Source of the DNA: Thermoplasmata archaeon | GTDB lineage: Archaea; Thermoplasmatota; Thermoplasmata; RBG-16-68-12; JAFNFQ01 | DNA: 64,000 nt | Direction: 5' to 3' | Assembly: GCA_041489255.1 (NCBI GenBank) | Contig: JBGPQV010000006.1 | Location: 1-64,000 of the forward strand | Shown here: in pieces, positions 1 to 64,000 of the stretch | Numbering within the stretch: position 1 is the first letter of the stretch | Layout of the letters: each line of letters starts with the position of its first letter | The notes under the pieces: model-generated | What the model was told of the DNA's origin: nothing | Databases searched by the model: none | The model's input: only the letters and a program-made list of their open reading frames with translations | Position numbers and translations under genes: made by a program

Positions 1-1
1 A

Positions 2-1060
2 TTCGCGACGTTCACCGTCTCTCCTCTTGCTCCAACCGCAGACTCCTCAAGGTTCACCGCCACGTGGGTCTCTCCCGCCATTCCCGGGACATATCGCGTG
101 ATCGCTGACGTCGATCATGATGACGACATCACGGAGTGGGATGAGACGAACAACGTGTACACGTGGACGATAGACGTCGTCGCAGGTCCGGTCACATCGC
201 TCGTCATCGGCGACCCGAACTACACATCCCCCGCCATGATGATTTACGTCAAATCCTCCACTCCCCTCGACCTCTCCGTCGTCGACCAGAGCGGGCTTGG
301 GACGAGGAATACTACGTTCAGGATCGACGGCGGGGACTGGAGGAACTACACCGCCACGGGCACGTTCTCCTTGGCGGGAGAGGGACAGCACGAGATAGAG
401 TGGTATTCGATCGACCGCGCCGGGAACGTGGAGGGAATCACCGCCACGAACCTCACCGTCGACGACACTCCCCCCGCCACGGTCATCCTCCCCGCCGAAG
501 ACGAGGTCGCGTCGGGCACGTCGTTCACACTCACCGCCACGGATACGGGGTGCGGCGTTGAGGTCACGATGTACCGCGTGGATGGCGGTGATCCGGTCGA
601 GTACGTTGGCGGATTCACACTCGCCCAAGGCGTGCACGACATCTACTACTACTCGGTGGACCACCTGGGCAACACGGAGGCGGAGAAGCACAAGCTCGTC
701 ACTGTGAACGGACCGCCCGAGGTGGCGGTGAACTACAAGCCGATCGTCGCTCTCGTCTTCGCGATCATCTTGGTAGTCGCTGGAATCTGGTCTTCCAAGA
801 AAAGGCCGTGGAAGGGCGGGATTAACAGGATGGCGGTGGCGAAGGCGTTCGCGATTACCTCGCTGCCGTTCGTAATTGCGGAGGCGGTGACTGGCGTGGT
901 GTCTTTCCTCACCGGGCAGCTGTCGATACCGCCGCTTCTGGGAATCGGCACAGCCGTCGACCTGACCATCCTCTTGGCGGGGCTAGCGGTTGCAATCCTG
1001 AGGGCAACCAGAGCGGGCCCGTCGAAGGCCGATCTGACGAACGAGCCCGAAGGTCCGTGA
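2..1060 (+). CDS. C-terminal part of a cell-surface protein (CARDB + Ig-like/OmpL47-type repeats + 3-TM C-terminal anchor); starts before the window
   Basis: Frame is open from position 2. CARDB-like ADVDHDDDITEWDETNN, repeated YYSVD..GN.E Ig motifs, and a hydrophobic tail very similar to that of 56562..59870. Confidence 0.85.
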   Translation, partial: FATFTVSPLAPTADSSRFTATWVSPAIPGTYRVIADVDHDDDITEWDETNNVYTWTIDVVAGPVTSLVIGDPNYTSPAMMIYVKSSTPLDLSVVDQSGLGTRNTTFRIDGGDWRNYTATGTFSLAGEGQHEIEWYSIDRAGNVEGITATNLTVDDTPPATVILPAEDEVASGTSFTLTATDTGCGVEVTMYRVDGGDPVEYVGGFTLAQGVHDIYYYSVDHLGNTEAEKHKLVTVNGPPEVAVNYKPIVALVFAIILVVAGIWSSKKRPWKGGINRMAVAKAFAITSLPFVIAEAVTGVVSFLTGQLSIPPLLGIGTAVDLTILLAGLAVAILRATRAGPSKADLTNEPEGP

Positions 1061-1163
1061 CAGTCGGGAGATGACTCCACAAGGACGGAAGAGAGTTCTC
1101 GGAACCGGGATTCGACGGATTCTTTGCCGCTTCACCGACGCGTGGACTCCCTCCAGCTTCCAG

Positions 1164-1232
1164 CTCGTTCTCAATGCAGACAACGGCCCGAATACCTATT
1201 TATCGAGAGTTACGGCCTCGATGACCCGACGG
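1164..1232 (+). repeat. Left copy of a ~69-bp imperfect direct repeat flanking the AbiE pair
   Basis: ctcgttctcaatgcagacAACGGCCCGAATACCTATTTATCGAgagttaCGGCCTCGATGACCCGAcgg aligns without gaps to 2981-3049. Confidence 0.9.
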
Positions 1233-1283
1233 CCAGATTGAAGACGATTACGGATTCGCTGCGACGCCACCATGGCGGTGGGT

Positions 1284-1291
1284 TTTTATAT
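1284..1291 (+). promoter_or_regulatory. Probable archaeal TATA box of the AbiE operon
   Basis: TTTTATAT ~27 nt upstream of ATG 1319, the spacing expected for a leaderless transcript. Confidence 0.5.
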
Positions 1292-1318
1292 GTAAATCGA
1301 TGTTGATAACTGTACACA

Positions 1319-2074
1319 ATGATGCAGAAACTCACAAAGACTTACATAATGAAGCGGCTCTCAGACGATGATATCGCCACCTTCAGTGCGCGCGAGTTCC
1401 TTTTGCTCTTTCGCTTGGACGAGAACAGAGGCTACAAGTTCCTGCACCGCCTCGAGACCGCGGGTCTGGTGAAACGCATCGCGCGCGGCCGATACATCGT
1501 CAGCCTTGGAGGCAAGGAAGCCCTGGGGCAGGCGTTTTTCCTGGGGACGCGCCTGGTCGAACCTTCATATGTCAGCTTCTGGAGCGCGCTTAATTTCTAC
1601 GGATGGACAGAGCAGGCCCCCCGCATCGTCTTCATCGCGAACACGAAACTGTCAGGCAGGAAGAACGTCGAAGCGCATTCCTTCCGTCTGGTCAAGGTCA
1701 AGCCGGACCGTCTGTTCGGCTACGCAATCGCGCGGCAGGGAAGCCTGGAGTTCCCCGTTGCCGACCACGAGAAAGCAATCGTCGACAGCCTCTGGCTCCC
1801 GTCATGCTCAGGTGGGGTGGAGGAAGTTGCGAAAGCACTCGCGGCGGCGATCGGGGGTCTGGATATCGGGGTTCTGGAATCTTACGCGGTGAGGATGGGG
1901 TCAAGGAGTCTCTCTTCCCGCCTTGGGTATCTTCTGGAGAGAATCGGGGCGGAATCATCGACTCTGCAGAGGGAGGTCTCGGCGGACTATGTCAAGCTCG
2001 ACCCCGCCGGTCCCAGGAGGGGCAAGTACGACTCCAAATGGCGGGTCATCGACAATCTCAATGAGGTGAGCTGA
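1319..2074 (+). CDS. Type IV toxin-antitoxin antitoxin, AbiEi family (wHTH)
   Basis: LHRLETAGLVKRIARGRY wHTH, PSYVSFWSALNFYGWTEQAP, EKAIVD and RLGYLLE motifs typical of AbiEi. Confidence 0.88.
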   Translation: MMQKLTKTYIMKRLSDDDIATFSAREFLLLFRLDENRGYKFLHRLETAGLVKRIARGRYIVSLGGKEALGQAFFLGTRLVEPSYVSFWSALNFYGWTEQAPRIVFIANTKLSGRKNVEAHSFRLVKVKPDRLFGYAIARQGSLEFPVADHEKAIVDSLWLPSCSGGVEEVAKALAAAIGGLDIGVLESYAVRMGSRSLSSRLGYLLERIGAESSTLQREVSADYVKLDPAGPRRGKYDSKWRVIDNLNEVS

Positions 2075-2838
2075 CGCTAACGCGCAAGCAGATTTCGGAG
2101 ATAGCACGGCGCGAGGGGCTCTCGCTCCATACAGTCGAGCGAGATTATGTGCAGCATTTGATCCTCCGCAATCTTCCCGGTCGGATCTTCATTTTCAAGG
2201 GCGGGACATGCCTCCGCATTGCATACCACAGCCCCAGATACTCCGAGGATCTCGACTTCGACGCCGAATGCAGCAAGGCGGAGGCCGCGGATTTCTACCA
2301 GGACACTGCCCGCCGCCTTGCCGACTACGGGATTCGCGCCCATGTGATCAAGGAGCCTTCGGCGGCGGCGAGTTTCACCGCAAGGCTTCGGTATGAAGGG
2401 GCTCTGTTCGATGGCACGCTCCTGTCGCGAGGGACCGTCCGCGTCGAGGTGAGCCTGCGCGGGGAGAGGGTGGAATCAAGAGAGCTGTTCATCCCCCGCA
2501 CACCCTATGCCGATGTCCCGCAGCTTGTGCTCATTGTGCTGGCGGGGAATCACATGTTCGCGGAGAAGACAAGAGCCCTGATCATCCGTCGGAAGCCGCG
2601 AGACCTGTACGACCTGCATTTCCTCAAACATCAGGACATTCTCTGTTCAAGGTCGCTCATTGACGAGAAGATGAAGCTGTACGGGCGCAGATTCACCGTG
2701 AAGGCTGTCGACGAAGCGATCAAGGCCGCCGGTCGCACATGGAGCAGGGACCTCGAACCTCTCCTCGGACAAGTGCCCTCTTACGATGGCGTGGCGGAAG
2801 ACGTGCGGGCAACATTCCACGGAAGACTTGCCGCGTGA
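2074..2838 (+). CDS. Type IV toxin, AbiEii/AbiGii nucleotidyltransferase; probable non-canonical start (ACG 2074 or CTG 2071)
   Basis: FKGGTCLR..Y..PRYSEDLDF, AEK and RDLYDL motifs. The family-typical N-terminus LTRKQISEIARREG..VERDY lies upstream of the track start at 2149. Confidence 0.88.
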   Translation, partial: TLTRKQISEIARREGLSLHTVERDYVQHLILRNLPGRIFIFKGGTCLRIAYHSPRYSEDLDFDAECSKAEAADFYQDTARRLADYGIRAHVIKEPSAAASFTARLRYEGALFDGTLLSRGTVRVEVSLRGERVESRELFIPRTPYADVPQLVLIVLAGNHMFAEKTRALIIRRKPRDLYDLHFLKHQDILCSRSLIDEKMKLYGRRFTVKAVDEAIKAAGRTWSRDLEPLLGQVPSYDGVAEDVRATFHGRLAA

Positions 2839-2980
2839 CGATACCTGCCTGAATAACCGTCGACGGCCCCGCAATCCCGAAGACGAAAGCGAAGATGAAA
2901 GTGATTGTGGACTTTGCGGTCTGCCCCCAGACAGGGGCCGGAGCGGCAAATGCGAAAGCGTCACCATTGGCGAGATGATG

Positions 2981-3049
2981 CTTGTTCTCAAGTCAGATAA
3001 CGGCCCGAATACCTATTTATCGACAGAGGCGGCCTCGATGACCCGATGG
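2981..3049 (+). repeat. Right copy of the ~69-bp direct repeat, carrying the putative promoter and ATG of the downstream gene
   Basis: Contains TATTTATC and ends at ATG 3046; matches 1164-1232. Confidence 0.9.
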
Positions 3050-5295
3050 ATTTTCCGCCTGGCAGGGCGGAGCAGCTGCTCAGCGGCGGGCCTGAAGTCC
3101 TCAAGTCCGTGCTGGAAGAGCTCGGCCCCATGAAGTTCACAGGCATAGTGAGCACGAGCGTTCTCAGGGCAGGCGCTCCCGCCACGGGCCACTTGTTGAT
3201 CCAGCGGGGGAAGCCCATTGTCGCGCAGCACAGTTCTGTGAACCCGCACGGCGGTCCTGATGCGTTCAAGGAAACGGCGAGGGATGCGCTCAGCCCGAGG
3301 TGTGCGTTGGAGGTCCGCTCCTACACCTATCACAATTCCAAGATCAGCGTCGCGCAGCTGACAAAGTCCCGCCCGACATGCGTCCTCGGAGAGGGTTTCG
3401 ACCCGGCCACCACGATCGATGAGGTGAAGAGCGAGGAGACGAAGAGAATCGCCGAGGAGGACGCCGCAAGAAGCTCCGAGATGGAGCGAGACCGGCAGTC
3501 ACAGCTCCAGCAGGAGTCTGTCCATCTCCATGAGGACGAGACCGCCGCGAAGCTCCAGGCGGAGGCAATGAGGTCGATGACGCGTGAGCTCGAGGACCTC
3601 AGGCTCCAGGGGACCGCTATGGTGCAGAAGCTGAGGGCGGGCCCGAACATCGCCGAGAGGCGCGCGAGGCTGGCCGAGGCGTGGCGGGAGATGGAGAGGC
3701 GGCGAGGCGAGCTGGACGCGATGGCGGCTCAGATGGATCGGGAGAAAGCGGAACTGGCGGGGAGACTGGACAAGCTCGACAAGACGAGAGAGGCGCTTGA
3801 GGCGGTGAAAAGCGCCGCTGAAGATTCCCGCCTAGTTCTCGAAGCCGAGAAGAAACGAATCCAGGATATGTGGGCAGACCTGAAGGAGGAATCGAGCAGA
3901 CTGACCGCCGGGAAGAATGCTCTGAAGGCGGCAGAGACGGAATGCGGGAAGCGGGAGAGGAAGATCGCGGAGCTAGGCGATTCGTTGAAGGCTCAAACAT
4001 CAGCTCTCGACAAGCGCGCGGAGAAGCTGTCGCGGTCCGAGAGAATGTTGAGAGACGAGGAGAAGACTCTCGACAAGGAGAGGCGCGCTCATGCCGAGTT
4101 AACTCGCCAGCTTGCGGCAGATCGCAGGAGCCTTGAGTCGGTGACCTCTGACCTGCTGGAGAGGGATGAGAAGCTGTCTGCCCGGGGGAAGGAGCAGACA
4201 GCCCTGGAGCATAAGCTCGGGCGGACATCGAGATCGCTCAAAGTCAAGTCCGAAATGCTGGCGAAGGCGGAGAGGGGGCTCAGGGTTCACGAAGGATTAC
4301 TGGAACGCAGGTCCGCGGATTTGACCACGAAGGAGAAGGCCCTCGCAACCGCAAAGAGGCAATCCACCGCACAATCACAGGCTCTAGCTCGCAAGCTGAA
4401 GGAGCACAGACGGCTCGATGCCGCAATGAAGAAGAAACTTGGAGATGTCGCCCTTCGAAATGCCGAACTCAAATCAATCTCAGACGACCTCGCCGTCGAG
4501 AGAGATCAGCTTGCATTCCTGAAGGAACGGCTCGAAGCAGGGGAGCTGGAACTCGCCGCCAAGGAACGGGAAGTCAAGAAGCTCAAGAACGAGCTTGATT
4601 CGGCGCGTGAGAAAGTCAGGGCAGAGGGCCATGCCGCGAGACAAAGGCACCGAGACCAGTCGGAAGAGCTGGTACGGAAGAAAGAGGAACTCGCAAGAGC
4701 CCTCGCGGCAGCCGGAGAGGAGAGGGATGGCACCATGCAGCTCCGCGACAAGCTCATATCTCTCGAGCACGAGCTGATCACGCGGGCGAAGCAGAGCGCC
4801 ATGAAGGAGCGCGGTCTAGTCGATCACGAGAAGAGACTCGAGGCGTCGGAGAGGGCGGTCGAGGAGAAAGCTGAAAGAATGCGGATCTCCGCCGCGCGGC
4901 GGGAGAGCAGGATCGTGCAGAGAGAACAGGAGATCATCTCCTGGGATCAGGAAGCGGCGGCACGGGTTGAGAAACTGCGCGAGCAGGAGGCTGCCGCGAA
5001 GAAGGAAGCCGCCGACTTGAAAGCGGAAGCGGCGAAGACGGCGCGCAAGAACGAAGAGCACCTCGCGGTGGTCGAGCAGAAGCTGAAGGCCGCCACAGCC
5101 GCGATGCACCAGGTCGCAATGGCTGCGGCACGGATCAAGGAGAGAGAGGCCGAGCATGCGAAGAGGGAAAAGACGATCGTCGCCAGAGAGGAGGAACTCG
5201 ACAGGCGTGAGGTCGAGCTACAGAGGAGGGCTCGGAGAGACGCTCGGCGCCTCAAAGACCTCGAGATGCTCAGGCGGGCCCTCAGGAAGCTGTAG
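3046..5295 (+). CDS. Globular N-terminal domain (DUF2226-like) fused to a very long coiled coil
   Basis: 749 aa. N-terminal FTGIV..GHLLIQRGKPIVA beta-rich segment, then ~600 aa rich in E/K/R/A/L heptads; no Walker A. Confidence 0.7.
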   Translation: MDFPPGRAEQLLSGGPEVLKSVLEELGPMKFTGIVSTSVLRAGAPATGHLLIQRGKPIVAQHSSVNPHGGPDAFKETARDALSPRCALEVRSYTYHNSKISVAQLTKSRPTCVLGEGFDPATTIDEVKSEETKRIAEEDAARSSEMERDRQSQLQQESVHLHEDETAAKLQAEAMRSMTRELEDLRLQGTAMVQKLRAGPNIAERRARLAEAWREMERRRGELDAMAAQMDREKAELAGRLDKLDKTREALEAVKSAAEDSRLVLEAEKKRIQDMWADLKEESSRLTAGKNALKAAETECGKRERKIAELGDSLKAQTSALDKRAEKLSRSERMLRDEEKTLDKERRAHAELTRQLAADRRSLESVTSDLLERDEKLSARGKEQTALEHKLGRTSRSLKVKSEMLAKAERGLRVHEGLLERRSADLTTKEKALATAKRQSTAQSQALARKLKEHRRLDAAMKKKLGDVALRNAELKSISDDLAVERDQLAFLKERLEAGELELAAKEREVKKLKNELDSAREKVRAEGHAARQRHRDQSEELVRKKEELARALAAAGEERDGTMQLRDKLISLEHELITRAKQSAMKERGLVDHEKRLEASERAVEEKAERMRISAARRESRIVQREQEIISWDQEAAARVEKLREQEAAAKKEAADLKAEAAKTARKNEEHLAVVEQKLKAATAAMHQVAMAAARIKEREAEHAKREKTIVAREEELDRREVELQRRARRDARRLKDLEMLRRALRKL

Positions 5296-5354
5296 TCCGG
5301 AAGCTGCCGCGCCATGGCAAAGGAATATCTAATTAGGGGCCTTTCCGACGGAGG

Positions 5355-6584
5355 ATGGAAGGCAAGAAGCTGCTGCTCGTCGTGCTCGACGGGCTCGGGG
5401 ACCGTCCGATAAAGGACCTGGGCAGCAAGACGCCGCTCCAGCTCGCCGCCAAGAGCAACCTGGACTGGCTCGCCTCCAACGGCGCCTGCGGGATTCTCGA
5501 CCCGATCGCACCTGGCGTGTGCCCGGGCAGCGACACCTCGCACCTCTCTCTCCTCGGTTATGACCCGTTCCAGGTCTACACCGGGCGGGGACCATTCGAG
5601 GCCGCCGGCGCGGGCATCGCGGTCAAGGGCGGCGATGTCGCTTTCAGATGCAATTTCGCTACCGTGGACAGGGATATGAGGGTGCTCGACAGGAGAGCGG
5701 GAAGGATAAAGCAGGGCACCGTGGAGCTCGCGAAGAGCCTTGACGGCCTCGAAATCGAAGGAATCGAAATCTTATTCAAGGCCGGGACGGAGCATAGGGC
5801 GGCCCTTGTCCTCCGGGGGCCCGGGCTTTCGGCCGACGTCAGCGACACCGACCCTCACGAGGAAGGCAGCAACATCCTCGAATGCAAGGCAATACAGCCC
5901 GGAGCGGAGAAGACCGCGAGGATAATCAACGAATTCTCACGCATCGCGCATGATACGCTGAGGCAGCACTCTGTCAACAGGGAGAGAGAGGAGAAGGGCG
6001 TGGTGCCCGCCAATGCGATCCTCATCCGCGGCGGCGGGATATTCCCACATTTGAAGAGCATCGAGGAGATGCACGGCATGAAGTCCGCCGTGGTCGCCGG
6101 AGTCGCCCTCATCAAGGGCATCTGCCGCTCATTGGGCATGGAGGTGCTCGACGTCAAGGGCGCCACGGGGGGCCTCGACACTGACATGATGGCCAAGGCG
6201 AAGGCGGCGATGGACGCCTTCGTAGACAAGGACTTCGTGTTGATCAACGTCAAGGCGGCCGACATCTGCGGTCATGACGGGAGACCGATGGACAAGGTCA
6301 AGGTGGTCGAGAGGGCGGACCAGATGCTGGGCTACATCAGGGATCACATGACCGAGAGCCTGGTCCTCGCGGTCACCTCGGATCACTCGACGCCGTGCGC
6401 GGTGAAGAACCACACCGGTGATCCTGTCCCCTTGCTCATCTTCGGCGAGGGCGTGCGCGTCGACGACGTGCAGACCTTCGACGAGATCGCATGCGCGAAG
6501 GGCGGACTCGGGAGGCTCAGGGGGATCGACCTGCTGCCGCTGATGCTCGACCTCGCTGGCAGGAACGTCAAGTTCGGCGCGTAG
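5355..6584 (+). CDS. apgM: 2,3-bisphosphoglycerate-independent phosphoglycerate mutase, archaeal type
   Basis: LDGLGDRP, PGSDTSHL, GRGPFEA, D.CGHDG and TSDHSTP...HTGDPVP motifs; GGAGG Shine-Dalgarno. Confidence 0.96.
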   Translation: MEGKKLLLVVLDGLGDRPIKDLGSKTPLQLAAKSNLDWLASNGACGILDPIAPGVCPGSDTSHLSLLGYDPFQVYTGRGPFEAAGAGIAVKGGDVAFRCNFATVDRDMRVLDRRAGRIKQGTVELAKSLDGLEIEGIEILFKAGTEHRAALVLRGPGLSADVSDTDPHEEGSNILECKAIQPGAEKTARIINEFSRIAHDTLRQHSVNREREEKGVVPANAILIRGGGIFPHLKSIEEMHGMKSAVVAGVALIKGICRSLGMEVLDVKGATGGLDTDMMAKAKAAMDAFVDKDFVLINVKAADICGHDGRPMDKVKVVERADQMLGYIRDHMTESLVLAVTSDHSTPCAVKNHTGDPVPLLIFGEGVRVDDVQTFDEIACAKGGLGRLRGIDLLPLMLDLAGRNVKFGA

Positions 6585-6691
6585 GGCGCTTTCAGGTTGC
6601 CTTCTTTCACTGATATCGAGAGGGGAATATTATTTAAGCACCCATATCATTTCAGCCTGTCTTTTCGGCCTTTTGGCCAGCGATATATCTG

Positions 6692-9600
6692 GTGATAGAT
6701 GTGATATTTGAAGATAGAAAGAGCATGCTTGTGAGTTTGACCGTTGTGTCCGCGCTCCTGCTGTCCGCGTTCGCTGGGTCGGCGCTCATGGCGAAGGCGC
6801 TGCACGGCAAGGGCAGCGCGGGCGCGCCCCTCGACCTTTGGATGCGTGACACGGACGGGGATGGGCTCATCAATAGCCTGTGGGCGAATGTGACGCTGGA
6901 TGTGACCGTTCAGGACGTCTTTACATTCGATCTCACGATTAGGGATCAGTTCAATGCATCGGACATAGCCTACGCAACGAACAGCACATATTACCTGGTC
7001 GGGTCACATGTGATACAGATGATCGTGCCGGGTTACTTGATCAATGTCAGCGGCGTGGATGGCCCGTACGTCGTCTCAGTCCAGATCCAGAATGATCAAA
7101 ACGCGGACGTCGCCTATCCGAGCGCAACGACGGCAGCCTATGTGGCGACGGACTTTGAAGAGCCGCCCGCCACGATCGGGCCCTCATTCGGCGATTACGG
7201 CGTCGACCTGGACATGCCCGCCGACGGCCTCTTCAACCAACTGCGCCTGAACCTGCCCGTCAACGTCACCGAGGCGGGGCAGTACATCTATGTTGCCGGG
7301 CTGACAGGGGGCATGCCGCCCTCGGTTATCACCATGACGTTTGGAGCAGCGGATCTTGGCCCCGGCCTCTACGATCATGAGATGTCTTTCAGCGGATTGG
7401 AAATTTCAGCTTCCGGAGTCGACGGCCCGTACACCACGATGAGCATTCTCTTCTTATTGACCGGTTCAGGGCCGGTCATGATCTCACAAAGCCTCAACAA
7501 CACCGGAGCCTATCTTGCTGCAGACTTCCAGACGCGGGCGACAGTGCCGGTGGCTGGGACCGTGACCGACGCGCTCGGGGGGGCGGTCTCTGGGGCGGGT
7601 GTCATCTTCGCTAATTACACCGACCTCCTCCAGGTGACTGCGACGACCGGCCCGGCGGGGGACTATTCCACCTCCTTGTACCCTGGCGAGTACACCGCAA
7701 TCGTTGACACGGGCGGGAGCCAAGGCGACTACGCCGAGAATATCACCGTTGCGGGGCCCGGAACAATCGACTTCTCGCTGAGGGCACCGAGCCCTGGATA
7801 CAACAACGTGACGGTGGTGATGTCGGATCTGAACACCATGACTGTGAGCACCGACGGACTGATGTGGGACGGCGTCGCTTCCCTGAGGATGATGGTCGAC
7901 TGGGACTTCGGCAACAAAGATGGCGTAGCCTCAGATTCCGAGCTATCCCTTTTGTTCAGTGTGCTCGGCGCCGCGACCCTATTCGACGACACAGACGACA
8001 TCATGTACATGGACGGCATATTCTACTATCCTTACGATTACGCGGGCAACAAGTACGTCATCGACGTCAGTGGCCCCATCGTCTCCGGCCCTCCTGCGAG
8101 CCTGAGCACCATAAACTATCTGACATCGAATGCGACATTGCCCTCCGCGCAGACGCACACTGCGAGGCTCAACGTCTCGCTGGACCAGGACCTCGAGAAA
8201 TCGAAGATAACGATCCTTCTCCCGCCAGGATGGGGCGTAATGAGCGCGACACCTGACACCAACATCTCATACACCGGTTTCGGCACCGACACTTTCGTCA
8301 TTGATCCGCGGCTCGACACTAGCGGCCTCGGGGCTTATGTGTGGATTGACGTCCTGATCGGGGATTTGGCCATCATACCGCCAATAGTCGAGGGTCAGGA
8401 CGCGACGCCCAACCCTGCCGAATACTATAGCCCTGTGACAATCTCGGCCTGGGTCAATGATTCGTCGCCGATTGCATCGGTCGACGTCGAGATCATGGCC
8501 CCGAGCGGGCCCCCGATCGGCAACTGGTCGATGACGCTCAACGCGATCTCGGGCAAGTACGAGTTCACGCTCAACTCCTATCCCGGCCTGGGCACGTACC
8601 CTTACACGATATGGGCCGTGGACACGGATAGCAACACGGCGTTCGGCGCGGGGGATTTCGTCGTCCAGGACACGACGGCTCCCTTGGCCAACGCAGGCCC
8701 GGACCAGACAGTCCCCAATGGCACGACAGTCCAATTCGACGGCACGGCATCCGTGGACAACTACCTACTTGCATCGTGGCAATGGGACTTCAACGACGGC
8801 ACGGGGCCCGTGGTGTTGACCGGATCGCAGCCGTCCCACAGGTTCGACATCACCGGGGTGTACACTGTCACCCTGACCGTCACCGACACGGTCTTGCTGA
8901 CCGACACCGACACGATGACGGTCACGGTCACTTACCCGCCGAAGCCAAACCCGCCGATGAACGTCACGGCGACGCAGACTACCGTCACGACAGTCCATGT
9001 CACCTGGTCTGCACCAATCCAGAACACCGATGGGTCTGCGATAACCGGTCCCTTGAGGTACTTGGTGTTCCGCGCTGACGCGCCGGCCGGAATATACTCA
9101 CAGATCACGCCGACCTCGATAGATGCAACCCAGTTCGATGACACCAATCTCGCACCCGGGGACTACTACTACAAGGTCGAGGCGGTCAACCAGTGGGGCA
9201 ACCACTCAGAGAAATCCGCGTACGACCAAGCGACCGTGACCGACAAGGGAAGCGTGAACGGGACAGTCGAGAGCGAAGGGCAGCCGCTTGCCGATGTGAC
9301 CGTGGAAATCCTCGATTCCACCGGAACCGTCGTCGATACTGCGACCACCGCTGCGGATGGCGCGTTCAGCTTCAGCGACCTGAGCCCGGGGACTTACACG
9401 ATCCGGGCGAGCAAGGACGGCTACGAGTCGAAGGAGAAATCCGTGGTGATCAACGCCTTCGCCAACAAGGATGCGGGCATCATCACCTTGACGAAGAAGA
9501 GCCAAGCAACAGAGTTGCCTTGGATGTGGATCATCCTGATCATCGCGGTCACCGCAATCGTTGTCTCGCTTGTCGCCATCATGATGAAGAGGAGGAAGAA

Positions 9601-9745
9601 GCCAGCGGAGCAGGCCATACCTCAGGGAGCCATGCCGCCCCCGCCGCCTCAGATGCCAATGCAGCAGGTGCCGCCACAACAGGCACCGCCGCAGCCCGCC
9701 CAATATCCACCACCGCCGCCGCCCCCTTCGCCGCCGGGACGGTAA
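6692..9745 (+). CDS. Cell-surface glycoprotein (carboxypeptidase-regulatory-like, PKD and FN3 domains; TM helix; Pro/Gln-rich tail)
   Basis: Signal peptide, PKD motif WDFNDG...YTVTLTV, FN3 motif YYYKVEAVN, C-terminal TM + KRRKK, many N-x-S/T sites. Start uncertain. Confidence 0.85.
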   Translation: MIDVIFEDRKSMLVSLTVVSALLLSAFAGSALMAKALHGKGSAGAPLDLWMRDTDGDGLINSLWANVTLDVTVQDVFTFDLTIRDQFNASDIAYATNSTYYLVGSHVIQMIVPGYLINVSGVDGPYVVSVQIQNDQNADVAYPSATTAAYVATDFEEPPATIGPSFGDYGVDLDMPADGLFNQLRLNLPVNVTEAGQYIYVAGLTGGMPPSVITMTFGAADLGPGLYDHEMSFSGLEISASGVDGPYTTMSILFLLTGSGPVMISQSLNNTGAYLAADFQTRATVPVAGTVTDALGGAVSGAGVIFANYTDLLQVTATTGPAGDYSTSLYPGEYTAIVDTGGSQGDYAENITVAGPGTIDFSLRAPSPGYNNVTVVMSDLNTMTVSTDGLMWDGVASLRMMVDWDFGNKDGVASDSELSLLFSVLGAATLFDDTDDIMYMDGIFYYPYDYAGNKYVIDVSGPIVSGPPASLSTINYLTSNATLPSAQTHTARLNVSLDQDLEKSKITILLPPGWGVMSATPDTNISYTGFGTDTFVIDPRLDTSGLGAYVWIDVLIGDLAIIPPIVEGQDATPNPAEYYSPVTISAWVNDSSPIASVDVEIMAPSGPPIGNWSMTLNAISGKYEFTLNSYPGLGTYPYTIWAVDTDSNTAFGAGDFVVQDTTAPLANAGPDQTVPNGTTVQFDGTASVDNYLLASWQWDFNDGTGPVVLTGSQPSHRFDITGVYTVTLTVTDTVLLTDTDTMTVTVTYPPKPNPPMNVTATQTTVTTVHVTWSAPIQNTDGSAITGPLRYLVFRADAPAGIYSQITPTSIDATQFDDTNLAPGDYYYKVEAVNQWGNHSEKSAYDQATVTDKGSVNGTVESEGQPLADVTVEILDSTGTVVDTATTAADGAFSFSDLSPGTYTIRASKDGYESKEKSVVINAFANKDAGIITLTKKSQATELPWMWIILIIAVTAIVVSLVAIMMKRRKKPAEQAIPQGAMPPPPPQMPMQQVPPQQAPPQPAQYPPPPPPPSPPGR

Positions 9746-9884
9746 GCATCCGATGCTTTGACGCCCCGCCGTCCACTCAGGCGGGGACGCCCCTTTCGAC
9801 AAAGCTTAAATCGGCCAGCCCGCCTACTCTCCGCAAGGTTCCCTTTGGGGGATTCAAGGAGAAGGGCAAGGAGCAAGATTTCTG

Positions 9885-12800
9885 ATGAGAGATAACTCCA
9901 GAGTTCCAATGCGAGAGCTATCGACAGTCGCGCTCACCCTCGCGCTCGTCGCCGTGTCAATGAGTCAGATCACGCCTCAGGCACATGCCGAGAGCGAGAT
10001 GCCGGAAGAAATGGCCGCAAACCCGGTCATCTCCTGGATGGTGGCGAACGTTTCATACCAGAGGATTTACAGCCTCCTCTACGATCTGCAGAACTTCTCG
10101 ACGAGGTATGTCCCGACGGTCAACTGCAACCTTTCAGCGAGCTACATCTACCGTGACTACTCGAACAGCTCGCAGCTCACGGTTCAGTCGCAGTACTTCC
10201 TGTACGGCGGTTACATGCTGCGCAACATCATCGCCGTATTGCCGACTTTCAATCCCGCCAACAAGACCGCGTACGTGATAGGAGGTCACTACGACAGCTG
10301 GTCGCAGAACAGCGACCCGATGATCTATGCTCCCGGCGTGGACGACGACGCGAGCGGCACGGTGGCGGCTATGGAGGTCGCGCGCGTGCTGGCGCCCTAC
10401 AGGTTCAACTCGACCCTGATATTCGCCGCCTGGACCGCAGAGGAGGTCGGACTGGTCGGCAGCGATGTCCACGCCGCAAGCCTGCAGAACGCCGGGCAGG
10501 ATGTCGGGGCGGCGATAGGCATGGACATGATCGGCAACTACGCGGGCACGATGGGGCTGGAGCTGGTCCATGACGGCGTATCTGAATGGATCGCCAACGC
10601 GATGATTCAAGCGAATACTGACTACGGAATCGGCCTGACTCTCACTAAATACTACAATCTCGCCCAGAACAGCGACCACGCCTCGTTCTGGAACCACGGC
10701 TACAATGCGGTAATGGCGGCAGAGGCGGACTTCAGCCCGAACTGGCACAGGAGCACAGACACGATCGACAATGTCAACATCGATTTGATAACCAGAGCGA
10801 CACAGCTCGGAGCCGCGGCGCTCGCGGAGATGGCGGGGCTCATACCGCCTGGCGTCGGCGCGGTCACCTTCGAGAGGAACGCCTACAAGCCTGGCGACTC
10901 CCCGCTGATCACCCTCTACGACTCCGATCTCAACGTGAACCCAGGCGCGGTGGACCCGGCCATGGTCACGGTTTACAGCGACACGGAGCCGGCGGGCGAA
11001 CCTATCACGCTCATGGAGACCGGAGCGAACACTAGCATATTCACCGGCTCGATCGAGCTGGTTGCTGGGACGCCGGTGGCGGGGAAGCTGGAAGTGAAAG
11101 ACGGGGACACGATTAGGGTCGAGTATATCGACGCGGACCCGCCGGCCACAAGGACCGCGACGGCGCGGATTGACGCGATCCTCCCGGTCATAAGTGGAGT
11201 CTATGCTGTGCCTGACATTGACTACGCAACAATACATTGGGAGACCAACGAGCTCGCGGACAGCACGGTCCTCTATGGCGTGACTCCCGCCCTCGGCAGC
11301 AGCAAGCATGTGGCGAGCCTCACCCTCGACCACTCCGTCCTCCTCACCGACCTAACGCCCGGGACCACCTATTATTACGATGTTCAATCGGCAGATGAGG
11401 CGGGGAACACCGCCATCGCCGACAATGGCGGGAACCACTACAGGTTCGTCACCCTGAACGGCTTCGTCGTCAGGACGGAGATGGGCTACGTCGGCTATGT
11501 GAAGGAAAACGAACCGTTGCTCAACTATTTCACCGGGCCGGAAATACTGTCAGGTCTCGGTCATCAAGGGACATACCGCGGGGCCGCACAGCTCAATACC
11601 GGCGCGACTCCGATACCGCCAGGCGCGACGATCTTGAAAGCTTCGTTCGAGGCGCTCGCGGAGGCGTGGGAGTACGAGGCGACAGGGACATGGAACCTCA
11701 GACTGCTGAACTCAAGCATTGATGCAGGCTGGACCACGAAAGGCTACACCGCCATAAACGGCGCCGCGGTCGACGCGACGATCCAGCCCACGCTCACATA
11801 CCCCGACCTCGTGCCCGGGGAGTGGGACGTATTCTCCTTCCAACCGAGCCAGTATGACATGCTGAGGGCGCGAGTGGACAGCGGCAGCATCTCTTTCCGC
11901 CTCGACGGTCCGCTTGCTTCCCCGCCGAATTACGTCCTCTTCAAATGGTACACGGGCAATGACAACTCGGTAATCGCGCCTCGTCTCAGGGTCGCGTACA
12001 GCATGACCGGCGACGCGGAAGGTCCTCTTGTGACTCAGCTGGCCGCGACGCCGAATCCCACGATGATCGCCACTTCGACGTCGGTGCAGGTGACAATCTC
12101 CGATGAGACGACCGGAGGCGGCAGGGTCTCCTACGCTGAGTACTTCTGGGGCGCTGACCCGGGCGTCGGCAAGGGCAGCGTGCTCGTGGCCGCTGATGGC
12201 GGCTACGACTCACCCACCGAGGACGCCACGCTGAACATCGACCTGACATCCATGCCCTGGGGCGTCTACACTCTCGGGTTCAGGGGCAGGGACCAATCCG
12301 ATAACTGGGGCCCAGTGAGGATTCTGACCCTGTATGTCGGCGTGTGGGACCTCTACCCACCAAACGTCGATCTGCTCACGTTCACCCCTCCCGCCGCGGA
12401 GAGCGGCTCGCCTGTCAACATAAGCGTCAGGGTCACGGACGATATCGCTGTCTACGGAGCGTGGTCAGACCTGAGGAACCCCTCTGGCGTCCCCCTCGGG
12501 AACCTGAGCATGGCATACGATTCCGTCCAGGGCAGGTACTACCTCAACGTGGCTTACGGCGGTCTCGGCACGTATCAGGTGACGATCTGGGCGAACGACA
12601 CGAGCAACAAGTGGAACACGACCTCCGGTTCGTTCGATGTTGTTGACACGACGCCGCCGGTGATCGTGCAGAAATCGGCAGTGCCATCGCCCCAGAACTA
12701 TGGCATGACCGTGACTTTCACCGCCTGGGTGACGGACAAGTTCCTGGACACGGTGAACGTGGCCTTCTGGGATCCTGCAGGAATCCCCGCCGGCAACTTC

Positions 12801-14291
12801 ACCGCGATCCGCAATGGACCGGCGGACGACAACTACAGTTACATGATGTCGTTCATGACGCTCGGCCAGTGGACCTATTGCTTCTTCGCGTTTGACACAT
12901 CGAATAACCCCGCAAGCGCCTGCGGCAACTTCGCGATCGTCGACGGCTACCCGCCAGCGTTCATGTCAGTCACCGCGACACCGCCAATCCAATCTTACGG
13001 GCAGACCGTGACGGTGACCGCCTGGGTGACGGACCCGTACATCGACTCGGTCTGGGCCAACGTGACGGGACCGGGGTCGGTCCTGATCGGCAACTTCTCG
13101 ATGACGCGGACAATCCTGTGGGAAGACAATTGGACCTACTCGCAGGTTTATTCCATCCTCGGCCCGTACGATGTCACGGTCTGGGCATACGACCTGTACG
13201 GGAACAAGGCGTCATCGCCTGGCGGCTTCCTCATCATCGATCGGACCTCACCAGTGTTCGATAGCGTTCAGGCAACGCCTGATCCGGCCGAGGTGTTCGA
13301 CTGGGTGAGAATCTCGGCCATGGTGAGCGACATCCAGCCTGTTACTGTGCAAGCTGAAATCAGGAATCCTGACGGGACTCTGCACGGCAACTACTCCATG
13401 ACGTTCAACTCGACATCGGGAGCGTTCGAGTACGATGTCCGGGGCATCGCTCTCGGGACCTACAATTACTCTCTCTGGGCAACGGATTTGAGCAATAACC
13501 CTGCTCTATGGGCGGACAACTTCCTTGTCAGAGACACGACACGTCCTGTCATCCAGCTGATTTCGATAGAAGGGACTTTAGCCGAAGCATACAATGAAAC
13601 AACCGTGACCATCCGCGTCACAGACAACCTCGCTGTCAGCGCCGCCCTCGACGCGGTGAGCGTTGCATGGACACCATCGAGCTGGGGCTCGCTGACGATC
13701 ACGCAACTTCCCGCGGGAGTCTACGAGTTCAAGGGACGGCTGTCCGTCCCGGGCCTGAACCACTACACAATCTCCGCGGAGGACACGAGCGATAACGCCG
13801 CGTCCCTCACCGGGGATTGGAATGTGGCGGTCGGACAGCCACCGGTCGCCGTGGCGGGCATCGACCAGAATATCACGACCGGCACGCGGCTCGACTTCGA
13901 CGGATCAGCGTCGCATGACGACTTCGGAATAGTCCGCTACACATGGCGGATAGTCGGACCCGGCGTCGATGAGACGATTGAGGGCATGCTGGCGAATTAC
14001 ACCTTCACAACAATCGGCGTGTACACGGTCACCCTGACTGTGTTCGACGCGGTGGACCGCAACACCTCCGCATCTTTCACTGTCAGAGTCTCAGAGAAGC
14101 CAATCCAGAACGCGCTCGATCTGACGATCATTCTGGCCGTAGCGCTCGTCGCAATCATCCTCATAATCGCCGTTCTGCTGCTTCTATTGAGGCGCAGGAA
14201 GAAAGAGGACGAATCGGAACAGGAAGAGGGTCAGGAAGAAGAAACAGGCAAGACCAGCGAGAAGAAGGAGAAGGATGAGAAAGCGGACTAG
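9885..14291 (+). CDS. Membrane-anchored M28-family aminopeptidase with FN3/Ig/PKD domains
   Basis: GGHYDS, PGVDDDASG, AEEVGLVGS, NSDHASF and WH.STDT M28 motifs; C-terminal PKD and TM. Confidence 0.9.
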   Translation: MRDNSRVPMRELSTVALTLALVAVSMSQITPQAHAESEMPEEMAANPVISWMVANVSYQRIYSLLYDLQNFSTRYVPTVNCNLSASYIYRDYSNSSQLTVQSQYFLYGGYMLRNIIAVLPTFNPANKTAYVIGGHYDSWSQNSDPMIYAPGVDDDASGTVAAMEVARVLAPYRFNSTLIFAAWTAEEVGLVGSDVHAASLQNAGQDVGAAIGMDMIGNYAGTMGLELVHDGVSEWIANAMIQANTDYGIGLTLTKYYNLAQNSDHASFWNHGYNAVMAAEADFSPNWHRSTDTIDNVNIDLITRATQLGAAALAEMAGLIPPGVGAVTFERNAYKPGDSPLITLYDSDLNVNPGAVDPAMVTVYSDTEPAGEPITLMETGANTSIFTGSIELVAGTPVAGKLEVKDGDTIRVEYIDADPPATRTATARIDAILPVISGVYAVPDIDYATIHWETNELADSTVLYGVTPALGSSKHVASLTLDHSVLLTDLTPGTTYYYDVQSADEAGNTAIADNGGNHYRFVTLNGFVVRTEMGYVGYVKENEPLLNYFTGPEILSGLGHQGTYRGAAQLNTGATPIPPGATILKASFEALAEAWEYEATGTWNLRLLNSSIDAGWTTKGYTAINGAAVDATIQPTLTYPDLVPGEWDVFSFQPSQYDMLRARVDSGSISFRLDGPLASPPNYVLFKWYTGNDNSVIAPRLRVAYSMTGDAEGPLVTQLAATPNPTMIATSTSVQVTISDETTGGGRVSYAEYFWGADPGVGKGSVLVAADGGYDSPTEDATLNIDLTSMPWGVYTLGFRGRDQSDNWGPVRILTLYVGVWDLYPPNVDLLTFTPPAAESGSPVNISVRVTDDIAVYGAWSDLRNPSGVPLGNLSMAYDSVQGRYYLNVAYGGLGTYQVTIWANDTSNKWNTTSGSFDVVDTTPPVIVQKSAVPSPQNYGMTVTFTAWVTDKFLDTVNVAFWDPAGIPAGNFTAIRNGPADDNYSYMMSFMTLGQWTYCFFAFDTSNNPASACGNFAIVDGYPPAFMSVTATPPIQSYGQTVTVTAWVTDPYIDSVWANVTGPGSVLIGNFSMTRTILWEDNWTYSQVYSILGPYDVTVWAYDLYGNKASSPGGFLIIDRTSPVFDSVQATPDPAEVFDWVRISAMVSDIQPVTVQAEIRNPDGTLHGNYSMTFNSTSGAFEYDVRGIALGTYNYSLWATDLSNNPALWADNFLVRDTTRPVIQLISIEGTLAEAYNETTVTIRVTDNLAVSAALDAVSVAWTPSSWGSLTITQLPAGVYEFKGRLSVPGLNHYTISAEDTSDNAASLTGDWNVAVGQPPVAVAGIDQNITTGTRLDFDGSASHDDFGIVRYTWRIVGPGVDETIEGMLANYTFTTIGVYTVTLTVFDAVDRNTSASFTVRVSEKPIQNALDLTIILAVALVAIILIIAVLLLLLRRRKKEDESEQEEGQEEETGKTSEKKEKDEKAD

Positions 14292-14758
14292 AACATGCTC
14301 TCGACGCGGACCGCCTCGGCCTCGAGTCTCTTCGCTTCGATGAGATGCTTGTCCCTTTCTTTCCTGAGTCCTTCGCTCTCCGCCAGGACGCTCCTCGCGC
14401 TCTCCTCCGCCTCGCCAGACTTCTTCTCATGAGCGGAGGCCTCGGCTGAGAGCTTCATGGCCTTCTCCCTAGCTCTCACTATCTCCGCGGCGAGGGTCTG
14501 TTGGAGGCTCTTGTCCTTGGCGACGGCGGCCTCCTGCTCCTTCATCTTGTCGTAGAAGCGCTGGCCCCTTGCGGTGGCCAGTTCCGACTGCTCCTGGTGC
14601 TTCAGACTGGAGAGCATGAGGTTTGCAGCCGTCGTCTCGAGGTGCGTGACCTTGCAGTAGAGCTTCGCCGCCAAGAGCGACTCTTCCGCGGATTGTACCC
14701 GGAGATTGAGCGCGCGGAGCTTCGGGTCGCCTGCGGGGGGCTGCGATTCCACGGGCAC
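14288..14758 (-). CDS. Hypothetical coiled-coil protein
   Basis: 156 aa, helical and E/K/A-rich; convergent, with its stop overlapping that of the M28 gene. Confidence 0.7.
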   Translation of the reverse strand: MPVESQPPAGDPKLRALNLRVQSAEESLLAAKLYCKVTHLETTAANLMLSSLKHQEQSELATARGQRFYDKMKEQEAAVAKDKSLQQTLAAEIVRAREKAMKLSAEASAHEKKSGEAEESARSVLAESEGLRKERDKHLIEAKRLEAEAVRVESMF

Positions 14759-14771
14759 CCCAATGAGATTC

Positions 14772-14787
14772 TTTGAAAAGAACTTTT
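14772..14787. repeat. 16-bp direct repeat TTTGAAAAGAACTTTT, copy 1
   Basis: Identical to 16530-16545. Confidence 0.75.
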
Positions 14788-14950
14788 GCCCCCCTTGTCA
14801 GGCTCTGAAAAGGTCATTCACGGAAAACCTCGGGTCCACCTTGCGAGGCGAGGCTCCCCTGAAGGCCTCCGTGCCAAAGAACCTGACTCTCATCCTTTCT
14901 CGCGACCTCTGCCCTTTGGTGCACTCATCTGATTGAACCTAGAGAAAGGT

Positions 14951-14992
14951 AAGGGTGCTCCCGCCCTTTCGAGCGGGGCCTGGTCGGACAAG
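14951..14992. repeat. ~42-bp hairpin repeat, copy A
   Basis: AAGGGTGCTCCCGCCCTTTCGAGCGGGGCCTGGTCGGACAAG; related to the copies at 15637 and 16432. Confidence 0.7.
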
Positions 14993-15012
14993 TGCACGGA
15001 TGACCGTGCGAT

Positions 15013-15540
15013 CTAGGCCGCTTCTTGGTCATGTTCTGGAGAGAACACCACCCCGTTAAGACAGGCGTAATTGCTGTCCTTGGTCGGGTAGTCTCTGCAC
15101 ATCCGGGGTCGTATGTTGTGGAACTTGCATTGCGAACTCATAGGGTCATACCAAGCGCAATGTGAGACGACAAAGTCATCTATGAGTCTCTTGCATCTCG
15201 GGCATCTGTATGCATCCTCGTCTTCTAGATAATCATCCCGCGTCGCCCAACAACCACACTCACACTGGAACCTCTCATGTTCGATCTCGCCCAGGATGAG
15301 TTCGACCCCTGGTATGTCAGATCCTGCATAGGCGATAGGCATCGGAAAGTCAATGCCGCGCAGGATCTCCAGTATTTCACCAAGAGTCTCGCCATGGTCA
15401 TTGGAGCTGGTGCCCAGCGCCTCTAGTTTCCCAGCAAGTTGGCTGACATGCATCAAGACCAGCATGCAGTCATCGGCCTCTAAGGATATGCCACCGCTGA
15501 ACTCAATGCAGCATTTCCCGCATTTGAGGCATTCGTCCAT
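15013..15540 (-). CDS. YkgJ-family cysteine-cluster (CxxCxxCC) protein with an inserted Zn ribbon
   Basis: CLKCGKCC ... CAWYD...C.FHNIRPRMCRDYP, plus CECG and CPRC. Confidence 0.8.
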   Translation of the reverse strand: MDECLKCGKCCIEFSGGISLEADDCMLVLMHVSQLAGKLEALGTSSNDHGETLGEILEILRGIDFPMPIAYAGSDIPGVELILGEIEHERFQCECGCWATRDDYLEDEDAYRCPRCKRLIDDFVVSHCAWYDPMSSQCKFHNIRPRMCRDYPTKDSNYACLNGVVFSPEHDQEAA

Positions 15541-15636
15541 CAGGTATCACATGCAAGGATAGGGTCAAGGTTTGTATTACAGTTTCCGCCCGCGATATTC
15601 TACAATCTTTGAGCTGACTCGAATATTGAAAGAGGG

Positions 15637-15678
15637 AAAGGTGCCCCGCCAGCGAGAGCGGGGCTTGGGGGGACAAGC
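15637..15678. repeat. ~42-bp hairpin repeat, copy B
   Basis: AAAGGTGCCCCGCCAGCGAGAGCGGGGCTTGGGGGGACAAG. Confidence 0.7.
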
Positions 15679-15798
15679 GATAATCTGCACATAAGCTGCA
15701 CAGAAGGGGGCTTACGGCGGTCACCTGGCCCCCCTCAGGCGTGATTCCCCGAATCGGAGGACCGCTCGCATGGCAGGCGCCGGTCGGGGACTGGTGGG

Positions 15799-16212
15799 TT
15801 AAAGTGCCAGTCGTCTATGGGGGCCCGATGAAAGAAACTCGTAAAGGAACTCGTCGGGAGGCTCGGAAGGCGCGACAGGAAAAGGCGCGGTTGACACGGG
15901 AGCGGAAAGCACGGAAGTAGATCGGGCAGCGCCCTGGGGCTTGGCCTCGGGCCGCTGCAGTCCCTCCTTCTGCTCAAGGGAAGTCCATACGTCGTCGCGG
16001 TAGGTCGAGTAGCCTTGGTCGGTCATGAACCAGTCGAACTCCTCCTGGGTGATCCTCTTGCCCAGCTCGGAGGCCATGAGATCTCTCACGATGTAATAGG
16101 AATCCCGCTGGAATTTGTCCTTGAGCAGTTCGTAGTTGGCGCGGATGATTTCCCTCACGACTTTCCAGAGGTTCGTCTTGGCCTTGGTTACAATTCGCTT
16201 CTGTTCTCTCAT
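15799..16212 (-). CDS. Hypothetical protein
   Basis: 137 aa, GGAG upstream, ATGA-type overlap with 16209..16406. Confidence 0.65.
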   Translation of the reverse strand: MREQKRIVTKAKTNLWKVVREIIRANYELLKDKFQRDSYYIVRDLMASELGKRITQEEFDWFMTDQGYSTYRDDVWTSLEQKEGLQRPEAKPQGAARSTSVLSAPVSTAPFPVAPSEPPDEFLYEFLSSGPHRRLAL

Positions 16213-16406
16213 GTCCGTTCACTCCTGAAATAAGGACTGGAATCACACTCAGCACGTCGGCACGGCCCGCACTGGCCCGATTCCTTCGATTGGCTACTCT
16301 TGAGTATCCGGGTGCCGCACGTCCTGCACACTTGCGACGGATCCTGAACCTCGGCGGGCAACCCCTGACCGTTCCGGCGTCCGAAGGGAGAGACGCAACC
16401 GTTCAT
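16209..16406 (-). CDS. Small Zn-finger protein
   Basis: CRTC...CGPC; AAGGAG upstream of the ATG. Confidence 0.5.
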   Translation of the reverse strand: MNGCVSPFGRRNGQGLPAEVQDPSQVCRTCGTRILKSSQSKESGQCGPCRRAECDSSPYFRSERT

Positions 16407-16431
16407 GCGGAGACTCCTTGTTTGAATAATA

Positions 16432-16474
16432 AAGGGTGCCCCCGCCCGCCAGGGCGGAGGCTTGAGGGGAACAG
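16432..16474. repeat. ~42-bp hairpin repeat, copy C
   Basis: AAGGGTGCCCCCGCCCGCCAGGGCGGAGGCTTGAGGGGAACAG. Confidence 0.65.
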
Positions 16475-16529
16475 TTGGAGGAAGTGCGAATCCTATGGAG
16501 CGGTCAGTATTTTCGGAGCCTTATAAGGA

Positions 16530-16545
16530 TTTGAAAAGAACTTTT
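16530..16545. repeat. 16-bp direct repeat TTTGAAAAGAACTTTT, copy 2
   Basis: Identical to 14772-14787. Confidence 0.75.
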
Positions 16546-16665
16546 CGTGGATGGGTCGCATGCAGACTCGTATGGATTGTAAGGGAGAGACGGTCCGACA
16601 GCCTCGCCAAGTCATAAATACCGATTCCGGTTTGCCACGCCCGGCTTTCGGGCAGGTTGAGAACC

Positions 16666-18786
16666 ATGGACGAGCTTTCTTATGTGATTCCCATAGCTGG
16701 ATTCGCTGCGATCGCCTTCGCCGGCTACTTCGCCTGGAGACTGCTGAAGCAGCCGACGGGCACAGAAAAGATGCAGGAGATCGGTGACGCGATTCGCCAG
16801 GGAGCGCGGGCGTTCATGAAGCGCCAGTACTCCACCATCGCAATCATCGCCGTGATCCTGGCGATTGTGCTCGCCGTGTCGATAGGCATCAGCAATCCGA
16901 GGCTCGGGGCGATGACGGGGCTTGCCTTCGGTCTGGGAGCGGCCTTCTCGGCGATATCGGGCTACATCGGGATGCATATCTCAATCAGGGCGAACCAGAG
17001 GTGCGCCGCCGCCGCGACGAAGAGCTATAATGACGCGCTCAAGACGGCGTTCAGGGGCGGGGCCGTGTCGGGTCTTGCGATAGTCGCATTGAGTCTGCTC
17101 GGCGTCTCCCTCCTATACTACTTGTACGGCTGGGGCGCCCCGGCGACGAAGGCCGACCAGACGACCGTCGTCCTGTCGATGGTCGGCTTCGGGTTTGGGG
17201 CGAGCCTCTCGGCCCTATTCGCTCAGCTCGGCGGCGGGATCTACACGAAAGCCGCGGACGTCGGCGCGGACCTCGTGGGGAAGGTCGAAAAGGGTATCCC
17301 GGAGGACGACCCGCGGAATCCCGCGGTAATCGCAGACCTCGTCGGGGACAACGTCGGGGACTGCGCGGGCCGCGGCGCGGACCTGTTCGAGTCAACCGCC
17401 GCGGAGAACATCGGAGCAATGATCCTGGGCGCCGCGCTGTTCCCGTACTTCGGCCTCGCCGGCATCCTGTTCCCGCTCGTCGCCCGCGCGTTCGGACTGA
17501 TCGCATCCATTGTCGGCGTCTTCGTCGTGAACACGAAAGAGGAAGAAGCGCCGATGAGTGCCCTGAACCGTGGGTACGGGGTCACGACTGTTCTGGCGGC
17601 GATCTTCTTCGGCGTCGCGGCGTTCATCATGCTGCAGCCCTCGAATCCGGGAGGGTCGCTGCCAGCCGCATCGAGCTGGACGTGGGCATACTACTTCGGG
17701 TGCGGGCTCGTAGGAATCATAACCGCCCTCCTATTCATCTACATCACCCAGTACTACACGGAGTCCCGCTTCCGTCCGGTGCAGGAGATCGTCAAGGCGG
17801 CGGAGACCGGACCTGGCACGGTCGTGATAGCCGGGTTCTCCGTCGGGCTCGAAGCGACCGCCCTCCCAGCCATCGCAATCATGGGCGCCATCCTGTCCTC
17901 ATTCTTCTTAGGACAGGCAAGCGGCGTCGAGAACGGTGGGCTGTACGGCACCGCGATCGCAACGATGGGGATGCTGTCGACCTGTGCTTACATCCTCGCC
18001 ATGGACACATTCGGCCCGATTGCGGACAACGCGGCGGGGATCGTGGAGATGGCGGGAGTCTCCGAGAACGTCCGGAAACAGATGGACAAGCTCGACGCCG
18101 CTGGCAACACGACGAAGGCCCTCACTAAGGGCTACGCGGTCGGCAGCGCGGCCCTCGCCGCTTTCCTTCTATTCTCCGCCTACTTGGAAGCGGTTGGGAT
18201 CGTCAAGGTCGACCTCTCGAAGCCCGAGGTCTTCGTCGGCGGGATTGCGGGGGCGGCCCTCGTGTTCCTCTTTTCTGCGTTCGCGATCCGTGCCGTCGGG
18301 CGGTCTGCCTGGTCAATCATCAAAGACGTGCGAGCCCAGTTCAAGGAGAAGCCGGGGATAATGGCGGGGACGGAGAAACCGGACTACGGCCGCTCCGTCG
18401 ATATCGTGACGAAGTCCGCCTTGAGGGAGATGGTCGTGCCCGGGCTTCTTGCCGTCCTCACCCCCGTTGCGGTCGGGTTTGTGTTCAAGTACGTCAAGAT
18501 TTCGGCGGGCGTGGGACCAGGGGAAGCGCTGGGCGCGACGTTAATGGTCGGGACGATCGCGGGTGTCATCATGGCCCTCGTATTCAACACGGGCGGCGGC
18601 GCGTGGGACAACGCGAAGAAGTACATCGAGTCCCTACCGGCGGGGAAAGGGACGGACCAGCACAAGGCCGCGGTCGTGGGCGACACGGTCGGCGATCCGT
18701 TCAAGGACACCGCGGGGCCGTCACTGCACATACTCGTCAAGCTGCTGAGCACGATCACGCTGGTGCTGGCGCCGCTCCTCATTTGA
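16666..18786 (+). CDS. hppA: Membrane-bound pyrophosphatase, K+-independent H+-translocating type
   Basis: GGIYTKAADVGADLVGKVE, DNVGD and GDTVGDPFKD motifs; GNTTK (Lys) is the K+-independent signature. Confidence 0.96.
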   Translation: MDELSYVIPIAGFAAIAFAGYFAWRLLKQPTGTEKMQEIGDAIRQGARAFMKRQYSTIAIIAVILAIVLAVSIGISNPRLGAMTGLAFGLGAAFSAISGYIGMHISIRANQRCAAAATKSYNDALKTAFRGGAVSGLAIVALSLLGVSLLYYLYGWGAPATKADQTTVVLSMVGFGFGASLSALFAQLGGGIYTKAADVGADLVGKVEKGIPEDDPRNPAVIADLVGDNVGDCAGRGADLFESTAAENIGAMILGAALFPYFGLAGILFPLVARAFGLIASIVGVFVVNTKEEEAPMSALNRGYGVTTVLAAIFFGVAAFIMLQPSNPGGSLPAASSWTWAYYFGCGLVGIITALLFIYITQYYTESRFRPVQEIVKAAETGPGTVVIAGFSVGLEATALPAIAIMGAILSSFFLGQASGVENGGLYGTAIATMGMLSTCAYILAMDTFGPIADNAAGIVEMAGVSENVRKQMDKLDAAGNTTKALTKGYAVGSAALAAFLLFSAYLEAVGIVKVDLSKPEVFVGGIAGAALVFLFSAFAIRAVGRSAWSIIKDVRAQFKEKPGIMAGTEKPDYGRSVDIVTKSALREMVVPGLLAVLTPVAVGFVFKYVKISAGVGPGEALGATLMVGTIAGVIMALVFNTGGGAWDNAKKYIESLPAGKGTDQHKAAVVGDTVGDPFKDTAGPSLHILVKLLSTITLVLAPLLI

Positions 18787-18939
18787 GCTGCTGAGGTTTC
18801 GCTGACAGGCTGCACGGCGAGTGCTTCTACCAGGGCAGGTGCCCGATCAGAGAGGGCATGCAGACGGCATTGAAGGAAGTGGAGCACAACATCCGCGAGA
18901 CAAGAAAGGGATTCTAAGCCCGCCACGACAGGCGCTCGA

Positions 18940-19179
18940 TTAGATGTCCGGATCGATCATCGAACCTTTCTTCGTGTACAGCTCGTCGACCTTCTGATAT
19001 TCTTTGAGGCAGTCCGGGGTGCAGAAGGCATGTAAGGATGATTTCGAGACGAGCAGGACCCTCGGATCATTCTCCCCGATCTGGGTACCGCAGGAGTCGC
19101 ACAACGTCGTGCCTTTGGCGGGTATGCTCGCCTCCTCGTTGACGCAGAGCGGGCAGGAGAACTTGTGGGCGGGCATCAC
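18940..19179 (-). CDS. Small Zn-binding protein (TRASH/zf-FCS-like)
   Basis: CPLC, CDSC, FCTPDC. Confidence 0.65.
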   Translation of the reverse strand: MMPAHKFSCPLCVNEEASIPAKGTTLCDSCGTQIGENDPRVLLVSKSSLHAFCTPDCLKEYQKVDELYTKKGSMIDPDI

Positions 19180-19403
19180 TCGTCCTCCTCGAAGTCCTCA
19201 TTCTCCATGTACTCGAAGAGGAGGTCCATGCAGTTCGTCGAACAGAAGCCGAACCTCTCCCCTTCCTCGTCTATGAGAAGGATGTACTCATCGCTTATCG
19301 GCTTGTGGCAGTAGTAGCATTCGGATACGCGCTGCCTCGGCCGCTCCTTCCCGCAATAGGGGCACCTTGAACCGCGCGGAACCGGCTTACCTGCACCAGA
19401 CAA
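19176..19403 (-). CDS. Small Zn-binding protein (TRASH-like)
   Basis: CPYC, CYYC, FCSTNC; coupled to the downstream ORF. Start uncertain. Confidence 0.65.
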   Translation of the reverse strand: MSGAGKPVPRGSRCPYCGKERPRQRVSECYYCHKPISDEYILLIDEEGERFGFCSTNCMDLLFEYMENEDFEEDE

Positions 19404-19566
19404 TCGTTCACCAGATGTCTGGCTGAATCCGCGCGTGTATGAAAAAGGTTGCCTTCACGGAGTGTCCAACCATGGCGGTCCTCGGCTGGCATCCCCTGTT
19501 CTCGAGGCACCGCCGGCAATGCAAAAGGCCAAATAAAATCCGAAAACTCAAAACTGATATACTCCA

Positions 19567-20736
19567 TTGCGTATCCCTCTCTCGATCAAGATGGACGACT
19601 ACACGGTTCGGACAATAGATGAGTTCCTGGATATATCAGATGCAGGGGAGACGTCGAAGGTCCAGTACAGGACGGCGCTTGCCTCGATGGAGAGGACTAT
19701 CGGCAAGCCGTTGATCGAGGCCTCGGCCCGGGACGTCATCACCCTCGCTAAGGCGCTGCGCAAGAAGGCCGGGGGACCACAGTACGCCACGATCGCAAGG
19801 ATGTACTACCGGAAGGCCGGACGCCAGGACCTCATGAAGCTGCTCGAGCTGAAACAACGCGTGAAGAAGATCCGGCGGGATGACCTGCTCACGCCGAAAG
19901 ACGTCCAGGCCATGATTGACGTCGCCGAATCCATGAGGGACAAGGTCTTGGTGGCGTTGCTGTGGGAAAGCGGCGTCAGGGTCAGCGAACTCCTGGCGGT
20001 GGATCTGGCCGACGTCAAGGTGAAGACCTCCCCGGAGAACGGCAATCGTAAGGTCTTCGTCATATGGTTCGGTCACGTCAAGAAGACCGGCGAAGAACAC
20101 GAAGGATATGCGATCGAAGCGGCGCCCCTTCTCGAGAAGTGGTTGAGAGCCTATCCGTTCGTCAAGACCGCCGATGCCCCGTTGTTCCCTTCGTGTCGTG
20201 GAAAGCGCATCTCCCGCACGGATAGCCTCGTCATCATCAAGCGCCTGGCAGCGAAGGCCGGCATCACGGATCAAAAGAACCCGAACTCGAAGAGGATCTA
20301 CAACCACTTATTCAGGCACTCCCGGACCACGTGGGCCCTGGCGTCCGGCATGACGGAAGCCCAGGTCAAGGCGCTCTATGGGTGGACTCCCGGAAGCACC
20401 ATGCTCTCGAGGTACTCTCATCTCACTTCGAAAGACGCTTACAAGGGTCTCCTGCGTGCCCAGGGTCTTGAGCCGGAGAAGGTGGACGTGGAGCGCCTTT
20501 CCTTCGACAATGATGATCTGCGCCCTGCCGTGCCGGTGATGCCGCCAAGCACTCAGCGATGGGAATCCATGGAGGCCGTGGACCAAGCCCGCCTGATCGC
20601 TGAGTCGATGCTCAAGCTGCAGGCCTCCATGCCCGTCCCCGCCTGGTCGACGCCTGCGGGTCAAATAGAGAATCTGCAGCACCAGGTCGCCGAACTCCGA
20701 GTGGAGCTCGAGAAGCTGAGAAAGGGGTCATCATGA
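19567..20736 (+). CDS. Tyrosine recombinase/integrase (XerA-like) of an integrated element
   Basis: Catalytic residues ESGVRVSE, HLFRHS, LYGW, RYSHL; C-terminal coiled coil. ATG 19591 is a likely alternative start. Confidence 0.92.
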   Translation: MRIPLSIKMDDYTVRTIDEFLDISDAGETSKVQYRTALASMERTIGKPLIEASARDVITLAKALRKKAGGPQYATIARMYYRKAGRQDLMKLLELKQRVKKIRRDDLLTPKDVQAMIDVAESMRDKVLVALLWESGVRVSELLAVDLADVKVKTSPENGNRKVFVIWFGHVKKTGEEHEGYAIEAAPLLEKWLRAYPFVKTADAPLFPSCRGKRISRTDSLVIIKRLAAKAGITDQKNPNSKRIYNHLFRHSRTTWALASGMTEAQVKALYGWTPGSTMLSRYSHLTSKDAYKGLLRAQGLEPEKVDVERLSFDNDDLRPAVPVMPPSTQRWESMEAVDQARLIAESMLKLQASMPVPAWSTPAGQIENLQHQVAELRVELEKLRKGSS

Positions 20737-21007
20737 GGTGCACGTACTGCGGCTCAAGGAATGACGTCTGCCTATTCGGCAACGACCCGGAGTCCTTCGC
20801 GGTGCAGCGCGGGATATGGCCTGCAGGGAGTACCACTGCGGGCGCTGCGCGTCGATCGAGAACTTGCGGGCGATCAAAGGCGGGCGGTCTCCCCGCCCGG
20901 CGGCGAGGATCCTGCGGGCTCTCCGGGGCGCGGCGGTCGTGAATCCCGAATCGTGCTCAGGTCGTGGAGGGTCTTCACGAGCCAGCGCGCCTTTACGTAG
21001 GCGGTAG
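20733..21007 (+). pseudogene. Small Zn-finger gene, probably frameshifted
   Basis: MRCTYCG in one frame and YHCGRC in another; ATGA-coupled to the integrase. Confidence 0.35.
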
Positions 21008-21541
21008 GTCGTTCGTGGTGCGAGCGAGTTCGTCTGGCGCAGGATCTTGCGGCTCAGGGTCACCCTCTCTGAAGAAAAGGTTGACTTCGTCGACGAGGAG
21101 CATGTTGGATTGGCTCGACCAGCGAAGTCTCAGCTTCCTGACATAAGGTCTTTCTTCGAGTGTTGTCACCACGATGCGAACCCGCCTTGGTCGCCCCGAT
21201 ATTTCCCGCGCCATCACGGGGTCTACCAAGTACAGCCTCTTCTGCTCGCCGGGCAGCAGCTCAAACTCGCGAGAACTTCGCCCTCGACTGAACCGATCCA
21301 GACGCAAACGGACTTCGAAAGGAGGAGAATACGTATTGCGGTCGAAGAAGAACTGTATGAATGCCTGATCAAGATGTTGGATCTGAGTAGTTCTGTTTTC
21401 AATTTCCGGCATGAGGGCTAGCTTGAAACCATGCTGGTCTGGGAATAGGGCGATACGCGTTATGCGATACCTCCGCCGGAGGTTCAGCCAGTCCAGAATT
21501 CGCTCGACGAGCGGCAACGAAGCTATGGGATCCACGGTCAC
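20993..21541 (-). CDS. Hypothetical protein
   Basis: 182-aa ORF coupled (GTGA) to 21538..22296. Confidence 0.55.
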   Translation of the reverse strand: MTVDPIASLPLVERILDWLNLRRRYRITRIALFPDQHGFKLALMPEIENRTTQIQHLDQAFIQFFFDRNTYSPPFEVRLRLDRFSRGRSSREFELLPGEQKRLYLVDPVMAREISGRPRRVRIVVTTLEERPYVRKLRLRWSSQSNMLLVDEVNLFFREGDPEPQDPAPDELARTTNDLPPT

Positions 21542-22296
21542 GCTCCTGACGGGCTGCGAATTATCTGCTGGGATTTCAGGGGGAGCAATCTTATGTGTTC
21601 GAACTCGACTTTCTTTCCGAATTTTACTTCGAGACCCTGCAGGAAGTTTCTGACGCTATCGGTCAAAGCTGTGTAGTCTTGTCGGAAAGTCTCGTAGTGG
21701 GACATGACTCTGGACGGCTCGAACCCATGTGCATTCTCAAGATCGCTGGATATCCCGTCTATGACGACACCGTATCCCCGCACGAGGGCACATAGATTCT
21801 CAACGGCGCCATACAGTTCGGTGGTCGTCGTTTCCGCGCGGGACCTCTCCTCCGGAAACAGCCCGCGAACCTCCTTCATGACCGCTGTCTTCTGGGCAAT
21901 TAGCGAATTAGTTGCTCCTCTGTACAGCCCGGGATTTAGCCCACCTTGCGCATTTTGTAGAAGCTCGTAGGTCAGGTTGTGAAAAGCAGTACCGATACTT
22001 TCCACGTTGCCCGAGACGGCACGAAGCAGTGGTAGGGTGTCATGGTCGCGGGTGAGCTTCGCATCGAATGAGAGGCGTCTATTTAATTTCAGGACGGAAT
22101 CAAGCAATCCCGTCAAATAACAGAACGCGATGATCATGATGGAGAGCAGGACGGCTGCAAGTCCAGACTTCCATGTGGGTTCGATATTGGAACCGAGGGC
22201 AGCCACCCCAAATATACCCGATGCTGTGATAATCGCCAGTAAGGCTGTCGAGCGCCGCTGAGAAAGAGGCGTCTCCTTTTGCAGTTCCGTGGCCAT
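21538..22296 (-). CDS. Hypothetical protein with 2 N-terminal TM helices and a helical domain
   Basis: Two hydrophobic segments within aa 17-65. Confidence 0.65.
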   Translation of the reverse strand: MATELQKETPLSQRRSTALLAIITASGIFGVAALGSNIEPTWKSGLAAVLLSIMIIAFCYLTGLLDSVLKLNRRLSFDAKLTRDHDTLPLLRAVSGNVESIGTAFHNLTYELLQNAQGGLNPGLYRGATNSLIAQKTAVMKEVRGLFPEERSRAETTTTELYGAVENLCALVRGYGVVIDGISSDLENAHGFEPSRVMSHYETFRQDYTALTDSVRNFLQGLEVKFGKKVEFEHIRLLPLKSQQIIRSPSGA

Positions 22297-22405
22297 GATT
22301 TCACATCCACATATTTACTTCGGTCAGTATATCTCGAAGGCTCGCAACGTCGCACCAATGAGCAAAATCACGAATCCTGCCCCGTGGTTTGCCGCACAAG
22401 CTCCA

Positions 22406-22627
22406 TCACATCCCGTGGTGGAAGAACAGCCAGAGCACTTGGAGGACAAAACCGCCTACAATTATCCAGGGAGCAGGACCGAGGAGGTCTGACCCGCCGA
22501 AGATAGCCTGCTGCGCGGATCCAACCAAGTACAACAGTATACCGCCGGCGATCATGATGCTTGGAGGGTTCCTCGCCATGAACGAGAACACAGCTTCAAT
22601 AGCCATTGAATCTACACTCCTAGCCAC
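22406..22627 (-). CDS. Small 2-TM membrane protein
   Basis: Two hydrophobic stretches. Confidence 0.55.
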   Translation of the reverse strand: MARSVDSMAIEAVFSFMARNPPSIMIAGGILLYLVGSAQQAIFGGSDLLGPAPWIIVGGFVLQVLWLFFHHGM

Positions 22628-22920
22628 AGTGTTTTATTAGAGAACAAATGGCCGGGTGCTGTGGTGAGTCCCATCCGCATTGTGCCATAGTCAAGCATTT
22701 CCACAGGGACAGTAGAGGTTGCTGCTAAATAAGAGTTACCGCGGCGGGAAAAACAATATTCAGCCTGTTGAATAAAACCTCTCTCCCCATGGCCCCTCCA
22801 TAGCAGAGTTGCCCTGGAACCCTGAAAGTGAACGTTTCGTCCAGTCGGGGGTCGATCGATTGCCGCTCAGATATCCTTGATGCTCTTGCCTAAAGCCCGC
22901 AACTCGAGGATCTTCTTATC

Positions 22921-23019
22921 CTAGCGGAGATGTGCGGCTTCAAGAACGGCGACATAGTGGAGGTCGAGGCCATCGGAAAGGAGGCCCTGAGGGTGTCGAA
23001 GGCAACGGAACCGCACTGA
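22921..23019 (+). pseudogene. AbrB/MazE-like C-terminal fragment
   Basis: LAEMCGFKNGDIVEVEAIGKEALRVSK resembles the AbrB swapped hairpin; in-frame stop just upstream at 22891. Confidence 0.35.
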
Positions 23020-23163
23020 CTGATGACGTTGACATGGTCAAGACCATTCTGAACGTCTGCACAAACGGAGGAAAAGCCACTTGAGTTTCCAAAACCCGTT
23101 CATGGGGCTTTGTCGGGTTAAGTGATATACCACAGGATGTGCTGGTCTGACGCTCCTTACTCC

Positions 23164-23844
23164 TCACTTCCCAGGAAACATCACATCCCACTTCGAAGCC
23201 GATTTGTCTTTCGTTCCGAATCCTAAGCGTTGCCAACTACCTTCTTGATGCTCTATGATTATATGCTCTGCAACGCGTATGGTTAAGTCATCTTCAATGA
23301 CCAAGAATCGGCACGTAATCTGTTTCGGGTCAATACCCGTCCTACTCTTGACCTTGTGATAATGCTCGTCTAGCCTTCTTTTCAACCCCCCTTCCCCCCT
23401 AGCACGCCCTCCGTATGCCAACTCGCCATTCCAGTAGAGAGTGTATACTCCTTGAACTGTTGGAGCAATACCAGGAACCAACGGATGTTCAGGGCTTGCT
23501 TTCAGTTTCCTTAGCACCTCTTTGCACAGCGTCTTCTCGATGTGATATTCCGCACGATCGTGACTGTCGCACCACTTTGCTTTGCTGAGATTCTTTTTGA
23601 AATTAGCGGGAAACACTGCTATTGCACTGTATGCATAACGAACCGCGACATCTCCCACTTTATCCCTTTCCCAACTGAGAAGCGGTGCATTCTTTGGCGG
23701 ATCTATCAGATTGACTGAACCCGCCACGACACGCATAGAACTCCAGTCTATTGCATATGATACCCCCATGTGGACAACAACGGTTTTGTCAAAAGCGAAT
23801 GAGTGATGCTTGCACATCTGACCACTGAGTGGCGTATGTTCCAT
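23164..23844 (-). CDS. GIY-YIG endonuclease, Eco29kI-like
   Basis: GVYTLY..AYGGRA, LKRRLDEH, CRFLVI, AE..II, W..GFG..D and S.WD..FPG pattern of the Eco29kI family. Confidence 0.75.
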   Translation of the reverse strand: MEHTPLSGQMCKHHSFAFDKTVVVHMGVSYAIDWSSMRVVAGSVNLIDPPKNAPLLSWERDKVGDVAVRYAYSAIAVFPANFKKNLSKAKWCDSHDRAEYHIEKTLCKEVLRKLKASPEHPLVPGIAPTVQGVYTLYWNGELAYGGRARGEGGLKRRLDEHYHKVKSRTGIDPKQITCRFLVIEDDLTIRVAEHIIIEHQEGSWQRLGFGTKDKSASKWDVMFPGK

Positions 23845-23892
23845 AAGAGATTATGGAGAGAATTTCTCATCGCTTCGCTTCCTTTGCCTCTC

Positions 23893-24495
23893 TCAAAGTC
23901 CCTCAACGTCGTTGAAATCCTGTACAGGATCCGTGCGACCCCATATGGAGCACGATGAGCCGAGGCAAGCTGGACATACTCGCGAGTTAATCAGGTTCTC
24001 TGGCAGCCCCTGTCGTTTCCTTGCCTGCTGCATGATGGCGTGGAGAAACCGCCTTCTGGCATTCTGGTCAGCTCTGTTCTGTTGTGCTAGACGAACCATC
24101 CTGACTGTGAGTTGAAGGGCTTGGCGTTTCCCTACCGGCCACGGGTGCGCTTCAAGCACACCCACCTGGGATGGCAGAGCGAGTCGCTGCCAGACGGAAG
24201 GGGGCGTCGCGATGTAAACCAAATCCGCCGCTCGAACAGCATCGAACAGTTGTCCTTCCGCCTCATAATGAGCGTCCTGGCGTTTGATCTCGACCGCTAG
24301 GGTCTTGGAAAAATCCTCGTTGGCCGCTGCCACATCTACCCTGCCATATTTCGTGCCTCTGGACATTCCAACCTCACGGTACACGTAGGGCCAGCCTTCG
24401 GAACTGAGCCAATTGGGGTGGCGGAGGCAATTCCCGCGCCCAACGGCTGGCATGGGCAGCAACAATAGTTTCAGCCATCTGATAGAAACTGACAA
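23893..24495 (-). CDS. PD-(D/E)xK nuclease (MmcB-like) with a C-terminal Cys cluster
   Basis: REV...RVDV...AVEIK, EGQL..AD.VYIA, CPAC..C. Start uncertain. Confidence 0.65.
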   Translation of the reverse strand: MSVSIRWLKLLLLPMPAVGRGNCLRHPNWLSSEGWPYVYREVGMSRGTKYGRVDVAAANEDFSKTLAVEIKRQDAHYEAEGQLFDAVRAADLVYIATPPSVWQRLALPSQVGVLEAHPWPVGKRQALQLTVRMVRLAQQNRADQNARRRFLHAIMQQARKRQGLPENLINSRVCPACLGSSCSIWGRTDPVQDFNDVEGL

Positions 24496-24698
24496 AAGCG
24501 CATCGCGCGCTCACTGAATTCATGAACGACAAGCTGCCCCAACAGGTGGCCTACTCAAGAGAAATGGAAAGAGAATGGCATCATCAAGAAGCCTACGAGC
24601 AGAGCGGGAGGAGTATGGCGATGAATGTATAGGAGAATGACGCGAATCTGCGGATTCTGCTCAATAGCGAAGGGCAAGAATCTTAACTTAACAGGGAA

Positions 24699-27473
24699 TT
24701 GTCAAATCGGATGTTGGTCTGCTCAACCTGCGCCGGGACAGCAGTGTCACAAACGTTTTGCAGCGCGTGCTCAAAGACTTACTGTTCCGCATGCACTGAT
24801 AGCGGTAATGAATGTCCCGTTTGTGGACGAACCCTCAGAGGACTGGCAATCCGGACACATGACAGCGGATCCAAGGACTTGAGCTGGCTGACGCTGCAGG
24901 GAGGTGCGTTATCAGAAGTCGGGATCGGTAATTTGATGGCAATACCGCCGAACATTCGGTTGGACGAATTGGCGAACCCAGGACTCCCAGTGAAGAACTT
25001 CATCATCTGCGCTGATGTCGGTGATATCGAGAGATGTTCAAGTGCGTATATTGGGGACCTCGGACTGAACACAAGGAATTTGGAGGAACCCCGTGCTGCA
25101 ACTGAGCTTCTGAAGGAATCGGGTTATCGCATTCTTACTCTCGCCCGTGACAAAACCGAATCGGTCGTTTTCCTGAACGCGTCTGAACTCGACAGCCAGG
25201 AGGTGAGGTTCCTGGTGGAATTCTTGCCTGGATACCTGTCGGAGATTGAGAATTCATTACTGCTTGAAACTCGGAATCTCATGGAGACAATCTTATCCAG
25301 CGAGGACAGGTTTCAGCGCCAGTACGGTTTTCCGAAAGCGCTGTTCAGCGATGAGTGGCTTATTGGTTGCAGGAGAGCGGAATCTGGAATGATGCATTCA
25401 TGGGCTGAGCATTGCGCGCTAAGGAATGCTATTAAAGGCATGGATGCTTCTTCAATCACGAAATATGTGGACAGGAAGCTCCATCTCTTCGAAGAAATCC
25501 TAGCAGGACTAGCAGACAGGATTCGACTCGACGAGACTATCTATGAATTGTTCATCCAATATCTGAAAGTCGCCGCAATATGCATGGCTTTGCCACGCGA
25601 CACACAGTGGTCAAGAGCCGCGTTCAATAGGGTCGCCAATGTCACTTCAAGACTCAAAACGTTGGCTGAGTTGAAGAAAGTGCCTTCATTGAGCGCGGCA
25701 GTGTCCATCTTTGTAAGAGACTTATTCCAACCAGACGTCTTTGAGAATAGGGAAGCCTACGAAACCAGTATTCCGAAGATTCTTGATGCCGGCACCGAGA
25801 GACTCGCTCCGGAATTCTTCCACCTCACGTGGTGCCTCGAACTCAGAACGAGGGGGCTCGTCATTTGCCAGGGATTGTCCACGGCACCTGATTCAATTCC
25901 AGAACCGGTAGTCAATGATTTTATCGAGCTGTGCGAGAGGATCGCAGAGATGCGAGGCGTCCACGAGCTCCCCGCTTTGGTTGCCAGTCAGATGAGAATG
26001 CTGGTGTTAATCTCATTGGGCTACTTCATTGGCGACAGGGTGATTTGTCGCAGAATCGAGCAATCTGCAACGGATAATCTGTCGAAATTCGAGAGAAGGA
26101 TAGATCTCCTGAAGGAACCATTCCCTGAACTCGAGATTAATGAAGGAGATCTTCTGCTCTGTGTCTGGTCAGCGTCAAGCCTATGCATTTCGCTAGGGGA
26201 TTTCGAGGCGGCTGAAAGACTAAGAGGGTTAATCGATGCTCGGAAGGGGCAACCAGAAGCGAAGACTGTGATGGCCCAGGTAATGTGGACTGAATTTCTT
26301 GCATACGAAGACTACGATCGTCTCATTGAGTTCCGTACAATTCTGCCCCAGATAAGGAAGACACATGAGCCTCTCAACGAATTGTTGGAACCGGAATTCG
26401 ACGCCCTCGAGATGATAGCGGATGCCATCCTACATGAAAACGGAAGACTTGAGCGTCTGGCTCGTGCCGAGCTTCTACTGACCGGCCTGTCTTCCCCATC
26501 TGAGTCTTTGGGTCGGAATGCGACGCAGTTCTTCTACATGGCGTGTATTGTTGACGGACTTCGATACTTGTATCATGCCGCGCAATCAGAAACCGTGACA
26601 GTGCTGGCTTCGGATCTCAGCAACGCGGTGGAGATATATGGCCTTTTTGGAGTCTTGGAGCACCAAGATTCCCCCAACTACCTGCTCTACCTGAAGACCA
26701 ATTTGCTGGACCGAATGGCTCTCGGTGAAATCGAAGAGACCTCGAGAATCGCCCAAGCGATTCTTGGCCATAAGTTCGTCTCCTCCCAAAGCGAGGTGTT
26801 GGCAAATCTGGCATTGGCTTGGGTCGATGTCAAGACCAAGCGAGCGGATCCTGTGCTGGCGGCGATCGATGTCGGAAAGTATTCTGACTCGCCTTGGGTT
26901 CAGATTGCACGCCATCTCATTTCTGTTGACGCCAAGCGCTTCTACATTGGACTCTCCAAGGATTCTCAAGAAAGAACCAGAGAAGCCCACTTCAAAGGGA
27001 TGGCGAGTTTCTGGAAGGGAACGCTGTTGGAAGTAGCTCTGCAAGCCTATTTCGCCACCCGGGGTTATGTCACCACAACGCGCATGAGGATCGCAGGCAG
27101 AGAGCAGATAGACTTGCTGTGCCATAAGCTGACCAGCAACTCATGCGAGGTCATTCTCGTGGATGCGAAAGCAACGGGCGATGCCTACGGGCCTGCCGAA
27201 GCCCGCGATTTTGCTGTTCGCGTACGCCGCATCAGAAAGCAAATCAGGACAGTCATCCAGATTCCTGATGGAGTCGATGTGGACATTGTCGCGATTGTGG
27301 CATCTTCCGCCCAGATGTCTGCGGCCGCGGAGAATGAGTTGCTGGAGGAACTGAAAGGGGTCCCCCTACGCAGTTACGTCGGAAAGGCATTGAAGGATTT
27401 CCTTGAGAGTGGCGGGGTGAAGATTCCGTCGAGTATGTTTGAAGGAAACCATACTCCTCAAGAAGCGCGCTAG
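24699..27473 (+). CDS. Large putative defence protein: N-terminal Zn finger, helical core, C-terminal Mrr-like restriction endonuclease domain
   Basis: CxxC..CxxC..CxxC..CxxC at the N-terminus; KG..LE..L..YF..RGY...QIDL...VILVDAK at the C-terminus. Confidence 0.7.
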   Translation: MSNRMLVCSTCAGTAVSQTFCSACSKTYCSACTDSGNECPVCGRTLRGLAIRTHDSGSKDLSWLTLQGGALSEVGIGNLMAIPPNIRLDELANPGLPVKNFIICADVGDIERCSSAYIGDLGLNTRNLEEPRAATELLKESGYRILTLARDKTESVVFLNASELDSQEVRFLVEFLPGYLSEIENSLLLETRNLMETILSSEDRFQRQYGFPKALFSDEWLIGCRRAESGMMHSWAEHCALRNAIKGMDASSITKYVDRKLHLFEEILAGLADRIRLDETIYELFIQYLKVAAICMALPRDTQWSRAAFNRVANVTSRLKTLAELKKVPSLSAAVSIFVRDLFQPDVFENREAYETSIPKILDAGTERLAPEFFHLTWCLELRTRGLVICQGLSTAPDSIPEPVVNDFIELCERIAEMRGVHELPALVASQMRMLVLISLGYFIGDRVICRRIEQSATDNLSKFERRIDLLKEPFPELEINEGDLLLCVWSASSLCISLGDFEAAERLRGLIDARKGQPEAKTVMAQVMWTEFLAYEDYDRLIEFRTILPQIRKTHEPLNELLEPEFDALEMIADAILHENGRLERLARAELLLTGLSSPSESLGRNATQFFYMACIVDGLRYLYHAAQSETVTVLASDLSNAVEIYGLFGVLEHQDSPNYLLYLKTNLLDRMALGEIEETSRIAQAILGHKFVSSQSEVLANLALAWVDVKTKRADPVLAAIDVGKYSDSPWVQIARHLISVDAKRFYIGLSKDSQERTREAHFKGMASFWKGTLLEVALQAYFATRGYVTTTRMRIAGREQIDLLCHKLTSNSCEVILVDAKATGDAYGPAEARDFAVRVRRIRKQIRTVIQIPDGVDVDIVAIVASSAQMSAAAENELLEELKGVPLRSYVGKALKDFLESGGVKIPSSMFEGNHTPQEAR

Positions 27474-27546
27474 CCTTGGCCTCCCGCCTATCTTCACCCT
27501 CTGAGTACACATCGATGGTGATTCAGGCAGAAGGAAGGCCGTTCGT

Positions 27547-28266
27547 CTACCGTTTCCTTTTCTTACGGCTTCCCTTAGGGCCCTCCTTTTCCGACTTGCG
27601 AGGGCCGCCTGTTCTTCTGCGACGAATCAGGGCTACCGTCACGATCACTGCAGCCGTAATCCCAGCGACCAGCCAGACCGCGGTCCAGTCGATCGAAGTC
27701 GGCACAGGGACCAAGGAGAAATTGGACTCCATCCTTCCGATGAATTCCAGTCTGTTATCCGAGGAGTTAGCCGGGGACCATTCGAACTCGGCGGTGTACC
27801 CTCCCGCTCCCCATTCAGCCAGGCTACCATCCTCCAGGGTGATCGGTTTGGATGTCTCGTACCAGTCTCCACGCGAAAGCCGTTTCTCATGGCCGGGTTC
27901 CAGCGACCATGTGATCTCCCACGCCTTCATTCCTTGGGGAGGTGGTCTCGGGGGATTCCCGTACTGGAACGGGCCGATAAGCCACAATTGGATTGCTAGT
28001 GGCGGCGTGGTCGCGTTTCCCAGGTTCTCGATCGTCGCCTTGAGGTAGAAACTCTCACCCATGGGAATCGTGGTAGTGGCAATACTCCTTTGGCCGACTA
28101 CGTCGATTCGACCTTGCAGAGTCGAGTCGGCTCTGACAGACCCCGAGAAGGTGGAAGTGACGGCGAAGCAGAGGGCCGCTGCAATAACGACGAGTGCGGG
28201 ACGGCCCTTGAAGCCCCATGGCATCGCGTTTTCGCAGGTGGGCACAAGTATTTTAACCATGCCCAA
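27547..28266 (-). CDS. Secreted, membrane-anchored Ig-like protein
   Basis: Signal peptide and C-terminal TM followed by RRRR. Confidence 0.65.
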   Translation of the reverse strand: MGMVKILVPTCENAMPWGFKGRPALVVIAAALCFAVTSTFSGSVRADSTLQGRIDVVGQRSIATTTIPMGESFYLKATIENLGNATTPPLAIQLWLIGPFQYGNPPRPPPQGMKAWEITWSLEPGHEKRLSRGDWYETSKPITLEDGSLAEWGAGGYTAEFEWSPANSSDNRLEFIGRMESNFSLVPVPTSIDWTAVWLVAGITAAVIVTVALIRRRRTGGPRKSEKEGPKGSRKKRKR

Positions 28267-28283
28267 GCCCTTTGCCAGCCGCC

Positions 28284-29000
28284 CTAGGAGGGGACCTCGT
28301 GCTGACTCAGACCGATACCCACAGTCACCATCTTGACGCGCTCGCGAACCTTGAGGGTGATGGCGAAGTCGGGATCGAAGAAATCCTTAAGCAGCACCGG
28401 CCGAGGGGCCCCCAGGAGGTATTCCCTTGGAAGGCCTGCAACGGTCGGGGGGAATTCCAGTTGGATGTTTCGGACCTGCTGGACCACGACAGGAATCTCG
28501 CCTACGCCGAGAGACCGAAGCGCATAGACTCGGTGAAATCCGTTGTTCAGCACCACTTTCCCACCCGCCTGAAGGACATTCACGGGTGCACCGCCGTAGC
28601 CCACAAACGAAATGATGGCGGCGGCGGGAAGCCCACCTCCCACGGCATACTGCATATCGTCGGCTGAGAGCTTCTTCACGAAAGCCCCAAGGAACCGAAT
28701 GTCAGAGTTCGGAGAACTGAAGACGTGTGTGTTTGGCGCTACCTAAAAGGCGGTCAACGTAGTCGAGGTTGACCGTGCGCTGCGCCGCGATGAGCTTGTC
28801 GATTTCCACCATCGCGAAGGCAGTTCGGAGATTCGAGAACGTGTTCTGGAACAAGGGGTCTGATGCGACCTGCTTCAGACGGTTCGTGTGCTCCTCCGGG
28901 ACATTCCGTAGTTGGATGGTTTCAGCAGCACCCGACTCAATCTTTGTGAGCTCCGCCACACGCGGTTGAAGGCGCTCCCACTCTTGCATGATCTTGGGAA
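28284..29000 (-). pseudogene. Split, 5'-truncated ParB/Srx-like hypothetical gene
   Basis: Two consecutive ORFs (28702..28989 and 28284..28679); NGFHRVYAL ParB-like motif. Confidence 0.55.
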
Positions 29001-29030
29001 GGCAAGGTATTCCGGCCCGACCGTCCCTCC

Positions 29031-29422
29031 GTGGAGCCTTATCGCATCTCCGGCGAGGGGGAGAGCGAGGACCCTCTCATTCGTGCCCTGCGGGAGGCAT
29101 ACCCTGTCTGGCGTCTGAAGAAGATCATGGAGATAAGCGAGGTGCCAGCCCCGGTCGCGAGATTCCTAATCAGATACTTTGAGGGGATGGGTTGGCAGAG
29201 TCCAGACACTCTGCACTACATCTGCTGCCTACACTTCATCGGCTTCGGCGAAAACGGGACGCGGGCCATCGTAGCCTACGCGTTCAACATCCCCCAGCGG
29301 TATCCCTATCCTTCGACGGTCCCGCCTCTCGGCTCCCAACCGCGGGCTCGGCCCTGACCCCCGGTCTGGCGCGGCGGGCCTTCGGCCGGCTGCGGCGGGA
29401 ACAGAAGGGGCGGCGGCGATGA
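29031..29422 (+). CDS. Hypothetical gene in an inverted piece of the array (possibly frameshifted)
   Basis: ORF 29031..29357; a second frame ends at TGA 29422 inside a hairpin followed by a plus-strand array motif. Confidence 0.45.
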
Positions 29423-29584
29423 TCCGCCCCTTTCGGGTGGTGTCTCGGTTTCTACGGGCCCTGGAGCGGATGAAGACCTGCGCGCGCTGTCGAGTGGAAG
29501 AAACAGAAAAAGTAGGCCAAGACACCAACCCGACTTCAGATATTTCCGTGCGACAGACGTCCTTCACCACCCGAAAAACGGCGG

Positions 29585-30631
29585 CTACCTGTGCCGCCTC
29601 AAGGTCTCGACCACCTCGTTCAGCCGTTCCTCGTCCTGGGTCAGACGAGCGAGCCGCACCGCGAGCCTCACGTCCCTCGAGCCGAGGTTCAGGGTCGCCT
29701 TGGCGACCTTGGCCGCGAACTCTTCCTGGACTCCCTCTCTGAGTATCAGGACCTTGGTCGCGACGTCGGCGAACTCCTGCGGGTTGTAGGCCCTCAGGCG
29801 GATCACTCCCTCCTTCCCGCCGAACCTGCTCAGCAGGGCGTCGCCGATCTCCCTGACGTCGTTCCCGGCCGCGAAAACCCACGTGTTCATCGGCACGGGG
29901 TCGTGCGACCGGTGATATTTCGTCTCCACGACCTCCTGGTTCTCCATCAGATGGAGCAGCGCCGCGTAGTCCTTGGAGTTGTCGATCGTCTCGATCTCGT
30001 CGATCAGCAGGAAGCGCGGGCGATACATGAGCAGAAGGTCAGTCAGGCCGGCCTTTGAGGACGTCCCGCCCAGGACGAAGTGGGCGCTTGGCAGGCGCCC
30101 GAGCTCCATGAGGAACAAGGACTTCGCCGAGGCCGGAGGGCCTTCGAGGATGACGTGGACCGGCCGTTGGGACAGGAGCGCGTACTGGAAGATCTTCTTG
30201 ACGTCGTCGTGGCCGATGACCGGGGTGAAGAGCGTTGCCAGGGTGCCCACGAACTGTGTCTCGAAATCATCCGGGACATCCGGGACATACGCCGCATCAG
30301 ATTGCTGGTCCTCGGTCTCCTTGCTCTTGAAGAAGACCCGTGCCTGGGCGCTCTCGAGGATCTGATTGAACAGCGCGGCGCGAGAGATGAAGCACCCGCA
30401 CTTGATGCAGGTCATCCGGTCGGAGCCCCCCACGGTCTCGGGCTTCTCGCCCTGCAATACCCTGTTCAGGCATTGGAGGAGCTCGTCCATGTCGCTCTGT
30501 TTCGCATGGTCCAGCAAAGTCTCGTGGCAGAGGGGGCACGGCTGGCGCCAGAGCCTCTTCCACTCCTCGCTCTCGACGGTCATGTAGGGATACTTCTTTA
30601 CGAGGTCGTCCGTTGGTCTCATATTGTCCAT
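29585..30631 (-). CDS. AAA+ ATPase (MCM/RuvB-like core) with N-terminal Zn-binding segments
   Basis: GPPASAKS Walker A, LLIDEIE Walker B, FAAGN, LLSRF; CPLC and CIKC. Confidence 0.85.
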   Translation of the reverse strand: MDNMRPTDDLVKKYPYMTVESEEWKRLWRQPCPLCHETLLDHAKQSDMDELLQCLNRVLQGEKPETVGGSDRMTCIKCGCFISRAALFNQILESAQARVFFKSKETEDQQSDAAYVPDVPDDFETQFVGTLATLFTPVIGHDDVKKIFQYALLSQRPVHVILEGPPASAKSLFLMELGRLPSAHFVLGGTSSKAGLTDLLLMYRPRFLLIDEIETIDNSKDYAALLHLMENQEVVETKYHRSHDPVPMNTWVFAAGNDVREIGDALLSRFGGKEGVIRLRAYNPQEFADVATKVLILREGVQEEFAAKVAKATLNLGSRDVRLAVRLARLTQDEERLNEVVETLRRHR

Positions 30632-30651
30632 ATTTCACCACCCGAAAAAAG

Positions 30652-30888
30652 TCAGCCCGCCTGTCCGGACTCTCCCGCCCTTTCCTTCTCGACCTTCTGC
30701 CACACGACGTCCCAGGCCTCCTCGCTCTCCGTCAGCTCCGTCAGGATCAGCTCCCCTCCCTCTCTGGTCAGGATGCCCACCTCCAGGCAGGCCCTGATCA
30801 CCTTGGGCATCGCGTCTTCTATCTGCCTCTCGGTCCAGTTCCAGGAGCGCATGAGGCCTACGAGGTCAGCCACGAATTTTCCGTTCAT
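30652..30888 (-). CDS. Small hypothetical (wHTH-like) protein
   Basis: MNGKFV..., 78 aa, between two motif copies. Confidence 0.6.
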   Translation of the reverse strand: MNGKFVADLVGLMRSWNWTERQIEDAMPKVIRACLEVGILTREGGELILTELTESEEAWDVVWQKVEKERAGESGQAG

Positions 30889-30941
30889 CGCCCTCGCCCC
30901 CGCATCAATACATTCACCACCCGAAAAAGCGACCGAGTGCG

Positions 30942-31565
30942 TCAAGCCTCGGTCTCCAACAGTTGGAACAGCGCCGCCAGGTCCTCGTCGGCAATCTCAG
31001 CTGCTATCTCAGATGCTATCGGCTTCTCCAACTCCGGTGCAGGCGGCTCGTCCGGTTCCGACTCTATCCTCGGCGCGAGCAGGAACGTACCCTTGGTGAC
31101 GTCGTCCCACTCGAACTTGATGGGATAGTCGTTGCCCATGTGCACTGTGAGGGTCGAGTCCTTGACGCTCTTGACTATCTTCTCGAAGTAGTCCAGCGGG
31201 AAGAACGAGGCGCACTTGACCCACGGGCGGGAGACGGCTTCGATCTGTCCTATGTTGTCCAGGAACTCCGCGCGGTACTTGTCCAGGTCGCCCTCCGCCG
31301 TGACCACGAGCTTTGGTCTGTCGTCGGCGTCGAACGTTGCCTCGAGCCTTATGTGGTCCGAGATTTCCCCGGCCGCCTTGCAGGCTTCCAGCAGCGACTT
31401 CGCCGGAATCATGAACGTCACAGGCAGGTTCAGGGCAGGTATCTTCGGGTCGCTCATGCCTGCAGTGTCCACGGCGTTCATGGTCCTCATCTCCGTTGCG
31501 AAGGCGGTCTCGAATGCCTCCTTCGGGTCGTTCCTGTAGAGGATGGAGACCTCGTTCTTCGCGGC
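30942..31565 (-). pseudogene. pcn: N-terminally truncated PCNA sliding-clamp homologue (first ATG at 31490)
   Basis: DTAGMSDPKIPALNLP, ISDHI, EGD, SFFPLDYF, MGNDYPIK and LLAPRIES match the C-terminal half of archaeal PCNA. Confidence 0.8.
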
Positions 31566-31567
31566 CC

Positions 31568-31723
31568 TCAGGCCTCGACCATGCGATACCGCGCCCACTC
31601 TTCCAAGCAAGGCGGGCACGTACAGTCCGATCTGCACTCCTCGTGGCACGAGTTGCACGCTCCGCACGAGGAGCAGAGGTCCTCGGACCCGCACTCTGAA
31701 CACATCTCGATGCTACCGCCCAT
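31568..31723 (-). CDS. 51-aa Cys-rich, metallothionein-like microprotein (below the ORF-track cutoff)
   Basis: MGGSIEMCSECGSEDLCSSCGACNSCHEECRSDCTCPPCLEEWARYRMVEA; the ATG directly follows an array motif. Confidence 0.7.
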   Translation of the reverse strand: MGGSIEMCSECGSEDLCSSCGACNSCHEECRSDCTCPPCLEEWARYRMVEA

Positions 31724-31741
31724 TTTACCACCCGAAAAAGC

Positions 31742-31942
31742 TCAGGCAGTGGCAGCCTGCCGCTCTGCCTGGAGCTCCGCGACCATCTCGCCCTCCATCT
31801 CCTTGAGCTTCTTGTAGGTCTCCGCGAGCTCCCGCTCGAGCCGCGGCATATCCTCGACGGCCTCCCTCGCGTCCTTGACCTCGTTCAGGAGTCGGTCGGC
31901 CTTCCTCTTCACGTCCTCGTAGCAGTAACCGTTCCAGTCCAA
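31742..31942 (-). CDS. Small coiled-coil protein
   Basis: TTG start just after the motif; 66 aa, helical. Confidence 0.7.
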   Translation of the reverse strand: MDWNGYCYEDVKRKADRLLNEVKDAREAVEDMPRLERELAETYKKLKEMEGEMVAELQAERQAATA

Positions 31943-31962
31943 ACGACCACCCGAAAAAGCTG

Positions 31963-32178
31963 TCACGGCTCCAGCATGTCCGCGATGTAGTGGACAAGGT
32001 CCGCGACGTCCCTGAGCGGCACGTAGCCCCGCAGGGCAACGGGCTGTCTCTCGCCCTTCTCCTTCCGCGGGAAGTAGACCTTCGTGTTCCGTGTCTGGCG
32101 TGCTGCTTCCCGGATTCCCCTCGAGGCGTCCCGCAACGCCGTCACGAGCACTTGCCATCCGTCCGGTCTCTTGACCAT
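31963..32178 (-). CDS. Small hypothetical protein
   Basis: ATG after the motif, stop before the next motif. Confidence 0.7.
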   Translation of the reverse strand: MVKRPDGWQVLVTALRDASRGIREAARQTRNTKVYFPRKEKGERQPVALRGYVPLRDVADLVHYIADMLEP

Positions 32179-32203
32179 TTCACTACCACCCGAAAAAGCT
32201 GGC

Positions 32204-32662
32204 CTACAGGCCAGTGGAGACCTGCACGAGCACCGCGTTGTACACCTGCAGCATCGTGTCGACGGACGAGAGCACGTCCTGCATCTTCTGCCGTTCCTCC
32301 TTGAACCGCTCCATGTCCGCGCGGAAGGAAGTGAACTTCTCCGGGCTCATCTGGCCGTTGCGCGACAGCTCGACAAGCTGACCGACGTACTCCTGCAGCT
32401 CGTTGAACGGTCCCAGCTCGACGACGGTGAACGCCTTCGGTCCCATTGTCCGCATCCGGTGCTCTGCCTCTCTGGTGTGCTTGCACTCTCTGGGCGCGGC
32501 CTTGCCGTACTCGTCCTTCTCGCCCTTGTGCTCGTGGTTGAACTGCCACGACCTGCACTCGCAGTACCACCGCGAGCCGTCGTACATCACCTTGTAGAAC
32601 TGACCATGCCTGGACTCGCTCTCGATCTTGAAGACCTTGATGGGTTCGACCTTCAATTCCAC
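32204..32662 (-). CDS. SWIM Zn-finger protein with a helical C-terminus
   Basis: YKVMYDGSRWYCECRSWQF...CKH is the SWIM signature. Confidence 0.85.
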   Translation of the reverse strand: MELKVEPIKVFKIESESRHGQFYKVMYDGSRWYCECRSWQFNHEHKGEKDEYGKAAPRECKHTREAEHRMRTMGPKAFTVVELGPFNELQEYVGQLVELSRNGQMSPEKFTSFRADMERFKEERQKMQDVLSSVDTMLQVYNAVLVQVSTGL

Positions 32663-32700
32663 ACCCGAAAAAGGAGGCTAATCGGCCCCGGAAAGACGCA

Positions 32701-32889
32701 TCAGGTCTCATGCGTGAGGCCTTGGAGGCGCGCGGGGAACAGCCCGAACTTCACGCCGACCCGCTCATTCTCGTCGAGTGAGGCGAACATCTCCCGCAAC
32801 CTCCTGAGTCTTGGTTGGCAAAGAGGACACTCGTCGTATCGTCCATCGTGCCACTCGTTGAACTGCCCTTGATGTCCCACTCTGACCAA
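32701..32889 (-). CDS. Small hypothetical protein (CPLC)
   Basis: TTG after the motif; possibly frameshifted at the 3' end. Confidence 0.6.
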   Translation of the reverse strand: MVRVGHQGQFNEWHDGRYDECPLCQPRLRRLREMFASLDENERVGVKFGLFPARLQGLTHET

Positions 32890-32911
32890 TGCACCACCCG
32901 AAAAAGCGGCG

Positions 32912-33721
32912 CTACTTGCGCCATGGCACGCCACGGACGTGCGGCTGCCTCAGTGCACCCGACGCCTCTGACGCCTTCCCCTCGACCGGCAGGTAGCGGA
33001 TGACCAGTCGCTGGATCGACCCCTTTGCTATCCCGTCCATGATCGACCTGTTGTTGACCACGACCTCCTGGTCGTAGCCCTTGTGGTTGATGTGGACCAC
33101 GAAGCCGCCCTTCTCGGTGATCTCGTGTCTGACGATGTCGAACTCCTCCTCGATCCACGCCTTCAGCTTCATCCACGCGTTGTTCCTCGTCGGCTTGTAG
33201 GGCATGTCGAGGTCCTTCACGATGATGCCCTCGGCGAGTTGCTGCCGCATGAATTCGAGATACAGGTCCACCTTGTCCTGAGGGCAGCCCCAGTAGCCGG
33301 ACACGTGTATGTGGCCGTTGAAGGCGGGCGACCCCTGGAGGTTCGCCAGCGCCTGCCGCCTTACAGTCAGCGGCTCTCCTGAGATGTCCTGTCCGTTGAG
33401 TTCCAGGAGGTCGAACGCCACCAGCGTCGCCGGCAGCGTCATCGACCTCAACCTGATCTCCTTCGGGTTGTCCACGTTCCTTTTCTGCAGCATGTGGAAC
33501 TGGCTGAGCCCGTTCTGCATGATGACTATCTCGCCGACCAGGACGAGCGCAGGGTCCACCTGCACCTCGGGGAACTGGTACGTCACGTCCCTGAGCCTCC
33601 TGTTGAAGAGTCGGCCGTTCTCGACGAGCACCATCATGCCGTCGTACTTCGGTTCCGCAATGGCGTTCTTCGGATGCCTCTTCGCGTCGTATTCTTGGCA
33701 CAGCTGAAATCCGTATTTCAC
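32912..33721 (-). CDS. Minimal ATP-dependent DNA ligase
   Basis: EPKYDG (I), LVGEIV (III), AFDLL (IIIa), EGIIVK (IV), WMKLK (V); GTG start after the motif. Confidence 0.92.
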   Translation of the reverse strand: MKYGFQLCQEYDAKRHPKNAIAEPKYDGMMVLVENGRLFNRRLRDVTYQFPEVQVDPALVLVGEIVIMQNGLSQFHMLQKRNVDNPKEIRLRSMTLPATLVAFDLLELNGQDISGEPLTVRRQALANLQGSPAFNGHIHVSGYWGCPQDKVDLYLEFMRQQLAEGIIVKDLDMPYKPTRNNAWMKLKAWIEEEFDIVRHEITEKGGFVVHINHKGYDQEVVVNNRSIMDGIAKGSIQRLVIRYLPVEGKASEASGALRQPHVRGVPWRK

Positions 33722-33723
33722 TA

Positions 33724-33835
33724 CACCACCCGAAAGGTGGTCGTCCCCCGAGGTCTTCGGAAGATCCGGTGCGCATCGGGGGGGAGTCATACCCCTCTAT
33801 GTAGAGAGCTCGCGGGGACCTCACCACCCGAAAAA
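33724..33835 (-). ncRNA. Candidate structured RNA/leader (or MITE-like insert) between Ku and the ligase
   Basis: ~100 nt between two motif copies; GGTGGT-GAG-GTCCCC-G-CGAG pairs with CTCG-GGGGAC-G-ACCACC, enclosing short inner hairpins. Confidence 0.5.
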
Positions 33836-33849
33836 GAGCGTGGAGAGCC

Positions 33850-34593
33850 TCACTGGGTTTCCACTGTCCCCATTGGGATCAATATCGGCTGTCCTATCCC
33901 CGGCAGCATCGTCGACTCTGCGAGCTTCCTCTGGACCAAGTCGAAGAGCGGGTCGGGCTCGCTCGGGAGGACGACGTCGTCGGACTTGATGGACTCCATC
34001 AGGACCTTGGCCTGCGTCTTCACCTTCGGGTCCGCGGCCGCCATCGGCACGTCGTAGGGCAGCGGCTTGAGGTCCGCGACCTCGTAGGCGAGGAGGCACC
34101 CCTGCTCGTCCGCGACGACGACGTAGTGCCGCACCCTGTCCCTCGGCGAGAAGCGGGCCATGATCGCCATGCCCGTCTCCTTCAGCGTCTCGTGGACCGC
34201 CCTGAACGTCGCCCTCGACGTCTCGTTGCTCTTCTCCGGCGGGAGTAGCCTGTACGTCGCGCTCATGCCGTATTTCGACCCGACCCTCGAGAAGTCGACC
34301 GACTTCTCGACCTTGAACGAGTCGACCTTCGGCCTCTCCGCCTTCGCCTGCTCGAGTTCCTCCGGCGAGATGACGATGTACTCGCCGCTCCCGGGTTTGG
34401 GATAGCCCCGCTGCGGGACCTTCACCCACGAGGAGTACGTTTCTCCGCCCTCCTCGCACTTGACGGTCATCTTCGGTGGCTTTCCGTGACACAGGGTCTT
34501 CAGTTCGAACTGGTCGTCCTGCGTCGCAGAGAACACGCTCACGGGGACCTGGACAAAGCCGAAGTCCAATGCCGTATCCTTCATTCTGGACAC
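33850..34593 (-). CDS. ku: Prokaryotic Ku DNA end-binding protein
   Basis: LDFGFVQVPVSVFSAT, RGY...GEY.VI..EEL, Y.LLP and F...HETLKETG..IMARF follow the Ku core pattern. Confidence 0.85.
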   Translation of the reverse strand: MSRMKDTALDFGFVQVPVSVFSATQDDQFELKTLCHGKPPKMTVKCEEGGETYSSWVKVPQRGYPKPGSGEYIVISPEELEQAKAERPKVDSFKVEKSVDFSRVGSKYGMSATYRLLPPEKSNETSRATFRAVHETLKETGMAIMARFSPRDRVRHYVVVADEQGCLLAYEVADLKPLPYDVPMAAADPKVKTQAKVLMESIKSDDVVLPSEPDPLFDLVQRKLAESTMLPGIGQPILIPMGTVETQ

Positions 34594-34617
34594 TCACCAT
34601 CACCCGAAAAAGGCGCT

Positions 34618-34992
34618 TTAAGCTGGCGGAGCCAGCCACTCGCGCACCCTGGTTATAGCGGATTCGAGGTCGCAGCGCACTGCCTCGTCTCCCTGGCGGT
34701 TCTCGAGGTAGTAGCCGCCGTCGACCATCCGTATGATGACGCCCGGCCTGTTGACCTCCCGCCATATCCACTCGTTCCTGATCTTGGCCACCTGCGACGC
34801 GACGTTCTTCGCCAGCGACTCCACGTCTTGGGGCGGAGCCTGCGTGACCATCGGCGGCGCCTCTTGCGGCGGCGTTGCCTGCGGCGCCCCAAACACCGCG
34901 TAGCACCCCTTGCAGACCTTCATCCCGCCCTCGGTCTCGACCAGGTCCTTTCCGCACTTGGGACACTCGTTGTCCGGTATCTTGGGAATCAT
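34618..34992 (-). CDS. Zn-ribbon protein
   Basis: CPKC..CKGC, Pro-rich linker. Confidence 0.75.
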   Translation of the reverse strand: MIPKIPDNECPKCGKDLVETEGGMKVCKGCYAVFGAPQATPPQEAPPMVTQAPPQDVESLAKNVASQVAKIRNEWIWREVNRPGVIIRMVDGGYYLENRQGDEAVRCDLESAITRVREWLAPPA

Positions 34993-35011
34993 TGCACCAC
35001 CCGAAAAAGGG

Positions 35012-35317
35012 TCACTTCCTGACCCGGCGATCGTCTATTACCTCGCTTACAGGATGGTCACCCATATACTGAACCTCGAGGAGATAGGCGACCTGAGGTA
35101 ACCTTTTCGGGTGGTGAGAATGAAAGAAGTCTACTGCCATTACGCTGGGGAGTGGATTCCGATGGGGCGGAGCCGAACACGATGCCCAAAATGCGGTGCG
35201 GTTGTCCACAACGCTCCTCTCGAGTAGCGAAGTGAGGAATTCGTCCCGTTCTGTCTGAGACATATCCTTCATCGCGTTCCGAATGTCGACCAAGACTGTC
35301 TCTACGGCCCTGTGCAT
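35012..35317 (-). pseudogene. Two small genes scrambled by a 150-bp inversion (35075-35224)
   Basis: Re-inverting between the CTCGAG sites gives MHRAV...LLEEIGDLR* and MKEVYCHY...CPKC...PLEVQYMGD...RVRK*, separated by a correctly oriented motif. Confidence 0.75.
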
Positions 35318-35341
35318 TTCACACCACCCGAAAAAGTGAGG

Positions 35342-36832
35342 CTACACCGCCTCGAATATCTTCCCAGCGACGTCGTCGCCCTGCGTGAGCAGGTCGTACA
35401 GATGGTGGACCACGTCCGAGACCTTCTCGAGGCTCACGGCAGTCCCTCCTATGATGACGGAGTGCAGGCGGAACTGTTTCTTCTCCTTGACAGCCTTGAA
35501 CTCCTTCTCGAACTCCTCGGAGAAGTCGCACTCGCCGTCCGTGACCATTATGACGTCCGCCTTCTTGAACTCCTGCTTGTCGATGTCTCTGACGGCCTCA
35601 GACAGCGGCCGCTCGAAGTCCGTCCCGCTGTTGAAGAACGTCTCGGCCACGTCCATCAGGCGCTTCAGCCTCTCGCCCGGGGACATGTTGGGCTCCACGA
35701 CGACCTTCTCGAGCTCGGACCTCGAGCCGAAGTTGATCCACTCGATCGTCCTGCGGTCCCTCAGAGCAATCTCGGCCAGCGACAGGCCCACGGCTTTCGC
35801 CCACATCTCCCTCGTGATGCCTCCGCTGTCCATCCCCATCGAGCCGCTGTTGTCGACGCAGACTATGATGGGGCCGCGGCCGAACATCTCGCGGCCCTCC
35901 AGCTCGTACTGCAGCAGCTCCGACTTGACGTACTTCGCGTAGAAGTACGGCCGGCGCGCCGGAATCGCGAGGTTCGTCAGCTCCGACGATATGACCCTCG
36001 AGATGTTCCGGCCCATCGTTATGTCGGCTATCTCGGACGGCTCCTTGGTCACCCTGGTGTACCGCTTCTGGAACGCGAGGCGCTTGAAGCGGCCCAGTAT
36101 CTTCGCCAGCTCCCGTATCTTCTGGGAGTTCTGTATGTGGCGCATCAGCTGGAGCCGGTCCTTTCCTGGCAGTTTGGTGACCTGGCCGGGCTCCATGCCC
36201 CAGCCGCCGGCGAAGTCGTTGACCATCTCGATGTCGGAGAGCGCCGTGTTGATGGCGCCCCTGAACGCCGCCTTGACTGCGGGGTTCTGGCACGCCTGGT
36301 TGAACGCCTGTTGCGCCTGCTGAACCGCGTTCTGCAGCGCGGGCATCTTCTTGCTGAGTCGCGCTTGCAGCTTCTTGAGCTGCGGCGTCAGCTGGCTGAG
36401 TCCCGACAGGGCTTTCAACTGAGCGGCAGCCTTCTGCAGGTCGACCTGCCGTTTGGCGTACTCGTTGACCGCGTTCCTGTCCTCCTCGGGGAGGTTTTCC
36501 ATGAGTTCCCGCGAGATGACCTCGGTTGCGATCGCCGATGCTTCCCTCTCTCCGCGCGTGACCGTCCTGAGGCGCTGGTACTCCTGGGTTCCCATCGCCT
36601 TCTCGATCAGGTTCCTGTTGAACTCGTAGATGGGATCCACTTCCTCGGACGGACGCAGCATCGGGGCGTATTTCCACACGCTGTCGAAGACGTCCTGGCC
36701 GAGTTCGTGCGCCGTCGCGAGCGTCTTCCTGTTCAGCGTCTCCTGGAGGCGCTCCGATTCGTCGAACATAGACCTCCATGCCGCGACGTCGAACGGGTCG
36801 CACATCACTGTGTACTTGAATAGTTCGTCCAT
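35342..36832 (-). CDS. vWA-domain protein (ViaA/CoxE-like partner of a MoxR ATPase)
   Basis: VDNSGSM, SGTDF and VTDG MIDAS motifs at the C-terminus. Confidence 0.9.
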   Translation of the reverse strand: MDELFKYTVMCDPFDVAAWRSMFDESERLQETLNRKTLATAHELGQDVFDSVWKYAPMLRPSEEVDPIYEFNRNLIEKAMGTQEYQRLRTVTRGEREASAIATEVISRELMENLPEEDRNAVNEYAKRQVDLQKAAAQLKALSGLSQLTPQLKKLQARLSKKMPALQNAVQQAQQAFNQACQNPAVKAAFRGAINTALSDIEMVNDFAGGWGMEPGQVTKLPGKDRLQLMRHIQNSQKIRELAKILGRFKRLAFQKRYTRVTKEPSEIADITMGRNISRVISSELTNLAIPARRPYFYAKYVKSELLQYELEGREMFGRGPIIVCVDNSGSMGMDSGGITREMWAKAVGLSLAEIALRDRRTIEWINFGSRSELEKVVVEPNMSPGERLKRLMDVAETFFNSGTDFERPLSEAVRDIDKQEFKKADVIMVTDGECDFSEEFEKEFKAVKEKKQFRLHSVIIGGTAVSLEKVSDVVHHLYDLLTQGDDVAGKIFEAV

Positions 36833-36854
36833 TCACCACACCCGAAAAACGGGC

Positions 36855-38042
36855 CTACAGGCCCAGCAGCTCCTTCTTCAAACCCAGCTCGTCCTTGACG
36901 ATGCGTTCCTGCATCCCACGTCCAACGGCTATGTAGTGCTGGACAACGGACATGTCCATCGCCGCCTTCTCGCCCTGGGCGTATATGTCCAGCAGGGTCT
37001 TCAGCGCGTCGTTGATCTTGGACAGGGTGAACGTCGCCTCCGACGCCCTGTTCCTCTTCCCGTCTGGCGTGTCCGTCGGCAGCTTCTCGAGGTTCGCCAT
37101 CGCTATCTGTATCGCGTCGTGCTGCTCCTCCGCCTTCTTGAGCAGCGGGTTCGCGACGCTGAGAACCGCGCCCTGGACGAGCGCCTTGTGCTGCGGGTCT
37201 ATCCACAGCATGTGGCACAGGACGCCAAGGTCATCGACCAGCGCCTCGGTCCTGCCCTGGAGCCACGCCTTCGCCTTGACGACCTCCGTGGCCTCGTTGT
37301 AGCGCCTGTCCGAACCCTGGATGCCCTGACCGGTCAGCATCCTGCGTATCTGCGTCATGCCTTCCAGGACCGCGTCCGGCATGTTCACGAGGGAAGCCTC
37401 GACCTGCGCGGCGTGTATCTCGTCCAGCGTCAGCCGGACGGTCAGCCTCTTCGCGAAGTCGTCGAGCTTCTTCGGTCCCTTGAGCATCGCCATGAAGTGG
37501 CTGTCCTCCGACAGGTATCCTACCTTGTACCTCATCAGGAACCTGTCGTAGAACGCCTGGTCGTTCTCGTCGCTCGAGATCTCGTTCGATGCGGCCATCA
37601 GGACCTCGAGAGGGCACTTCTGCGGCGCCCCGTCGTTGTCGAACATCCGCTCGTTCATGATCTTGAGCATGGCGTCCCGTATGCTCTTGTTTCCCTTGAA
37701 TATCTCGTCCGCGAGGCCGATGTGGCACTCCGGCAGCCTGCCCTTGGTCACGCGCCTCCAGGAATCCTCCTGCAGCGCCTTGACCGACGGCGGTCCGAAC
37801 ACGTGGTCCGGCTCCGTGTACTTCGAGAACTGATGCTCCCAGTACACGGCCTGGTCGATCTGGTTCGCAACGAGGCGCATCATCAGGCTCTTGCTGGTTC
37901 CCGCGGGGCCCACGATGAACACGTGTTTCCTCGCCAGGAGGGCCAGCATCAGCCCGTTGACCTCCTCGGTGCGCTCCAGGATTATGCCGTTCATCTCGGT
38001 CTTGAGCTGGATGAACTTATCCCGTAGAGCGGTCATTTTCAC
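36855..38042 (-). CDS. MoxR/RavA-like AAA+ ATPase
   Basis: GPAGTSKS, LADEIFK, MNER.F, AASNE, AFYDRF, SDRR. Confidence 0.92.
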   Translation of the reverse strand: MKMTALRDKFIQLKTEMNGIILERTEEVNGLMLALLARKHVFIVGPAGTSKSLMMRLVANQIDQAVYWEHQFSKYTEPDHVFGPPSVKALQEDSWRRVTKGRLPECHIGLADEIFKGNKSIRDAMLKIMNERMFDNDGAPQKCPLEVLMAASNEISSDENDQAFYDRFLMRYKVGYLSEDSHFMAMLKGPKKLDDFAKRLTVRLTLDEIHAAQVEASLVNMPDAVLEGMTQIRRMLTGQGIQGSDRRYNEATEVVKAKAWLQGRTEALVDDLGVLCHMLWIDPQHKALVQGAVLSVANPLLKKAEEQHDAIQIAMANLEKLPTDTPDGKRNRASEATFTLSKINDALKTLLDIYAQGEKAAMDMSVVQHYIAVGRGMQERIVKDELGLKKELLGL

Positions 38043-38057
38043 CTACCCGAAAAAGAC

Positions 38058-38222
38058 TCAGTCGGAGAGTTCCGCGTTGACCCCGAACACGTCGACAGGA
38101 TTCCCTCCCGCCACGTGCTCTTGCAACGTGTTTTCGAACAGCTCTGTCGCTTTCTCTATCGCGTCGTTGGAGTCTTCGGCCTCTACCTCATAATCTATTG
38201 CAAAGACGACCTTGAACTTCGT
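38058..38222 (-). CDS. Small DpnD/PcfM-like protein, ACG start
   Basis: (M)KFKVVFAIDYEVEAEDSNDAIEKA...; fills the space between two motif copies; no in-frame ATG/GTG at the expected position. Confidence 0.6.
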   Translation of the reverse strand, partial: TKFKVVFAIDYEVEAEDSNDAIEKATELFENTLQEHVAGGNPVDVFGVNAELSD

Positions 38223-38260
38223 GTCCTCACCACCCGAAAAAGAATCCCCCTCTGGGGGAT

Positions 38261-39229
38261 CTAGTCTTTCTTCTTGACCAGGGGCGCCATCAGCGTCACG
38301 TAGGTGTGCAGGGCGTCCATCTGTATCTGCACCTTGCCCATCGTGACCGACAGCAGCTGCTCGTACTCGGTCTTCTGCTCGGCGAGGTACTTCAGCTCCT
38401 CGACGAACCTGTTGAAGACGCTGGGGACTACCTCCTCCTTCCTGTCGATGATCTCCTTGACCTGGCCGAAGACCTCGTCCAGCCTCTCGAGGGTCGCCTT
38501 CTCGTACCTCTTGAGGAGGGTCGCCCTCTCGCTCTCCCGGTCGATCACCGGCAGGGCCAGCATCTCGCTCCCCGGCAGCTTCTCCACGACGCGGGACACG
38601 GCCTCGATTGGCCCCATGTTCGGTCTCGGGACGAAGAATATCCCGCCGGACTCCCTCAGCGGCATCCTGAAGGACCTGTACAGCGCGTCGCTGATCATCC
38701 CTCTGATGTCGTCCGCTGCGAAGGACTTGCTGTAGACGTCGAACCAGTGCCTTATGTACGGCTCTATGCCGTTGTCACGCGGCTCGAACGCCTGCCTCTG
38801 CTTGAACTCGACCGAGTTCCGGGCCTTGTCGAACCTCGCGGCCGCGACGACCGGCATGGCGTCCTTCGCCGAGTCCAGGACTCTCCTCACGATGACCATC
38901 GTGTCCGAGATCTTCTGCGTCCGCTTGGTCACGGGGTCCTCGACGTATTCGTAGTCGACGTGGTACTCGCGCCCCTTCATGGAGACGTGGTTCTCCGACT
39001 GGACATCCCTTACGGCTCGCTTGAACGCGCTCGACGGCCTTGTGCGCTTCGGCCAGAACTCCTGGGGAACGCCCTCGGCCGCGAGCATCTGCTCCAGCTG
39101 CTCGTGGGGGATGACCTGGTCGGATACGGAGTACCACACGACTGAACCCAGTGGCTCGCTCACGGAGACCTGCGCGACGGCAACCTTCGCCATCTGGTCT
39201 CTTCCGATCGGTATCTCTACCTCTCGCAT
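38261..39229 (-). CDS. DUF6744-like protein that accompanies MoxR AAA/vWA pairs
   Basis: LGSVVWYSV, P....SSAFKRA and LRESGGIFFVP patterns. Confidence 0.75.
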   Translation of the reverse strand: MREVEIPIGRDQMAKVAVAQVSVSEPLGSVVWYSVSDQVIPHEQLEQMLAAEGVPQEFWPKRTRPSSAFKRAVRDVQSENHVSMKGREYHVDYEYVEDPVTKRTQKISDTMVIVRRVLDSAKDAMPVVAAARFDKARNSVEFKQRQAFEPRDNGIEPYIRHWFDVYSKSFAADDIRGMISDALYRSFRMPLRESGGIFFVPRPNMGPIEAVSRVVEKLPGSEMLALPVIDRESERATLLKRYEKATLERLDEVFGQVKEIIDRKEEVVPSVFNRFVEELKYLAEQKTEYEQLLSVTMGKVQIQMDALHTYVTLMAPLVKKKD

Positions 39230-39249
39230 TTACACCACCCGAAAAAGAC

Positions 39250-39492
39250 CTACCGCAGCAGAACGGACAGGTTCTTGTGTTCCTTCAGTCGGTTTCGTGT
39301 CCTCTGAATGAAGGTCTCGGGACATTCTCTCAGGAGGCGTACAAGGATGTCACGCGTTCCCATGTGGTAGGCATTCACTTCCGCTATCGTGACCGCCGTT
39401 ACCCGCGTCTTCTTTGCGAAGTCGTCGAGACCGACCATCTCGACAGCGCTCTTGAGCCATCGTTCGACAAGTTTGTCGAAGTTATCTCTCAC
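39250..39492 (-). CDS. Small hypothetical protein
   Basis: GTG after the motif; 80 aa. Confidence 0.7.
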   Translation of the reverse strand: MRDNFDKLVERWLKSAVEMVGLDDFAKKTRVTAVTIAEVNAYHMGTRDILVRLLRECPETFIQRTRNRLKEHKNLSVLLR

Positions 39493-39514
39493 TTTACCAC
39501 CCGAAAAAGCACGG

Positions 39515-40039
39515 TCATCCGACCGTGGTCGCGACGAGCCACCACTCGTCCGGCTTGGCTTCAATCTCCTTGATGCGGTCCTCGTCCACGCCACAGTGAT
39601 AGTTCTCAGGGTCATACAGGATGCCACAGGACGTCCAGTGTTGGGCGAGTATGTCGCCCGCGTTCCGAAGACAGTAGCCGACCATCCCCAGTTTGCGGCC
39701 CCTCTCGCCGCTTGCGGCCTCTTCAGGGACCAGTTCCTTGGTGCCGAACACCCCCGCCTCGTTCGCGTACCTCCTTGCCCCCTCGGTCCATTCCTGCACC
39801 GCTTCGATGCGGTGCTGCTCGAGCTCTCGGAGTCGAGCGACGAACTTCGCGGGGTCTTCCTTTGCACTCAGGACCTCTGCGTCGGAGTCGTCCTGCCACC
39901 CCAGCGCATCGACGTAGCCCTTGTCCCCCTCCACGAGGTCATGATTCTCGAAGAGGACTCCTATCTCGCCGTCCGCGGCCTTGATCGCCTCGTCACGGGT
40001 CGTCCCTTGGACCAGCATCATCATCGCGTATCCACTCAT
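39515..40039 (-). CDS. Hypothetical virus/plasmid-type protein
   Basis: ATG after the motif; acidic, 174 aa, ending PDEWWLVATTVG. Confidence 0.75.
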   Translation of the reverse strand: MSGYAMMMLVQGTTRDEAIKAADGEIGVLFENHDLVEGDKGYVDALGWQDDSDAEVLSAKEDPAKFVARLRELEQHRIEAVQEWTEGARRYANEAGVFGTKELVPEEAASGERGRKLGMVGYCLRNAGDILAQHWTSCGILYDPENYHCGVDEDRIKEIEAKPDEWWLVATTVG

Positions 40040-40061
40040 TACACCACCCGAAAAGGCCCCG

Positions 40062-40355
40062 TTACGGGGCAACCGACGACTTGCACTCCATACACTTGAA
40101 CCCATTGGGGACCACGCCGACCTCGGGCAGGACGACGTCGAACTCCTCGGCGTCGTGCTCCTCGTCCGGGCCGTCGAATCCGAACCATCGCATCCACGTG
40201 TGGCAATCCCCACAGTGATACAGCGACTGGTTGTGGTCAAGCACCTGGACCGGAGACATCTCCTTTCCGCAGCGCGGGCATTGATGCCCCTGGTCGCGCC
40301 ACCTCTCCCAATCCATGGGAACAAGCACGGGGACTATGTATTTCGATTCCGGCAT
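40062..40355 (-). CDS. Multi-Zn-ribbon protein
   Basis: CPRC, CGDC, CMEC. Confidence 0.7.
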   Translation of the reverse strand: MPESKYIVPVLVPMDWERWRDQGHQCPRCGKEMSPVQVLDHNQSLYHCGDCHTWMRWFGFDGPDEEHDAEEFDVVLPEVGVVPNGFKCMECKSSVAP

Positions 40356-40376
40356 TACACCACCCGAAAAAGGGAC

Positions 40377-40676
40377 TCAGGGAGCACCTTTCGCCTCTTC
40401 GGCCAGATCGACCTTGAGAACCCTGGCGCTGTTCACCTGCATCATCAGGCCGTAGTCATCGCACGTGACGTCGCCTGTTACCTCGACCGGCTGGGCCACG
40501 AGCATGTCCGCGAGCTGGTCCCTGATGACTTCCTGGTTGTCCTTCGACTCCGCCACGCAGGCGTCCAGCGTCTTCTTGAGAAGTCCCTCGGTCAGCTGCC
40601 TGTTGAAGATGGCGACCATCGCTCCGCTGCCGTCATCGACGACTGCTTTGACGCGAAGATCCGGCTCTGCATTCGA
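40377..40676 (-). pseudogene. C-terminal OB-fold fragment of an RPA/SSB homologue
   Basis: PDLRVKAVVDDGSG...FNRQLTE...GDVTCDDYGL is typical of the C-terminus of euryarchaeal RPA; the upstream part is missing. Confidence 0.75.
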
Positions 40677-40800
40677 TCCTATTGAGGCTGGACCTTTCTC
40701 ACGCCAACTCAATCGGCGGAGGTGACCCTCGGCGGATCGACTAGCATTGATTCGAGCTGTAGGGTCTATCTTTAAGTGGTGCGCGGAATTTCCATAGAAC

Positions 40801-41310
40801 GTGGAGAAGTACGTCTTTCGCAAATACGACGCCCGATATAGGACATTCTTTGAGATGGAAAAGGCAAAGCTCGCGGACATCCTCCGGGCGGCGATCATCG
40901 AACATGTCGGAAGCACTGCTGTTCCTGGATTGGGAGGAAAGGGAATCCTCGACATTGCGCTCGCCGTTCCCAAGAAAGGGCTGCAATCCGCCGAGAGAGC
41001 GCTGCGGGAGGCAGGTTACGAATTCCGGGCAAAGGCGAGCACTCCAGAACGATTGTTCTTCAGGAGAGACTATGCAGAGGGACGGAAAGTCAGACGGGTC
41101 CACCTCCACCTTATGCGCCTCGGCAGTCGGGACTTGAAGGAGCAAATCGCCTTCCGCGACTTCCTTATGGACCATCCGGACAGTGCACGCCGGTACGCGG
41201 AGGTCAAAAAGGAGGCGGCGAAAATGTCGAAGGGAGACGGTGATTTTTACAATGCCTACAAGAAACGCTTCATCGAAGATGCAATTGAACTGGCTCTTGC
41301 GGAGCGATGA
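40801..41310 (+). CDS. GrpB-family nucleotidyltransferase-fold protein
   Basis: IEHVGSTAVPGL.GK.ILDI, HLH, FRDFL, Y..VK, Y..YK..FI. Confidence 0.9.
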   Translation: MEKYVFRKYDARYRTFFEMEKAKLADILRAAIIEHVGSTAVPGLGGKGILDIALAVPKKGLQSAERALREAGYEFRAKASTPERLFFRRDYAEGRKVRRVHLHLMRLGSRDLKEQIAFRDFLMDHPDSARRYAEVKKEAAKMSKGDGDFYNAYKKRFIEDAIELALAER

Positions 41311-41437
41311 CTCTACGATTCAGTTCGAAGGAGGGCTGCACCTGTCGATGGTCGCTGTACCGACTGCGTCGTGCGCTCCCATGTCTGAGCAAGCCATCAT
41401 GTCAGTCGTCTTGGCGGCGATATGGGGCGACAGGTTA

Positions 41438-42577
41438 ATGTCGGCCACATCTAATCTGGGCTCCCGAGGCGATTCTTTGGGCCGCTACCATGTTAGGTGG
41501 ATAATTGATCCGGCGGTGCGAATCGAAGACGATTTTTCCATCGGATTCGAGGACGATGGCCGCACGATATTGACACATGTGACAGATACAACCGCAGCTC
41601 TGTCCGAAAGGGCCACCGTGTCCCCCGTCATCTCGGTAGACATGCAGCTTGACGCGAATACCCTTTCTGAGGCACTTCACGCAACGTATCGACCGGCGAG
41701 TTCCGTGGCTGGTATCCTATCCGTCATGTCGTGCACAGGTTTGCCCCCAATTGCACTCGCCTCCGCATTTGACTTCTCGGAGAACAAAACGGAACACGAC
41801 TTCATTCAGGTCGTTCAACTGCCCAGGACACGGGGAAGTGTCAGAACAGTATCGATGCGAACGTTTGAACAACTCAACAAAAGACTTGGCGCGCTCGATG
41901 AGAAGCAGCAGGGATGCGTATGGCGAGCCTTCAGGTGGGCGTCTCATGCAAACGAGGAGCGCAATTACCTATTCCGGTTCCTCGCTAACTGGTTTGTCCT
42001 TGAGTCCTTGGAAGAAATGCTCGCGTGTCGCATGGGTGTCTCTGGCAAGACGAAGGACAAGAACACTCCGAAAACGCCCGGAGTCGAAGCATTTATTCAA
42101 TCACAGCAAGGTCTCCCAGTAGGGTTCTATGATGTCATCAGAAGAATCCGCAACAAGATAGTCCACGGTTCCGGGAAGCTGGGTTTACTGGGGGACGACG
42201 TCAAACGTATCAATCCCTCGTTCTCCGCGGTCGCGTACCGGGCAATCGCCTTCGTTGCGAGTTGGGTTGTCCCAGCTGAAATGCCTGCCCCCACCGAGTG
42301 GTCATCGTTCCCGAAGAGGCTCTCCCTTCGCACGCGCGTCTACTCCAAAGAGCCAGGATACTTCGGACGAGGGCAGGAGTTGCCGCACTTCAATCCGAAC
42401 CGAATAATCCGCGCGGCCGCCCAGATACGCGGTGAAGGCATGATCGTCCTCCCGAGTGCCTCGGCATTCGAGCCGTTGATGGCTGAAGGTGTCACATTTG
42501 GCCCCGCAGCCTTAACAGTCCACAGCGCCGAGGTGGACTTCGCGGATGTCGATGTCACTTTCCATGGCGCAGGTTGA
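41438..42577 (+). CDS. MauJ/ApeA-like protein with a HEPN-type motif
   Basis: RAFRW...FRFL..WF.LESL and RNKIVHG (RxxxxH). Start uncertain. Confidence 0.6.
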   Translation: MSATSNLGSRGDSLGRYHVRWIIDPAVRIEDDFSIGFEDDGRTILTHVTDTTAALSERATVSPVISVDMQLDANTLSEALHATYRPASSVAGILSVMSCTGLPPIALASAFDFSENKTEHDFIQVVQLPRTRGSVRTVSMRTFEQLNKRLGALDEKQQGCVWRAFRWASHANEERNYLFRFLANWFVLESLEEMLACRMGVSGKTKDKNTPKTPGVEAFIQSQQGLPVGFYDVIRRIRNKIVHGSGKLGLLGDDVKRINPSFSAVAYRAIAFVASWVVPAEMPAPTEWSSFPKRLSLRTRVYSKEPGYFGRGQELPHFNPNRIIRAAAQIRGEGMIVLPSASAFEPLMAEGVTFGPAALTVHSAEVDFADVDVTFHGAG

Positions 42578-42761
42578 GGGCACCAACGAGAAATTGATCG
42601 TGGTGCCCGGTGCAGTGCAGCGACATTCGCTGAGACGTCCGCTGGAACAGCGTAGGGTATGTCCGTGGGGAAACCCTGCTCGTCATGGCACAGAAGGTCA
42701 TCAACGTCTCCTCATCACCATCTAGTGCTGGGTTCCCATGGTCTTCGCGGGCACTCGCATG

Positions 42762-43019
42762 TCAAAGGTTCATGCCTCTCGCCTTCGACAGGAATATCCA
42801 TCCAAATCCAGCTATCAGCACTATCAGTGTGAGCAAGGGCATTGCGATGAGATACCCAGGCAGATGGCCAGTAGAGGCCAAGATTCCGCTTCCTATGACC
42901 AGGAGAAGGAGAACTCGAAGGCCGTACTTGAAGGTCCCGAACCACTCTCCTCCGAGGCTCATCTTCGTGGCTCTCGACGCGCTGGTCGACATGCTAGTCA
43001 TTGTCCTTGACACCACCAT
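42762..43019 (-). CDS. Small membrane protein
   Basis: Two hydrophobic segments. Confidence 0.4.
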   Translation of the reverse strand: MVVSRTMTSMSTSASRATKMSLGGEWFGTFKYGLRVLLLLVIGSGILASTGHLPGYLIAMPLLTLIVLIAGFGWIFLSKARGMNL

Positions 43020-43686
43020 TGTGTCCCTTAGACGCGGTTCTCCTCCTCGTGACGCACTTGGTCCGTCCAGTCAGCTGTCTGACCTGATTCTCGGGTCGAG
43101 CCGACCCTCCACCATGATGCTTGTCAGCATCGCTCCTCGCCAGCGCCCTTCTTATTTCCGTCGCCGTGGTTTCACACATTGCAGCTATTGCATCAAGGGC
43201 ATCGAGCGCCTTTTCAGCGACCAGTCTGGCGTCCCGCGGTTCGTCTGTGGGCGTCTCATCTGCTGATGCACTGTCTCCAGGTTCGTTGTCAGTCGAGAAT
43301 CGGGAAGAGATTCGGGCCCGTGTCGCTTCCCCCTCCGCGCGCTCTGAGTCACCCCTCCAGTCACCACCAAAATCGCTCACCAAACCAGATCTGAGTTGAA
43401 ACCTTGCCCTGAGTCTACCGTTCTCGAAGAAGATGTAGGCGTTGCGGAGATTGGACTCGTAGCGAGTTACCGATCCCTCAGCAGATTCCGTTCTGATGCT
43501 CGTCAGGAGGCCGACGTCGAGTAGAGTCTGCGTCCGCCTATAGCACACCGCAACGGGGATCTTGTAGACTCTGGCTATCTCTTGGACCGTCATAGGCCGC
43601 TTGGATGTGGATATCAATATCTTTGCTGAATACTCGTCCGTAACCAGCCTTGATGCCTCCAGAGGTCCCAACGTTGGTCTGTCCAT
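42994..43686 (-). CDS. ArsR-like wHTH regulator with a C-terminal extension
   Basis: LVTDEYSAKIL..T...PMTVQEI...KIPVAVCYRR...L.DVGLL. Confidence 0.75.
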   Translation of the reverse strand: MDRPTLGPLEASRLVTDEYSAKILISTSKRPMTVQEIARVYKIPVAVCYRRTQTLLDVGLLTSIRTESAEGSVTRYESNLRNAYIFFENGRLRARFQLRSGLVSDFGGDWRGDSERAEGEATRARISSRFSTDNEPGDSASADETPTDEPRDARLVAEKALDALDAIAAMCETTATEIRRALARSDADKHHGGGSARPENQVRQLTGRTKCVTRRRTASKGHNGGVKDND

Positions 43687-43922
43687 GACTTCAGGCCTTG
43701 CGTATTGATGTGCCTACCCGCTAATAAAGATTGCTGTTATCTCACTAGATAATCGTCAAACATGACATTGCCAGAGATTGGCTGTTTCCATCATTATAAA
43801 TCCGTACAAAGAAGTCGATATCCGCCTTATCTATTCAGATAATAGATAACCAAGAACCCAGTTGCTGTGTTGAACCGATTGATGGCGGGAGCTCGGCATA
43901 GTAGCCCGCCTCTTCAGCAAGG

Positions 43923-44273
43923 ATGGAATGCGTGCCGAGCGAGGGTGAAAGGTACCTCAAGGACAAGAGGAATTCACCCGGGTACAGCGAACGGTTCGTT
44001 CAGCAGGGGGAACTGCACCTCAGCCTCGGCTGGCCGGACTCGCTGGACGATGAATCAGGGGCAACAAACGATGGGAAGACGGGGCCTATATTGCTTCCTC
44101 GAAGGCATGATTCTCTTCCTCGCCACAGTCAGGCGGATCCTAAGGATGCAGTACAAGCAGTTGGAAAGGTCCTCCATGGCTTTTCAAGGATTGTGGGCAA
44201 GGTCAAGCTTTTAGACTATACGACTCTCGGGTGGTGGATGGCAGGCATGGAGCTAGAAGTCTCCATGATATGA
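43923..44273 (+). CDS. Hypothetical protein
   Basis: 116-aa ORF with no recognisable motif. Confidence 0.35.
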   Translation: MECVPSEGERYLKDKRNSPGYSERFVQQGELHLSLGWPDSLDDESGATNDGKTGPILLPRRHDSLPRHSQADPKDAVQAVGKVLHGFSRIVGKVKLLDYTTLGWWMAGMELEVSMI

Positions 44274-44599
44274 GGCAATGCCCATTCGTGAACGCCTTCA
44301 ACTCCTCCGGTACAAAGGTCACTGATAAGGGCGAGTGGACGATGGAGAAACAGCAGCAGGCTAAACGGCGTGGAAATAGCTATCCTCCTCATGTTGCAAG
44401 AACCGCCAACTGCCAGCCTGATAGATAGAACCTAGGCGGTCCTATCTGTCTGGCTTCTTGCATCACATTGATGACAGTTGGCAGACCGACCTATGACACT
44501 CTGAATCGAAGCACTCGATGTTGAGCGATAACTGGCCGGTCACCAAGAGAGGATGCTGGCGATGGAGATGACATTAAGAGAACTGCTTGTTCTCGTCTT

Positions 44600-44893
44600 T
44601 CATGCGGTCTTCGGCTCCCGACGTCTCAGAAGCAGCAATCCTTGAAAGAGTGCTCCGAAAGCAAGAGTCATGACAATCTCGAAGAGAACGAAGAAGCTGT
44701 AACTGTTCCATGGAGCTGGCATCGGATGGCCCGACAAAGGCGCCAACAAGAAACCGTAGAAGGCTAGGACAATCAGCGCGAGAACCACCGCTGTGGCGAC
44801 GATAAGTGTCACGGTTTTTGCGAGTCGGCGAGTCTCTTGGGCAGAACTGTTACTTCCAGACGAACCTTCGTTAGACTCGGTACTCTCTTCCAT
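44600..44893 (-). CDS. Small 2-TM membrane protein
   Basis: Two TM helices and a basic tail. Confidence 0.6.
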   Translation of the reverse strand: MEESTESNEGSSGSNSSAQETRRLAKTVTLIVATAVVLALIVLAFYGFLLAPLSGHPMPAPWNSYSFFVLFEIVMTLAFGALFQGLLLLRRREPKTA

Positions 44894-45110
44894 GGTCTGA
44901 CCTAGGCTCCGCTCCGTCTGACACGATACCTGGTTCAGGGATATAGATTCTTTCGAACAGGCAAGGTTACTGCTTTAGGGGGAGATTCCTCATCTGGCCA
45001 GTCTGGCAGGAGTAATCATCTTTGTTCGCGCCGTGGACAGTTGAGTAGGTCGGTTTCATCGCCTCAAGAAGCCTTTTCGCCTTAGGATAGCTTCTCCGCC
45101 ATGAGCAGCA

Positions 45111-45226
45111 GTCACCTTGTACCCGTACACCTCCTGGCCGTCGGATGCCCCGTCACCGTCGCAGTCGTACGCCGATGGGTTGGTCCCCTCGCCCCTCTCC
45201 CCGTGGAACTTCGCCTGGTTGGAGGG
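45111..45226 (-). repeat. Orphan duplicate of an internal segment (47615-47730) of the giant surface-protein gene
   Basis: QAKFHGERG..TNP..YDCDGDGASDGQEVYGYKVT is shared at both DNA and protein level. Confidence 0.85.
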
Positions 45227-45676
45227 ACCGCTTCGTGACACCAAGAACAGTGCGAATGTGACGGGCAGCCCCAACCAAGGAGCTAGCCTCCATTATGTGG
45301 CATGTTGTGTGTGCTGTCTCTTCCCGATAACCACGCTTGCCACGCCTCCATCGAGGAATCGCCCACTCTTCATCCTGAAAATGGCGAATTGTGCACGCAG
45401 AGATGTCTGTCACTAAGCAGGCTCCAAACCACTTGTCTCCATGATTCCTTCAATAAACGTTTCAGCAGCTGACGAGAAGGTTCCCGAGGCACGATTCCTG
45501 TTTGTCTGTTATCAGCCATCCCGCTCGCCGCGTGCTCAAGATCAAGAAGGCGAATCAAGAGCTATTCGAATAGACCTTCAGCCAAAAAGCAATACCAGAC
45601 GCCTGAGTGCATTGCGTCGCCCCTGATAGGGTATGCCGTTGGTTGTGATTTTTCCGACACAATAAGTCAACCGAGA

Positions 45677-46159
45677 CTATACCTCTTTCTTGGCGTAAGG
45701 GATCTTGAGTCGAACCAGTTCCTTCTCAACTTCCTTGCACACAAGTTCGCCAGAGTAGAAACGAACAAATGAGCGACGTCTGCCGGGCCTGTAGAACTGC
45801 ATGGTGCAGATGGCCGCAGTGAGAAAAGGATTGGCTTCCATGTGGAAAACTCGAACCCTCGACACATTGTTCCACGCCACGATGACAGGCTGAGTCCGGC
45901 GGCGATAAGACAGCTTCACCCCTTCACCTCCTATCCTCACGCTGGACGGAAATGTAGTCGCGACCCAAAAGTCTACTCCCAGGAAGCCTAGAGCCGCCAA
46001 AGGGAGAACCATGAGGAGAAGGCCGGGGTAGTTCAGCATAAACGTGAGCACCACGCCAAGTCCGACCGCTGGAACCACAAACGCGACAATAAGGACCTGG
46101 GCGCCTTTCCGCGTGAGACGAGATGTCCTCATCTGGTCACCGTCCATCATGTGCTCCAC
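45677..46159 (-). CDS. 2-TM membrane protein with a PH-like C-terminus
   Basis: Directly downstream of, and co-oriented with, the giant gene. Confidence 0.65.
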   Translation of the reverse strand: MEHMMDGDQMRTSRLTRKGAQVLIVAFVVPAVGLGVVLTFMLNYPGLLLMVLPLAALGFLGVDFWVATTFPSSVRIGGEGVKLSYRRRTQPVIVAWNNVSRVRVFHMEANPFLTAAICTMQFYRPGRRRSFVRFYSGELVCKEVEKELVRLKIPYAKKEV

Positions 46160-46197
46160 GTCGTTCCCTTTTTCCGAGCCGTTGATTGTCGAACCCC

Positions 46198-49100
46198 CTA
46201 CGAGAAGATGTTTAGGACAAGTGCTCCCACGCCGAAACCAACACCGATTCCACCCACGAGTTTCGCGCCGGGGTTACTCGCCGCGAGACACAATGCATCG
46301 AGTCCGGTTCCAGTCAAATCCAGACCCAGTCCCGTCATTCCATAGTTTCGCCGTTCCTCCTCAGTATATTGCGGATTTGTGGCCATGGCGCTAAAGACAA
46401 CTGAGACCATCGTTATGACGATGCCTGCTGCCCCAATCACGCCGACCTCCTTCCCCGCCACCGCTCCGAGAATGGCATAGATCATCGAGATTACGCCGAA
46501 GATTACGCCGTACATAAAAACAGCGAAGTATGGTGGTGGCTCCCACCAACCCCTAGAACCGTAGATATCAAGGGCCAAGCTCTGGTCGTTGGTGTTGTCA
46601 AAACGACCATCGTCGTTACCCCCCATAGCCACCGCTATGACGGATGAAATAAGCCCTGCGATCAGACCGATGATGACGTCGAACACGAAGCTGAACGCAA
46701 ACAGGACATAAAGAATGGCACTCACCAACATGGTTATTCCCGAGATCACAGCCACCATCGTCATGAACTCATTCGACATCAATGCTTTGATCACGAGAGA
46801 CACTGCCAGCGCGACATTCGATTCAACGAAAGGTGGTGAATGTCTCTTGAAAACCTGTTCGACTGCGCCGACCACATTGGCCGTCCAGGCATTGAGAGCA
46901 TTTGCTACCGGGCTGAATAGGAATTCAGCCGTTGCTCTAAAAGCATTCACTATCAGGTCCACCAAGAAGCTCAGCGCCTTCGCAATCAGGTCGACGAACG
47001 CCGCCGCCACGCTCCCGAACCATCTGACGAGGTCGCCTATGAATACGAGAGGGCCCCTCTTCTCCTGCTCCCAGGGCGGGTTCATTGCGTTCCCAGAGAT
47101 GTCCCTGGCGTCGACCCTCACAATGTACTTGTCGAGCGTGTCGGTCCAGTAGTCTATGTCTATCTCTGCTGTGAACCATTGATCCCCGGTTCCTGAGAAG
47201 GACGCGGACCGCCAGTTGTCGGTCACAGTCACCATTACGGTGTAAGCGGCAACGTCTAAGACGCGGACCCTCACCTCCGTCCAGGAGCGGCATACCTGCC
47301 ACAGGACGCACCAGCCCCACGTCTCGCGACTCTCGACGTAAGCCTCCAGGAGGAGAGGAGGTATCGTCTCGCGGATGAACGGGTTGAACTGGTCCTTTAT
47401 CATCGACTCGTTCCTCCCGTGGTAGTAGTTGTAGAACTGCCTTGCAGGCGAGCCCACGGTGGCGTTGACCGGGTCTATCTCGTCCCTGTCGAATATGCCG
47501 TCCTCGTCGAGGTCGAGTAGCGTCGCGTTGTCGGGAGCGCTGTACTTGCCCCACGGATGCCCTTTCACGACGAGCTCCTTGGACTTGAGGTTCGTCCCTT
47601 CGTACCACGTGACCGTCACCTTGTACCCGTACACCTCCTGCCCGTCCGAGGCACCGTCACCGTCGCAGTCGTAAACGAGGGGGTTCGTATTCCATCCCCT
47701 CTCGCCGTGGAACTTCGCCTGGCTGGATGGCTGCTCTTCGTAAGGAATCCCCTTGCCGATCCAGGCGGTGAACAGGGGACTGTAGATGCTCATCGTCATG
47801 GTCTCTCCATCTATCAATCCATCCCCGTCCGTGTCTGGGCTGGCGACGGCGGTGCCGTTGACCAGTTCGCCGTAGTTGCTCTCCCCGTCGCTGTCGAAGT
47901 CGCCGTAACGGCCTTGGGCCCCGTTGCTCTCGGCGTACCAGTCCATGCTCCAGTTGGCGAGGCGGAAGTAGTGGCGGGTGCCGGAGTGGAGTGGGTCGAG
48001 ACCCTGTGAGTACTCCCATCCGTCCTCAAAGCTATCCCCGTCCGTGTCGCTCTGATTCGGGTTCGTCTTCAGGTAGAACTCCTCTCCAGTCGTCAGCTCA
48101 TCTTCATCGAGGTCACCATCGGGGCCTTGGTCCTTGTCCACAGTGCCGTTGTCCGTGGGATCCATCCCATACCGAACCTCGTATCCGTCTGGCAGACCGT
48201 CGTCATCGGTGTCGGCATCGGTCTGATTGCTGGCACCATCTGGTGCGTCCAGTTCTCCCCTAAACCATTCTCCGAAGTAGACTATGCCGCCAGCACGGAA
48301 CTTCTCGAACAGGGGACCAGATGTCAAGTGAATGTCTTCGCCGTCAAGTAGCCCGTCGTGGTCCGTGTCGAAGTCGAGCGGGTCTGTCTTGGCGGTGCCG
48401 TTGGCCTCTGCCCCGTCCTGCAGTCCGTCGCCGTCAGTGTCGCTGAGCAGCCTGTTGGTCCTGAAGCTGGTCTCACCCAGGAACCGCCATTTGTTCTCTC
48501 CCGCGCTGACGCGCAAGACGCTGTTGTTCATCATCATCCAGTAGCCGTCCGATCCTTCTTCGTAGACGATGCTGTACCCGTCGGACAGCCCGTCGTTGTC
48601 CGTGTCGGGATCGTAGTACAACGTGCCCAGCTTTCTCTCCCACCCGTCAAGCAGTCCATCGTAATCGCCGTCAGCCACCAACGGGTCCGGGTCCAAGGAA
48701 TCGATGCTCTGGTCGTTGTCTGTGTCGATGTCAACAGGCGAGGTCTGCTGCATCCCGGACTTGCTCGTGTTCAAATCCGTGGTGAGTTCCCTCCAGTCGG
48801 ACCAGTCATCGTTGTCGGAGTCGGGGCGGATTGACGAGGTGTTGCTCGCATACCTCTCCGCGAAGTCGGTCAGATTATCGCCGTCGGTGTCCCTGTCTCT
48901 CGGGTCGCTGACGTACGGCCAGAGGTCTATCTTGAGATTCCGAAGAGTGAGCTTCCCCGCACTCTCGGTGCTGAATCTGAGCGTGAGCAGACCCGAAGGG
49001 TGCATGAACAGTTCGGAGTTCAGCTTACCGGCAAGATCTAACGTGGTATCGGTGCTGCTGAACTCGCCGTCTTGCCACCACCATGAGGAGTTCGTATCGT

Positions 49101-52100
49101 CTCCGACGTACATCTTCGGGTTGGTTACGTGAGACGAGCTGTAGTATGTCCTGAATCGGAAGTCCCAGCTGCTGTCATCGCTCGCCCTTCCGCCACCATA
49201 ACCACCCGGGCTGGCGTAGTACCAGTACACACAATCATAATCGGGATAACCTCCGACTATCAACTTCAGCTTGTAGACCTCGCTGGGCGTGATGGAGAGC
49301 GCTGGGCTGAAATAGAAATCCCGCCATTGCTGAGTATGGCCGCTGTGACCCAAAGGCACGCCCGACGAGCGTCCGATAAACGAGTCGGACGAGTCGAGAA
49401 CATCAACGAGGACGGAAATGCCCTCCCAAGTGCCGACATATGCCCCGAAGAAAAGCTGAACGCGCACAAGACTCGAAACTGAAGGCGTGAAACTCTGCCA
49501 ATGCGTCGAATCGGAGCCCTCTATCTCGAGAATCTCACTGCCCGTCTGCTGAGCCTGATCGAGAAGGTAGGTCGTCCCGCCATCTATGTCGACGGTTGCC
49601 TTGTAGATATACCGTTTCACTGGTCCCGACACTGGTAGCTGTATCTGGACATTCTGACTTCCAGGACCAGAGAAATCCAGAGACAACGTGGATGCTCCTC
49701 CGTAAAACGTGGTGACGTGCAAATTGTCAATCGCCACAAGCAGGACCTTGTCCACGTAGACCGGGTCACCGCTCTCCTGGGTTCCCTTCACGGTCGTTGC
49801 TCCATCACGGACAAGCTCGAGATCCTCGCTGGAGAACCACTGGTATGTCTTGTTGTCAACATCAATCTCGGTGACATCCCCATTCCAGTCGATCTTCAGC
49901 ATGCCGCAAGTCCCACTCCAAGGACATCGCGCTTTCACCAGCAACTTGTAAGATTGGGTAGCATAGCCAAGATGCCACTCCACCTTGAAGATCTCACCGT
50001 TTGTCTCCGTCGCCTTGGCCGCGAATCCCTTGCTCGCGTTGCCCGCAGAGTCATTCACGCTCACGCCGGAGGTACCTTCAGTGTAATTCTCTGCCTCCCA
50101 CCAGTACACTCCAGAAAGCCCCTCGTCTCCGTCAGTCAGGTTGTCGCCGTCAACATCGGGATTCAAGGGAGAGAGACCGTTCCACCAGGGCCCGCTCACA
50201 GGAACAGACCAATCCCCGGGCTTCATGTAGTTGTATTCAACCAAGTTCGTCGCCCCGTCCTTGTCTGGATCGCCATCGGGGCCATTGCGCGCGGTACCGT
50301 TTTCGTTCCTGATCTCGTAGGTGAAGTCGGCTTTGCGTACATAGAGAGCCGTCCCGTCGTCCAGCAGGTCGATGCCGAAGGAATACTCCCAGCCATCCGG
50401 CAGAGCGTCTCCATCTGTGTCCCAGTCGGAGGGATCCGACGTGAGCTGATACTCCCTGAGGTTCGAGATGCCGTCGTTGTCTTCATCGTCGAGCGCGTCC
50501 GAGGGGTTGAGCGGGTCAAAATCAAAGCATATTTCGTAGCCGTCCGGCATGCCGTCGGCGTCCGTGTCAGAGAGCGAGGCGTTCGTGCCCAGGTAAAGTG
50601 CCTCGATGCCGTCCTTGAGCGTGTCTGAATCAGAATCGTTGCTCACGGGACTCGAACCAGAGGAAAGCTCGCCGACGAACCTGACGGTGCCGTTTCCATA
50701 GTTTATGTAGTCTATGTCCCCCATCGATCGGAAGTACCAGAAGAGCTCGGACCCGTACGTCGTCGTCACGTTGTACCCGTCGATCAGATCGTCATCGTCG
50801 CTGTCGGGATGCTTGGGATCGCTCTTGAATCCGACCTCAAGTCCGTCAACGAGACCGTCATCATCCCAGTCCGCGTCGGCTGGATCCGTGTTCTCTGTGC
50901 GATCCACGACAGTACCGTTGGGGAGAATCACCTGGATTTGGTAGCCGAAGATTTCTTGCATGTCGCTCAGTCTGTCACCGTCCGTGTCGCTGAGGAGCGG
51001 GTCTGAACCCACGTCTCCTTCTCCAACGAACGTGACCGTACCGTTGCCGTTGTCGATGTACGGCAAGTGGTAGCCCTCGTAATACGAGAAGTCCGCCGAG
51101 TTGTTGCCAACTGTCTTGTTGGTTCCGTCGAGAAGTCCGTCCGCGTCAGAATCCGGGTGCCACGGATCCCTCCCAAGAAACGACTCTTTGTTATTGTAGC
51201 CCGGGAGAGGTTCGTTGGTCGCGTCGATGTCCGAGCTGTTGTTGGGGGTGAAGCGATAGTACGTCGCTCCTTCGCGCCCCCACACGTAGATTTCGTCTGC
51301 TTTGTTAGACCGGAAGACTGGCGCGCCGTCTGTCAATGTATGTACTTGGTCCCAGTCAAACGCCTTGATGTTCGCGTTCTGGCCTCCTGAGGTCAACCAG
51401 ACTATTCGGTCATCCCACACGTTTGGCATCCAGCCTCCGGAAACAAGCTCGGTCCGGGTTCGCGTCGTGATGTTGTACAGCACGACGGTCGCGCTTGAGT
51501 TCCACGTATCTTGCCAGACGACGTTTTCACCCGAGAGTTCTGGTTCCTCGCTAGATGCGTTGCCACTGCTCAGAGTCCTCACTTCGTTACTCCTCAGGTC
51601 CAGCAGGTACACGTTGCTGCTCGTGTTCGACCCATATACATCGTTCCACACGACATCGTCTCCCCATAGCCGAGGATGTTCCAGCTCCGTTGAGCCCCGC
51701 ACGAGATATCTGCCGCCGCTCGGCTCGTGGAGGTACAGTCCGTAAAGGCCCTCCAGCTTGTCGATCCAAGCCACCCTGTTGCCAAACACCACTGGCCCAC
51801 GTCCGCTTTCATTTACGAGGGAGGGGGCTCCGACAGACGAATTGGTCAGCTTCGACTCAGTCCCGCTCGGGATGTCGTATGCGTAGACATCCCATCGTTG
51901 TCCGTTTGTCTCGTTCCCGTTTCTGGAATCCGACCATACGACCGTCCTCCCGAAGACGGAGGGGTAGCGCTGGTCGTGACTTTCGTTTGTCAACCGGGTC
52001 GTGTTCCCTGTCGTAATGTCATAGAGATAGATGTCCCAACCGGCACTTGCATTCCTTGCGTCCTCCCACACGACATAGTTCTCCCAAATGGATGGTGCCG

Positions 52101-55100
52101 TCTGGTTGCCCGAATCGGTCGTGATTCTGGTTTCCACGTTAGATGATAGGTTGTGGAGATAGACGTCCCAGCCGGCGCTCTGGTTTCTCATGTCGGCCCA
52201 GACGATCAGGTCTCTCCATATTCTTGCGGCGGAACGTTCTGCGCCGCCTGTCGTCACGTCTGCGTCGATGTCTCCTGGGGTTGACATGCCATATTTCCTG
52301 TTACCTGTGTCGTTCAGGTAGATCCATTTGAACCCTTGCTGGGTTCCATAGCTGCCCGTCTCCTTTGCACCCTTGCTGACGTTCGTCCTGAACCGGATAG
52401 ACAGGAATTCCTGGCCGTCTGGCCGCCCGTCCTTGTCCCCGTCAGCCACACGAGGTTTCGTGCCATAAGCGTACTCTTGAGCGTTCGTCAAGCCGTCCGA
52501 GTCGGGGTTCTGGTCGCCGTCCGCAACACTGGGATTCAAGTCGTAGTCCGGGTCGCTCGCCAGGTTCTTCATTTGCCTCTCCCAGCCGTCGGGCATAGTG
52601 TCGCCATCTGTGTCAGGATTGAGCGGGTTCGTCCCCTCCGACCTCTCTCCGAATCGTGGAGTCGTGCATCTGCGGTACCACGGCTGGATCGTGTCCACGG
52701 TGGTGCCGTCCCAGAGACCGTCACCGTCTGTATCGAAATTCAGCGGATCTGTTCCGATGCTCAACTCCCCTTCGTGGTATTCCCCCAAGTAGCTGCCGCT
52801 GTATCCGTCCCAGAGCCCGTCGCAGTCTGTGTCTGGCATTGTAAGGTTAGTGTGCGTGTTGTTCCATTCGGAGTAATCCCCAGCCCCATCTCCATCTGTG
52901 TCTACAGCGAAGGGGTTGCTTCCGATCCCCAGTTCGTCGCCATCCAGCAGCCCGTCATTGTCTACGTCCGAGTCGAAAGGATTGAGACCTGACCGCGCAA
53001 GAGCGAGAGAAGTAAAATTGAGGGAGACATTGGCGTCGAGTTCGAGCGAATTGAGAGTGTATCTAGCGGTGTATGTGCCCGCCGTGAGGTGCATGGCGTT
53101 CATGTAGAGCCATGTGTCGTTGGAGAATACGCGTCCGTCGGATGACGAAGAGTTGAGAACAGAACCTTCCAGACGGTAGCCGAGGGGGGTCCAGGTCAGG
53201 GGAGGCTGTCCGCTTATGCAGCTCTCCTGAGTCCCCTTGCACAGCTTGACGATAGACGAGTTCTCCAGGTAAGTCTCGTCCTCGCCCAAGATGTGCTTCT
53301 CGTCCCATAACCTTGAGGAGTTGTAGCGAGACTCGTTTCTGCCGACGCTGGAAGAGAAATGCCAGCGGAGCATGTAGTCGTCTTCAGCGAGAATAACGAA
53401 CTCACCAGTTGCGTTCCCACTGTTGTCGACTAACTCGTTCATGTCTTCCCTGTAAACTGTTATGTAGTCCACCGCCTCATAGTCGCTTGCGCCGTCGGCG
53501 TCCCAGTCCGCTTCGTCCGGATGCGTCCCGATGGCCACCTCCATTCCGTCTGTCAGGTGGTCCCCGTCTACATCGGCGTTCTTGGCGTTTGCAATGGCCA
53601 GCTGTAACCAGTCTGAGTGTTGCAGCCAGTATCTGTCCTTCCAATAATCGACCTCCGCCTTGTCGTGCAGTCCGTCCCCGTCGGTGTCGTTGCGAAGGGG
53701 TGCCAGACCCCAGCAATACTCAACCGCATCGGAAAGCCCGTCCATGTCCACGTCGTCGGTCAGCAACATCAGGGTTGTCCTTGCCCACGCCTCAGCGCCA
53801 TCAAGTCGAATCCTGAACTCGCCTGGATCCCTGAACACCGTCCCGTTCGCCGTTATGGCCACTTCGGGATTCTTCTCACCTTGGGCGAGATTCAGGTCGA
53901 AAGTGAAATTGTACCAGACCGAAACGTTGGCGAAGCTGTTTCCAAGGCCTGCTGTGCTGAAAGCTGCACTGTACGGCAATACCGTCCCCCAGCTTGACTG
54001 TGTCTTCAAGGTGAGATTGACCGCATTAGATAGGTTGCCTCCTGAGGAAGCGTTCGTCCAGGCCACAGCATGAATGGAGACGGTGATGTTGCCTGACGGG
54101 AAAGTTGAGAGATCGAGGGAATCGCTGGAGTCGGCGTGGTAAATGGATTCGCTCAATCTGAGATAACCGACCAGGAACGCCGTGTTGTATTCCATTGCGT
54201 CATTCAACCCGTCTCCGTCCGTATCCCCATTCGTCGGGTCGCTGTGCATGTTCATCTCAGTGCCGTCGGGTACGCCGTCATCATCCGTATCGCTGTCGAG
54301 AGGATCGGGTATCTGCAGAAGACCGAGGCTGGTCGAGGCGCCTTCCATTGCGAACTCGGGGTATCTGTATCGGTCCCCTCCCTGGCAGGAATATCCGTCG
54401 CACGGATGCTCGTACACTGGATAATCGTAGACAGCGGAGTCATACGCCGGGAAGTAGTCGAACTTCAGCTCGCGACCGTCATAGGCAAAGTCGTTGTCTG
54501 AGTCCTTGTCGAGGATGTTCGGCACCCAATCCCCATCGGTGTCGACCGAGGTCGCGTCGAGATAGCGGCTGTTCAGGTAGATGAGTTCGAGCAGATCTGA
54601 CACCCTGTCATCGTCGGCGTCTTTGAGATTGGGATCGGGGTCAGAGAGGGCGGCTGGCAGCAGTGATGCGTTGACCTTGATGCGGACGTTAGAGTTCTCC
54701 AGAACGAATTCCTGAGGCTGTCCGAGGTTTTCCTTGTCGACCGTCAGCAAGAACCGGCCGGCAAGGCTGCCGTCTCGATTGTAAATCTCTATGGGCGTCT
54801 GGTGAACGACATACGCCTTCGAAATGCTTTCGTCGATGGCTTGGCCCTCGCTAATGTATGAGTTCAGGGAAGCCGGAACGCGGTATCCCGCGTGCGGGAA
54901 GATCTCGCCGTTGGCCAGGTGATACCGGCTCATGACCAAGAACCATTCAGTATAGTTGTACTGCCGCTTCGGCTCGATGGAGGTCAAGATGAGCTGGACG
55001 AGGCTGTTGTTGGTCCCGTCTCGCAGACCGTCGCCGTCTGTGTCAGGATTCCCCGGAACGGTTGCATTCTCGAACTCGCCAATGTTGGCCAAGCCGTCGT

Positions 55101-56397
55101 TGTCAGGGTCGCCTTGCGCACCCTCCGTTCCGTTGGGGTCATAGGGATCCAGCCCGTTCTCAGTCTCCCATACGTTGGGCAGTCCGTCCCCGTCCGTGTC
55201 ATTGGAGAGCCTGGGGGAACTGACGAACACATCTCGTGACAGTCTATTGTCCTCTTTCTCCTCTTCGATGAGATTGCGATCGTCCACAACCACATGCAGC
55301 CGATGATTCCCATAGTCCCCCCACGTGTTCCAGGCTAGCGAAACGTATGACACCTCATGCGGGTTCAACGTCAGGGTCGTGAAGTCTCTCCATCCGTCCA
55401 ATTGATCGACGAAGAGCGCAACCCGCGCCCTCTCTGCCCTCCCCTCGCCTATGTTGGTCACCCTCGTTGTCACCTGGACAATCTGGCCTTCCACTGGGTC
55501 CGGGTCGGAGAGGTTGAGGACAGGCGGGCTTTGAATCAGGTCTGGCAATGGTGCACGCACTGGATATGCGCCTGCGCCCAAGTCATAGAATGCGACCCTG
55601 TAGCGCACCGAGTTCTCCGTTCTCAAGCGGAACGTGTCCACGCCAGGGGGCAGCGTCACGTTTACATAGCCGTCCTCCACGAAGCCCCACCTGGATACGT
55701 TGCCTCCTTTCATCGCCATGTACTCTATTCTGGCGCTCGTGGGAGAGGTCACGATTGCTGTATGAGAATGCCCAGTGGGAAGAAGAATGACGCTGCGCCA
55801 GCCCTTCACAGACCCATCAAAACGCTGATACTCGTCCCAGTAAGTGTATCCAGCCGCGACAAATGCATTCAGGGTGTTGTTCATCCGGCCGTCGTAGGGC
55901 ACCTTCTCGAGAGTCAGGAATAGGCCTTGAGCGAAGAACGAGAGCGTGACGTCATTCGGAGCGGGAATGGAGAACACGGTCGTACCGGTTTCGATGTCCC
56001 CGTAGAACAGGCCATTCACTGTCAGGCCAGTGTAGTAAGTTCCCGCCTTCACGAATCTTGCTTCGAGGGTGACGTTCGATGTGATGTTGTACACGTGCAG
56101 GAATACCATATCAGGCCCTGCGTAGAACTTCGAATACGGCAAGGCGGATAGATTCACGTACTCGTTTATCTGTCCCCTAGCCTTCATCGTCACCGATAGA
56201 ATCATCAACATGGTGGCCGTGACAGCGAAGGCGACTGGTCTAAGCCGATTCCTCCGCCACGCCCGCCTGCATTCTAGGGCATTCTCACCCGTTGCACGAA
56301 CATCTTCAACTCCCGGAAAACAGCTCCCTGCGACCGCGTTCAACGAGCTCATATCGATCCTCCTCTCTCTGCGAACGATTCCTCCTTCTCGCAGCAC
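46198..56397 (-). CDS. Giant (3399 aa) surface/secreted protein: CARDB, many DxDxDG Ca-binding (TSP3-like) repeats, beta-propeller, hydrophobic multi-helix C-terminus
   Basis: Dozens of D(T/S)DGDG repeats; VW.D.RN..WD.YLY propeller repeats; G/A/V-rich hydrophobic C-terminal helices. Start uncertain. Confidence 0.88.
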   Translation of the reverse strand: MLREGGIVRRERRIDMSSLNAVAGSCFPGVEDVRATGENALECRRAWRRNRLRPVAFAVTATMLMILSVTMKARGQINEYVNLSALPYSKFYAGPDMVFLHVYNITSNVTLEARFVKAGTYYTGLTVNGLFYGDIETGTTVFSIPAPNDVTLSFFAQGLFLTLEKVPYDGRMNNTLNAFVAAGYTYWDEYQRFDGSVKGWRSVILLPTGHSHTAIVTSPTSARIEYMAMKGGNVSRWGFVEDGYVNVTLPPGVDTFRLRTENSVRYRVAFYDLGAGAYPVRAPLPDLIQSPPVLNLSDPDPVEGQIVQVTTRVTNIGEGRAERARVALFVDQLDGWRDFTTLTLNPHEVSYVSLAWNTWGDYGNHRLHVVVDDRNLIEEEKEDNRLSRDVFVSSPRLSNDTDGDGLPNVWETENGLDPYDPNGTEGAQGDPDNDGLANIGEFENATVPGNPDTDGDGLRDGTNNSLVQLILTSIEPKRQYNYTEWFLVMSRYHLANGEIFPHAGYRVPASLNSYISEGQAIDESISKAYVVHQTPIEIYNRDGSLAGRFLLTVDKENLGQPQEFVLENSNVRIKVNASLLPAALSDPDPNLKDADDDRVSDLLELIYLNSRYLDATSVDTDGDWVPNILDKDSDNDFAYDGRELKFDYFPAYDSAVYDYPVYEHPCDGYSCQGGDRYRYPEFAMEGASTSLGLLQIPDPLDSDTDDDGVPDGTEMNMHSDPTNGDTDGDGLNDAMEYNTAFLVGYLRLSESIYHADSSDSLDLSTFPSGNITVSIHAVAWTNASSGGNLSNAVNLTLKTQSSWGTVLPYSAAFSTAGLGNSFANVSVWYNFTFDLNLAQGEKNPEVAITANGTVFRDPGEFRIRLDGAEAWARTTLMLLTDDVDMDGLSDAVEYCWGLAPLRNDTDGDGLHDKAEVDYWKDRYWLQHSDWLQLAIANAKNADVDGDHLTDGMEVAIGTHPDEADWDADGASDYEAVDYITVYREDMNELVDNSGNATGEFVILAEDDYMLRWHFSSSVGRNESRYNSSRLWDEKHILGEDETYLENSSIVKLCKGTQESCISGQPPLTWTPLGYRLEGSVLNSSSSDGRVFSNDTWLYMNAMHLTAGTYTARYTLNSLELDANVSLNFTSLALARSGLNPFDSDVDNDGLLDGDELGIGSNPFAVDTDGDGAGDYSEWNNTHTNLTMPDTDCDGLWDGYSGSYLGEYHEGELSIGTDPLNFDTDGDGLWDGTTVDTIQPWYRRCTTPRFGERSEGTNPLNPDTDGDTMPDGWERQMKNLASDPDYDLNPSVADGDQNPDSDGLTNAQEYAYGTKPRVADGDKDGRPDGQEFLSIRFRTNVSKGAKETGSYGTQQGFKWIYLNDTGNRKYGMSTPGDIDADVTTGGAERSAARIWRDLIVWADMRNQSAGWDVYLHNLSSNVETRITTDSGNQTAPSIWENYVVWEDARNASAGWDIYLYDITTGNTTRLTNESHDQRYPSVFGRTVVWSDSRNGNETNGQRWDVYAYDIPSGTESKLTNSSVGAPSLVNESGRGPVVFGNRVAWIDKLEGLYGLYLHEPSGGRYLVRGSTELEHPRLWGDDVVWNDVYGSNTSSNVYLLDLRSNEVRTLSSGNASSEEPELSGENVVWQDTWNSSATVVLYNITTRTRTELVSGGWMPNVWDDRIVWLTSGGQNANIKAFDWDQVHTLTDGAPVFRSNKADEIYVWGREGATYYRFTPNNSSDIDATNEPLPGYNNKESFLGRDPWHPDSDADGLLDGTNKTVGNNSADFSYYEGYHLPYIDNGNGTVTFVGEGDVGSDPLLSDTDGDRLSDMQEIFGYQIQVILPNGTVVDRTENTDPADADWDDDGLVDGLEVGFKSDPKHPDSDDDDLIDGYNVTTTYGSELFWYFRSMGDIDYINYGNGTVRFVGELSSGSSPVSNDSDSDTLKDGIEALYLGTNASLSDTDADGMPDGYEICFDFDPLNPSDALDDEDNDGISNLREYQLTSDPSDWDTDGDALPDGWEYSFGIDLLDDGTALYVRKADFTYEIRNENGTARNGPDGDPDKDGATNLVEYNYMKPGDWSVPVSGPWWNGLSPLNPDVDGDNLTDGDEGLSGVYWWEAENYTEGTSGVSVNDSAGNASKGFAAKATETNGEIFKVEWHLGYATQSYKLLVKARCPWSGTCGMLKIDWNGDVTEIDVDNKTYQWFSSEDLELVRDGATTVKGTQESGDPVYVDKVLLVAIDNLHVTTFYGGASTLSLDFSGPGSQNVQIQLPVSGPVKRYIYKATVDIDGGTTYLLDQAQQTGSEILEIEGSDSTHWQSFTPSVSSLVRVQLFFGAYVGTWEGISVLVDVLDSSDSFIGRSSGVPLGHSGHTQQWRDFYFSPALSITPSEVYKLKLIVGGYPDYDCVYWYYASPGGYGGGRASDDSSWDFRFRTYYSSSHVTNPKMYVGDDTNSSWWWQDGEFSSTDTTLDLAGKLNSELFMHPSGLLTLRFSTESAGKLTLRNLKIDLWPYVSDPRDRDTDGDNLTDFAERYASNTSSIRPDSDNDDWSDWRELTTDLNTSKSGMQQTSPVDIDTDNDQSIDSLDPDPLVADGDYDGLLDGWERKLGTLYYDPDTDNDGLSDGYSIVYEEGSDGYWMMMNNSVLRVSAGENKWRFLGETSFRTNRLLSDTDGDGLQDGAEANGTAKTDPLDFDTDHDGLLDGEDIHLTSGPLFEKFRAGGIVYFGEWFRGELDAPDGASNQTDADTDDDGLPDGYEVRYGMDPTDNGTVDKDQGPDGDLDEDELTTGEEFYLKTNPNQSDTDGDSFEDGWEYSQGLDPLHSGTRHYFRLANWSMDWYAESNGAQGRYGDFDSDGESNYGELVNGTAVASPDTDGDGLIDGETMTMSIYSPLFTAWIGKGIPYEEQPSSQAKFHGERGWNTNPLVYDCDGDGASDGQEVYGYKVTVTWYEGTNLKSKELVVKGHPWGKYSAPDNATLLDLDEDGIFDRDEIDPVNATVGSPARQFYNYYHGRNESMIKDQFNPFIRETIPPLLLEAYVESRETWGWCVLWQVCRSWTEVRVRVLDVAAYTVMVTVTDNWRSASFSGTGDQWFTAEIDIDYWTDTLDKYIVRVDARDISGNAMNPPWEQEKRGPLVFIGDLVRWFGSVAAAFVDLIAKALSFLVDLIVNAFRATAEFLFSPVANALNAWTANVVGAVEQVFKRHSPPFVESNVALAVSLVIKALMSNEFMTMVAVISGITMLVSAILYVLFAFSFVFDVIIGLIAGLISSVIAVAMGGNDDGRFDNTNDQSLALDIYGSRGWWEPPPYFAVFMYGVIFGVISMIYAILGAVAGKEVGVIGAAGIVITMVSVVFSAMATNPQYTEEERRNYGMTGLGLDLTGTGLDALCLAASNPGAKLVGGIGVGFGVGALVLNIFS

Positions 56398-56561
56398 GCC
56401 GGTGATGGCAAGAAATGCACTTAAGCCTTACGGATGTCCGTCCTGGAACTGGCAGCGGCGACCACGTGATGGGGTGTTGGTGTTCTGGCATCCGCTTCTT
56501 GACTCGAAGGACTGTTCTGAGCGGTCATATCTTGGGCAGTTACATGACGGCCTGCCGCTTG

Positions 56562-59500
56562 TCACCGATTCTTCGGCGCACCCGCTTCCCCTGTTCCCGA
56601 TGGTTTTGTCCTCACTATCCGGAGAATCGAGACAACCGTTCCGGCCAGGAGAATCGCCAGATCGACTGCGGTCCCCGCTCCAAGCAGCGGCGGCATCGAC
56701 AACTGCCCGGTGACGAGAGACACCACACCGGTCCCCGCCTCCGCGATTATGAACGGCAACGAGGCGGTCATGAACGCCTTCGCCACAGCCTTCTTGTTCT
56801 TCCCGCCCCTCCACGGTTTCCTCTTGGAAGACCAAGTTCCAACAACTGCCAGGATGATTGCGAAAATGAGCGCGATTATCGGCTTGTAGTTCACCGCCAC
56901 CTCGGGCGGTGTCGTCGTCCCCTCCACCGTCACAACGAGCCACCTCTCCGTCTCCGTGTTGTTCAGCATGTCGTTGGAGTAGTAGGAGATGTTGTGAGCG
57001 CCCTCGGGAAGGGTGAAGCCCCCAGAGTACACCGTCCAGCTCCCGCCATCGATCCTGTACCTGGTGACGTTCACGCCGCATCCAGAGTCGGTGGCGGTGA
57101 GAGTGAAGACGGTGGCGGTAGTGTAGGGGCCATTGGCGGGGGAGAAGGTCGTGATTGGCGGGGAGTCGTCGAGGATCAGCGTCTCGTTCTGTATCGTCTC
57201 GCTGTTCCCGAGGTAGTCGTGAGAGAGTAGCTCGATGAACCATGTGCCATCCCTCCCCGCCAGATTAAGAGAGGATGTGTACGCTTCCCAAGACGTCCAC
57301 GTCCCGTCCCAGAGATGGAAGAGTGTGGTGTTGGAACCCACGCCGCCATCAACCGTAGAGAGAGTGATGTCCGTCGAGGACCTGACGAATGTGCCGCCGA
57401 CCAAGTGCTTCGGCTCACCGATCGAGATGGCGGTGGCGGGAGGAGTGTCGTCCACCGTCAGGTCCATCGAGCTGACCTCCTCCAGGTTCTCTGCCCAGTC
57501 CAGCGACCGCCACTCTATCGTGTGCATGCCTTCCCCCGCCAGGAAGAACGTGCCCGCAGCGGTGTAGTTGACCGGATTCCCGCCATCGATGATGTACGTG
57601 GTGTTCCTTATCCCGAGCCCGCTCTGGTCGAGGATGGAGAAATCGAGGGGTGTGGTGGACTTGACGTACGTTACGGTGGAGGTGTAGTTGGGCTGACCGA
57701 TGATGAGCGAAGTGATCGGACCGGGGACGACATTCACCGTCCACGTGTAAACGTTGTTGAGCTCACTCGACTCCGTCACGTTGTCTTCGGAGTCCACGAC
57801 TGCGGAGACTGAGCAGGAGCATTGCGTGGAGGGCGATGTCCATGATGTGGTGAAGGGACCGGAGGTGCCGCCGGCGGGGATGGGGGGCACCTGGAAGGAG
57901 GCGAAAGGCGTCGTCGGCGCGAGGGAGTCGAAGAAGGAGAGGGTGGAATAGGCGCTCGCGTTCCCGCCCTGGTTCCTCGCCTCTACCGACAGCTGGATGA
58001 GAAGGGAGAGGCCAATCGTCTGGGGCGAGGGTGGTTGCGGATTGGCAGGGACGTAGTCCGGCGGCGTCATGAAGCCCGCGACCGCCTCTGCGACATTCTT
58101 GGATCCTTCGACGTTGGTCGCATTGTCCGTGGCAATCGTGTGGAACTTGTAGTTGCCCTCCCCATCCGGGAAAGGAAACGGCCACGACCACGCCGGGGAG
58201 GTCATCGTCCCGAACGAGGTCCATTGGCCCCACGACGCGTTGCCGAGGGGAGCATGTGAGTAAAGGAGGGTCACGTTCGCAACGCCGCTCAGGCCGTCCG
58301 TGGCGGTTGCATGCACCATCAGGGATGGCGTGGTGTGCCAGTACGGCGAGATCGGCATGGCGGTCGAGACCGGCGGGGTGACGTCGTATCCCGTGGTAGC
58401 GTCTGCGGTCGGCGGGGGCGGCTCAGAATTCCCCACATTGTCGAACGCCGTCGTGTGAAACTCATAGTATCCCTCTCCCGTCGGGAATGAGAATGACCAA
58501 GACCAAGGAGCCGAGGTGAGAGTGGAATAGCGCGACCAAGAGGCCCATGTCGAGTTGTCGATGCTGTGACGGAGCCAAAGGGTGACGTTCGCGATGCCGG
58601 AACCTCGATCCATGACCATGGCACCTATTTGAAGCGGCTGGGAATTTCGCCAATACGGCGTTATCGGATCAACGCTGGAAGAAGGGGGAACGGTGTCCGG
58701 CCACACTTGCCAGGCATGTCCCACGGGCAATCGGGTCGGGTTCGGCATTAAGACTTGCCCGTACAATATGTGAGGTGCACCGAGCGGATCAAGGCCAAGC
58801 GTCAGGTGGCCAGAGATACCGGGTGATGACTGGACGTTCTCTGCAAACCAATGCGTCCCGTCTGAGTATGCGTACATGAGACTCCCATCCGTGTGATCCA
58901 TGAACGAGACGCTCGGGAGATCGCGCCAGTCGAGGGCCAGGGAGATTCTGCCAAAACCGATATGGAACGAGGAAGGCGGCCATACGTAGACATCTTGATG
59001 AAGCCACGCCTTGAACATGGCATCGTACCTGGCATACCGATGTCTCTCTTTTGTTGCGTCGCTATATACGATGTGGGGAACGTCATTTGAATCTAGCTTC
59101 AGGGACAGATCCTCAAGTGCTGAACCGTCCGAAGGCGCGTTTGCCTGTTGATTCGACCATCCGGAACCGTTCCAGCTTAGGTATCTTAAACCTCCCGGCG
59201 GTGCACCTTCCATCAAGCGCAGGACGGCGATGTGAGGATGCCCTGTACAGTCAACCACGATCGGAGCAATGTCGCCAGGGAAAGGCCAGCCCTTTCCGAC
59301 TGTTTCGATTGTCCATCCACTGCCATTCCTGGTGGCATGCTGTAAGTAGCTCCAGAAAGGAGGAACCGAGGTGCAGTAGTTCCAGTAAGTGATGTGGATC
59401 ATGCCCTTCGTGTCCATGGCAAGAGATGTGATGTAGGCGGTGCAGTTCACCTGCTCCACTGTTTCGTTGAAAAAGAATGCGCCGACACGGTAGGCATATC

Positions 59501-59870
59501 TCACCGTGTTGTCGGACTCCCTGTAATAACTGATGTGAGGCGCCTCCGAAGGGTCGAGGACCAATGAAGGCCCCATGGACAAGGCGTCCACGCGTTGGAA
59601 CGACCACGAACCTCCAGTCCTCAGCGCGTAGACGAGTTCATACGAAGAGCCTGCAGCTCTAGCGAACGCAGCGTGAACCCTCCCAGTCGAGTCAATCGCA
59701 ATCGAGAGATCGCCTCCATCATCGGCCACAGGTTCGTAATTCCACGGGTATTGTGCAGCGACTCCATGAACAGAGAGAAAGACTACGGAATATGCAGCGG
59801 TCAGAGTCAGCCCCGCGACGATCGTGCACTGCCACCTGTACGTGACCACACAGCCTCCCGGATTTCTCAT
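56562..59870 (-). CDS. Cell-surface protein (beta-propeller repeats, Ig-like, CARDB, 3-TM C-terminal anchor)
   Basis: SL.LD....PHI.Y repeats, CARDB, and a tail paralogous to 2..1060. Confidence 0.88.
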   Translation of the reverse strand: MRNPGGCVVTYRWQCTIVAGLTLTAAYSVVFLSVHGVAAQYPWNYEPVADDGGDLSIAIDSTGRVHAAFARAAGSSYELVYALRTGGSWSFQRVDALSMGPSLVLDPSEAPHISYYRESDNTVRYAYRVGAFFFNETVEQVNCTAYITSLAMDTKGMIHITYWNYCTSVPPFWSYLQHATRNGSGWTIETVGKGWPFPGDIAPIVVDCTGHPHIAVLRLMEGAPPGGLRYLSWNGSGWSNQQANAPSDGSALEDLSLKLDSNDVPHIVYSDATKERHRYARYDAMFKAWLHQDVYVWPPSSFHIGFGRISLALDWRDLPSVSFMDHTDGSLMYAYSDGTHWFAENVQSSPGISGHLTLGLDPLGAPHILYGQVLMPNPTRLPVGHAWQVWPDTVPPSSSVDPITPYWRNSQPLQIGAMVMDRGSGIANVTLWLRHSIDNSTWASWSRYSTLTSAPWSWSFSFPTGEGYYEFHTTAFDNVGNSEPPPPTADATTGYDVTPPVSTAMPISPYWHTTPSLMVHATATDGLSGVANVTLLYSHAPLGNASWGQWTSFGTMTSPAWSWPFPFPDGEGNYKFHTIATDNATNVEGSKNVAEAVAGFMTPPDYVPANPQPPSPQTIGLSLLIQLSVEARNQGGNASAYSTLSFFDSLAPTTPFASFQVPPIPAGGTSGPFTTSWTSPSTQCSCSVSAVVDSEDNVTESSELNNVYTWTVNVVPGPITSLIIGQPNYTSTVTYVKSTTPLDFSILDQSGLGIRNTTYIIDGGNPVNYTAAGTFFLAGEGMHTIEWRSLDWAENLEEVSSMDLTVDDTPPATAISIGEPKHLVGGTFVRSSTDITLSTVDGGVGSNTTLFHLWDGTWTSWEAYTSSLNLAGRDGTWFIELLSHDYLGNSETIQNETLILDDSPPITTFSPANGPYTTATVFTLTATDSGCGVNVTRYRIDGGSWTVYSGGFTLPEGAHNISYYSNDMLNNTETERWLVVTVEGTTTPPEVAVNYKPIIALIFAIILAVVGTWSSKRKPWRGGKNKKAVAKAFMTASLPFIIAEAGTGVVSLVTGQLSMPPLLGAGTAVDLAILLAGTVVSILRIVRTKPSGTGEAGAPKNR

Positions 59871-60460
59871 CAGTCCTCAAGATATAATAAGCTGTCGAAG
59901 GCCAACGTGCGGTATCGCCCGTTTTTCAATCGAAGAATCAGCTGCGTTTCGCCGAAACCTGGCAATGTCTAACCATATTAATCGCATCACCGAATGCCAC
60001 AATTCCACCCGCAGCATGCTGTGGATTGAGAACGTCAACAGGCGGTTCTGCGAGCGTCACCGACTAGACAGAACACCACCGACCCATTTGGTTCCAGTCA
60101 ATGGACGAGGGGCCTCGAGCCCGAGTAGTTGGGAGGAACTGAGATCGAAATACTCGGCTCGCTTCTCCAAGAAAACTTCCCATATCATGATGGGGGCCTC
60201 CGCTTCCAGGGCACTCTACGGCTACGTCCGTCTTCGGGAACAGTACGCCAGTCCTTGGGGATTCGCGGGGTGCTGCCATCCACCGCGAATGGGAAGAGCC
60301 CGTCCCTCGCCGCTCCCCCTCGGTGTTGCAGGCTCGCATTTTTCCACCTTGCGCTTCATTGCCGGTAGGTTAATGTCTGGTTTGGATATTCATGCTCTGG
60401 CCATGCTCCCTGCCTGTCTGCATTGGACCGACCTTTCTCGGGGAAGGTTATCCCCGCCAG

Positions 60461-61261
60461 ATGGAGGATCGTAGGCGGATGACCAAGACCTCATTCCTAC
60501 GCGACCTCGCAGCAAGGCGTCGAATCGACCTCGAGTTGCTGGCCTTTCTGACGATAGGCCTCCTCATCGTGGACGGCTCAGTCGAACTCAAGATTCTGGC
60601 TACCGAAAGAGGCAGCGTATGCGTTGATCTGAACCAAGCCCTTGCTGGCCTGAGTACTTTCAATACCTCCTCAATGTGTTACTATCGGCCTGACTTGCTC
60701 GTGTTGGCTGCTGGAATAGTATTCGCTTTCCTTTTCGCCCTCGTCATCAGAGTCCCCCCTGAGGCTTCAAGGCGGAAGGGCGCATACTTTGTGCTCGCGG
60801 GATTCGCAAATGCTGGTCTGGCCCAGGTTCTCCTTATGTTTCCTTCCGTTACGCTCACGGCTGGAAGCATCATAGTGGGTGTGCTGGGTGGGCTCTTGGT
60901 GTACGTCGATCAGTGTCACTTTCTATTGCCGTCTCTCGAACGACTCTCGAAGGATGCGGGGAAGTGGACTTCGGCAGACCGGATGGCGGCCTGTTCCTTC
61001 GTCCGAGAGGAGGTCTTCTTCTGGTTCAAAGTCTCAACTGCCACGGTCGCTGCGACCCTTCTCTCGCTCCTCGCATCAATAGTGTCCGTAATTTGGCAAA
61101 CCTCATTCTCCACGGGCGGGAAGCTCGTAGACTCCGTGGTGTTTTCTTTTGTCGCGCTTTACGCAGTCATCGGCCTTGCGAATTGGATGGTCTTGCCCCT
61201 TTTCGAGATGTTGCAAAAGGTCCGTTCGATCGCCCTCGGTCTCGGGCAGCCCCAAGCCTGA
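60461..61261 (+). CDS. Multi-TM membrane protein
   Basis: About 6 hydrophobic segments. Confidence 0.65.
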   Translation: MEDRRRMTKTSFLRDLAARRRIDLELLAFLTIGLLIVDGSVELKILATERGSVCVDLNQALAGLSTFNTSSMCYYRPDLLVLAAGIVFAFLFALVIRVPPEASRRKGAYFVLAGFANAGLAQVLLMFPSVTLTAGSIIVGVLGGLLVYVDQCHFLLPSLERLSKDAGKWTSADRMAACSFVREEVFFWFKVSTATVAATLLSLLASIVSVIWQTSFSTGGKLVDSVVFSFVALYAVIGLANWMVLPLFEMLQKVRSIALGLGQPQA

Positions 61262-61408
61262 GCAAGATGGACCCTGGCCTCCACGGGGTCGCACACGCTA
61301 AGCGTTGCCGCGCAGAGGATCGAAAGCCTCATTGCGCGCGCGTCAAAGAAGACACACACGAGCTCGGTGCTCAGCAATGATTAAGGTCCCTTATATGATG
61401 CGACCTTC

Positions 61409-61972
61409 GTGCTCGATTCCGTCTTCGACTTTCTCCGAAGTCTTTTCGACTTCGGAACGGAACTGTCGGTGCATGTCGAGATTGCCAAGGCGGAGGAAAG
61501 GGCGCAACTTGAATCGCTGAGGGAGGCGCTCGAAGAGTTCGTGGAGAACATCGTCGCCTGGTACAATGAAGTAGCCGACTTGGTTACACTGGTCGAACGC
61601 GACCTCCGCCTGAGACAGGTCAACCAGAGGCGCTTCCGACAGTACGGCGAACTCCTAACGAGCATGCTCGTCAGGGACGTTTACAGCACACAGTGTTCAT
61701 TCTTCCTGAACAACACTCTCCCTTCTATCGCAAAGAACCAGGACATCGACAACCATACCCGCAGATGGCTCACGAAGAGAATCCCCAGCCTGAAGGCGGC
61801 GTATAGGGCTTTCACTTTGGGGGCACACGACTTGAAGCGAGCATCGCTTGTTGCATCTGAGCGCGGGTATTCGTCCAAGGATCGGAAGGTTCTGGCGAGG
61901 CAACTTGAACACGCACTTGACAGGTGTCAACGCTCGAAGGACCGGCTTGTGGCCTTGTTTGAACGCGAGTGA
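61409..61972 (+). CDS. Hypothetical helical protein
   Basis: 187-aa ORF. Confidence 0.55.
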   Translation: MLDSVFDFLRSLFDFGTELSVHVEIAKAEERAQLESLREALEEFVENIVAWYNEVADLVTLVERDLRLRQVNQRRFRQYGELLTSMLVRDVYSTQCSFFLNNTLPSIAKNQDIDNHTRRWLTKRIPSLKAAYRAFTLGAHDLKRASLVASERGYSSKDRKVLARQLEHALDRCQRSKDRLVALFERE

Positions 61973-62404
61973 TTCTTCTCACTGACGTAATCGTATTTTT
62001 CATTCCAAGACACTTCGGCCGAGGCGATCGTAGCGGTAGTATGTGCCACCGCCGCCGAGCTGGAGCGAAGGAAGCGACTGCGACCTGATGGAAGTCGTGA
62101 GGGTACTTGCGTCAACGCCTTATGGCGAAACGAACAAAGCCATGCGCGAGCCCACCGGCGTTTCCATACCATGGAGCCCCTGATACCTTTCGTTAGAGCG
62201 CAATCCCAGGCCGATGAGGACGCCTGTGCCCCGCTCGCGTGATGAAAGTCGGCACATCAACTGTCACCGATTCTTCGCGGCGAGCACGAAAGCTCATGAT
62301 AGACTTGCTCTCCCCGGACGTACATCGAGGATCACTCTGGCGGGAAAGGTCTAAATGCTGTACGTGCCTCCCCCCTTGAGCCAATACCGGGGGGTCGATA
62401 GGAC

Positions 62405-63529
62405 ATGCGCATCACGAACTTCAGCGCGGAGAACTTCCGAATGCTCAGACACATGGAGCTGGGCGACTTCCGCGGGCTGAACGTGTTCATCGGCCCGAAC
62501 GCCACCGGAAAATCGGCTGTCTTGGAGGTTCTCCACCATCTTCTCGAATCCGAACAGATTGGCTTTCATCGGGACATCACGTTCCGCGGGTCGCCGGGAG
62601 CCTCGATTAAGTTTGCTGCCGATGTCGCTCTGTCGGACGATGACGCCCGTGGCGTAGTCGAAGATGTTGTTGCCACCACCGGCAAGGCCGCACCTCCGGA
62701 GGAGATTGTCAAGGAGTACGCCCTAGGCTTCCCCCGCTCCTTAACCCTGAAGTACTCGGGAGTCGCGCCGAGGGAGCGAGGGCAGAGCACACAATTCTCA
62801 AAGGAGCTACTGGTCGCATCGCGGCCGCTCCAGGACGCCGTGCAGAAGTCACTCCGTCCCGCGGTAAGGAATTGGGACGCCCAGAACCTTGACCTCCCGA
62901 CTTATGCCTATCGATCTGTCAATCGCCTTGTCTCCAGCCGGACCCTCTACCTGCCCGTGCAAAGGTGGGTTCCGGCAACCCTCCAGCCGGGCCGGCCCGA
63001 AAAGCCAACGCCGTCGGAGGTCGGACGATGGCTCCATCGAGCCCGCGTCGAGAAGCTCACGGATTTCGACGACTACGAGGCTCTCGTCTCGCGGCTACTC
63101 TCTCACGTGAAGGGCGTCGTATTCAGTACTGGCAAGAACGACCTGCGCTGGGGATTCGGCGAGGACGGCTTGCCGGAAATGACACCCGCGGATGAATCGT
63201 CATCGGGCACTGCCCACCTCAGCCTCTTTGCGGGCGCGTTTGTCTTTCTACCAAAAGGGTCTGTCGTCATCGCGGAGGAACCAGAGCTGAGCCTTCACCC
63301 CGGATCCCTTCGCAAGATGATGAGGGAGATCCATGCGGTCGCCGATCGACGGGCGATTCAATTCTTCTTCACCACCCACTCTCCTGTGGTCGTTGAGGGC
63401 CTGGACCCTTATGCAAAAGACCATGCGTTGTGGCAGCTCAGCCGGAATCCCGACGGCAGCGCGGGTGCCGCTCGATGCGACAGTGAGAAGCAGATCGAGG
63501 ATGCGATAAACTCGCTCGTCCGTACGTGA
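62405..63529 (+). CDS. ABC-type ATPase (OLD/AAA_15/AAA_21-like) without a TOPRIM domain
   Basis: ENFR, GPNATGKS, SSG signature, EEPELSLHP, TTHSP. Confidence 0.85.
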   Translation: MRITNFSAENFRMLRHMELGDFRGLNVFIGPNATGKSAVLEVLHHLLESEQIGFHRDITFRGSPGASIKFAADVALSDDDARGVVEDVVATTGKAAPPEEIVKEYALGFPRSLTLKYSGVAPRERGQSTQFSKELLVASRPLQDAVQKSLRPAVRNWDAQNLDLPTYAYRSVNRLVSSRTLYLPVQRWVPATLQPGRPEKPTPSEVGRWLHRARVEKLTDFDDYEALVSRLLSHVKGVVFSTGKNDLRWGFGEDGLPEMTPADESSSGTAHLSLFAGAFVFLPKGSVVIAEEPELSLHPGSLRKMMREIHAVADRRAIQFFFTTHSPVVVEGLDPYAKDHALWQLSRNPDGSAGAARCDSEKQIEDAINSLVRT

Positions 63530-63641
63530 CCGGGCTGGGACACGATTGCATGTGCAATCGGTGGCCTCGTGGCACACAGTGGAGTTCGCAGGCGGCGGTC
63601 TCCCCGGAAGCTCTTAATATCGTGGTGCTCCTTCCGGCCGC

Positions 63642-63950
63642 ATGCCTCGGAGGCACTCCCCGAAGCAGGTCAGAACTACAAGATACGAGATCGCGGGCTG
63701 GGTCATTCTGATTGTCGCGTTAGTGTTCTCCGCCTTCAACGCGACGACGAACCTCGGGGCTTACGAGAGGTGGCTCGCCTTCACGACAACCGCCACGGCG
63801 ACAGGTTTCGCGCTGATTGCGCTCGGAGCGAGACAGCAGGTCAAGGTACAGGAAGCGGAGACGGCACGGTTCAAGGCCGAGACCGAACGCATCGGAACGC
63901 CCGATCAGCGCGAGCGGATCGTGACGGGATCCTACGGGAGTGAGCGCTGA
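63642..63950 (+). CDS. Small 2-TM membrane protein
   Basis: Two hydrophobic segments. Confidence 0.45.
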   Translation: MPRRHSPKQVRTTRYEIAGWVILIVALVFSAFNATTNLGAYERWLAFTTTATATGFALIALGARQQVKVQEAETARFKAETERIGTPDQRERIVTGSYGSER

Positions 63951-64000
63951 CGGCCATGAGTCCCCCTGCACATTGCTTACCGCGGACGCGCGATCGTGAC

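Follow-up and report, generated by a model that had tools for sequence, protein, structure and literature searches.

The window analysed here is a stretch of 64,000 nt from a Thermoplasmata archaeon, and it contains a long gene array within an integrated mobile element (Table 1). The operon encodes Zn-ribbon proteins, a DUF6744 protein, a MoxR ATPase, a VWA protein, Ku, an ATP-dependent ligase, and an AAA ATPase; most of its large genes have a GC content of 0.60–0.62 and a GC3 of 0.80–0.91. Nearly all of the genes are separated by a junction unit, consisting of a hairpin, a T run, and TTCGGGTG just 5' of the start codon, and the space between one stop codon and the next start codon is too small for promoters. 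A candidate TATA-like box, TTAAAGATA, is located near 40761-40769, upstream of the first operon gene. The initial annotation had considered a role at the junctions for the tyrosine integrase. This role was not borne out: the integrase belongs to the element as a whole, and the 13-bp att-type repeat bounding the element is unrelated to the junction motif.

Table 1. Features of the array and the surrounding element (start offsets are counted in nt from the C of CGGG)
Feature	Position	Strand	Remarks
13-bp direct repeat AAAGGCCAAATAA, left copy	19524-19536	+	Bounds element
Tyrosine integrase	19567-20736	+	Left end of ~49-kb integrated element
Whole junction-motif array	29431-40371	-	One co-oriented operon, about 20 genes, 11 kb
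Inverted motif copy	29431-29442	+	Faces array end; nearest ATG at +43
Terminal unit	29565-29578	-	After hairpin GGCGGC-ACAGGTA-GCCGCC; no gene downstream
Junction unit, T6	30636-30649	-	ATG at +14, 348-aa AAA/MCM-like ATPase
Junction unit	30915-30928	-	After hairpin GACCGAG..CTCGGTC; ATG at +11 = 2-codon uORF; 78-aa gene starts at 30888
218-aa gene	31598-30942	-	Overlaps 51-aa Cys-rich ORF; without own junction unit
Junction unit	31726-31739	-	ATG at +12, 51-aa Cys-rich ORF
Junction unit	31945-31958	-	TTG at +12 (66 aa)
Junction unit	32184-32197	-	After hairpin CTGGCC-TGTA-GGCCAG; ATG at +15 (71 aa)
Junction unit, variant CGGGTGTGG	32659-32672	-	TTG at +12 (150 aa)
Junction unit	32892-32905	-	After hairpin GGCGC-AAGTA-GCGCC; TTG at +12 (62 aa)
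ATP-dependent DNA ligase gene	32912-33721	-	DNA_ligase_A_M, E 2.4e-20
Junction unit, T3 only	33724-33737	-	GTG at +12 (ATP-dependent DNA ligase); direct repeat of 33822-33835 copy
Junction unit	33822-33835	-	Followed by ORF-less 98-nt unit, missing in L221
Ku-like protein gene	33850-34593	-	Pfam Ku, E 1.8e-13
Junction unit, variant CGGGTGATGGTG	34598-34611	-	GTG at +14 (Ku)
Junction unit	34995-35008	-	Right crossover point vs L225; ATG at +12 (124-aa Zn-ribbon)
Inverted motif copy	35105-35116	+	ATG at +15, 35-codon Cys-rich plus-strand ORF (35122-35229)
Junction unit	35322-35335	-	Left crossover point of cassette replacement vs L225
VWA-domain protein gene	35342-36832	-	VWA_2, E 4.7e-10; phrog_24053, E 9.8e-69
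Junction unit, variant CGGGTGTGGTG	36836-36849	-	After hairpin GGGCC-TGTA-GGCCC; ATG at +13 (VWA)
bpMoxR AAA+ ATPase gene	36855-38036	-	Pfam, E 1.2e-40
Junction unit, variant CGGGTAGGTG	38041-38054	-	ATG at +14 (MoxR)
Junction unit	38228-38241	-	After 8-bp hairpin; next ORF 54-57 aa without ATG/GTG/TTG; ACG at +15
DUF6744 protein gene	38261-39229	-	Pfam, E 5.9e-39
Junction unit	39233-39246	-	ATG at +13, DUF6744 gene
Junction unit	39495-39508	-	After hairpin CACGGTC-GGAT-GACCGTG; GTG at +12 (80 aa)
Junction unit	40042-40055	-	After hairpin GCCCCG-TAA-CGGGGC; ATG at +12 (174 aa)
Junction unit TTTTTCGGGTGGTG	40358-40371	-	ATG at +12, 97-aa Zn-ribbon gene
First operon gene	40377-40707 (start approximate)	-	No junction unit upstream
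13-bp direct repeat AAAGGCCAAATAA, right copy	Contig C6 68605-68617		Beyond window

A motif count gave 20 co-oriented and two inverted copies of T(3-6)CGGGT(GGTG) between 29431 and 40371, as the initial annotation had reported. Its further statement that the window holds none elsewhere was nearly right. The word TTTCGGGT was found in 23 copies in the window, compared with 1.78 expected from shuffles (largest shuffle, 5): 20 on the minus strand, all between 29569 and 40369, two on the plus strand within the array, at 29431 and 35105, and one stray plus-strand copy outside the array, at 23323, which lacks GGTG. The 11-mer TTTCGGGTGGT has 18 exact copies in the 2.74-Mb genome, all 18 of them inside the 11-kb array. 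In the left part of the element (19537-29400), no other 9- or 11-mer with at least four copies was found, and the right part (40400-68617) contains only unrelated repeated words, with maxima of seven (9-mers) and four (11-mers) copies. Read from the sequence, the unit is present at 20 of the 21 operon boundaries, the exception being the overlapping junction of the 51-aa and 218-aa genes near 31598-31568. Neither CGGGT nor TCGGG was enriched upstream of 1432 host starts, a control set defined by a crude ORF filter rather than a gene caller. Among the 401 genomes of the class that were scanned, TTTTCGGGTGR was above background only in G000 (19 matches) and G066 (12 matches), with at most six matches in every other genome. 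These results support the proposal that the unit is a modular punctuation, and one specific to this element.

The nine hairpins listed beforehand were all found in the sequence, several with weak stems, as had been noted. The 36 nt 5' of the T run showed a mean folding energy of -12.4 kcal/mol, compared with -9.7 kcal/mol for dinucleotide-shuffled sequences (negative z in 19 of 20; mean z, -1.15) and -7.9 kcal/mol for 365 windows of coding sequence from the array (Mann-Whitney p = 2e-7). A terminator-pattern scan detected 24 sites, compared with 8.1 +/- 2.4 for shuffled sequences; 13 of these rows represented 11 distinct motif junctions. The most frequent run length is T5 (17 of the 22 window copies and 19 of the 32 copies in relatives), and the G at +5 is conserved. 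The fold statistics and the pattern scan support an intrinsic-terminator geometry for the hairpin and T run, the resemblance that the initial annotation had pointed out. Archaeal terminators are described in PMC8716108 as U4-U7 tracts that are bound and cut by aCPSF1, with cleavage downstream, and a single U4 tract is described there as giving intermediate termination efficiency. In the host, T runs of five or more are infrequent, at 0.17 per kb per strand compared with about 18 in the 11-kb array, and occur within 100 nt after the stop codon in 64 of 1461 crude host genes, indicating that the U tract is not copied from the usual host gene ends. The two strands give hairpins of practically equal stability (-9.9 and -10.0 kcal/mol over 49 junctions; 25 of 337 pairs are G-U), and thus the folding does not distinguish an RNA-level role from a DNA-level role.

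In 16 of the 20 co-oriented copies, the C of CGGG is followed at a distance of 12-15 nt by a canonical start codon that opens an ORF of at least 51 codons. The exceptions are the copies at 33833 (98-nt unit, no ORF), 29576 (array end), 30926 (only two codons follow from the ATG at +11, and the ATG of the gene itself is at +36), and 38239 (no canonical start; ACG at +15). When 51 junction copies from seven sources were combined, ATG was found 23 times at offsets 10-16 against 7.2 expected (p = 1.4e-6), and both inverted copies point toward plus-strand ORF starts. The host 16S tail is GGATCACCTCCT, and its pairing with GGGTGGTGA, CGGGUGGUGA, or GGGTGGTG amounts to -11.0 kcal/mol, compared with -18.4 kcal/mol for a perfect Shine-Dalgarno (SD) sequence. 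In the crude ORF set, host starts are enriched in AGGTG (89 vs 18), GGTGA (89 vs 23), and GGAGG (163 vs 52). These data support the earlier view that SD pairing accounts for only part of the unit, the invariant TTC having no rRNA-pairing explanation. The invariance of TTC before GGG may be due to a factor of the host or the element, or recombination may have homogenised the sequence. The GGTG ends 2-5 nt before the start codon, a rather short spacing for an SD sequence. An identical SD sequence at every gene is unusual, and a sequence-specific factor fits it equally well.

The same junction design was observed on five metagenome contigs. In the syntenic relative G066 (contigs C61 and C180), it is combined with different hairpins, and TTCGGGTG is retained although the proteins are only 36-61% identical (DUF6744, 41%; MoxR, 53%; VWA, 52-58%; Ku, 61%; ligase, 61%; 150-aa protein, 51%; 78-aa protein, 36%; AAA, 36%). 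The core gene order is conserved between the G000 and G066 elements, which does not support free cassette shuffling. Among relatives that are 91-96% identical, all three cassette indels or replacements found end inside the motif. In L221 (93% nucleotide identity), the 98-nt unit is missing, and the one 12-nt motif present there matches both of the window copies in the alignment. L225 (91-97%) carries 481 unrelated nt with two units in place of 312 nt of the window; homology is lost at 35322 and regained at 35009, each position lying within a motif copy. L223 and L224 (95%) differ by a 195-nt cassette, which encodes a 62-aa ORF and has an 11-nt repeat of the motif on its flanks. Since a unit is present at every junction, any whole-gene indel must fall between two units, and therefore the case for crossover within the motif comes solely from the nucleotide-exact ends. 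A length of 11-14 nt is short for ordinary homologous recombination.

The explanation that we favour, and to which we give about an even chance, is that the unit serves the internal genes of a single long operon, carried by an integrated archaeal mobile element, as a composite expression junction. Each gene ends in its own GC-rich hairpin, partly built from its last codons and stop codon, directly followed by a U5 tract. Because archaeal RNA polymerase and aCPSF1 act at U4-U7 tracts, the hairpin and U5 tract may form an attenuating terminator or a signal that forms and protects 3' ends, with termination or processing predicted at the U tract. The next 8-9 bases, (C)GGGTGGTG, would be an SD-type ribosome-binding site, for which two pairing registers with the host 16S tail are possible, and would set the start 12-15 nt after the C, where translation may re-initiate; a trans factor might also act on the unit. 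Expression of the genes seems to rely on read-through from a single upstream promoter. As the same 11-14-nt word occurs at every junction, it would also provide a crossover point for short-homology recombination, by which small cassettes of start, ORF, and stop-hairpin could be inserted, deleted, or swapped while the core genes keep their order. We counted in favour of this explanation that the first operon gene, behind the candidate promoter, has no unit, and against it that about 18 U5 tracts in one operon would demand substantial read-through.

We consider it rather unlikely that the motif is primarily a site to which a sequence-specific protein or RNA from the element or host binds, the SD resemblance being secondary. 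Such a site could be a stoperator-type repressor site silencing operon elongation in the integrated state, or an antiterminator or translation-activator site, like that of the factor proposed for the start-associated sequences of Cluster K. Either form would fit the invariance of TTCGGGTG across the diverged elements, including bases without a 16S partner, the absence of the motif from the rest of the host genome, the units without a downstream gene (29576 and 33833), and the lack of strand preference of the hairpins, and conserved small proteins (e.g. the 124-aa Zn-ribbon, 150-aa, and 78-aa proteins) would be candidate factors. The site is also asymmetric, located in short intergenic spaces, and oriented with transcription, as are the L5 stoperators in PMC9283540. 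However, the tight start spacing of +12 to +15 and the ATG enrichment point to translation and not to a DNA roadblock. Moreover, no HTH-type repressor gene was identified within the array, the candidate promoter region of the first gene contains no copy, whereas L5-type repressors also bind an operator, and the motif shows no covariation between hosts from different families, which an immunity system would be expected to show. Alternatively, the units could be RNA-processing sites. An endonuclease, for example aCPSF1, would cut the polycistron at the U tract or immediately 3' of it, and each resulting monocistronic mRNA would have a short leader with an SD sequence and a hairpin protecting its 3' end. 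This would explain the different hairpin at every gene end, directly 5' of the U tract, and the lack of promoter space, and it agrees with the cleavage downstream of bound U tracts that PMC8716108 describes for aCPSF1. This possibility, which we regard as improbable, leaves the conserved CGGG without explanation and largely overlaps the composite junction, differing only in whether the ends arise by cleavage or by termination.

The initial annotation also raised the possibility of recombination sites for gene cassettes. On this reading, the units would be dedicated sites at which a recombinase captures and excises the cassettes. In integrons, promoterless ORFs are each followed by an attC site with a variable hairpin and a conserved core, and the cassette boundaries lie at the core. 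The array resembles this arrangement: its ORFs are each followed by a variable hairpin beside a conserved core, almost all units are co-oriented, an ORF-less 98-nt unit lies between two cores, and the exchanged unit, an ORF with its own hairpin, adjoins the core, at which all three polymorphisms end. While the breakpoints agree with this proposal, the integron analogy is not supported: the core is located beyond the hairpin and lacks a complementary inverted partner, unlike the R''/R' of attC. No integrase gene or attI adjoins the array, and the only tyrosine recombinase found is 8.7 kb away, at the end of the element, with its unrelated repeat. In addition, the core gene order is stable, and the inverted copies precede genes on the other strand, tying the motif to gene starts. 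We thus presume that a dedicated cassette system is very unlikely.

The initial annotation did not recognise a described system; none was found for archaea in the literature searched, but close analogues exist in bacteriophages, the closest being the PeSL cassettes of T4-type phages and the start-associated sequences (SAS) of Cluster K mycobacteriophages. Comeau et al. (2014, PMC4122927) is reportedly another source on the PeSL cassettes. PeSL are promoter-early stem-loop regulatory cassettes (Arbiol et al. 2010, PMC2839356), in which an upstream stop codon is followed by a stem-loop terminator or attenuator and then by an SD sequence and the next start codon. They are concentrated among small genes of unknown function, and indels or replacements between close genomes are bounded by units that are thought to recombine together (PMC2839356). 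Small genes are likewise gained and lost exactly at the unit in the elements related to the array. In contrast, a PeSL is about 100 bp long, contains a strong sigma-70 promoter, and belongs to lytic phages, whereas the array unit is 30-45 nt long with a conserved word of only 11-14 nt and no visible archaeal TATA/BRE, and belongs to an integrated element in an archaeal host, for which no mini-circles were seen.

SAS and the associated ESAS (Pope et al. 2011, PMC3203893; PMC12699233) share with the motif an SD core fused to conserved bases unable to pair with 16S rRNA. The SAS are short asymmetric repeats a few nt 5' of the start codons of 11-19 non-structural genes (PMC3203893); they have one orientation, are missing from the host genome, and are conserved across diverged relatives before unrelated genes, and their function is still unproven (PMC3203893; PMC12699233). 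Their sequence is unrelated and not fused to a T run, the ESAS inverted repeats are conserved in sequence and thought to bind protein whereas each array hairpin is unique, and SAS are not reported as recombination breakpoints in the excerpts of PMC3203893 and PMC12699233. The stoperators of Cluster A phages such as L5 comprise more than 20 asymmetric 13-mers in short intergenic spaces with transcription-correlated orientation, but they are repressor-binding DNA sites that also act as promoter operators and have no fixed distance to start codons (PMC9283540), whereas the array copies have a fixed start spacing, no copy at the candidate promoter, and no known repressor. The archaeal virus HF2, a halovirus, also possesses conserved repeated intergenic sequences with a role in expression, the positions of which are kept among relatives (Russ et al. 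2021, PMC8707807). The HF2 repeats have lengths of 29 and 58 bp, contain AT-rich promoter motifs, and have proven promoter activity (PMC8707807), whereas the array unit, AT-rich only in its T5, lies 12-15 nt before a start codon.

The word at the junctions is strongly over-represented in the window. The pattern TTTCGGGT occurs 23 times in the 64 kb, compared to 1.78 times expected from shuffles, and 20 of these are minus-strand copies within 29569-40369. The 20 co-oriented and two inverted copies counted in the initial annotation were thus reproduced, and its statement that none exists elsewhere in the window is nearly right, the exception being a stray plus-strand copy (table below). The assembly comprises 2.74 Mb in 41 contigs, with the window at C6:1-64000, and all of its 18 copies of the 11-mer TTTCGGGTGGT are inside the array, and the consensus over the window copies is C-TTTTT-CGGGTGGTG. 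Direct reading of the minus strand showed that 20 of the 21 array boundaries bear the unit; the sole boundary without it is the overlapping junction of the 51-aa and 218-aa genes. No comparable junction repeat was found elsewhere in the ~49-kb element, and Rfam and tRNA scans across the window gave no matches. The junction unit is real, non-random to a high degree, and conserved.

The element is an insertion absent from the same-genus genome G006 and is bounded by a 13-bp direct repeat. The array within it starts with a gene lacking the unit and continues with genes for a 97-aa Zn-ribbon protein, 174-aa and 80-aa proteins, and DUF6744, a 57-aa ORF, a bpMoxR ATPase, a VWA protein, a small unit with an inverted motif copy, a 124-aa Zn-ribbon protein, Ku, an ORF-less 98-nt unit, an ATP-dependent DNA ligase, proteins of 62, 150, 71, 66, 51, 218, and 78 aa, and an AAA/MCM-like ATPase. 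The GC3 of most large array genes is 0.80-0.91, and the total GC of the flanks is 0.51-0.57. The Ku-like and ligase genes, neighbors in this archaeal mobile element (61% identity in relatives), are a predicted element-borne end-joining pair beside the MoxR, VWA, and DUF6744 genes. Other genes of the element are restriction-enzyme-like, HTH, surface-protein, AAA_21, and SIR2-like; the AAA_21 (AbiEii-like) and SIR2-like genes, in its right part, are defence-like in appearance. No capsid gene was recognized among the ORFs scanned, and we therefore call the insertion an integrated mobile element and not a provirus.

Features of the junction array and the surrounding element (window coordinates, or contig C6 where indicated)
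Feature	Position	Strand	Remark
13-bp direct repeat AAAGGCCAAATAA, left copy	19524-19536
Insertion	C6 19537-68604		~49.1 kb
Tyrosine integrase	19567-20736		left end of insertion
Stray motif copy	23323	+	without GGTG extension
Inverted array copy	29431-29442	+	120 nt downstream of terminal unit
Terminal unit	29565-29578	-
Mini-ORF chain	30888-30914	-	behind unit at 30926
ATP-dependent DNA ligase	32912-33721	-
ORF-less unit, inner 87 nt	33736-33822	-
Ku-like	33850-34593	-
Small cassette	35010-35321
Inverted array copy	35105	+	within small cassette
Cys-rich ORF, 35 codons	35122-35229	+
101-aa ORF	35317-35012	-
54-57-aa ORF	38058-38231	-	behind unit
Candidate TATA-like box	near 40765		operon's first gene
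Antisense ORF	40801-41310	+
13-bp direct repeat, right copy	C6 68605-68617		beyond the window's right end (L227)

Relatives of the array are few. Among 79 genomes of the order, clusters of the 11-mer occur only in the present genome (18), G066 (7), and G036 (3, on one 5.3-kb contig), and among 401 genomes of the class only the present genome (19) and G066 (12) exceed the motif background. Contigs C61 and C180 of G066 constitute a syntenic relative, with identities of 41% for DUF6744, 53% for MoxR, 52-58% for VWA, 39% for the 124-aa Zn-ribbon protein, 61% for both Ku and the ligase, 51% and 36% for the 150-aa and 78-aa proteins, and 36% for the AAA protein. Its junctions have the same design (stop-hairpin, T3-5, CGGGTG, and start), as do those of five metagenome contigs found by Ku alignment (60-96% protein identity). 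The relatives have T(3-5)CGGGTG as their common core; a second GGTG occurs only in the lineage of the window. One to four unit copies also stand beside other genes in G036 (C17, 3270-4210) and G066 (C196, 183), one of these genes encoding a protein related to the 218-aa one (29% identity); the order therefore probably contains further members of the element family. MoxR and Ku alignments found no relative in IMG/VR: the 80 MoxR loci, at 28-41% identity, include none with a junction array. An exact 15-mer scan of IMG/VR gave a single match per locus in the best 81 of at least 120 stretches. Single-protein scans with DUF6744 found no relatives in viral or genome contigs.

All nine hairpins named in the initial annotation are present, and the stems are more stable than shuffled controls. 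The 36 nt before the T-run fold at a mean of -12.4 kcal/mol, compared to -9.7 kcal/mol for dinucleotide shuffles (z negative in 19 of 20 junctions, mean -1.15) and -7.9 kcal/mol for 365 windows of coding sequence from the array (p = 2e-7). The gap between the 3' arm of the stem and the T-run is 0-2 nt in most folds. A scan with a bacterial-type terminator pattern gave 24 matches against 8.1 +/- 2.4 in shuffles, and the 13 matches at junctions represent 11 distinct ones; the proposed likeness of hairpin plus T-tract to an intrinsic terminator is therefore borne out in predicted geometry at 11 of the 20 junctions. Runs of T5+ are rare in the host genome (0.17 per kb per strand) and follow the stop within 100 nt in 64 of 1461 host genes (crude gene set); about 18 such runs lie on the sense strand of the array. 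The hairpin sequence varies from gene to gene, and orthologous junctions of relatives differ in it as well, which argues that the hairpin is selected as a structure. Over 49 junctions, the folds of the two strands are equal (-9.9 vs -10.0 kcal/mol, G-U accounting for 25 of 337 pairs), and folding thus does not discriminate between a role in RNA and one in DNA. According to PMC8716108, U4-U7 tracts suffice for termination by archaeal RNA polymerase and aCPSF1, no hairpin being required; a lone U4 tract has intermediate termination efficiency, and aCPSF1 cleaves downstream of the tract. With one U5 behind every gene, attenuation or cleavage of the transcript would therefore be expected at each junction. 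A TATA-box role of the T-run was rejected, because only ~15 nt separate it from the start codon. The 20 sequencing runs matched to the locus are all DNA metagenomes, with no RNA run among them; the element's DNA is present in at least five runs from sediment.

The word downstream of the T-run has the properties of a Shine-Dalgarno (SD) site, namely complementarity to the 16S tail and a fitting spacing to the start. The 3' end of the host 16S rRNA is GGATCACCTCCT; pairing of CGGGUGGUGA with this tail amounts to -11.0 kcal/mol, compared to -18.4 for a perfect SD and -5.3 when only GGGUG pairs, and a hand alignment gave either one internal mismatch or two possible registers. The invariant TTC finds no explanation in this pairing, as expected from the earlier claim that SD pairing leaves part of the word unaccounted for. 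The unprocessed 16S trailer added just 2 kcal/mol, and the one 8-mer complement elsewhere in the 16S rRNA (CCACCCGA, position 1349) was judged to be a chance match. Host genes use SD sites, with AGGTG, GGTGA, and GGAGG over-represented before their starts (n=1432, crude set). CGGGT (16 vs 23) and TCGGG (35 vs 34) are not enriched upstream of the same starts, and exact copies are confined to the array (18/18), so the motif is not a common feature of host genes.

The position of the word relative to the start codon is also constrained. For 16 of the 20 co-oriented copies, an ORF of at least 51 codons opens with a canonical start at +12 to +15, counted from the C of CGGG; when the window and six related sources are pooled (51 junction copies), ATG occurs 23 times at offsets 10-16 against 7.2 expected (p = 1.4e-6). 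Because each inverted copy faces the start of a plus-strand ORF and the operon's first gene has no unit, the unit appears to be tied to the starts of operon-internal genes, which are the class dependent on SD sites in archaeal translation. The same SD at every gene is nevertheless an unusual arrangement. Four genes or orthologue sets lack a canonical start and carry ACG or ATA at the offset where one would be expected, suggesting possible near-cognate initiation. The 54-57-aa ORF is without ATG, GTG, or TTG and has ACG at +15. In the ligase orthologues, the codon at exactly +12 is GTG in the window and L221, ACG in L133 and L222, and ATA in L223 and L224 (loci of relatives), and the N-terminal KYGFQ/HGFQ is kept whatever this codon is. 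As a general rule, near-cognate ACG was rejected owing to the lack of positional enrichment (9 vs 9.5 expected), and the idea is limited to single genes without a canonical start. The 78-aa gene is preceded by overlapping mini-ORFs in a chain (ATG-TAT-TGA, ATG...TGA, and an ATGA overlap that contains the gene's own ATG), which could reflect termination-reinitiation or chance.

The initial annotation had proposed examining whether gene gains and losses break at the motif, and in all three close-relative comparisons the cassette differences do end inside it. L221 (93% nt identity) is without the 98-nt unit between Ku and the ligase, and its lone 12-nt motif aligns with both window copies. L225 (91-97% nt identity) has 481 unrelated nt, comprising two units, against 312 nt in the window; the homology stops at 35322, which is the final base of one motif copy, and restarts at 35009, which is the first T of the following copy. 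What distinguishes L223 from L224 (95% nt identity) is a 195-nt cassette that contains a 62-aa ORF and is flanked by an 11-nt motif repeat. From these breakpoints we infer that the exchanged unit is spacer, start, ORF, and stop-hairpin. The core gene order is kept between the elements, and the small units vary. The simpler reading of the junction breakpoints would be short-homology recombination; that the element's own Ku and ligase aid it is speculation. Contigs of four sediment metagenome runs are near-identical to the window over 28500-41500 and contain no motif-to-motif joints, although such contigs drop rare variants; the two joints listed in them (31083-31184 and 33124-33517) have 20-22-nt sides and lie away from motifs. 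In an all-against-all tblastx of the cassette units, the noise in GC-rich DNA was too high to reveal transposition to new junctions, and only the core order is reliable. The 57-aa window ORF showed no homology to the 62-aa L223 cassette. The inner 87 nt of the ORF-less unit was rejected as a structured RNA (z = -0.75, and no homologue in the genome or the compared loci); this spacer, absent from L221, may be what is left of a cassette that was lost.

Several known systems resemble the array in part. Like the PeSL of T4-type phages, the array units are repeated and intergenic, with a stem-loop predicted from the hairpin excess and the 11/20 terminator-like junctions to be able to terminate or attenuate, and they bound indels or replacements between close relatives (3/3), a pattern like that of the PeSL cassettes in PMC2839356. 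Unlike PeSL, they have no visible promoter of their own: the junctions are 25-45 nt long, GC-rich except for T5, and devoid of an AT-rich box ~26 nt ahead of a plausible start site, and a sigma-70 scan, a bacterial model applied to an archaeal host, was at chance level (3 vs 2.2). Like the SAS of Cluster K mycobacteriophages, the word is asymmetric, combines an SD core with conserved non-pairing bases a few nt before starts, is absent from the host chromosome outside the element, and is confined to non-structural genes; however, it is unlike the Cluster K consensus given in PMC3203893, and the host, which has an archaeal 16S rRNA, is not actinobacterial. The sites share with stoperators their asymmetry, short intergenic spaces, and orientation along transcription, but no copy is placed as an operator at an early promoter (none in 40372-41500), and no candidate immunity repressor was identified among the genes scanned.

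The integron-like option of the initial annotation, served by the element's integrase, draws on the fact that cassette boundaries fall at a conserved core. Unlike in attC, however, this core lies outside the hairpin, on its 3' side, with no complementary partner on the 5' side; the array has neither an adjoining integrase nor attI with a common promoter, and the only integrase found goes with the unrelated 13-bp repeat at both element ends. Together with the stable core gene order, these differences speak against both the option and the role assigned to the integrase, although a dedicated recombinase acting at the units is conceivable. The literature searched on archaeal mobile elements offered no comparable system apart from the promoter-bearing repeats of halovirus HF2 (described in PMC8707807). 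The best reading is that the unit is a composite junction, in which a putative attenuator or 3'-end hairpin with U5 is fused to an SD-type start signal and would double as a recombination hotspot; by analogy, it would work like the PeSL and SAS units while belonging to neither family. This composite-junction reading accounts neither for the invariant TTC, nor for transcription past ~18 U5 tracts, nor for the four genes or orthologue sets with ACG or ATA in place of a canonical start. An alternative that we consider unlikely is an element-specific expression and cassette system new to archaea: an element or host factor would recognize UUCGGGUG and couple read-through of the ~18 hairpin/U5 terminators to initiation, possibly at ACG or ATA (+12 to +15) in some genes, and the sites would also serve the active capture and excision of single-gene cassettes.

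Composite junction signals with both regulation and modular gene exchange have so far been known in a few bacteriophage groups (PeSL and SAS). The array contains one design (hairpin, U5, and SD-like word) in about 20 natural versions, and is thus a single template for the efficiency of archaeal single U-tract terminators and the role of the hairpin therein, for translation initiation on operon-internal genes, and for the short-homology recombination behind the mosaicism of archaeal elements, all of which are poorly understood in archaea. The uniform 11-nt word is also a simple metagenome search key for related elements and their accessory cassettes.

A few local features accompany the array. 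In the small cassette, the inverted motif copy is followed by the Cys-rich ORF, which overlaps the 101-aa ORF on the opposite strand; either may be the real gene. The terminal unit and the inverted copy downstream of it are capable of 12-bp pairing, which, in a read-through transcript or single-stranded DNA, may mark the module end. The antisense ORF lies opposite a long minus-strand frame upstream of the operon's first gene, and a perfect SD-like GGAGGTGACC on the plus strand is located ~90 nt ahead of it.
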